From contig JALDRA010000001.1 of NCBI GenBank assembly GCA_031316235.1, positions 3,840,001-3,872,000 of the forward strand: DNA of 32,000 nucleotides. Direction: 5' to 3'. A program made the position numbers and the translations under genes. Below are positions 1 through 32,000 of this stretch, piece by piece. The notes under the pieces were generated by a model. The model saw only the letters and a list, made by a program, of their open reading frames with translations. It was not told the origin of the DNA and did not search any database. Source of the stretch: Candidatus Scalindua sp. (GTDB taxonomy: Bacteria; Planctomycetota; Brocadiia; Brocadiales; Scalinduaceae). Position 1 is the stretch's first letter. Every line of letters begins with the position of its first letter.

Positions 1-1
1 G

Positions 2-454
2 GTAATACTGGCAGAGGAAGGGTTGACATACGCAGACAGATCAATTGAATTGAAGAAGGATTTTTCTGAATCACATCGGGTGAAGGGGGCCCTTTTGTCG
101 AACAAGATCTCCGGTATGGTTTCAGGGATGAGAAACGGGAAACTGGCTGAGGAGGAGATAACACATGCGCTCAAGATTGACAATAAGAATATCATGGCTC
201 AGATTGAGAATGCAAGAATGTTTATCAATAAGCCCAGGATTCTCGGAGGGAATACTCAGAAGGGAATCGAGATCCTTACTACTGTCATAAAGGATTTTCC
301 CGGATTGGAAAAAGGATACCTCAATCTGGGTATTGTCTATTATGAAAATGGTAAAGAGGAATTGGCAGTGGACACATTTAAAAAGCTGCTGGAAATTAAT
401 CCTGACAATCCGGAAGCCAGATATTTCGTTAACCATCTTACCATATTGAAATAA
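2..454 (+). CDS. TPR-repeat protein, 5'-partial (frame open to the window edge)
   Basis: The frame has no stop back to nt 2, and the listed TTG at 23 is probably internal. The C-terminal sequence GYLNLGIVYYENGKEELAVDTFKKLLEINPDNPEARY is a typical TPR pair. Confidence 0.6.
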   Translation, partial: VILAEEGLTYADRSIELKKDFSESHRVKGALLSNKISGMVSGMRNGKLAEEEITHALKIDNKNIMAQIENARMFINKPRILGGNTQKGIEILTTVIKDFPGLEKGYLNLGIVYYENGKEELAVDTFKKLLEINPDNPEARYFVNHLTILK

Positions 455-468
455 GGGATAATCCTGAC

Positions 469-1779
469 ATGCAAAAAAAACAACCGTATATCGGGCCGGA
501 AGAGATCATACGCAAGAAGAGGGAATTTCTGATTCCCTGTGTTTACCATTTTTATCAGAAACCCATGCAGATTGTCCGGGGAGAGGGGCAGTATCTGTTT
601 GACCATCAGGGAAAACGCTATCTCGATTTCTATGGTGGTGTCTCTGTCCTCAATGCAGGCCATTGCCATCCAGAAATTACCGCTAAAATCTGCCAGCAGG
701 TAAATACACTGCAGCATACGACCACTATCTATTTAACACAACCGATTGTTGATCTTGCTGAAAAAGTAGCACAGATTACTCCAGGAAATTTAAAGAAAAG
801 TTTCTTCTGCGCCAGTGGGTCTGAGGCTAATGAGGGGGCACTTTTGATCTCCCAGCTCTATACGGGAAAACATGAGTTCCTGGCGCTCTCACACGGTCTC
901 CATGGAAGAACGAAGCTGTCTATGAGTGTTACGGGGTTAAAATTCTGGCGTACCGATTCTCATCCGGTTGGAGGAATCAGTTTCGTACCCAACGCATATT
1001 GCTATCGTTGTGTTTTCAATCGTATGTATCCTGATTGTGACATCGAATGTGCGAAACAGATTAAAAATGTTATTGAAACATCTACTTCAGGAGAGGTTGC
1101 CGCACTTATTGTTGAACCGATTCAGGGCAATGGGGGTATCATCACACCGCCTCAAGAATACTTCACCGTTATGAAGGAAATTCTGGATACATATGGAATA
1201 TTACTTATCGTGGACGAGATACAGACAGGGTTTGGTCGAACGGGAAAGATGTTTGCCATTGAGCATACGGGGGTAGAACCGGATATTTTGACATTTGCCA
1301 AGTCTATTGCAAATGGAACCCCTGCAGGGGGATTTATCACGAATGATGATATTTCCTCATCCTACAAGAGACCCGGTGCTTCAACATTTGGTGGAAATCC
1401 CGTTACCTCTGTTGCAGCCCTTGCTACTCTGGAAGTAATCGAAAAATATGGATTGATCCAAAATGCCGAAATAATGGGGGCATATCTTACCGATTCATTG
1501 AAAGGGCTTCAGGAGAGACATCCAATAATTGGTGATGTTCGCGGAAAAGGACTGATGGTAGGAGCGGAATTGATTGGAAATGCGAAAGAGCCTGCAGCAA
1601 TGGAGACCGACGTAATCCTTGAATACATGAAAGACAGGGGGGCACTTATAGGAAAGACAGGGGCAGGACGAAATGTCCTGACATTTCAACCCTCATTGAT
1701 AATTTCGAAGGAGAACATAGACGAGATAATTGAAATTCTTGATGACGCGCTGGCCTGTGTCACAACGAAAAGAGGATAA
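469..1779 (+). CDS. Class-III PLP-dependent aminotransferase (acetylornithine/GABA/ornithine-type; substrate not assignable)
   Basis: 436-aa ORF with family hallmarks SGSEANEGA, LIVDEIQTGFGRTGKMFA and FAKSIANG (Schiff-base Lys). Confidence 0.9.
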   Translation: MQKKQPYIGPEEIIRKKREFLIPCVYHFYQKPMQIVRGEGQYLFDHQGKRYLDFYGGVSVLNAGHCHPEITAKICQQVNTLQHTTTIYLTQPIVDLAEKVAQITPGNLKKSFFCASGSEANEGALLISQLYTGKHEFLALSHGLHGRTKLSMSVTGLKFWRTDSHPVGGISFVPNAYCYRCVFNRMYPDCDIECAKQIKNVIETSTSGEVAALIVEPIQGNGGIITPPQEYFTVMKEILDTYGILLIVDEIQTGFGRTGKMFAIEHTGVEPDILTFAKSIANGTPAGGFITNDDISSSYKRPGASTFGGNPVTSVAALATLEVIEKYGLIQNAEIMGAYLTDSLKGLQERHPIIGDVRGKGLMVGAELIGNAKEPAAMETDVILEYMKDRGALIGKTGAGRNVLTFQPSLIISKENIDEIIEILDDALACVTTKRG

Positions 1780-1830
1780 AGGAGTCCGACCCTGAATAGA
1801 ATTTACAGAAGAAATAATTGGTTTTCGAAT

Positions 1831-2472
1831 ATGAAAGACTGGTTTGAAGAACGATACCAGCTTAGAGAAATCATAGAGATAAATGTAACGAAGAAACTGA
1901 TACCAAAGGGTCTTAGTTGGTTTGGCTGTATGGGTGGATTGGCATTCGTAGCATTTCTGCTCCAGGTTGGAACTGGCGTTTTCCTCGTATTTCATTACGT
2001 ACCTGCCGTGAGTGAGGCATTTAACAGCGTTCAATATATAAGACATGCGGTTCCCTATGGATGGTTACTGCAAAAAGCCCACGCCGTGATTCCACATTTT
2101 ATGGTCTCGCTTGTATTCGCACACATGGTAAGGATTTTGTTTAAGGGAATCTACAAAAAACCGAGAGAGCTGCACTGGGTATCTGGAGCTTTACTACTGA
2201 TACTAACGCTCATGATAGCGTATACGGGTACATTTCTCCCAGCGAATAGTTTATCGTATTGGGGCGTAAGCGCTTCAGGGAGTGAGGCAGCTATGCCAAC
2301 AGTGGTAACCGATCATCATGTGGGTGCATATCAGGATGGAGGAACCATATCAAATCAGACATTTATTTTGATATATGCATTACACATCGCAGGTATCCCG
2401 ATCATTATGTCTCTCTTTATGGGAGTTCACTTTTTCATGATAAGGAGAACGGGAATTTCGGAACCATTATAA
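1831..2472 (+). CDS. b6-type cytochrome b (PetB-like N-terminal half of cytochrome b)
   Basis: 213 aa. The helix-B His pair lies in AHAVIPHFMVSLVFAHMVR. The helix-D His pair lies in LHIAGIPIIMSLFMGVHFFMIRRTGISEPL, and the protein ends as PetB does (HF.MIR..GIS.PL-stop). Cys33 sits in WFGCMGG. Confidence 0.9.
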   Translation: MKDWFEERYQLREIIEINVTKKLIPKGLSWFGCMGGLAFVAFLLQVGTGVFLVFHYVPAVSEAFNSVQYIRHAVPYGWLLQKAHAVIPHFMVSLVFAHMVRILFKGIYKKPRELHWVSGALLLILTLMIAYTGTFLPANSLSYWGVSASGSEAAMPTVVTDHHVGAYQDGGTISNQTFILIYALHIAGIPIIMSLFMGVHFFMIRRTGISEPL

Positions 2473-2515
2473 ATCGATTGTATGAAGAAATTCAATCCCT
2501 GCCCTTCCCGGGTAA

Positions 2516-2932
2516 ATGCATAAATGGCGTACAATGGTAGATTATCGCAAAGGACGAAGTAAAGAAGAGTTGGAACCGTTTTTCCCCAACGAGATACTCA
2601 GGCATACGATACTAACGTTTTTCCTGATTAGTGCGGTACTGGTTGGAGTCATCATCCTTCCTGAGTCGTTTCAGAAATCAATTGATGAATATGCCACGTT
2701 TCAGACCAGGCCGCCCTGGTACCTGCTCCCATTTTACCAATTATCATTTCTTGTCACGAGTAAGGCCTTGTATATTACGGCACTGGTAGTTTCTGCATTG
2801 TTATTTGTCGCTGTCCCTTTTCTTGACAGGGATGTAACGAGATGTTTGTGGAAAAAACCTGTTTTTCTTTCTCTTGTGATTCTGAGTTTATCAATGTTCA
2901 TCTTCCTGGGACTCATGTGTTTCTTCAAATAA
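2516..2932 (+). CDS. Cytochrome b C-terminal half / subunit IV (PetD-like)
   Basis: 138 aa with three predicted TM helices. PPWYLLPFYQL is the equivalent of the PEWY loop. The gene starts 43 nt downstream of the b6-like gene. The start could instead be the internal Met at 2534. Confidence 0.75.
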   Translation: MHKWRTMVDYRKGRSKEELEPFFPNEILRHTILTFFLISAVLVGVIILPESFQKSIDEYATFQTRPPWYLLPFYQLSFLVTSKALYITALVVSALLFVAVPFLDRDVTRCLWKKPVFLSLVILSLSMFIFLGLMCFFK

Positions 2933-2951
2933 AAAGATGGTTGAATGATGT

Positions 2952-3956
2952 ATGTGTACTAAATCGATTTTAATAATACTTATAACAAAGCTTCTGATTG
3001 CAGGTGTCATCCTGTCTTCAGGATGCCAAATGAACATATATCCGGAACTTGTAAAAAGGGGAGCTGCGTTTCCCGGATCAGAGAGATGTGGTGATTGTCA
3101 TATTGCCATTTACAAAGAGTGGGCTGATTCTCTGCATGCACAAAGTTATGTGAACGAGGAATTCAGAACTTCTTCAGGTGATTATGAGTTTCAATTCTGT
3201 TTGAGCTGCCATGTGCCGGAGACTGTTCTGACTGAATCTCAGGAAATCAAACCCAGGAGTCATAATGTAGAAGACGGGGTTGATTGCCAAGGGTGTCACC
3301 TCACATCAGATTGTTACCTTTCCGGCCCGCATTCAGGAATTGGTCCCCATCCAATAAAGAAGAATGAAGCATTGTACAAAGATAGCAAACTTTGTGGTAA
3401 GTGTCATATTGGTACATACGAGGAATATTTAAGATATGTAAATGATGAGAAGAAAGAGACGTGCCAGGATTGCCACATGCCCGCTGTTAAAAGGAAACTG
3501 ATACAAGATGAGCCGTGGCAGAAAATACACAAAAGAAAGGAGGGGAAGGCTCATACGTTCTCTCGCGCGGATGCTATGGAAGCTCATAAAGATTTTGTCG
3601 AATTATCATTTTCTGAAATAAAGAAAACCGATAATCTCATTGCCGGGAGGGTAAAAATTCGAAATATTTTAATCACACACTCTGTTCCTACCGGAGACTA
3701 CGGATACAGGGAGGTTCTTTTACTCATAAACCTCAAGAACAATTTTGGAAGAATAGTCCGGTCCCGGCATGAAAGCATGTTTGTGGAACTCGGCACACAA
3801 CTCAAGCCCATGGAGAAGAGGGAATACTTTTTCAGCTTTGCAATTGATGAGATTGCTGAAGAGATTACCGATCTGGAAGCCATCCTCTATAGAACAGACT
3901 TCAAACGGACAAACAAAACAGTACTTGCAAAAGCAGGGTTATCTGTTGACAACTAA
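2952..3956 (+). CDS. Pentahaem cytochrome c, probable lipoprotein or secreted protein
   Basis: Five CXXCH motifs (CGDCH, CLSCH, CQGCH, CGKCH, CQDCH). N-terminal hydrophobic segment ending LSSGC. CGDCHIAIYKEWADSLHA resembles the c554/multihaem family. Confidence 0.85.
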   Translation: MCTKSILIILITKLLIAGVILSSGCQMNIYPELVKRGAAFPGSERCGDCHIAIYKEWADSLHAQSYVNEEFRTSSGDYEFQFCLSCHVPETVLTESQEIKPRSHNVEDGVDCQGCHLTSDCYLSGPHSGIGPHPIKKNEALYKDSKLCGKCHIGTYEEYLRYVNDEKKETCQDCHMPAVKRKLIQDEPWQKIHKRKEGKAHTFSRADAMEAHKDFVELSFSEIKKTDNLIAGRVKIRNILITHSVPTGDYGYREVLLLINLKNNFGRIVRSRHESMFVELGTQLKPMEKREYFFSFAIDEIAEEITDLEAILYRTDFKRTNKTVLAKAGLSVDN

Positions 3957-3969
3957 ACCAGTAAATTGT

Positions 3970-5313
3970 ATGGATGAAATTAAAAATCAAAAGAGCGTCA
4001 TAATACTATCGGTGATAGCAATTATCAGTTTCGCATGCTGTATCTCTCTCGTTAAGATTGCGGCAGACAGGCCGGAATCTTCTGAATTCTGTGCACGCTG
4101 TCACAGTATGGAACCGTTTTTCACGTCGTGGAAAGAGACAGTAGCATGTAATGCCGGGTGCCTGGATTGTCACACTCATGACAAAAGCGGTAGGACCCTG
4201 TCCGTTGAAATGGAAGATAAGAACTGCACTGCCACAGAGTGTCACCCCATAGAGAACCTCATTTCTCATCCTTCTCAATTTGCAGATACTCTCTCTTTTC
4301 TTCATACTACTCATATAAAAGAGTATGATTCAAATCTCAGGTTGAAATGTACCGGGTGCCATTCGTATACGGGCCGAGAGGGGAGGGAGGGGGGTGAAAT
4401 CAGCCATTTCAGCATAGATACAAATTCTTGTTTTATCTGTCATTTTACTAATGGCAGCAGACATTCCTTCCCGGAAACTCAAGAGTCTTCGGCAATCGAC
4501 GACTGCATTTTGTGTCATGTTGATGTTCAGGTAAAGATGGATATTTACGGTAAAGTATTTGACCATTTAAAATATGAGAAAGAGCTCAGGATAGCATGTA
4601 ACAACTGTCATTTTGAGACTGTACAGGGGAATGGGGGGGTTGAACGTAAAAGCTGCTACTATTGTCATACAAAGATTCCGGAAGGATATACCGGGGCTGC
4701 AAGGATGCACAAAGATCATGTAAAAGATCATAAAGTTCCCTGTTCTCCCTGTCATAACCCAATAATACATAAGTGGGAAGATGAATATGCAGGTTTTGAT
4801 TTTACCGATAGTGATCTGAAGGCAGGAGAGCAATTAAAGACTTCCCGTGGGGAGAGTACTATAAAACCGACTGCTCCACCGGTGAGTCAGAGCGGAAGAG
4901 ATATTTTCGATACCGTACCCTACCGGGTACAAAAAGAGATCTATAAAGGTTTTGGCGGGAAAGGGATAACAGGGATTCCAGATCCCATGTTTCTTGCAGC
5001 GGTAAACTGTATTGCCTGTCACAGGGATAAAGGTCTCGTGGTAGAGCCGGCGATATGTAACACCTGCCACGAAAGGGGGTTTGACACTATTATGAAGGAA
5101 CAGAAGGTATTTGTTTCCCGTATGGTAAAGACCTTGTCAGAATTAATCAAAGAGTCACGGAAACAAGGGGTTCCAAATGAGCTGACTGACACTGCAGCAT
5201 ATAATTATGAATTGATTATGAAGGATGGGAGCTACGGTGTCCATAATATTAAATATATCAAAGATTTGATCGCGTTCAGTATAAATTGTTTAAAGGAAAA
5301 AATGAGTGATTAG
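3970..5313 (+). CDS. Membrane-anchored multihaem cytochrome c with NapC/NirT/NrfH-like N-terminus (10 CXXCH + 1 CX4CH)
   Basis: I place the start at ATG 3970 (MDEIKNQ...), because the listed start at 3769 overlaps the upstream gene. A single N-terminal TM helix is followed by CARCHSMEPFFTSW. There are ten CXXCH motifs plus CTATECH. Confidence 0.85.
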   Translation: MDEIKNQKSVIILSVIAIISFACCISLVKIAADRPESSEFCARCHSMEPFFTSWKETVACNAGCLDCHTHDKSGRTLSVEMEDKNCTATECHPIENLISHPSQFADTLSFLHTTHIKEYDSNLRLKCTGCHSYTGREGREGGEISHFSIDTNSCFICHFTNGSRHSFPETQESSAIDDCILCHVDVQVKMDIYGKVFDHLKYEKELRIACNNCHFETVQGNGGVERKSCYYCHTKIPEGYTGAARMHKDHVKDHKVPCSPCHNPIIHKWEDEYAGFDFTDSDLKAGEQLKTSRGESTIKPTAPPVSQSGRDIFDTVPYRVQKEIYKGFGGKGITGIPDPMFLAAVNCIACHRDKGLVVEPAICNTCHERGFDTIMKEQKVFVSRMVKTLSELIKESRKQGVPNELTDTAAYNYELIMKDGSYGVHNIKYIKDLIAFSINCLKEKMSD

Positions 5314-5445
5314 CCGGATGGAGCATACCGCTTCACAGCTGCTGTATAATCTGATTCTGGAATATCGTTCTTTTTTCTGATTCTCCATCTTATTCAGATT
5401 TACGTGGTTTGGTAACAAATGCTTTTTTAATAAACTGGGGTTTCC

Positions 5446-6615
5446 ATGCGTTTCAGTATTCTGTTCCTGCTGTCTTTATCAATTTTTTTATTTGTCTCAC
5501 TCGAAGAGAAATGGGTTTACGCCATAGAGAGTCAGTGGGAGGCTCCATATGTCACTGTGGCAAGCGGTTCTGCCGTAAATCATGATACCTGTACAGAAAG
5601 GTGTCATGTTGATTTCATGAATTATGAAGTTGAGTTTGAATATGGTGACAAGAGAGAGATTTTCAGGCACGGGAGACATTTACTTGGCCAGGAGATCGAT
5701 TGCATATCGTGTCACGAAGAAAGTATGATCAATACCGATGATGATCATGGAAAATTACTGATTAACCAAGAAGACTGTCTTTCCTGCCATCATGTTGAAT
5801 CTGAAGAGTTGGAATGTAAGACTTGCCACCTGAATATCGATGCCAATCCTATGAAATATAACCGTGAAAGATTTGTTCATGGATTCACGGTGTACGATGG
5901 TGTTGATTGCGGATTGTGTCATCGGCAAGACCCAACCGCTTCATTGAAAAAAGAGATAAACTGCATTAAATGTCACCATACTACACCAGACCTGGATTGT
6001 ATAAAGTGCCACAAGGAAGAGCTGAAAAAATCATTTACCACGGACAGTCTTCGGGCGAAAGAACTTGTATGGAGCGTTGCATTTGACCACTCAGCACATC
6101 CTGAGCAGAAGATCCGATGCGAAGCGTGTCACGTCATTACCGAAAAAAATTACACGGGAATACTGAAATACCGCTTGAATTGCAGCAAGTGCCATCATCT
6201 TTCCGGTGAAGAAATAGACTGCATAAAGTGCCACATAGACCCATTTGAGTTTTCAAGAGGGAAAAAATATGTTGAGGGAGTCGGTGCTGAAGCAGACCTG
6301 ATGTCAGTGGCGGTCACCTGTAAAGATTGTCATAGTCTTGATAATAACTCATTTAAATTTCTCGAAGTCAGGGAAAAATGTGTAGGGTGTCACAATACTG
6401 ATTATGGAGAACTCCATGATGCCTGGATTACATCAATTGGCAGGAGATCAAAGAGGGTTATAAACCATTCAATTTCATTACCGGAAACAGATAAAAACCT
6501 CCTCTCGGTCGTTCAAAAAAATGGGATGCACAATTTTAATCTGGCAGGATTACTCCTCGATTACCTGGAAGGTAAGAGGGGACATGTTCCTGATGAAGTA
6601 AAGCCGGATAAGTAA
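5446..6615 (+). CDS. Periplasmic multihaem cytochrome c (11 CXXCH + 1 CX3CH)
   Basis: Signal peptide MRFSILFLLSLSIFLFVSL. Eleven CXXCH motifs plus CTERCH within 389 aa, a very high haem density. Confidence 0.85.
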   Translation: MRFSILFLLSLSIFLFVSLEEKWVYAIESQWEAPYVTVASGSAVNHDTCTERCHVDFMNYEVEFEYGDKREIFRHGRHLLGQEIDCISCHEESMINTDDDHGKLLINQEDCLSCHHVESEELECKTCHLNIDANPMKYNRERFVHGFTVYDGVDCGLCHRQDPTASLKKEINCIKCHHTTPDLDCIKCHKEELKKSFTTDSLRAKELVWSVAFDHSAHPEQKIRCEACHVITEKNYTGILKYRLNCSKCHHLSGEEIDCIKCHIDPFEFSRGKKYVEGVGAEADLMSVAVTCKDCHSLDNNSFKFLEVREKCVGCHNTDYGELHDAWITSIGRRSKRVINHSISLPETDKNLLSVVQKNGMHNFNLAGLLLDYLEGKRGHVPDEVKPDK

Positions 6616-6722
6616 TTTGAGAACAGATGAGCATCTCTCCTCAGCCCCATTTAGCCTGAAGACTCGGCGTGAGACGTTTTTTAGCGTTATCCCTGACCAG
6701 TCATACCTCCTTTACCTTTCAA

Positions 6723-6738
6723 TCTCTCTCTCTCTCTC
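6723..6738. repeat. (TC)8 dinucleotide microsatellite in an intergenic region
   Basis: Read directly: tctctctctctctctc at 6723-6738. A shorter caatctctctct recurs near 6801. Confidence 0.9.
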
Positions 6739-7162
6739 TGTAAACAAATGAAATAGTCAAAATAACCGATAACCATAATGAGTGTAAAACGAAAGATCGT
6801 TCAATCTCTCTCTACGGTACGGCGTGACGTATGAAAAAATAGAGAGGCCTGGTTTATCATTCTACATTGTGGAAACTATTGTTGTCTTTATATCAACAAA
6901 ATATGACACATCGTAAGGTACTATTTTTCAGGGAGCCTGGGGATGATTAACCCAAGTGTCATGATATCAAGGTTTTGTAATGTATTAAAAAAATATTACG
7001 TATCTTGGTACGGTATCTGCCTTAAAGACCTGCATCTTGATCAGGAAGATGACAAAGAAACAGTTATGCGTTATTGAATATTGTTGATAACACGAAATTC
7101 TGCCCAATGTATTTATTAATGAGTAACAAAAAAGGAGTTTCTTATTAAAAAGGAGGTAAGAA

Positions 7163-7813
7163 ATGAAAATTATTAAGTGTCTTACAGTTGGATTATTACT
7201 ATTAGTTTGCATGAGTAAGGTCAGTACCGCAGCATCTATTCTTTACGATTTTACGGGAGCTAACACTGGTACGCACGAATCACTTAACCTTACTGTGGAT
7301 GGAGTTGCTGTGAATGTTACTGCATGGGCAAATTTGAGCGCTGAGGATAGTCCCAGCTCATGGTTCCAGGTGATTGGTCAAAATGCCGGTGTTTATGATG
7401 GATCAACAGGATTAGGGGTACAATTAGGAGATGGATTTGACCATAACTCTGTGGATGGTCAGAGCGGCCCTGCCGATGGCATTGACCATGATGAAGGTTT
7501 GTTATTTGTATTTTCAAATCCAATCAATCTGAAATCAGTAAATTTCGGGCAATGGGGACTGAAAGATGACTTTAATCTTACTATCGATGGAGTTGACATA
7601 TTCCAAGATAATGCAAGTGACCCCTTTGTAGCTTCTTATACCGGAACCAACTTTTTAATATGGGCAGATGGAAATTCTGATCAATTTAGAATCCAGGAGT
7701 TAACCGTCGAACCTGTTCCGGAACCTGCTACGATCGCTATTCTCGGTATCGGACTGGCGGGTATTCTGGGCGGAACCGCACGGCGGAGGTTGAAAAAAGC
7801 TAAAGTCTCATAA
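7163..7813 (+). CDS. PEP-CTERM sorting-domain secreted protein
   Basis: AAAGGAGG lies 6 nt upstream of the ATG. Signal peptide MKIIKCLTVGLLLLVCMSKVSTAAS. C-terminal VPEPATIAILGIGLAGILGGTARRRLKK gives the PEP motif, a TM helix and a basic tail. Confidence 0.85.
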   Translation: MKIIKCLTVGLLLLVCMSKVSTAASILYDFTGANTGTHESLNLTVDGVAVNVTAWANLSAEDSPSSWFQVIGQNAGVYDGSTGLGVQLGDGFDHNSVDGQSGPADGIDHDEGLLFVFSNPINLKSVNFGQWGLKDDFNLTIDGVDIFQDNASDPFVASYTGTNFLIWADGNSDQFRIQELTVEPVPEPATIAILGIGLAGILGGTARRRLKKAKVS

Positions 7814-7867
7814 AAGCGGTAATAATCTATTGATACGTCATTAAGCCGGTTGGCACACCATCCATTC

Positions 7868-7911
7868 ACCTGCACTCTTCATATCCTGGGGAGTGCAGGT
7901 CTGTTTTTTTT
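7868..7911 (+). terminator. Rho-independent terminator downstream of the PEP-CTERM gene
   Basis: Perfect 10-bp stem, acctgcactc (7868-7877) pairing with gagtgcaggt (7891-7900), followed by a T8 run. Confidence 0.7.
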
Positions 7912-8020
7912 GTCATTTCTCAACACACGTATTTTTCATCGAATCTTTTCCACTTGCATGAATACTCCCGATAGTATAAATCAGAGCATAAAATGATGGT
8001 TCTGGTATATTTCCGTCAAA

Positions 8021-8079
8021 TATACTCGCTCAATTTTATCTCGGATTTTATCCGAAAACCATTATGCGATGACTATATC
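8021..8079 (-). repeat. Half copy (first hairpin module) of the ~115-bp structured repeat family
   Basis: tatactcgctcaattttatctcggattttatccgaaaacc...gactatatc aligns with 24160-24217 of the full copy. Confidence 0.75.
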
Positions 8080-8257
8080 AATTGGATCCCAAAAAGAAAA
8101 TGAGAGCAGTCAGAATAGAGCTCTGGAAAAAAGGAAAAGCGTGATTCGATAAAAAAAACAGCAAACATAACATAAGATATATTATCAGACGTTAAGAATT
8201 TTGAATATTTCCACTTTTTCACGATATTGGTGGTTGGCTTCATGCGATCGTTATGCC

Positions 8258-8546
8258 TTAATTTTTTACTAACTTTATCTCTAAATGACAATCTAAAGCT
8301 TTCGCATATTTTTTGATTGTATCAAGTGATGGTGAATGTTTTCCACTACTGAGTGACGATTCAAGCCTTGTAACTGAAGGAGATTTGGTTTCCCATACGT
8401 TCAGCAATTTGAGCTTGACTTAGACCGGCTTTTTGACGAGCAAGAAGCATTTCACGAAGTAAAGTAAACTCTGGTTCTAGTGCATCGTATTCTGCTTTTA
8501 CTTTTGGTTTACTTAGTGCAACTTTTTTTAATTTATTATGAGTCAT
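8258..8546 (-). pseudogene. HigA-like XRE-family HTH antitoxin, frameshifted
   Basis: The ORF 8546->8361 ends ...AGLSQAQIAERMGNQISFSYKA-stop. Removing one A from the AAA run (TTT at 8389-8391 on +) restores MGTKSPSVTRLESSLSSGKHSPSLDTIKKYAKALDCHLEIKLVKN, with the stop at 8258-8260. That is the canonical C-terminus of this antitoxin family. Confidence 0.7.
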
Positions 8547-8737
8547 TCTTAATTACCTCTTTCATACGCTTAATAGCAATATTTAATTCTTTTTTTGGCA
8601 TTTTTTGTGATTTCTTAATGAACACATGAAGCATAATAATTCTTTTGCCAATTTTAGTGCAATAAAAAACACGAGCAATGCCCTCTTTTCCTTTTACACG
8701 TAATTCAAATAAACCGTTGTTCAGTGATGATGTAAAG
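8536..8737 (-). pseudogene. RelE/ParE-superfamily (Gp49/HigB-like) toxin, 5'-truncated remnant
   Basis: Only the C-terminal ~65 aa of the family is present (..LNNGLFELRVKGKEGIARVFYCTKIGKRIIMLHVFIKKSQKMPKKELNIAIKRMKE). The upstream residues in the listed ORF are read-through of GC-rich foreign DNA. It overlaps the antitoxin start by 11 nt. Confidence 0.65.
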
Positions 8738-8759
8738 GACGTCGCCGTGCCTGCACTTG

Positions 8760-9125
8760 TTATGCTGCATCTGCAACCTGCACACATTGCTCGATTGCTT
8801 CGCCTGAGGTGCCATCTTCCAAGTGACGAAACAGCGTGCCTGATGCACCTTCTCCACTACCTTTTATCCACCATTCTAGACGCGCACCTACATAGCGTGC
8901 TCCGCTCCCCGAGACAGCAATTTCCATTTTGAACTGGCGGTTGTCGTATTCCACGACGGCTGTACTGTCTGTGGGATATAAAACCATAATGAGCTTTCCG
9001 CTTTCACACTGGTACTTGAAGGACAAACCTGCATCGCTGGACTGCTTCGTGGACGCGGTGTAATCGGTCGATGGTTGCCCGCAAGCGGTCAGGAAGACAA
9101 TAAGAGCGATAGATAAAAAACGCAT
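8760..9125 (-). CDS. MliC-family (C-type lysozyme inhibitor) lipoprotein
   Basis: I place the start at ATG 9125 (MRFLSIALIVFLTACGQ, lipobox LTAC). The pattern YQCESG...SGSGARY...EWWIKG...C matches the MliC fold signature. Local G+C is much higher than in the flanks. Confidence 0.7.
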   Translation of the reverse strand: MRFLSIALIVFLTACGQPSTDYTASTKQSSDAGLSFKYQCESGKLIMVLYPTDSTAVVEYDNRQFKMEIAVSGSGARYVGARLEWWIKGSGEGASGTLFRHLEDGTSGEAIEQCVQVADAA

Positions 9126-9245
9126 GGTATTTCTAACCTTCTTCAACTCTGCATTCGCACCGCCGCAGGCGGGGAGAATGCCCGCCATCACAGGCGACAA
9201 ACTCGGAGCGTAGCGGAGAGTTTGATGTCCTTGTGTATGGCATTG

Positions 9246-10187
9246 TTAGCCCTGTTCTGGCTTTCTGTTAGTGGCTTCTTCAAGCCGTTTCATAAGAATT
9301 GATTTGAGTTCAGTAATATTTTTGTACTCAGGGCAATTGTAAGCGGCTAAATCAAAATGAATTGATGTTCCTGCTTTACGATAGAGAATGACTCTCCTGC
9401 CGAGAGAGTGGGCGTAGCCGATTTCGTAATAGACACTAGGCCGCTCATTCGTTAAATCGCCAATCAAAAACTCACTAGTTCGTATTTCCTCAATTATTCT
9501 TTTGGTTATAACGTCTTCGTGCTCGATCTCATCCGCCCGAACAGCCGTGACGCCAAACCTGGAAAAGCATTCCTTGTACGCACCACAAATATCTTCATTA
9601 TCAGGATCTGAATTATCGATTGGCATCATAATGAAGGCAGTATTGGGGCGATATGACTGCGATAAATTAGGATTCTTCGAAGGCAACCCCGTTGGGATAT
9701 TCGCGGGAGTGATCTTAAGTAACTGGGTAATTCCTTCGAATTGTTCGAGACATTCTTCAAATGCTTTGTGAGCATCAGCAGGGGAGCTACATTCATCCTC
9801 CGACTGCCTGGGTGGATTTACCCCCAAGACAATATGCTCATCATAGAGCACCTCAATATCCCAAGACCTGTACTCGCGCAGTTTGAGGGCAGCCCTCATT
9901 CTTTTCACGCAACGCCCCACATCCTTTTCGTCGGATTCATTGAGAACTGGGGACGCTTTGAGTGTCGGTATGATTAGGGCAACAACGTTCAGTAAGGTTT
10001 CTTGGGCTTTTTGAGACAGTTGGCGACTTTCCTGCGTTAATTTATCCCAGTATGCGTTGCGACCCTCCTGACGATTCGTCCGACACGGACTTGAATCCTC
10101 ATCGCATTCTGTACACGCACCGTCAAAGAACACGCGTGCTTCTTCTGTAAGCAGGGATATTCCCTTAGAAAGTTCTTTTATATCCAT
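9246..10187 (-). CDS. Two-domain protein: unknown helical N-terminal region plus nucleoside 2-deoxyribosyltransferase-like / TIR-related Rossmannoid C-terminal domain
   Basis: The 313-aa ORF begins 34 nt after the upstream gene. Residues ~183-305 read AFIMMPI..(N)..VRADEI..I..II.EI..SEFLIGDLTNERPSVYYEIGYAHSLGRRVILY. This follows the D..(S/T)..E.G.A...G(K/R) core of NDT-like domains, with the conserved Glu at E255 (codon 9423-9425). Confidence 0.55.
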   Translation of the reverse strand: MDIKELSKGISLLTEEARVFFDGACTECDEDSSPCRTNRQEGRNAYWDKLTQESRQLSQKAQETLLNVVALIIPTLKASPVLNESDEKDVGRCVKRMRAALKLREYRSWDIEVLYDEHIVLGVNPPRQSEDECSSPADAHKAFEECLEQFEGITQLLKITPANIPTGLPSKNPNLSQSYRPNTAFIMMPIDNSDPDNEDICGAYKECFSRFGVTAVRADEIEHEDVITKRIIEEIRTSEFLIGDLTNERPSVYYEIGYAHSLGRRVILYRKAGTSIHFDLAAYNCPEYKNITELKSILMKRLEEATNRKPEQG

Positions 10188-10221
10188 AGAGCAAAAACTG
10201 CTTATTATGCGTCAGCTTAAT

Positions 10222-11112
10222 TTAATTGTTAGATATATATTCAACATCCAAAATAGGATCTGCAAACCAATTTTGTGTAGTTTCTAATGGCAAATCATTT
10301 TTATTTAGACCTATTAATTTTTTTACGGCTCGCATAACTGCGATTCTTACAATTTCCCGATTTCCTAGAATTTCTCTAACATTTTTTGATGATATTGAAA
10401 AAAAACCATGGAATATTGAATTTCTAATTTCCCAAATAGCTTTGAAATCATCTTCTGAATATCCGGCTATATCAGTCAAAACATACTTAACCTTCTGTGC
10501 TGCGCCTGCCTTAAACTCTTTCTCATGACCACATTTCTCGCATTTTTGAATTCTTTTAATGTCTGATTCATACAAAGTAGAAATCATATCTAATGCTGAA
10601 GTTAGAAAAATAAAACTATTTACCAAATCTTTCTCTTTTATTCCATATGTAAAAAATGCAAGAACCCGTGATAGTTTAGAGTTTATAGATGTCTGGAACA
10701 AATAAGTTTGAGTCAATGGAACTGGTGGTACCAAGGTTGCAGTTTGCGATTCATGCATGATACTTCTAAAACGGCCACCTTCTGAATATTCATGTTTTAG
10801 CTCTATAGGTTTGGTTTTTTTTATTTCATTTCCCGTGAGAAAAGTTAAGAGGTTCACATAATAGTCAAAAATATCTCGCGCTAAGTCTGCAACTATAAAA
10901 GCTTCAGGTTTTTCTTCGTCTTTCAATTCAACTGAGAAATCAATTTTGAGATTAAAAACCCCAGTTTGTCTATTTTTTTCATCAAACTCAGGAAATACTT
11001 GGAATTTACGAACTAATGGATGAGGTGGTTCACTAGACTTCAAGTCCTCTGCTTTAGTCAAAAAGAAATTGCCTGAGATATACGCATTAATATTCCATAT
11101 TTGTTCGCTCAT
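10222..11112 (-). CDS. Uncharacterised protein with C-terminal HEPN-like (Rx4H) domain, ApeA/MAE_28990-like architecture
   Basis: 296-aa ORF with AGGGA 6 nt upstream of the ATG. WEIRNSIFHG gives R230-x4-H235 (10408-10425), preceded by a helical region (LAFFTYGIKEKDLVNSFIFLTSALDMIS). The gene is very AT-rich. Confidence 0.5.
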   Translation of the reverse strand: MSEQIWNINAYISGNFFLTKAEDLKSSEPPHPLVRKFQVFPEFDEKNRQTGVFNLKIDFSVELKDEEKPEAFIVADLARDIFDYYVNLLTFLTGNEIKKTKPIELKHEYSEGGRFRSIMHESQTATLVPPVPLTQTYLFQTSINSKLSRVLAFFTYGIKEKDLVNSFIFLTSALDMISTLYESDIKRIQKCEKCGHEKEFKAGAAQKVKYVLTDIAGYSEDDFKAIWEIRNSIFHGFFSISSKNVREILGNREIVRIAVMRAVKKLIGLNKNDLPLETTQNWFADPILDVEYISNN

Positions 11113-11160
11113 AGAATCCCTATTATTTTCTTGTATCTAATGCGGAGCTAAGCTAACCTG

Positions 11161-11235
11161 CTAGGCAAAAAAACTTTCACAAAGAAACTCACATTCATTC
11201 TTTTCCAAATGCCGAATCAAATCTTTTCGTTTCAT
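11161..11235 (-). pseudogene. hicA: hicA toxin remnant (24 codons)
   Basis: Its ATG overlaps the hicB stop (ATGA). The translation MKRKDLIRHLEKNECEFL matches the HicA N-terminus, then diverges (CESFFA-stop) where a full toxin would continue for another ~40 aa. Confidence 0.6.
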
Positions 11236-11456
11236 GCGGAAATCACACCAAACGTTTCTTTAATTAGTTCCTTACCTTTATTCTCGTCTTCTGTCAGTTT
11301 GCGATTTGCTTCAAGAACCAACTGAACAGCTTCCGAAAGATTTTCTTTTGCTTCTTCCAATGTTTCACCCTGTGTGTTTGCACCTGGGAGTTCTTCAATA
11401 TATCCAATGTAACCATGCGGTGATTTCTCAAAAATTGCTGTTAAATTAATCTTCAT
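11232..11456 (-). CDS. hicB: HicB-family antitoxin (UPF0150)
   Basis: I place the start at ATG 11456, with AGGAGG 8 nt upstream. MKINLTAIFEKSPHGYIGYIEELPGANTQGETLEEAKENLSEAVQLVLE is the classic HicB N-terminal domain. Confidence 0.8.
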   Translation of the reverse strand: MKINLTAIFEKSPHGYIGYIEELPGANTQGETLEEAKENLSEAVQLVLEANRKLTEDENKGKELIKETFGVISA

Positions 11457-11544
11457 ATTTCTCTTTCCTCCTGACATTTTACGATAAATATAAGATCTTT
11501 TCGACAATTAGTTAAAAAGTGAGGGTTTCCCTTAAGAAATGAAC

Positions 11545-12909
11545 TTAATCTTTGCTGACATACATCTCACCACGAAGATGCAGTAGCGTGAAGTTGAATT
11601 CGCCTGCCAGCGTAATGGCCGCGGTAGCTGCCGCAAATTCCCTTGATGTGCAGATGCCCATAAACTTGAGGACTTCTCTTGCTGTCGGACAGATGAGCCC
11701 CTCTCTTGATGATGTTGCTCCTGCTTCTAAATTTGGCAATTCCACACCATAGATAAGATTTTCACCTTTAATTTCGACGTACACATTTTCGGTACATGAG
11801 ACATTGTACGGCCGGGGATTCACCTTGGTTCCTCGATAGATGGCGGGTATGATTTCACCCCCCATTCCTGAATAGAGAAAATGGCCCTGCTCCTGGGTAA
11901 CTCCCTGCCGCTCAATCTCCATGTAGGAGAGAAGTGAATCAATGCCCGTTTTGCTCATTTTTTCATACTCCGATATCGGCAATTTCACTTGTGCAGAAAC
12001 ATAACGTCCCCGGCGATTGCGTGGTGAGGGCTTGAGGTCGCCGTCAAAACCCATGGCGATAAGACTCTGAAGATACGTAACACCCTTTTCTTCAAATTTC
12101 TTATCTAATCTGCCTCTTGCAAAGCCGACCGCTGCCGAAGTATCTCCATGTCCTCTCGCATGTTCAAATCGGGTATGAAAACAGATAAAGAGGTAGCACT
12201 GCCCGTGGTGTTGTCTTCTCACAAACTCAACCTCATAAATCTCTCCGGAAAACTCACCGAGAAACTTCTCTTCCATCTCTTTTCTCAGTGCAGGCAGATA
12301 CACTTTTGCTGCCTGCACCGCTTTTTCCCGATCTTCTTCACTGGTAAAAACATACCCTAAGTTACGGGAGGCCCCAGCCCACTTTGCCACCTTTATCTCT
12401 GCCCCCCCCAGTTTATTCACCCTGAAACACCCGACACTGATACCCAGAGTCCCGAAACCTGGACCATAGGCCAGGATGTTTGTGAAGGTCTTGTCAACAT
12501 CACCAAAAACCTTTATCTGACCAGCATAAGAGTAGTACTCTTCGCTTCCACCGATGTAATTGTTCGCAAGCGGTCTGTATCTCATTTCTGACGTGCCATA
12601 AGGTTCAAGTGAAGTGCCGCATCTGGTACAGAGAGTATCCTGATCTCTTGCCTCCAGATGCCAGACGGATCTGTCCTTTGGACAACGCCATTGCATCAGA
12701 TATGGCTGTTCCGGCAGCTCCAGGTAGTTGAATGTATATCCAGTCAACTCTTCGATAACTCTTCGCCTGATCATGGCTGCCATACGATACTGCTCAGGCC
12801 CCTTCATCCCGTATTCTTCCACCAGGACCGACTCAGCCTTCCACGGCTGCACTTCACCTGTCTTGATTTTCTCGGCAATTTCTTCTCGTATCTTCCCTTT
12901 GTCACTCAT
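11545..12909 (-). CDS. Divergent HMG-CoA reductase-fold protein (function uncertain)
   Basis: 454 aa. The C-terminal half runs parallel to class-I [26 protein letters not shown] vs [32 protein letters not shown]..T vs [28 protein letters not shown] vs PSIEIGTVGGGT, and [20 protein letters not shown] vs GTVMAGELSLMAALAAGHL. These alignments are made from memory, not computed. Confidence 0.5.
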   Translation of the reverse strand: [454 protein letters not shown]

Positions 12910-12973
12910 CCTTTATATCCGCTCCTCATGGTTTTAAATTACCTGATGAACCACTGCAGGAAATGTAATGAAA

Positions 12974-14080
12974 TTAATAGGTATAAAACCCCTTTCCTGT
13001 CTTCCTTCCCAGGTCGCCTTTCTCAACCATATCGCACAGCGTTTTGCACGGTTTGTACTTATGGTCTTCATATCCTGCATAGAGTTCATCTAATATCACC
13101 TTGCACACATCAAGGCCAATCAAATCTGATAAGGCTAGAGGCCCCATGGGGTGATTTAATCCCAGGGTAACCGCCCTGTCAATATCCTCTGCCGTTGAAG
13201 TCCCGTCGGAGAATTTATCCATTGCTTCATTTAAGAAAGGTAACAGGAGCCGATTAACGATAAAACCAGGTGCATCTCCCGTAACAACAGGTGTTTTTCC
13301 CATTTCAGTTGCGACCTCCCTGGCAAATTCAACTACTCTATCCGGGGTGTTTTTTGCTCTCACTATTTCAACGAGCTTCATTTTCGGTACCGGATTAAAG
13401 AAATGGAGACCCACTAACCTGCCGGGATCTTTCAGAATTTGAGATAACGCATTAATCGAGAGTGAGGATGTGTTGGTTGCAAAGATTGTATCTTGAGAAC
13501 ATTCATTTTCCAGCTCCTTGAGCACCTCTTGCTTCAGTTCCATATCTTCTGTTAATGCCTCAATCACAAGGTTTGCGTGTTCCAGATCGTAAAAGTTTGT
13601 TGTGACCTTGATCCTGCCGAGAATCTCCTTTTTCAACTCATCCTTTATGGTTTTAGAAAGCAGTTTATCAATAATTCCAAGTGACTTTCTGGCAATCTCT
13701 TCGTGCCGGTCAATCACGATTACCTGATATCCCGTTTGAGCGCAGACCTGGGCAATGCCCCTTCCCATTGTCCCTGCCCCTATGATTCCGACCGTTCTCT
13801 GCTTTGCGGCCTGTTTTAACTCTTTCGGCGCTTCTTCGATCAGGTCTCCCAGCTTATATTCAGTGAAAGATTTCCTGATTTGAAAGTTACCATAATCATC
13901 CTCCAGTAACAGGTTGCAGTAGGGAACCCTCGTATGGCCGGGTGACGGAATCTCTATCTTGGTAATTCCTCGTACCGTACTCTTGTTTGCATAGACTTCT
14001 GCAACATTCCCCTGGCAGAAGATACATACTTTTACATCATAATACCACTTCTTATGGCAATCTTCACACTCAAATACCAT
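12974..14080 (-). CDS. Fusion protein: DUF35-type zinc ribbon/OB-fold plus NAD-dependent 3-hydroxyacyl(butyryl)-CoA dehydrogenase
   Basis: The start at ATG 14080 has AGGAGG 9 nt upstream and lies 1 nt after the thiolase stop. The N-terminus CEDCHKKWYYDVKVCIFCQG plus an OB-like segment matches DUF35. VGIIGAGTMGRGIAQVCAQTGYQVIVIDR is the Rossmann motif. The C-terminus GRKTGKGFY is typical of Hbd/FadB. Confidence 0.85.
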   Translation of the reverse strand: MVFECEDCHKKWYYDVKVCIFCQGNVAEVYANKSTVRGITKIEIPSPGHTRVPYCNLLLEDDYGNFQIRKSFTEYKLGDLIEEAPKELKQAAKQRTVGIIGAGTMGRGIAQVCAQTGYQVIVIDRHEEIARKSLGIIDKLLSKTIKDELKKEILGRIKVTTNFYDLEHANLVIEALTEDMELKQEVLKELENECSQDTIFATNTSSLSINALSQILKDPGRLVGLHFFNPVPKMKLVEIVRAKNTPDRVVEFAREVATEMGKTPVVTGDAPGFIVNRLLLPFLNEAMDKFSDGTSTAEDIDRAVTLGLNHPMGPLALSDLIGLDVCKVILDELYAGYEDHKYKPCKTLCDMVEKGDLGRKTGKGFYTY

Positions 14081-14081
14081 G

Positions 14082-15218
14082 CTACCCCCTCCTTTCAAAG
14101 ATATGTATTACGGCCGTTCCTCCTACACCTCCAATATTGTGTGTGAGTCCGATCTTCGCATCCTCTACCTGTCGGCTGCCAGCCTCTCCACGTAACTGGG
14201 TTGTCACTTCAAATACCTGGGCAAGTCCGGTTGCCCCGATAGGATGTCCATCTGCCTTGAGCCCCCCATCGGTGTTTATGGGGATCTCTCCCTTTAAGGT
14301 GGTTTTTTCTTTCCTGACCCAATCTTTACTTTCACCCGGCTTGCATATGCCAAGGTCTTCCATTGCCACCAATTCGTTAATGGTAAAACAGTCATGGACC
14401 TCTACAATATCAAGATCCTTTGGAGTAATCTCAGCCTGTTCGTATGCCTGTTTGCTGGCAAGCCTGGCAGCCTCGAGAGATGTGTGTACTTTTCGATGAG
14501 ACAGGGAAATATGGTCGGTAAACAAACTTGATCCGATTATCTTCACATCACGATCACTCTTCTGATTTTTTGATATTACTACTGCTGCAGCACCATCAGA
14601 AATAGGAGAACAGTCGAAGAGATTCAAGGGTGAGGCTATTAATTGAGCGTTCTTTATCATTTCACGGGAAACGTCCTTATGGTTAAAATGTGCCAGGGGG
14701 TTTAATCGGGAATTGTTATGATTTTTAAATGCTACCAATTCAAGATCTTCATGGGTTGTGCCATATTTGTGCATATGCTGCTGTGCAACCAGGGCGTAAT
14801 GTGCCGGAAAGATCAAGCCTTGCATCTGATCAGCAGATCTGTCGCCAGCCATTCCAAGGTTTTGAGTACTCTCTTGAGTTGTTGCATTCGTCATCTTTTC
14901 AACACCGACAATCAGAATATTGTCGAACCTTGACAAAGCGATTATGGCCTGATACAGTGCGCTGCTGCCAGAGGCACAGGCTGTCTCAACCCGGATAATT
15001 GGAAGCCGTAACTCTGGGAGTAAGCTGGAAACAACTGAGTTAAGATGCAACTGTTTTTCATAAGGCCCGCCCAGAAAATTGCTCACATAAACAGCCTCGA
15101 TATCTTCAATAGAAATCGGGCTATCGTTAATGGCATTATACATTGCCTGATAGGCCAATTCCGGCATGGTTTCTGTAAGCACTCCAAACTTTGTCCTGCC
15201 AACTCCAAGAACATACAT
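14082..15218 (-). CDS. Thiolase-family protein (acetyl-CoA acetyltransferase / SCP-x-type thiolase)
   Basis: I place the start at ATG 15218 (MYVLGVGRTKFG). Active-site Cys in VETACASGSSALY. C-terminal VHDCFTINEL and HNIGGVGGTAVIHIFE. Confidence 0.9.
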   Translation of the reverse strand: MYVLGVGRTKFGVLTETMPELAYQAMYNAINDSPISIEDIEAVYVSNFLGGPYEKQLHLNSVVSSLLPELRLPIIRVETACASGSSALYQAIIALSRFDNILIVGVEKMTNATTQESTQNLGMAGDRSADQMQGLIFPAHYALVAQQHMHKYGTTHEDLELVAFKNHNNSRLNPLAHFNHKDVSREMIKNAQLIASPLNLFDCSPISDGAAAVVISKNQKSDRDVKIIGSSLFTDHISLSHRKVHTSLEAARLASKQAYEQAEITPKDLDIVEVHDCFTINELVAMEDLGICKPGESKDWVRKEKTTLKGEIPINTDGGLKADGHPIGATGLAQVFEVTTQLRGEAGSRQVEDAKIGLTHNIGGVGGTAVIHIFERRG

Positions 15219-15222
15219 ATTT

Positions 15223-15235
15223 CCCCCCCCCCCCC
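15223..15235 (-). repeat. G13 homopolymer (C13 on +) forming the Shine-Dalgarno region of the thiolase operon
   Basis: Read directly. The coding strand is GGAAG(G)12-AAAT-ATG, so the tract ends 4 nt before the ATG at 15218. Confidence 0.9.
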
Positions 15236-15422
15236 TTCCATTTCTGTTTGGTACGTATGGTAGTAATTCAAAACACATAGTATATAATAAATCCCCTAAA
15301 AGCATCTTCTTTTTTTAATTTTTTAAACTTGCAATTTCTTGAGTATGTGATACCGTATTTATTATGAACTCAGTGTGTACGTCGGCCGATTTTTTTCTCA
15401 AGGACAAGGAAAAACATACCAT

Positions 15423-15746
15423 ATGCATACAATGAAAATCAAGGTCACAAAAGCGGAATGGGATTTAAGACCAAAATCAAAAATTCTCAGGGTGGACGGT
15501 TTTGTCATGGTTGACTCATATGATGACGAAGTGACTGCAGATCAACATGAGGAGCCGGGAACCGACAAAAAAATCTTAAAAATTAACCTTATCGTAAAAC
15601 CCAGCGGCAGCCCCAAGCAGCGGCAGCCGTTACCCTTTCACTTTGCAAGAATGACCGATGGCAAAGAACCCTGGACTCATGTACAGGTTATTGATGAAAG
15701 CGGAACGAGTGTATCGTATCCCCTCACAAAAATATCCTTTGCATGA
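15423..15746 (+). CDS. Hypothetical small protein
   Basis: The ORF has no recognisable motifs. I prefer ATG 15423 (AAGGA ~12 nt upstream) to the listed GTG 15375. Confidence 0.4.
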   Translation: MHTMKIKVTKAEWDLRPKSKILRVDGFVMVDSYDDEVTADQHEEPGTDKKILKINLIVKPSGSPKQRQPLPFHFARMTDGKEPWTHVQVIDESGTSVSYPLTKISFA

Positions 15747-15961
15747 TCACACAAATCACCCCTCCCCTTACTTGAAAAACACACAGAGTGTCTTTTTTAA
15801 GTTTTCCGTCTATGACTCTTTTTATTCCTTACCTGTCCTTCTGAACTGTTCAGCGTTTTTGTAGTAAGTGGCTGCAGGGTACATCGTTTGACCAGCAGCC
15901 AGGTTTTAGTATAAATATGTACAAAATAGATTACATCCTTCACAGAAGGAGATAAAACCGA

Positions 15962-16861
15962 ATGAAAGATCGTTCAAGACTTATCACTGAGAAAAGGAAC
16001 CACAACACTCTTCAGATTGACCAGAAATCAACATCTGAAATTGTAGACATCATCAATAGAGAGGATTCAAACGTAATCGATGCCGTTCGCAGAGAGCATG
16101 ACACTATTACAAGGGCGGTTGATTTGATTGTTGAATCCTTTAACAAGGGTGGACGGTTATTTTATGTGGGGGCTGGTACAAGCGGAAGATTAGGGGTACT
16201 TGATGCCGCTGAATGCCCCCCTACCTTCGGGACAGACCCAGGGCTGGTACAGGGAATAATTGCGGGAGGTGAGCAAGCTCTTACGCGATCAATAGAGGGT
16301 GCAGAAGATAGCTATGGGGAAGGAGAAAAGGTACTCAGGGATAATGGAATTACCTCTCTCGATACAGTTGTCGGTATTGCCACAGGAGGAACGACGCCAT
16401 TTGTCCACGGTGCATTAGTCATGGCCAGGAGACTCGGTGCGTCAACTATCTTCCTCAGCTGTAATCCAGGTACGACCCCTGCTGAAGCTGTTGACGTTAT
16501 CATCAGGCCGGTAACAGGCCCCGAGGTAATTACCGGTTCGACACGCATGAAGGCGGGTACTGCAACAAAGCTTGTCCTCAATACACTCACTACAGCGGCA
16601 ATGATCACGAGGGGGAAAGTGTATGAAAACTTTATGGTTGATTTGCAGATCAAGAATGAAAAACTGAGAGACCGCGCCGAGCGTATAATAATGGCTGTTA
16701 CGGATCTCAATAGAGACAAAGCCTGTGTGCTCTTAAAGAGGGCGCAGGATAATGTGAAAACCGCCATTGTTATGCAGAAACTGCGGATTGAATATGAGGA
16801 TGCGAAAAAGAGATTGGAGGAGTGTGGTGGTTTTGTACGAAAAGCGCTGGAATTGTGTTAG
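15962..16861 (+). CDS. murQ: N-acetylmuramic acid 6-phosphate etherase
   Basis: 299 aa. SIS domain with GRLFYVGAGTSGRLGVLDAAECPPTFG and GSTRMKAGTATKLVLN. GGAGA lies upstream of the ATG. Confidence 0.92.
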   Translation: MKDRSRLITEKRNHNTLQIDQKSTSEIVDIINREDSNVIDAVRREHDTITRAVDLIVESFNKGGRLFYVGAGTSGRLGVLDAAECPPTFGTDPGLVQGIIAGGEQALTRSIEGAEDSYGEGEKVLRDNGITSLDTVVGIATGGTTPFVHGALVMARRLGASTIFLSCNPGTTPAEAVDVIIRPVTGPEVITGSTRMKAGTATKLVLNTLTTAAMITRGKVYENFMVDLQIKNEKLRDRAERIIMAVTDLNRDKACVLLKRAQDNVKTAIVMQKLRIEYEDAKKRLEECGGFVRKALELC

Positions 16862-16910
16862 AACATTTTGATCACTCAAAGCTTTTATCTGTTAAATTTC
16901 AAAATTGGTC

Positions 16911-19010
16911 ATGGAGGAATTTGGTTGTATGAATTTTTTGTCCAGAGTTAGTCAAAAACTCAAAGAGTGGAGAAAATGGATATATGGAACCTGGGTCATT
17001 CGTCAGTTCCCCAGTTCGATTGGCATGTTACATTACCTCTTTTTTTGTTTTCTCATATTTTTTCTCTTTCGATTGCTGTTATTTATTGAGCGGTATGAAG
17101 ACATCCATAATCTTTCTCTGCAACAAAATCTAGACATATTCTTGATGGGATCAAGATTAGATGGAGTTGTGATTGGTTACACGTCTGCTTTGCTGGTGCT
17201 TTTTTTCTTGTTTTCACCGAATCGCTGGAGGTCAATACGCAAGAGGGTTGCTATGATATATACCTCAATTTTCTATCTCTCTTTTATCTTGGCCGAAATA
17301 AGCGGTATCTATTTTTTCCGATATTTCGATTTCCGGTTTAATTACTTGGTTATTGATCACTGGAAGGATTTTCAACTGGTCGAAACTATTTTTGAGATAT
17401 ATCCTGTACCGCTCGTATCTGGCATTATCGTGTGTCTCTTTGCCGGAGTATTCATTATGCAGAAACACTTATCGCCTCTCTGTTATCTCCCTGCCACCAA
17501 AGATAACCTTGAATTTCCGCAGTCAGGTTGGCGTGATCGTTGCGTTTTATTTTGTGTTTTTCTTCTCTGCGGCCTTCTCCAGAGAGGGAACTTAGATCAT
17601 AGACCACTCAATCCCACAGCTGCGGCAATTACAAAAAACCGTGTGGCCAACGAAATTACGAATTCCGGTGTATTCAGAGTTGCGTATGAAGCTCTCCAAC
17701 GAACATCAATCAAATATATACCGGTAAAATCGGTAATTTCTCCCATAGATAATGATAAAGCTTTTGAGATTGTGCGGCACAATTTTGCCAAAAAAGGTCG
17801 CCTGACGAATGACTCTTCCAATCCACTGGTTACTCATGTGTATACGGGGCATCCTCGCAAGAATTTGAATATTGTATTAATTGTAATGGAAAGTTTGACA
17901 GCTAAACTTATTGGATCATTGGGCGGTAGACCTGCTGCATCGCCAGAATTTGATCGCTTAGCTGAAGAAGGCGTTTTGCTTCAAAACTGTTATGCTACAG
18001 GAGAAAGAACAATTCAAGGACTTGAAGCGATAATCTGTTCCTTTCCACCATTACCGGGAGTAGGCATTGTCAGGCGGCCGCAGGCCCAGAATGGATTCAC
18101 TACACTTGCTTCAGTTTTGAAGGAACGTGATTATAGGACGATGTTTCTCTACGGAGGGCAGGGAATTTTTGATCATAAGATCGGATTTTTTCTGGGGAAC
18201 GGATATGATACGTTTCTGGAAGAAAAAGATTTTAAAGATCCAATTTATAAATCTCCTTGGGGCGCTTCGGACGAAGATCTGTATCTGAGAGCAGACCAAC
18301 TATGTACTACACTTTTTGAGAAGGAACGGCCGTTTCTCTGTACAATATTGACAAGCTCTTTACATTCACCTTGGGTCTACCCGGAGGGAAGAATCAAACC
18401 GTTTCCAAAAGATGTGTATCAGCCTCCCGGATTTGTGTATGAGGAAATCAACAATTTTAAATATGCTGATTACGCGCTTGGACAATATTTTCGCACGGTG
18501 CGCGATTCAAACTATTTTAATGATACGATATTTGTTATCGTCGGAGATCACGGAGTTCATCTGAGGGGTCAGGAATTGATTCCTGTCGATGAATATCGTG
18601 TTGGAGCGCTCTTTTACGCACCACATATTCTGAAACCGGAACAAATTGATCGACCTACTTCTCAGCTCGATATTGTTCCCACAATTCTTGGCCTGCTCGG
18701 AGGATCATACCGTAGCACATTTTTTGGGAAAAATTTGTTTAACCCTGATGAAGAGGCGGAATACGCCATTATGGTGTATGATAAAAAACGGTATGGTATC
18801 ATATCCGGTCCTCGTCTCACTATTCTTGGTGAGACGGGAGATAATTACGCGTATAAACGGGGACCAGCAAATAGAGGATGGGTAGAAACTCCCTGCTCAG
18901 AAGAACATGGAAGTTTGGCTCTGTTTACTACAGCAATTCTTCAGACAGCGGAAAAACTGCTTGAGGAAAAAAAATATCACACGCAGATTGACAGATTGGT
19001 TTTGTTCTAA
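16911..19010 (+). CDS. LTA-synthase-family / sulfatase-type phosphotransferase (membrane-anchored alkaline-phosphatase superfamily)
   Basis: About five N-terminal TM helices precede a sulfatase domain (NIVLIVMESLTAKL, GERTIQGLEAI, VIVGDHG). The start is ambiguous among 16905 TTG, 16911 ATG and 16929 ATG. Confidence 0.8.
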   Translation: MEEFGCMNFLSRVSQKLKEWRKWIYGTWVIRQFPSSIGMLHYLFFCFLIFFLFRLLLFIERYEDIHNLSLQQNLDIFLMGSRLDGVVIGYTSALLVLFFLFSPNRWRSIRKRVAMIYTSIFYLSFILAEISGIYFFRYFDFRFNYLVIDHWKDFQLVETIFEIYPVPLVSGIIVCLFAGVFIMQKHLSPLCYLPATKDNLEFPQSGWRDRCVLFCVFLLCGLLQRGNLDHRPLNPTAAAITKNRVANEITNSGVFRVAYEALQRTSIKYIPVKSVISPIDNDKAFEIVRHNFAKKGRLTNDSSNPLVTHVYTGHPRKNLNIVLIVMESLTAKLIGSLGGRPAASPEFDRLAEEGVLLQNCYATGERTIQGLEAIICSFPPLPGVGIVRRPQAQNGFTTLASVLKERDYRTMFLYGGQGIFDHKIGFFLGNGYDTFLEEKDFKDPIYKSPWGASDEDLYLRADQLCTTLFEKERPFLCTILTSSLHSPWVYPEGRIKPFPKDVYQPPGFVYEEINNFKYADYALGQYFRTVRDSNYFNDTIFVIVGDHGVHLRGQELIPVDEYRVGALFYAPHILKPEQIDRPTSQLDIVPTILGLLGGSYRSTFFGKNLFNPDEEAEYAIMVYDKKRYGIISGPRLTILGETGDNYAYKRGPANRGWVETPCSEEHGSLALFTTAILQTAEKLLEEKKYHTQIDRLVLF

Positions 19011-19108
19011 CTAGTGGATGAACCAAAACTCCGCATCTCCTTTGTGCTCTTTGTTGCTCTGCGGTGAACAACTGCTCACATTTTTGTCAAATTATTTTTT
19101 CTGAGATA

Positions 19109-19750
19109 TTAATCTGCAGGGGAAAAACCATGTTTTTTTCCCCAACCCTGCGGATCTCTGTTCCAATCTATAACAACTGCTAATTCCTGGTCACGCAACA
19201 CCCCGTTTTCTTTTGCAAAATTTACCAGGGTAGAAAAGCTCGTAATTGTAACCAGTTCACAATTCCCATCCTTAAACATCTTTGCTGCCTTTTCAAAACC
19301 ATAGGTAAATATTGCCACGACACCGATACATTCACCCCCTGCTTCTCTTACCGCTTCAACAGCAGCAAAACTGCTCCCTCCCGTACTGATAAGGTCTTCT
19401 ATTATGACGACTCTCTTCTTCTCAACGTTCGCACCTTCAATCTGATGACACCCTCCATGAGACTTTTTTGAACCTCTGATATAAGCCATTGGTTTAAACA
19501 ATCGTTCACTTATCCAGGATGCCCAGGGAATCCCGGCCGTTGAAGTACCCGCAACAATATCAAACTCAAATATTTTTAACTCGTTAAGAAAGGCATCAAC
19601 AATTTGAGATCTCTCCAGTGGATAGGCAATCATTTGCCTGTTGTCACAATATATCGGACTTCTCATTCCTGATACGAAGGTAAATGGCTCCCTGGCATCT
19701 AAGGCTACAGCCTTTTTTTCTAGTAATAGTCTTGCAATATTTTCATCCAT
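19109..19750 (-). CDS. pyrE: Orotate phosphoribosyltransferase
   Basis: 213 aa. FTFVSGMRSPIYCDNR, plus the PRPP-binding loop VVIIEDLISTGGSS. Confidence 0.92.
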   Translation of the reverse strand: MDENIARLLLEKKAVALDAREPFTFVSGMRSPIYCDNRQMIAYPLERSQIVDAFLNELKIFEFDIVAGTSTAGIPWASWISERLFKPMAYIRGSKKSHGGCHQIEGANVEKKRVVIIEDLISTGGSSFAAVEAVREAGGECIGVVAIFTYGFEKAAKMFKDGNCELVTITSFSTLVNFAKENGVLRDQELAVVIDWNRDPQGWGKKHGFSPAD

Positions 19751-19952
19751 ATCGAAAAATATCCTAATTCGAACGAGTCGGAAATTGATTCCAGAATTAC
19801 GATCTGCAATTATTTAAAGTTTTTAATGCAGCAGTAAAACGTGTGCCTGGAACAGGAAGTGATCAAAACAGTATTTGTTAAGGGACCATCGCTGTATTAT
19901 AAACAGGTAAGAGCCGCTATTTCAATTTTTTTCCTGAAAAAGTAAACTACGC

Positions 19953-19982
19953 TTGACATTTTATACCAATATCAGCTAAAAT
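19953..19982 (+). promoter_or_regulatory. Sigma70-like promoter for the DUF1858-hemerythrin operon
   Basis: TTGACA (19953-19958), an 18-nt spacer, then TAAAAT (19977-19982). It lies ~50 nt upstream of the TTG start at 20034. Confidence 0.45.
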
Positions 19983-20033
19983 AAGTTCTTTGTTTACAGT
20001 CCTCATAATTTAATATGGGTAAGGAGGAATATA

Positions 20034-20825
20034 TTGGACGATATACGTTCGAGAGAAATAAAAGAATCAATAGAAAAATGTCCTGAAGTAGGACGCATTC
20101 TTGAAGAATACGGTATTGGCTGTGTACCCTGTTCTGTTGGAAGCTGCTTCCTGAGCGAAGTTGTGGGGATTCACAATCTCGACCCGCAAACAGAAGCCAC
20201 TTTAATGTACCGGATCGAAAAAGCGTTGTATCCGGATCGTGATATCCCTGAACCCAAAGTGGACATGACCAAGAAAGCAGCCCCGAAGAAAATAAATTAC
20301 TCTCCAGCTGTGAAGAATCTTGTTCAAGAGCATGTATTAATCAAACGGATGTTGGCGTTAATACCTGCTATTTTGGAACATGTGGAAAGCAGCGACCAGC
20401 TGGATAAAGACCTCATCATGGGATGTGTGGACTTTATCCGCGGTTATGCCGACAAGTTTCATCATATGAAGGAAGAGGATATTCTGTTCAAGTACGTTGA
20501 TGAGCAGGGAGAAATAATTCAGGTTATGTATAAGGACCATGATACCGGCAGGAACCATATTCGGCAGGCTGTCGAAGGAGTCGAAAGCGGAAACAAGGCT
20601 CAGATTAAGGAACATCTCCTTGGATACAGAGAGTTGCTTACCCAGCATATAAAAAAAGAGGATGAAATTTTATATCCCTGGATTGACCGCCAGTTAACCG
20701 ACAGGCAAGTTGGAGAACTGTTCCAGAAGTGTAGTGCTGCAGATGCCTCAGTAGGGGAAGAGCTGCCAAGGAGATACGAAAAATTTATCATTGATTTAGA
20801 AGGAAAATTTTTAAAGGAGATTTAA
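20034..20825 (+). CDS. DUF1858 (redox-disulfide-like) plus hemerythrin HHE cation-binding domain protein
   Basis: TTG start with AAGGAGG 6 nt upstream. The N-terminus CPEVGRILEEYGIGCVPCSVGSC is DUF1858-like. The C-terminus carries H/E ligand motifs (KFHHMKEEDILF, HIKKEDEILYPWID). Confidence 0.75.
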   Translation: MDDIRSREIKESIEKCPEVGRILEEYGIGCVPCSVGSCFLSEVVGIHNLDPQTEATLMYRIEKALYPDRDIPEPKVDMTKKAAPKKINYSPAVKNLVQEHVLIKRMLALIPAILEHVESSDQLDKDLIMGCVDFIRGYADKFHHMKEEDILFKYVDEQGEIIQVMYKDHDTGRNHIRQAVEGVESGNKAQIKEHLLGYRELLTQHIKKEDEILYPWIDRQLTDRQVGELFQKCSAADASVGEELPRRYEKFIIDLEGKFLKEI

Positions 20826-20827
20826 TA

Positions 20828-21292
20828 ATGAGTGATTGTTGCCCAGGATCAAAAACAATGGATTTTAGTGAAAAGACCGATCAAGGAGATGGCGAAACAG
20901 GTCAACGCCATTCGCAACTCAGGCAGTGGCCGATACAGTTGCATCTGGTTTCTCCTCAGGCACCATACTTTCAAGAGAAAGATGTTATACTGGTAGCTGA
21001 TTGTGTCCCTTTTGCTTTGGCTGATTTCCATAAAGACTATCTTAAAGGAAAAAGTATAGCTATCGGGTGTCCTAAGCTCGATTCAGATCAGGAAGTTTAT
21101 GTAGAAAAGATAAAAACCCTCATTGATGACTCTAAGATCAATACCTTAACGGTTCAAATTATGCAGGTGCCTTGCTGTTCTGGTCTGGTGCAGGTTGCAA
21201 AAGCCGGAGCTGACAAAGCAACTCGAAAGATACCAATCAAACAGGTCGTTGTTGGTCTTGAAGGTGACATCTTATCTGAAGATTGGATCTGA
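20828..21292 (+). CDS. Conserved Cys-rich protein (putative redox/Fe-S; function unknown)
   Basis: 154 aa, starting 2 nt after the upstream stop. It contains LRQWPIQLHLV..ADCVPFA..GCPKLD..VPCCSGL. I recognise this family as widespread, but it is not characterised. Confidence 0.5.
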   Translation: MSDCCPGSKTMDFSEKTDQGDGETGQRHSQLRQWPIQLHLVSPQAPYFQEKDVILVADCVPFALADFHKDYLKGKSIAIGCPKLDSDQEVYVEKIKTLIDDSKINTLTVQIMQVPCCSGLVQVAKAGADKATRKIPIKQVVVGLEGDILSEDWI

Positions 21293-21318
21293 GATATCAC
21301 CGTCATTCAAATACGGAC

Positions 21319-21357
21319 AAAATCCCTGGTCAGCGCCTGGCTGCCAGGGATTTTTTT
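21319..21357 (+). terminator. Rho-independent terminator
   Basis: 11-bp stem, aaaatccctgg (21319-21329) pairing with ccagggatttt (21344-21354), running into a T7 tract. Confidence 0.7.
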
Positions 21358-21468
21358 ATGCGATATGAGTGAAGGGTTCATGAAAAAAATATCTGGTATT
21401 TCTTCATGAACCCTGAGTATTTAGCTTCTGCTGGTATCTGCATGATTTCCTGAGTCAATCCTTTTTGT

Positions 21469-21497
21469 TTGAAACAAGTTATTCCGGTTGATATAAT
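21469..21497 (+). promoter_or_regulatory. Sigma70-like promoter with extended -10 upstream of leuS
   Basis: TTGAAA (21469-21474), a 17-nt spacer, then TGATATAAT (TGn + TATAAT at 21492-21497). It lies 46 nt upstream of the leuS ATG. Confidence 0.5.
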
Positions 21498-21542
21498 CCC
21501 CCCTGACTCCATTAGGAATCCACGGTTTTTGAAAGTACAGAC

Positions 21543-24074
21543 ATGGGTGATAACGAATACAATTTCAGAGAAATAGAGAAAAAATGGCAAGAATACTGGA
21601 GGGATTGCGGCCTGTTCCGGGTAGATACCGATGATGCCGATCACGAGGAAAAAGAGAAGTTTTACTGTCTCGTGATGTTTCCCTACCCTTCTGGAACTCT
21701 GCATGTGGGACATGGGAGAAATTATATCATTGGTGACGTGGTAACTCGTTACAAGATTATGAAGGGCTACAGAGTATTATCACCTATCGGTTGGGATGCA
21801 TTTGGTCTGCCGGCTGAAAATGCAGCGATTCAGAAACAGATCCATCCCTCCATTCACACAAAAGATAATATAAAAAAAATGAAATTACAGCTTGAAAGAT
21901 GGGGTGTCGGATATGATTGGGACCGAGAGATCACCTCATGTAACCCCGACTATTACAAATGGACACAATGGATATTCCTGAAACTCTTCAAAAACAATCT
22001 TGCATACAAGAAGAAGGCATCGGTAAACTGGTGTCCTTCGTGTTCTACGGTACTTGCAAATGAGCAGGTAGTCGAAGGTCTCTGTGAGAGATGTGATTCA
22101 CCGGTAACACAGAGGGATTTAGAGCAGTGGTTTTTTAAGATTAGCACCTATGCTCAGAGATTGCTCGATGACCTCGATACACTTGACCACTGGCCGGAAA
22201 AGGTCAAGACAATGCAGGCGAATTGGATTGGCAGGAGTGAAGGAGCAAGAATTGACTTTACATTGCAGGAAAGCGATGAAACAATCTCCTGCTTTACGAC
22301 AAGACCTGATACCATTTATGGGGTTACGTTCATGTCACTTGCAGCGGAACATCCAATAATTACCGAATTAGTGAAAGGTGCGGATAACGAAGAATCCGTG
22401 CTGCAGTTTGTAATCCGGATTAAGAATCAGAGCTTTGTGGAAAGAACAGCGGAAGGAACAGAGAAAGAAGGTGTTTTTACCGGAAGATATGTAACGAATC
22501 CTGTAAATGGCGTTAAAGTACCTTTATGGGTTGCAAATTACGCATTAATGGAATACGGTACGGGAGCTGTCATGGGGGTACCGGCGCATGATCAGCGTGA
22601 TTATGATTTTGCAAGAAAATATGATCTGCCCGTGATGAGAGTCATTGAACCTTCAGATAGCGGCCGGAGACAGCAAATCGAAAAAATGAATGAAGCCTAC
22701 GTGGATGATGGAACACAGGTCAATTCTGGCCACTTTGATGGTATGCACAATAGAGATGCAATACCGGAAATCATCAAGTTTCTTGAAGAGAAAGGAATTG
22801 GAAAAGGTAGTATTAATTATCGATTAAGAGACTGGCTGATCTCAAGACAAAGATATTGGGGTACCCCTATCCCCATTGTGTACTGCGGGAATTGTGGTAT
22901 CATCCCCGTAGCAGAGGAAGATCTCCCCGTACTATTACCAGAGAACGTGGAGTTCAGGAAAAATGGACAGAACCCTCTTGCTGATGTTGATAACTTTGTT
23001 AATACGACATGTCCCAATTGTAAAGGCAAAGCAAAACGGGAAACTGACACTATGGACACTTTTGTAGATTCCAGCTGGTATTATTTACGGTATCTATCAG
23101 CCAACGATGGAACTCAGGCATTTGATTCTGAAGTAGTCAATAAATGGCTTCCTGTTGATCAATACATTGGTGGTATTGAACATGCCATTTTGCATCTGCT
23201 CTATTCACGCTTTATCACCAAGGTTTTATCTGACCTTGGTCTTCTGGGCTTTCATGAGCCGTTCAAGAACCTTTTTACCCAGGGTATGATTGTGAAAGAT
23301 GGAGCTAAAATGTCTAAGTCAAAGGGGAACGTGGTAAGCCCTGACTTTATTATCGAAAAATATGGAACTGACACTCAACGGCTCTACACCTTATTTATGG
23401 CGCCACCACAAAGAGATGCAGAATGGAATGATAGAGGCATCATAGGGGCATTCCGTTTCTTAAACAAACTATGGAAAAATATTGTTGCACTGAGGAGTGA
23501 TCTCAAGGATACCCCCAAGAGAGAGATAGCATACGATCTGTTTTCAAAAGAGACTAAAGAACTTTATAGGCAGGTAAACATAACAATTAAAAAGGTTACG
23601 GAGGATATTGAAGAATCATGGCATTTTAATACTGCCGTGGCCTCCATCATGGAACTGCTCACTAACGTAACAAATTTCAGAGAAGGACAGGGCGATAGAA
23701 AAGTCGAGGATGAAAAAGGTATCAATGATTTTAACGTTGTGAGATATGCATTTGAAACAATAGTAAAGATCCTCGCACCTTTTGTTCCTCACATCTGTGA
23801 AGAGCTCTGGGTTATTTGCGGGAACAACCCGGGCATATTTTCAGTCCCATGGCCTTTCTACAATACGGACGTTCTTGAAGCCCAACAGATAGAGATGGCT
23901 ATTCAGATAAACGGTAAGGTACGAAGCAGAGTAACCGTAGATTCTGGAATAAGCGAAGATGTTTTGAAGACACGTATTATGAAAGATGAACGGATATGCG
24001 AACTGCTCGACGGAAAAAAGGTACTCAAAATTATAATCGTACCGAGAAAGATCGTTAATATTGTGGCAAGGTAA
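21543..24074 (+). CDS. leuS: Leucyl-tRNA synthetase
   Basis: 843 aa. HIGH motif (PSGTLHVGHGRNY), KMSKS motif (AKMSKSKGN), and CP1/zinc motifs (CPSCSTV..CERC). Confidence 0.97.
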   Translation: MGDNEYNFREIEKKWQEYWRDCGLFRVDTDDADHEEKEKFYCLVMFPYPSGTLHVGHGRNYIIGDVVTRYKIMKGYRVLSPIGWDAFGLPAENAAIQKQIHPSIHTKDNIKKMKLQLERWGVGYDWDREITSCNPDYYKWTQWIFLKLFKNNLAYKKKASVNWCPSCSTVLANEQVVEGLCERCDSPVTQRDLEQWFFKISTYAQRLLDDLDTLDHWPEKVKTMQANWIGRSEGARIDFTLQESDETISCFTTRPDTIYGVTFMSLAAEHPIITELVKGADNEESVLQFVIRIKNQSFVERTAEGTEKEGVFTGRYVTNPVNGVKVPLWVANYALMEYGTGAVMGVPAHDQRDYDFARKYDLPVMRVIEPSDSGRRQQIEKMNEAYVDDGTQVNSGHFDGMHNRDAIPEIIKFLEEKGIGKGSINYRLRDWLISRQRYWGTPIPIVYCGNCGIIPVAEEDLPVLLPENVEFRKNGQNPLADVDNFVNTTCPNCKGKAKRETDTMDTFVDSSWYYLRYLSANDGTQAFDSEVVNKWLPVDQYIGGIEHAILHLLYSRFITKVLSDLGLLGFHEPFKNLFTQGMIVKDGAKMSKSKGNVVSPDFIIEKYGTDTQRLYTLFMAPPQRDAEWNDRGIIGAFRFLNKLWKNIVALRSDLKDTPKREIAYDLFSKETKELYRQVNITIKKVTEDIEESWHFNTAVASIMELLTNVTNFREGQGDRKVEDEKGINDFNVVRYAFETIVKILAPFVPHICEELWVICGNNPGIFSVPWPFYNTDVLEAQQIEMAIQINGKVRSRVTVDSGISEDVLKTRIMKDERICELLDGKKVLKIIIVPRKIVNIVAR

Positions 24075-24091
24075 CGCTTACCGCTTTTTTT
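24070..24091 (+). terminator. Weak terminator-like hairpin overlapping the leuS stop
   Basis: ggtaa-cgc-ttacc (5-bp stem) followed by gc + T7. The repeat element immediately downstream may add to termination. Confidence 0.35.
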
Positions 24092-24101
24092 GATCTGCGT
24101 T

Positions 24102-24217
24102 TATATACTAAAACCGATTTTGTTTTCGGTTTTACCGGAAACAAAATCTTGGTGAAGGTATACTCGCTCAATTTTATCTCGGATTTTATCCGAAATCCAG
24201 TATGAGATGAGTATATC
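24102..24217 (-). repeat. Full copy A of the ~115-bp structured intergenic repeat
   Basis: The reverse complement aligns end to end with 28093-28206; I count ~7 mismatches. It lies between the convergent leuS and xerC/D-like genes. Confidence 0.9.
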
Positions 24218-24328
24218 AGCGTTGAAGCGTAGCTTGATCTACGTTGAGGATTCGGTAAATGAGGTTTGGACAAAGATGGCTTGAAAATGAGATGAGATCA
24301 GGTACAGTTGTTTTTCACAAAAACCGTA

Positions 24329-25213
24329 TCATGCTCGTGGATGGGCCTTTTCGTAAACCTGCTTTAAACGTTCCGTCGTTATATGAGTATAAATCTGGGT
24401 TGTAGAAAGATTGGAGTGGCCGAGTAACTCCTGAACTGAACGGAGATCTGCGCCCTTATCTAAAAGATGCGTTGCGAAACTATGTCGCAATGTATGGGGA
24501 GAGGTACCTGAGTTTACTCCTGAGACCTTAACATATTTATCAAGGGAACGACCTATACTCCTCGATGTAAGACGATCTCCATATTTGTTGAGAAACAATG
24601 GTGTGCTTTGATACGATCTTTTTTTCTTCTTTGTTCGGAGATACTCCTGTATAGCCTTGACGGCATAACCACCAATAGGCACCAATCTCTCCTTCTTTCC
24701 CTTTCCCTGTACTTTTACCATGCCACCTGAGAGATCAATATCCTCTTCGTTCAGCTTCACTAATTCACTTACCCTCATGCCTGTGCTATACAACGTCTCC
24801 AGGATAGCCTTGTCCCTTAGCCCCATTGGATTTGATGTATCCGGCGTGTTTATCAGGATATCCACATCATGTATGGCTAAAAAATTCGGTAATTTTTTTG
24901 ACTGCTTAGGGATACGCAATGTTTCAATAGGATTTGAGTCAAGCATGCCCTCGTAGTTGAGGAACTTAAAAAATGAGCGCAAGGCTGCCAACTTCCTGGC
25001 AACTGTGGTTTTTGAATAGTTGTACTTCCTTAAAACGGCAAGATATTTCCTCAACATAAGATGATTAACCTGTCTTAATCCCTCACTTTTTTCTTCCATT
25101 AAGAAAGAATCAAACTGGGAAAGATCTTTTTCATACGCCCGTAACGTATGTACGGAAGAGCTCTTTTCATGTTCAAGTTTTCTGATAAACTCTATTATAA
25201 ACGGTTCAATCAT
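24329..25213 (-). CDS. XerC/XerD-type tyrosine site-specific recombinase
   Basis: 294 aa. SAM-like N-terminal domain (HTLRAYEKDLSQF). Catalytic region ...HTLRHSFATHLL...ELLGHSNLSTTQIYTHI. Confidence 0.9.
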   Translation of the reverse strand: MIEPFIIEFIRKLEHEKSSSVHTLRAYEKDLSQFDSFLMEEKSEGLRQVNHLMLRKYLAVLRKYNYSKTTVARKLAALRSFFKFLNYEGMLDSNPIETLRIPKQSKKLPNFLAIHDVDILINTPDTSNPMGLRDKAILETLYSTGMRVSELVKLNEEDIDLSGGMVKVQGKGKKERLVPIGGYAVKAIQEYLRTKKKKRSYQSTPLFLNKYGDRLTSRSIGRSLDKYVKVSGVNSGTSPHTLRHSFATHLLDKGADLRSVQELLGHSNLSTTQIYTHITTERLKQVYEKAHPRA

Positions 25214-25742
25214 CTACGTCTTTTCCTTTTGTTTCAGTAAACACCTTCAGCCAATATTGAGATTCGGTCTTTGAGGGCCCCATGATTTTACTCATAGGTT
25301 CTTTGCCATCCCGCATTTTATGAGTACTTTCGTGTCCCGCCTGAGAGAATCGATCAATTTTCATTTGAACTGCCTTAAAAAACTCTACTGGTCCAATAAC
25401 CTTACTGCCGCATCTCTTCACAAATTGTCTTATGTTTCTGTCGCCGGTAACTACAGTTATTTGTCTGGGATTCCCGCTGTTACTTACCATGCGCTTTATC
25501 TCTTCATCAGCATCGAGACCGGTTCTGGGGAAAACAACATCAATTCCGGAAACACTTGTTCTGGATGATGCGCCGACATTCCCATCAAACACGACCGTTA
25601 GATCATGCCTTCTTTTTTCCTTATATTGTTCCAGGAGCGAAATAAGCCGGTTCCGTAATGTCTCCATATCACATCTATCAATCTGTGCGACCAGCTCTGG
25701 AACGCCAAATAGCATATTATAGCCATCAATTATTACATTCAT
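25206..25742 (-). CDS. NYN-domain (YacP/Rae1-like) putative ribonuclease
   Basis: I place the start at ATG 25742, with GGGAGGGG upstream. MNVIIDGYNMLF...LTVVFDG...ADEEIKRMV...VVTGDRNI follows the YacP pattern. The stop overlaps the xerC/D-like start by 8 nt. Confidence 0.7.
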   Translation of the reverse strand: MNVIIDGYNMLFGVPELVAQIDRCDMETLRNRLISLLEQYKEKRRHDLTVVFDGNVGASSRTSVSGIDVVFPRTGLDADEEIKRMVSNSGNPRQITVVTGDRNIRQFVKRCGSKVIGPVEFFKAVQMKIDRFSQAGHESTHKMRDGKEPMSKIMGPSKTESQYWLKVFTETKGKDVDD

Positions 25743-25791
25743 AATCAGCTCGCCCCTCCCCCAGGGGTTAAAAGTGATGAAGAAATGATGT

Positions 25792-27069
25792 TTAAACAAC
25801 TATTTTACCGTCTCTCATCACTATTCTGCCTGCTACTATGGTCATTATCGCTTTTCCTCTCAATTTCCATCCATCAAATGGGCAATTCCTTGACTTTGAT
25901 TGGAAATCATTTGCATCCACCTCCCACTCCTTTTCCATATCGATAATAGTAACATCTGCATCCATGCCCGGAGATAAACCTCCCCCAGGTATCTTAAATA
26001 TCTTTGCCGGGTTTGTCGACATCTTCAAGACAGCATCTTTCAGGGAAATTATGCCCGGTCTTACGAGTTCAGTAATTACTACTCCTACTGTTGTTTCCAG
26101 GCCAATGATACCAGGAGCACCCAACTTCTTATCAGCCAGGGTGTGGGGAGCGTGGTCAGATGCAATTACGTCTATGACACCTGCACTCAGTCCTTTCTTC
26201 ATGGCCTGCACGTCGTTATAAGAACGAAGCGGCGGATTTACAACAGGTGGTGCACCATTGATGTCTCTATAATTTCTATCAAGCAGGAGGTGGTGCGGGG
26301 TAGCCTCACAGGTAATATTCCCCTTTCCCTTCTGTGGGGTAATATAATCTAAAGATTCCTTAAGACTGATATGGGAGAAATGTAAATGGCAACCGGTAGC
26401 CCCGACACAATTGATGTCCCGTCTGACAAAATTAGACTCGTTCTGAAAAATGTTTCCTGGAACAAACCCCAGCACTTCATTCGGGACGTCTTGCACTGAC
26501 AGGAAACCGGAATCTTCACAATGAGGGCTCACGGGTTTATGAATTGCTGCCGCTCTGTGCAAGGCCCTCACCATTACCTCTTTTCTTAACACTGGATTTC
26601 CGTCATCTGAGAATGCCACAACCCGGCTATGGCTGCTGAGTTTCTCCATATCAGTTATAGTTTCACCTCTTGACCCGTTCGTGATACAAGCTTTTATAAA
26701 AATGTTCACCAGGCCTCTCTCTCTCAGCCTTCCCGCAAGGTCTTCAACAGCCGTAACAGTATCTATCGGAGGGTTTGTATTTGGTTCGCATATAATCGAG
26801 GTAAATCCACCCATAGCCGCCGATCGGGAACCTGTTTCTATTGTCTCTTTGTTTTCATATCCAGGTTCCCTGAGATGAACGTGACAATCAATGAGGCCAG
26901 GTACCACAAACTTCCCGGACAGATCAATTACTTCCATTCCGTTCAAGTCCGGCTTAATGGAGGGAGACAAAGCAGAGATTTTACCGTCTGATATGAGAAC
27001 ATCCGAAACGGAGTCTATGTCGTTTGCTGGATCAACAACGTGTCCTCCCTTTAATAAGATATGATTCAT
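25792..27069 (-). CDS. pyrC: Dihydroorotase
   Basis: 425 aa amidohydrolase. GLIDCHVHLREPG (HxH), ASDHAPH, and the overall PyrC-type layout. Confidence 0.9.
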   Translation of the reverse strand: MNHILLKGGHVVDPANDIDSVSDVLISDGKISALSPSIKPDLNGMEVIDLSGKFVVPGLIDCHVHLREPGYENKETIETGSRSAAMGGFTSIICEPNTNPPIDTVTAVEDLAGRLRERGLVNIFIKACITNGSRGETITDMEKLSSHSRVVAFSDDGNPVLRKEVMVRALHRAAAIHKPVSPHCEDSGFLSVQDVPNEVLGFVPGNIFQNESNFVRRDINCVGATGCHLHFSHISLKESLDYITPQKGKGNITCEATPHHLLLDRNYRDINGAPPVVNPPLRSYNDVQAMKKGLSAGVIDVIASDHAPHTLADKKLGAPGIIGLETTVGVVITELVRPGIISLKDAVLKMSTNPAKIFKIPGGGLSPGMDADVTIIDMEKEWEVDANDFQSKSRNCPFDGWKLRGKAIMTIVAGRIVMRDGKIVV

Positions 27070-27106
27070 ATTCGAAATCCCCAGGTTAACGTTTCATTCA
27101 AAGCCT

Positions 27107-27778
27107 TTAAATGTCTTTTAGCGGACACTCATCACACTGCATCTTAGGTTTGCAGAAATTGTTACCAACCCTCACCAGAAGTGCGTGGTACTCATTGTAA
27201 AGAGCCACATCTCTTGGCAGGTTGTCTTCAAAAAAAGCCTTAATAGTTTCATAATCAAAATCTTCAGAGATTAAGCCGTGTCGGACAAGGACTCTTTTCG
27301 TATAAGCATCAACGACAAACGTAGGTTGTTGAGCTGCATAGAGGAGTATCGAATCTGCTGTCTCTCTCCCGATACCATTTACGGAAAGGAGCTGTGTGCG
27401 TAAGTCAACAAAGTCCTGCAGGAACATTTTTGATAAACTGCCACAATAGTGTAAGAAGAGCCACTCGATAAAATTTTTTACCCTCCTGGCCTTGACATTA
27501 AAATACCCTGACGGCCTGATAAGATCTGCCAGCCGGTCTCTATCAATTTCATATAATTTTTGAGGTGTAAAAACTTGTGCATCTTTCAGGTTCCTGATTG
27601 CCTTTTTTACATTACCCCAATTTGTATTTTGTGTAAGGATTGCGCCAATTACCACTTCAAAATCAGTCTCTCCAGGCCACCAGTATTGTCTGCCAAACGA
27701 TTTAAACAATCGATTGTACATGGTAAGGAGCAACTTTTGCTTGTCCATAGTGAGTAGTTTTGTGTCCGGATAGTACAC
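27107..27778 (-). CDS. Endonuclease III-related HhH-GPD protein (COG2231-like)
   Basis: GAILTQNTNWGNVKKAI, the HhH motif LLSVNGIGRETADSILLYA, and C-terminal CKPKMQCDECPL. The start is ambiguous between GTG 27778 and ATG 27748. Confidence 0.8.
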   Translation of the reverse strand: MYYPDTKLLTMDKQKLLLTMYNRLFKSFGRQYWWPGETDFEVVIGAILTQNTNWGNVKKAIRNLKDAQVFTPQKLYEIDRDRLADLIRPSGYFNVKARRVKNFIEWLFLHYCGSLSKMFLQDFVDLRTQLLSVNGIGRETADSILLYAAQQPTFVVDAYTKRVLVRHGLISEDFDYETIKAFFEDNLPRDVALYNEYHALLVRVGNNFCKPKMQCDECPLKDI

Positions 27779-27820
27779 ATTATGTATAAAAAGTTTTTAT
27801 ACTTTGCGTTCTTAGCGTGA

Positions 27821-27871
27821 TATATTAATTTTCTCGGATTTTATCCAAAAACTATTATGAGATGAGTATAA
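27821..27871 (-). repeat. Degenerate half copy of the structured repeat
   Basis: tatattaattttctcggattttatccaaaaactattatgagatgagtataa aligns with the first-hairpin module of copy A. Confidence 0.65.
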
Positions 27872-28092
27872 CACACAAATGTTGTTTGAGTGGTATAAAA
27901 AACGTGATGAAGTGTAAGAGATAATCGTGCTCATCCTTACGGAGAAGACGGGATACGGGATTTAGTGCTTCAGGGTATCTATATCCATCACAATTTGATT
28001 TTCGGTTTTCAGAACCCGATTTCATATGAACGTTACCTATTTCTCAATCACAAAGTCCTGAGTGTTTTCTGCTCCGGGAGAATCCTCGACTT

Positions 28093-28206
28093 AGTATACT
28101 CATCTCATACTGGATTTCGGATAAGATCCGAGATACATTTGAGCGAGTATACCTTCACCAGGATCTGGTTTCCGGTAAAACCGAAAACCAAATCGGTTTT
28201 AGTATA
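28093..28206 (+). repeat. Full copy B of the ~115-bp structured intergenic repeat
   Basis: agtatactcatctcatactggatttcggataagatccgagatacatttgagcgagtatacc...aaaaccgaaaaccaaatcggttttagtata. Confidence 0.9.
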
Positions 28207-28722
28207 GATGAATTTCCGGACAGAATTCCAAGACAATCAAGACAATAATGGACGGACACACCAAAACGAAGATCTTTTATATCGTCCCTATCTGGCTGGC
28301 ATGCCCCCATTGTTTGTAACACCTTTGAAATTACTGTTTATGTTCATGCAGACAATTTGGAACTTACCAGGCACTCTCGGTATAAATCCGACTACCACTG
28401 AGGCAGATGAACGGAATAGATCAAGAGTTACCCTTTACGTTTACTGTTGTGCAGATATAATGCCAATAGAGTTATCAACAATGCCAAACACGTATGTTCC
28501 AATTCTGTAGATATTTACTGATGTATATGATCTTTCCAACATGTATATTTGTTATGGAGCTATAACATTTTTTGTTATTTTGTTATAACAGTATTTGAGG
28601 CCAAGCCTGAACCCATGCCACTTCTTAAAAGATGTACCAGTGTTGAAGGAATTTCGGTGCTGAAGAACTATCGTGTTGTAAATCATCCGGGGATGATGGA
28701 TTGTACAGGCAGGGTATTCACT

Positions 28723-30120
28723 CTAAAAAATGTTGCCTATGCCTCCACAGACATTCGATACAGACTCAGGAGCTATAATCTTACCCTTGCTTTCCATCAA
28801 AAATTTCCGAACATTTTCAGGGCAGGCATTCATTTTCTTATATACTGACGGCATAATATGATTCTTAAATAACGGTAAAAAAGACTTTTCAGGGAAATTC
28901 AGAAATGTAACATATTCATCAAGAAATGCTGTCGGAAGCTCTTTTTTCTTAGAACCCTTTGCATACTCGTAGCATATATGGGAAATATAGAGCACTGCCA
29001 CATATTCTCTAATCTCTTCCGGAACTTCAGAAGGCGGGAAAAATTCAGGGAAGCACTGATACTCTACACTCCTGTAAACGATATCAGGAAGATTCCATTT
29101 TTCCAGTAACAGAGAACCGATACGGGCATGATCCAGCAGATCAATGAGGATTGCCAGTTTTTGATGCTGTTTCTTCAACAAAAGAATGACACTTTTTCCA
29201 ATATCATGTAATAATCCAATTGTGTTATGCATCAAAGGTTTGTTTTTGCTGCATAATCTGGCCAGCTCAAATGAGAAAAAAGATACAACATTAGAATGAC
29301 ATTGCAGCTCCTGAAATTCAGGAGTATCCGGCATGGTACTTTTTACTCCGTGATCAACAACCAACTGATAGACTTGATTGAACCCCAGATAGGTGATTGC
29401 ATGCTGAACATCTGAAATCTTGCATCGAAGACCATAATAAGCAGAGTTTATGGTTTTTAGTATTACGCCGACCAGAGAAGGGTCTAACTTGGCTTGTTCA
29501 ACTACTTCACTTGCTGATGCGTTGTCACTTTGCAGCAACAAAAATAAGTTACTCGAGTAAACCGGCAGACTCTGAATATTTTCCAAAATATCCCTGATTA
29601 ACCCAGAATTTTTGTATTCTTCACTGTGAGTATGGATAAAAAATTTGATTCTGGACCCTATGTATTGAATCTGGTCTATTAATTTGGTGTCCCGATGAAT
29701 TGAACCTCCAATACGTTCGGAAGCCATCTGGTTAAAATTATTATAAATGCGCAGCTGAATTTCCGGTGATAACATATCTTTACTTAACTGGTCAATAATC
29801 ATGACATTCGAAGACTTCAGCGCAACAGCTGTAACTATCCTTTTAGAGTCCTTGACAAAAGCAGTATCTCCCAGGCCGTCATCTTTTTGAAGTACTGCTA
29901 TATCTTTTTCTTTCTCATTTAAGGTCTGCATTAATTTTATTTCTCCCTGCAGAATGAGATAAACAGTCTGGTCGGAATCTCCTTCTTTGAAAAGAGTGTC
30001 TCCTGGTTTGTAATATCTGTGTTTCCCTAAAGCGCATACTTCAAAAATCTCATTATCGCTGAGTCCTTTGAGAAGTTTGTTGTGAGAAATATCACTTTTT
30101 TCATCGTTATTAGAAATCAT
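28723..30120 (-). CDS. Cyclic-nucleotide-binding domain plus HDOD domain signalling protein
   Basis: The cNMP-binding motif is YYKPGDTLFKEGDSDQTVYLILQGEIKL. The HDOD core is GLLHDIGKSVILLL...HARIGSLLLEKWNLP. I prefer the start at ATG 30120 (GGAGA 7 nt upstream); the listed TTG 30174 has no RBS. Confidence 0.8.
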   Translation of the reverse strand: MISNNDEKSDISHNKLLKGLSDNEIFEVCALGKHRYYKPGDTLFKEGDSDQTVYLILQGEIKLMQTLNEKEKDIAVLQKDDGLGDTAFVKDSKRIVTAVALKSSNVMIIDQLSKDMLSPEIQLRIYNNFNQMASERIGGSIHRDTKLIDQIQYIGSRIKFFIHTHSEEYKNSGLIRDILENIQSLPVYSSNLFLLLQSDNASASEVVEQAKLDPSLVGVILKTINSAYYGLRCKISDVQHAITYLGFNQVYQLVVDHGVKSTMPDTPEFQELQCHSNVVSFFSFELARLCSKNKPLMHNTIGLLHDIGKSVILLLKKQHQKLAILIDLLDHARIGSLLLEKWNLPDIVYRSVEYQCFPEFFPPSEVPEEIREYVAVLYISHICYEYAKGSKKKELPTAFLDEYVTFLNFPEKSFLPLFKNHIMPSVYKKMNACPENVRKFLMESKGKIIAPESVSNVCGGIGNIF

Positions 30121-30183
30121 ATAGTTTCTCCATTTGGAACTGTTTTTAATCTCCCGAGACATATACACCAGCAAATATATCTT

Positions 30184-30300
30184 GATATACTCATCTCATA
30201 CTGGTTTTCGGATAAAATCCGAGAAAAATTTGAGCGAGTATACCTTCACCAATATTTGGTTTCCGGTAAAACCCGAAAGCCAAATCGGTCTTAGTATATA
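30184..30300 (+). repeat. Full (more diverged) copy C of the structured repeat
   Basis: It has the same architecture as copies A and B, with several substitutions and a 1-nt insertion (aaaacccgaaagcc vs aaaaccgaaaacc). Confidence 0.85.
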
Positions 30301-30953
30301 CGCTATATGTGACTCTGTCACAGTTTTCGGTAATTTTTAATGCAATTCAGGTAAAAGACAGAATCAAGTTCTCTTTAACAACTATTGAATTACCTGGATA
30401 TTACAATAGAATGTTGCAGATGTCATATCGCAATATAAATGCCGTTAAAGAACAATGATAACTGGTTTTACAACAATACATACTTTGCGTGAAAAAAGTG
30501 CGGTTTATTGAACGTTATCTTGTACCGATAAGTATCAGCAGGTTTAGTTTTAAGTGATTTATTGAGAGTGCATGATCAGGAAATTTTTCCTCATGAGGTA
30601 ATTACAATGGATTTTATTTTCTTTAATTAGCGCAAAAATGAGCGCATTGAAATTTATTACAGATAACTTGTGTTGTTATTTTGATAACTTTGTAAAATTT
30701 TTAAACAACATGTGTTAAAGTCATCTTCCCCTATCAAAATATGAATGGTGCTTTACGTTATCGTGATCATCTTCAAGATTATATTGAAGATAGACATGTT
30801 CTCCGTTTTAGTAAAGGTATGGGAAGGATAATGTTACATTCTCACCCGTCCGGGCAGCGTCGAACTGGTGGTATCTCATTTTCAGGCTTTTATGCCAGAT
30901 CATCATTGCGTTAAAGTAGTTTTCCAGGAGGCAGTGTTTATTGTATTAAGACT

Positions 30954-31120
30954 CAGTAACGTCCGGTTAGGAATTTGCACGTGCGGCTTTTGTCATACCC
31001 GAGTGCTTTTATCAGGTATCCAGAGAGTCTCATTCATCCTGGATTCCCGCTAAAAACATGCGGGAATGACATCTTTTGAACAATACATTAAATACGCAAA
31101 AACCTAACCGGACACTACTG
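30954..31120. mobile_element. 167-bp MITE-like element with 18-bp TIRs and 9-bp target-site duplication
   Basis: The left TIR is CAGTAACGTCCGGTTAGG. The reverse complement of the right TIR is CAGTAGTGTCCGGTTAGG (16/18). A perfect direct repeat ATTAAGACT flanks it at 30945-30953 and 31121-31129. The element has no coding capacity. An internal hairpin pairs attcccgc (31043-31050) with gcgggaat (31060-31067). Confidence 0.75.
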
Positions 31121-31121
31121 A

Positions 31122-31766
31122 TTAAGACTGATCTTTGTTCCGTTCTTGCTGACATAACAGTATGAGATGACTGAGCGCTTTTCCAATATTTTTTGCGGCT
31201 TTTTCATCGATCGTAAGAAGCAGGTAACTGTCTCTTTCAGAAAATGGCATGGTTTCCTTCTCTTTTGTCTCATTCAGCATTGCGATTACCTGCTCAATAT
31301 CGTTATTGTATCTCTTCCATTTTTTTGCAGGCTTTGCACTTATCTTAATCTTGATGTGGGGCGGATAGATAGCATTGACAGCTTCATCGCCTACGGTAGG
31401 ACTTAATTTGTAAATTAAACTGATTTCTGGACTTAAATTCTCCAGTTTTATCACTTCCGTGTAATTTGTTTGCGCTGTCGCGAATGAAGGGTTGTCTCTG
31501 CTGCTTTTTGCAATTTTACTATTTTCTTTTTCAATTATCATCAAATCCTTGTTTAGTATTTTTACTTTATACTTTTCCTGTTTAGTGCCCTCCATCTCTT
31601 TGTCCAGTATCCGAGCTGAGAAATGGGTTTCCATACCTGTTTCCAGGGGTATCTTTGCTTCCAGGTAAGATATTAATTCATCCGTAGTTGGTGCTTCGTT
31701 TGCCATAACAAAAGAAGTTCTGCATGGCATGATCAGGATAAGCGATAAAAAAAAAATACTTTTCAT
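31122..31766 (-). CDS. Hypothetical secreted protein
   Basis: 214-aa ORF with signal peptide MKSIFFLSLILIMPCRTSFVMA-NEA. No recognisable domain. The stop codon lies inside the MITE target-site duplication. Confidence 0.6.
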   Translation of the reverse strand: MKSIFFLSLILIMPCRTSFVMANEAPTTDELISYLEAKIPLETGMETHFSARILDKEMEGTKQEKYKVKILNKDLMIIEKENSKIAKSSRDNPSFATAQTNYTEVIKLENLSPEISLIYKLSPTVGDEAVNAIYPPHIKIKISAKPAKKWKRYNNDIEQVIAMLNETKEKETMPFSERDSYLLLTIDEKAAKNIGKALSHLILLCQQERNKDQS

Positions 31767-31803
31767 TTTTTTTCATATAATTAATTGATGAATTAATGCA
31801 CTA

Positions 31804-32000
31804 TCAGGTATCCCTCTGTAATTTTCTATTCTTTTCCATAACCTTTTCAGCTAGTTCATTTTTGTATGCGAGCACTTTATTTCTCGTTTCTGGGAATTTA
31901 ATACCCAGGATCTGTGCCGCCAGAATAGCTGCATTTGTAGCCCCAGCTTTACCAATGGCCATTGTGGCAACAGGTATTCCAGATGGCATTTGAGCTGTTG
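31804..32000 (-). CDS. purE: N5-carboxyaminoimidazole ribonucleotide mutase, 3' part only (start lies beyond the window)
   Basis: [27 protein letters not shown] is the conserved PurE C-terminal segment. The frame is open to nt 32000. Confidence 0.85.

Follow-up and report, generated by a model that had tools for sequence, protein, structure and literature searches.

Gene content, conservation and neighbourhood of the cluster

Between positions 1831 and 6615 of the window (the whole 32-kb stretch of Scalindua DNA that was analysed) lie five closely spaced genes on the forward strand, each encoding a protein with predicted transmembrane helices or an export signal. A cytochrome b6-like subunit of 213 aa (1831..2472; PF00033, E = 3e-37) and a subunit-IV-like protein of 138 aa (2516..2932; PF00032, E = 1.8e-7) are followed by three cytochromes c: a pentahaem lipoprotein of 334 aa with 5 CXXCH motifs (cytA, 2952..3956), a membrane-anchored protein of 447 aa with 10 CXXCH motifs and 1 CX4CH (cytB, 3970..5313; PF03264), and an exported protein of 389 aa with 11 CXXCH motifs and 1 CX3CH (cytC, 5446..6615; PF14522 and PF02085). 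The b6 and subunit-IV genes are separated by 43 nt, and the five open-reading frames, the subsequent gaps of 19, 13 and 132 nt, and the 28 candidate haem c sites (5, 11 and 12) given in a preliminary description of this DNA were all exact on re-check.

Upstream on the same strand are the 3′ end of a TPR-repeat gene (1..454; Pfam TPR matches), which serves as context only, and a class-III (PLP) aminotransferase gene of 436 codons (469..1779) ending 51 nt before the b6 gene. The earlier assignment of this neighbour was borne out by PF00202 (E = 3e-107); every NCBIfam match of the protein fell under its own cut-off. The aminotransferase gene lies directly 5′ of the cytochrome b gene in most Brocadiales loci extending that far, and in Brocadia and Hypogeohydataceae (L002, L005) its stop codon overlaps, or directly adjoins, the start of the cytochrome b gene. 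With its position kept across Brocadiales, it is not an incidental neighbour, and the two genes may be co-transcribed. The TPR gene is full-length (406 aa) and in the same position in Scalindua japonica (L001, 5274-6494) and a few other Scalindua loci, and is missing from the cluster in Brocadiaceae. The upstream genes in relatives encode MMPL, adenylate-forming-like and U32-family proteins and sometimes a TPR protein, followed by the aminotransferase.

The five-gene order recurs in ~45 Brocadiales contigs, and the cluster, present in Scalindua, Brocadia, Jettenia, Loosdrechtia, Wunengus and Hypogeohydataceae, is ancestral to Brocadiales. The dN/dS ratios range from 0.10 to 0.23 across the five genes, with b6 the lowest at 0.10-0.13; all five are under purifying selection. 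The recurrent order, together with these ratios, indicates that the arrangement is not due to chance.

In Kuenenia, the b6 gene has been lost, and a shortened subunit IV (102-104 aa), the three cytochromes and a hydrolase gene have been retained, so the cytochromes may not need to depend on b6. This pattern, along with a b6 frameshift in one Scalindua contig (L018) and a shortened subunit IV in several Brocadiaceae, would fit a scheme in which b6 and subunit IV are relics on their way to being lost and the three cytochromes do the actual work, cytB serving as a quinol dehydrogenase of the CymA/NrfH kind that supplies cytA and cytC with electrons. We consider this improbable, given that b6 has the lowest dN/dS of the five genes, that none of its cofactor ligands varies among 39 distinct orthologues across Brocadiales, and that the gene is intact in nearly all loci reaching far enough upstream.

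A b6-type membrane core without a Rieske gene

The b6 protein has four predicted transmembrane helices carrying the b-haem ligands His84/His98 and His185/His200, the two helix-D histidines being 14 residues apart, which is the b6-type spacing. Cys33 occupies the haem-ci cysteine position and Arg205 lies on the Qi side; among the 39 distinct orthologues, Cys33 and all four histidines are kept in 100% and Arg205 in 95%. The protein can be aligned end to end with cyanobacterial b6, its best solved match (2zt9_A, E = 2e-45, ~40% identity). Subunit IV, with three predicted helices, corresponds to the last third of a long cytochrome b; the b6f subunit IV 7r0w_J matches it (E = 7e-7), PPWY at residues 66-69 falling opposite PEWY, and its score against TIGR01156 was 28 bits, under the cut-off. 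The pair resembles Rieske/cytochrome b complexes (b6f and menaquinol:cytochrome c reductases, among them the three anammox complexes R/b-1, R/b-2 and R/b-3) in its b-haem histidines, helix-D spacing and haem-ci-position cysteine, in the split of 4 + 3 helices, in the b6 C-terminal MIRRTGISEPL and in the retained n-side EPFFPNE motif at the subunit-IV N-terminus.

The likeness to Rieske/cytochrome b complexes does not extend to the Qo side, where PWDQ is replaced by PANS in b6 and PEWY by PPWY or xPWF. The PEWY variants among orthologues are PPWY, PVWF, IPWF and VAWF, and none of the orthologues whose motif was read has a Glu or Asp at position 2. The cd loop, which lines the Qo pocket in solved complexes, carries a 29-residue deletion in Brocadiaceae (distance 45 vs 74 residues) and has full b6 length in Scalinduaceae. 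Across the 39 distinct orthologues, this loop is the least conserved region (0.52, 38% gaps), and conservation peaks (0.82-0.85) in the n-side bc loop, at the C-terminus and at the N-terminus of subunit IV. Judged from these alignments, the Qo side is decayed and the cytoplasmic-side (Qi) elements are retained. The strong Qi conservation suits quinone reduction, that is, electron input, no less well than quinol oxidation.

A search for the Rieske box as the pattern C.H.GC...C.CH in all frames, which detected the Rieske gene at control locus L088, found none in the 32-kb window and none in the 49 orthologous loci, which were scanned with flanks of up to 10 kb; PF00355 was likewise not found in the Pfam lists of four loci. 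The earlier picture of a split b6/subunit-IV pair lacking a Rieske gene therefore holds for the window and for its orthologues, and a Rieske gene 5′ of the window, in an operon running through the TPR and aminotransferase genes, is excluded by the synteny in relatives.

In phylogenetic analysis, the Brocadiales b6 proteins group as a separate clade (200/200 NJ bootstraps), and among 1.84 billion representatives there was no b6 relative with identity between 60% and 42%. By score, the closest representative outside Brocadiales is a genuine member of the ExtP family; the gene of P0489, a protein of this NCBIfam family, adjoins the Rieske gene of L088. Membership of b6 itself in ExtP was rejected at 170.8 bits against a cut-off of 290, and in the distance tree b6 is no nearer to ExtP proteins than to cyanobacterial b6. 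The nearest clade in that tree, with moderate support, consists of b6/subunit-IV pairs at dsrAB-dsrD loci of uncultured sulfite/sulfate-reducer-like bacteria (L089, L090), for which no annotation or literature was found. These loci share with the Brocadiales cluster a split or fused b6 and subunit IV, the conserved cysteine, c-type cytochromes flanking the pair on both sides and the lack of a Rieske gene; they differ in their partners (NarI/DsrM-like, a dihaem lipoprotein, a monohaem protein and a HEAT-like lipoprotein), in a Qo-like motif of PQWY or EPWY, and in the absence of large multihaem cytochromes.

A Rieske protein encoded elsewhere could dock with b6/subunit IV; Rieske genes are present in the other complexes of Scalindua (PMC13253579). 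The cluster would then encode a canonical-type complex completed in trans, with the multihaem cytochromes as its high-potential chain, and both the full-length cd loop of Scalinduaceae and the Rieske gene beside P0489, in the family of the top outside match, would be in keeping with this. We regard such a complex as doubtful: a cluster-linked Rieske gene was found in 0 of ~45 genomes, the catalytic Glu of PEWY is missing in every orthologue with a motif read and PWDQ is replaced, 29 cd-loop residues are deleted in Brocadiaceae, the p-side regions are the least constrained, and the sister clade at dsr loci likewise has no Rieske gene.

Three multihaem cytochromes resembling electron-export proteins

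CytA has a signal peptide, a lipobox cysteine (Cys25), five CXXCH motifs and a C-terminal Ig-like beta-sandwich. Its designation as a probable five-haem lipoprotein gained support from 44 orthologues, in which Cys25 is invariant and Gly24 nearly so; the public start at Met27 (308 aa) removes the signal peptide and was rejected, this conservation favouring the longer form. Profile comparison matched cytA to the pentahaem cytochrome c552 of Thermochromatium tepidum (5ZE8) with E = 3e-12 over three collinear stretches at 17% identity, and 5ZE8 was also the best Foldseek match (E = 1.5e-7); in the AF2 model, the C-terminal domain has a pLDDT of about 80-90 and the haem domain is not confident. The two proteins share five haems, Ig-like domains and an H-x-x-PTG motif, and they differ in that cytA is lipid-anchored and its gene stands beside a cytochrome b gene. 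The match to NCBIfam ExtKL was partial (45 bits vs a cut-off of 250). T. tepidum c552 and Geobacter ExtKL have been grouped in one family (PMC11976967), to which cytA also belongs.

CytB begins with one transmembrane helix (residues 10-28), followed by a NapC/NirT/NrfH-like head that scored 32.1 bits against the PF03264 cut-off of 24.1 over residues 6-159. Its PDB matches were NrfH (2j7a_C, E = 1e-4), OcwA (6i5b_A, E = 3e-7) and MccA (E = 1e-5), the resemblance to the latter two lying in the C-terminal part, with a conserved DGSxGVHNIKY. The first haem motif is CARCHSM, of the CXXCHxM form known from NrfH, and CxxCHSM is found in Scalinduaceae and basal lineages. An alternative cytB start at the upstream ATG 3769 overlaps cytA and is without orthologue support. 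CytC starts with a signal sequence and has c7/c3-type haem repeats (PF14522, E = 5e-16; PF02085, E = 8e-11) and an OcwA-like C-terminal part (6i5b_A, E = 8e-9), with further matches to PpcA-type c7 proteins; in Brocadiaceae it is shorter (5+1 sites) and in some is fused to cytB. These results bear out cytB as the 11-site, NapC/NrfH-like, membrane-anchored cytochrome of the preliminary description, and the third cytochrome, cytC, as a 12-site, exported one. Residues ~264-496 of Thermincola potens OcwA align with the tails of both; OcwA differs in having nine haems and in lying on the surface of a Gram-positive cell. With cytA matching c552 of the ExtKL family, and cytB and cytC matching OcwA, the three cytochromes resemble electron-export proteins.

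Relation to known oxidoreductases and proposed function

In contrast to Rieske/cytochrome b complexes, the Brocadiales cluster combines its b6/subunit-IV pair with three multihaem cytochromes in place of a Rieske protein and cytochrome f/c1. The anammox complexes R/b-2 and R/b-3 have been described with an NAD(P) oxidoreductase or HAO-like subunit (PMC12954380), and no such gene was found among the five genes or their neighbours.

A likeness to the Rieske-less Cbc-type oxidoreductases of Geobacter had been proposed, and it stands only in part. Cbc6/ExtMNOPQS of Geobacter sulfurreducens (GSU2930-2937), compared here through its published description and NCBIfam models rather than Geobacter sequences, is alone among the Geobacter Cbc clusters in having a PetB-type cytochrome b, and it comprises a Rieske protein (GSU2933) and 2-, 5-, 10- and 12-haem cytochromes (PMC2825233). 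The loose composition of a PetB-type b plus multihaem cytochromes is shared, with 5/10/12 haems there and 5/11/12 sites here; the "Rieske-less" part does not hold, as this closest cluster has its own Rieske gene. Geobacter ExtP and ExtKL are the top NCBIfam matches of b6 and cytA, yet both are under cut-off, cytB and cytC matched no Ext model, and the ExtP family is not the sister group to the Brocadiales b6 proteins.

CbcL, CbcBA, Cbc3, Cbc4, ImcH, CymA and NrfH are alike in passing electrons from a quinol-reactive membrane subunit to periplasmic multihaem cytochromes without a Rieske protein, and CbcS, CymA and NrfH share the NapC/NirT/NrfH family with the cytB head. The membrane subunits are different: CbcL and CbcBA have a HydC/FdnI-type di-haem b, Cbc3 has the iron-sulfur protein CbcV and the cytochrome b CbcW, Cbc4 has CbcT with 4x[4Fe-4S] and the integral membrane CbcU, and some Rieske-free oxidoreductases of metal and nitrite reducers use a bare NapC-type anchor instead of b6/subunit IV. 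None of these has been reported with a split b6/subunit-IV pair and a haem-ci cysteine.

On balance, we favour, with some reserve, a Brocadiales-specific, Rieske-independent menaquinol/menaquinone:multihaem cytochrome oxidoreductase serving accessory electron transfer. We infer that the five proteins form one complex, and likewise its electron direction, its compartment, whether anammoxosome or cytoplasmic membrane, and its acceptor. The membrane core would be b6, with haems bL and bH plus ci at the conserved cysteine, together with subunit IV; cytB would be the likely membrane c-type partner, replacing the Rieske protein and cytochrome f/c1, and the lipid-anchored cytA and soluble cytC would continue the haem wire on the extracytoplasmic side. 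Quinone would react at the conserved Qi/haem-ci site, with transmembrane electrons moving via bH and bL, and may alternatively or additionally react at the first, NrfH-like haem of cytB on the outer side of the membrane. The menaquinone pool would thereby be coupled to a low-potential multihaem network without a bifurcating Rieske-type Qo reaction. The likeliest job would be delivery of quinol electrons to periplasmic or extracellular acceptors, for example Fe(III), Mn(IV) or electrodes, and reverse flow from cytochrome c to quinone is possible. The original suggestion of a quinol:periplasmic or extracellular electron-transfer module stands as the best reading available.

Published data bear on this role. 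In K. stuttgartiensis, the orthologues are kustc0393 and kustc0394, both with a 'Cyt Expr' entry of 0; one published localisation predictor gives conflicting assignments, P for kustc0393 and A for kustc0394. The probable Brocadia orthologues EX330_00385 and EX330_00380, identified by gene order and annotation in a table from which the cytochrome b gene is missing, were independently placed by Shaw et al. as inner-membrane cytochromes in an extracellular electron transfer model, with low read counts and log2 fold changes on the electrode of +0.32 and -0.57, not significant (PMC7188810). No outer-membrane porin-cytochrome gene was found nearby.

A less probable though possible alternative is that the module works as an electrogenic cytochrome c:menaquinone oxidoreductase, in which low-potential electrons, for example from oxidation of hydrazine, formate or Fe(II), would pass through the multihaem cytochromes to bL, bH/ci and menaquinone at Qi, a step that would conserve energy because protons are taken up there from the cytoplasm. 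This is consistent with the conservation of the Qi side, haem-ci cysteine and n-side loops against the decay of Qo elements, with the association of Pro-2 Qo motifs (the APWY clade; PPWY in Acidithiobacillus ferrooxidans) with proposed or known reverse-running complexes (PMC4122944), with a published statement that the enzyme transferring electrons from hydrazine to the quinone pool is not yet known (bioRxiv 10.1101/855817), and with the low potential of T. tepidum c552, which among solved relatives is nearest to cytA, as given in the title of Chen et al. 2019 (cited in PMC11976967). However, Kuenenia grows by anammox without b6, so the module is not a universal hydrazine-to-quinone link, and low or undetected expression in standard anammox growth ill suits a core catabolic enzyme. 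Moreover, NrfH/NapC-type heads such as that of cytB are usually quinol dehydrogenases.

The oxidoreductase that we favour would most likely form an accessory respiratory branch, a role that fits anammox growth of Kuenenia without b6, the 'Cyt Expr' value of 0 and the low Brocadia read counts. The cluster is a conserved, undescribed fourth cytochrome b6-type module beside the three known anammox Rieske/cytochrome b complexes, and the loss of the cytochrome b gene from Kuenenia, the model genus, is probably why the literature describes only those three. In the Brocadiales that retain it, the module probably connects the menaquinone pool with extracytoplasmic electron carriers.

The gene cluster and the search for a Rieske gene

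The cluster at window 1831-6615 is a quinone-reactive b6-type module without a Rieske gene that is conserved across most anammox genera. On the plus strand it encodes a b6-like protein (1831-2472; 213 aa; PF00033, E = 3e-37), a subunit-IV-like protein (2516-2932; 138 aa; PF00032, E = 1.8e-7) and three multihaem cytochromes: cytA (2952-3956; 334 aa; five CXXCH motifs), cytB (3970-5313; 447 aa; ten CXXCH motifs and one CX4CH, with a NapC/NirT domain, PF03264, above its cut-off) and cytC (5446-6615; 389 aa; 11 CXXCH motifs and one CX3CH). Recounting gave the 28 haem motifs that the preliminary description had claimed for the three cytochromes, and the coordinates return its intergenic gaps of 19, 13 and 132 nt. 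A hydropathy scan predicted four helices in b6, three in subunit IV and a single N-terminal helix in each cytochrome. Upstream of the b6-like gene lies a class-III aminotransferase gene (469-1779), preceded further upstream by the 3′ end of a TPR gene, and the 7-32 kb part of the window carries genes unrelated to the module, including those for LeuRS and an integrase. Counts from a promoter and terminator scan were at the level of shuffled sequence, and the operon boundaries are not informed by it.

The Rieske box was absent, by pattern search, from the whole 32-kb window and from 49 orthologous loci with flanks of up to 10 kb, using a pattern that detected the Rieske gene of the positive-control locus L088; PF00355 was likewise absent from the precomputed gene lists of four loci. 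The claim that no Rieske gene accompanies the split b6/subunit-IV pair is thus borne out, and the Rieske 2Fe-2S subunit that marks membership of the Rieske/cytochrome b complexes, whose gene as a rule accompanies that of cytochrome b, is missing from the cluster throughout this set. The control locus itself, from a Chloroflexi genome (CSP1; L088 8154-13231), encodes an Fe-S/FAD NAD(P)-type oxidoreductase, an ExtP-family cytochrome b, a 212-aa protein, a Rieske protein and a cytochrome c, an order that recalls the NAD(P)-oxidoreductase-containing Rieske/cytochrome b complexes described for anammox bacteria.

Several further features of the window were recorded. A PEP-CTERM-anchored secreted protein is encoded directly 3′ of cytC (7163-7813), a position not kept in relatives. 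The variable stretch just 3′ of the cytochrome cluster holds an MliC-like lipoprotein gene (8760-9200) and two unannotated ORFs (9246-11112), and the minus strand carries small toxin-antitoxin-like genes at 8361-8787 and 11232-11507, comprising a Gp49/HigB-like gene with a neighbouring HTH-like ORF and a UPF0150/HicB-like gene. Also on the minus strand, thiolase-like, 3-hydroxyacyl-CoA dehydrogenase and HMG-CoA-reductase-like genes stand side by side (11545-15305) and may form a lipid or isoprenoid-related unit; the HMG-CoA-reductase-like match is weak, at 27.4 bits and at the cut-off.

The b6 core and the three cytochromes

Along its whole length, the b6 protein can be aligned with b6 structures solved from cyanobacteria and plants (E = 2e-45, ~40% identity), and subunit IV aligns with its b6f counterpart (E = 7e-7). 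In the alignment, the b-haem ligands His84/His98 and His185/His200 correspond to His86/His100/His187/His202 of b6, giving the window protein the ligands on helices B and D for the two bis-His b haems of Rieske/cytochrome b complexes, and its Cys33 falls on b6 Cys35, the site of covalent haem ci attachment in b6f. Among 39 distinct orthologues, Cys33 and the four b-haem histidines are conserved in 100% and Arg205 in 95%, and attachment of haem ci at the invariant cysteine is predicted. The features of the b6-type subfamily are all present, namely separate genes for proteins of 213 and 138 aa, 14 residues between His185 and His200 on helix D, and the cysteine at the ci position. Scores against the NCBIfam models for cytochrome b6 (PRK03735, 165.6 bits, cut-off 325) and b6f subunit IV (TIGR01156, 28.1 bits, cut-off 127) are below threshold. 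When conservation was compared region by region across the orthologues, the highest values (0.82-0.85) were those of the n-side bc loop, the C-terminus and the N-terminus of subunit IV (EPFFPNE). Because the b-haem and haem ci ligands are invariant and the n-side is constrained, the b6 core is likely to be functional and its Qi (quinone-reduction) site important.

On the p-side, the cd loop has the lowest conservation of any region (0.52, with 38% gaps) and is 29 residues shorter in Brocadiaceae. The Qo (quinol-oxidation) motif of the ef loop reads PPWY where the canonical PEWY stands, and PWDQ of b6 is replaced by PANS. The orthologues carry PPW[YF], PVWF, IPWF, [IV]PWF or VAWF, with Glu or Asp never present, and the combination of PEWY, PDWY or a documented variant with a complete cd loop is missing. 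Proline at the second position of the motif abolishes the side-chain hydrogen bond to quinol and is found in complexes proposed or known to work in reverse (Kao and Hunte, PMC4122944); it also occurs in some Rieske-containing complexes and taken by itself is only suggestive. Since the Qo side is decayed and the Rieske gene is missing, a canonical bifurcating Q cycle is disfavoured. Conservation of the Qi site and the proline in the Qo motif keep a reverse direction, in which electrons would pass from cytochrome c to quinone, as a serious rival to the electron export suggested by the cytochromes.

Among 44 cytA sequences, Cys25 never varies and Gly24 hardly does, indicating that the protein is a lipoprotein. 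The public gene call begins at Met27 (308-aa product) and loses the signal peptide and the lipobox Cys25 (window 2952-3029); it is too short, and many database entries of the family seem to be truncated likewise. Three collinear stretches of the cytA profile match Thermochromatium tepidum pentahaem cytochrome c552 (5ZE8, 5ze8_A; E = 3e-12), and the same structure was the top Foldseek match (E = 1.5e-7), with a TM-score of only 0.35. The AF2 model is confident only in the C-terminal beta-sandwich and unreliable in the haem domain (mean pLDDT 59), and only the beta-sandwich and the top fold match were used from it. With a five-haem domain followed by an Ig-like beta-sandwich and its similarity to 5ZE8, cytA has the hallmarks of the pentahaem cytochrome c552/ExtKL (PHC) family. 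This family unites c552, Geobacter ExtKL and the pentahaem cytochromes of cable bacteria (PMC11976967), a grouping with which a partial match of cytA to ExtKL, below the cut-off, agrees.

The N-terminus of cytB contains a transmembrane helix (residues 10-28), with the first CXXCH at residue 41, and residues 6-159 match PF03264 at 32.1 bits (cut-off 24.1). It also aligns with NrfH (2j7a_C, E = 1e-4), and the N-terminal helix followed by a tetrahaem domain places cytB with the NapC/NirT/NrfH proteins at family level only, as it scores below the equivalog cut-offs for both NrfH and TorC. The first haem motif, CARCHSM, is kept in Scalinduaceae and basal lineages and not in Brocadiaceae, and we take it to be the CXXCHxM form of the quinol-site haem, as in the Desulfovibrio NrfH structure. 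The tails of cytB (E = 3e-7) and cytC (E = 8e-9) align with OcwA (6I5B), the surface terminal reductase of Thermincola that they resemble; the cytB tail matches MccA as well, and cytC carries c7-type repeats besides its OcwA-like tail.

Relatives and comparison with known complexes

Among 1.84 billion representative proteins, b6 has just two close clusters (83% and 60% identity), and the next match is at most 42% identical. Neighbour-joining of 93 sequences grouped the Brocadiales b6 proteins in a clade in 200/200 bootstraps, most often with a small group of three proteins (P0132, P0137, P0171) as sister, a placement that in a simple distance tree of this kind is a lead only. Two members of the sister group sit in dsrAB-dsrD loci without a Rieske gene (L089 6900-11443 and L090 6852-11358), both from uncultured bacteria of high GC content, where they directly follow dsrA, dsrB and dsrD-like genes. 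The genes flanking cytochrome b there encode a NarI/DsrM-like protein, a dihaem lipoprotein, a monohaem protein and a HEAT-like lipoprotein of ~575 aa. These loci hold a second, apparently undescribed Rieske-free b6 module.

ExtP was weighed as a specific relative and rejected, as the tree does not put ExtP proteins beside the Brocadiales clade: they lie at distances of 1.36-1.52, compared with 1.18 for cyanobacterial b6. Outside the Brocadiales, the highest-scoring representative is a true ExtP-family member, and ExtP (NF040969) is the top NCBIfam match of b6, at 170.8 bits against a cut-off of 290; P0122, for example, a true member, reaches 394.7 bits. The genomic contexts of the ExtP family are mixed, one examined locus having a Rieske gene (L088) and another lacking it (L087).

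The closest Geobacter cluster by composition is Cbc6/ExtMNOPQS, which was compared through its published description and the NCBIfam Ext models. It (GSU2930-2937) combines a PetB-type cytochrome b with cytochromes of 2, 5, 10 and 12 haems and the Rieske protein GSU2933 (PMC2825233). The haem counts are similar, whereas the Scalindua cluster lacks the Rieske gene; among the Ext models, cytB and cytC match none, unlike cytA with its partial ExtKL match. For the other Geobacter Cbc complexes, the published descriptions name different membrane and iron-sulfur subunits. The likeness to Rieske-less Geobacter Cbc-type enzymes that had been proposed for the cluster therefore stands as one of function and probably falls as one of homology, the compositional analogue having a Rieske protein of its own. 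The Scalindua cluster is a b6-type core without the Rieske gene that this closest analogue has.

Anammox respiration papers describe three Rieske/cytochrome b complexes, of which R/b-2 and R/b-3 are defined by a Rieske protein, cytochrome b and an NAD(P) oxidoreductase, R/b-2 having also an HAO-like octahaem protein (PMC12954380). Neither of these accessory genes occurs in the window or the orthologous loci, and the cluster differs from R/b-2 and R/b-3 accordingly.

Conservation in anammox bacteria and loss in Kuenenia

The best b6 matches are from Candidatus Scalindua (83-87% identity), followed by Brocadia and Jettenia (~53%). When the cytA profile was run against 185,579 species-representative genomes, 44 loci reached 42% identity or more. 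Most of them are labelled Brocadiales (Scalindua, Brocadia, Jettenia, Kuenenia, Loosdrechtia, Wunengus) and the remainder bear generic labels (Planctomycetota, ‘Candidatus Brocadiia’, ‘uncultured bacterium’ and the like), apart from a 2.2-kb contig binned as Thermodesulfobacteriota that is probably mis-binned. Remoter cytA homologues from other phyla (22-32%) have no b6 match beside them. The five genes are under purifying-range dN/dS values of 0.10-0.23 relative to two Scalindua relatives. The conserved order is adenylate-forming-like, U32, sometimes TPR, aminotransferase, b6, subunit IV, cytA, cytB and cytC.

Three genes precede cytochrome b throughout Brocadiales, usually 3′ of an MMPL transporter gene (L001 1903-7899, L002 3245-8004, L005 4654-7999; in the window, the aminotransferase at 469-1779). 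They encode a protein of ~390 aa with an adenylate-forming motif, a 669-aa fused U32 protein whose N-terminal half is UbiU/TrhP-like and whose C-terminal half is UbiV-like, and the class-III aminotransferase, the stop codon of which overlaps or abuts the cytochrome b start in Brocadia and Hypogeohydataceae. The ~390-aa protein (hyp387) has no Pfam or NCBIfam match; its GETAGTTGRPK motif, read by eye from the sequence, is of the adenylate-forming type, on which ground an identity as an outer-membrane porin was rejected. The trio may serve the cytochrome module, in cofactor or quinone modification, or may merely be syntenic with it. An unclassified MAG (L050 9833-13963) has a cytA-like gene, apparently split and 32% identical, and after it one for a 233-aa membrane protein that by eye resembles an FdnI/HydC-type cytochrome b, then a cytC-like multihaem gene and an adenylate-forming-like homologue (50% identity). 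The adenylating enzyme travels with cytochrome modules at this locus, and if the FdnI/HydC resemblance is true, such modules can pair with another kind of b-subunit.

The cytochrome region is the variable part of the module. In cytC, 11+1 haem sites are found in Scalinduaceae, Hypogeohydataceae (L005) and a basal Brocadiia JP1 MAG (L037), and 5+1 in Brocadiaceae. Fusion of cytB and cytC into a single ORF (656-855 aa, 17 haem motifs) occurs in several Brocadiaceae, Wunengus and Loosdrechtia loci (fused or variant regions: L028, L029, L031, L039, L040, L049). Where the two genes are unfused in Brocadiaceae, cytC shares its last few bases with a Hydrolase_4 alpha/beta-hydrolase gene. A shorter six-haem protein replaces cytB and cytC in three Scalindua loci.

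Targeted tblastn recovered an intact cytochrome b in L010, L023, L029 and L049, and true absence of the gene is confined, among the loci examined, to Kuenenia. In each of the three Kuenenia genomes studied (those of K. stuttgartiensis CSTR1, K. hertensis and Bin_40), the site keeps subunit IV (102-104 aa), cytA, cytB, cytC and the hydrolase gene and has no b6, aminotransferase or U32 gene, with toxin-antitoxin-like or unrelated genes upstream (L030 9646-13593; L041; L086 7706-11682). Cytochrome b, aminotransferase and U32 were lost at this site in Kuenenia, and subunit IV was shortened.

This loss probably explains how the module has been seen in past work. The K. stuttgartiensis genes kustc0394 (CAJ71139) and kustc0393 are annotated only as hypothetical multihaem proteins, and a supplementary table gives both a ‘Cyt Expr’ of 0 with conflicting compartment predictions. 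A literature search by locus tag found no mention of kustc0393-0396 or SCALIN_C01_0226-0230 in main texts, kustc0393 and kustc0394 occurring only in supplementary tables, and no description of this module was found in the searchable literature. Because anammox bioenergetics was built on Kuenenia, in which cytochrome b is lost, the field counts three Rieske/cytochrome b complexes and sees these cytochromes as unlinked hypotheticals. In Brocadia, EX330_00385 (CymA-like) and EX330_00380 (a membrane-anchored undecahaem cytochrome) were placed in a model of extracellular electron transfer that mentions no cytochrome b, and both were unresponsive to the electrode (Shaw et al., PMC7188810). In that genome they come after U32 and aminotransferase genes, and EX330_00395 to EX330_00380 are the genes syntenic with the module, matched by gene order and not induced. 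The strongly induced ‘pentahaem’ cluster of the same study, EX330_07910-07915, was rejected as the Brocadia orthologue, its upstream neighbour being a sigma factor.

The preliminary observation of the cluster is confirmed, and its interpretation as a quinol:periplasmic or extracellular electron-transfer module is supported in part. The best-supported reading is a Rieske-independent module linking the menaquinone pool to extracytoplasmic multihaem cytochromes, menaquinone-7 being the quinone named in a Scalindua electron-flow scheme (PMC13253579). Single-complex assembly, electron direction, acceptor and compartment are points that we infer. The module would act as an accessory branch exporting electrons, a direction favoured over cytochrome c to quinone because the cytB head is NrfH-like, the cytochromes resemble electron-export proteins, expression is low under standard anammox growth and b6 is dispensable in Kuenenia. 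A bolder combination appears quite improbable to us: that the NrfH-like multihaem cytochrome replaces the Rieske cluster in a b6-type complex. This complex would run a Rieske-free, Q-cycle-like process or serve as an electrogenic cytochrome c:menaquinone reductase, and would be the long-sought entry point of hydrazine electrons to the quinone pool in Scalindua, Brocadia and Jettenia, with Kuenenia solving this otherwise and the upstream trio, its fused UbiU/UbiV-like member being a homologue of oxygen-independent hydroxylases, perhaps making a dedicated cofactor or modified quinone. Were it a true Rieske-free energy-conserving enzyme, or the missing electron entry to the anammox quinone pool, it would be of high interest for bioenergetics.

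The module gives complexome profiling and structural studies of Scalindua or Brocadia defined targets that can be tested, and is a natural test case for the capacities of a haem-ci b6 core without a Rieske protein or a canonical Qo site. Together with the dsr-locus sister clade, it points to Rieske-free b6 modules as a wider, overlooked class in anaerobes. For anammox bacteria, this fourth b6 module is a candidate link between the menaquinone pool and multihaem cytochromes outside the cytoplasm, and as such bears on metal and electrode reduction or electron uptake.
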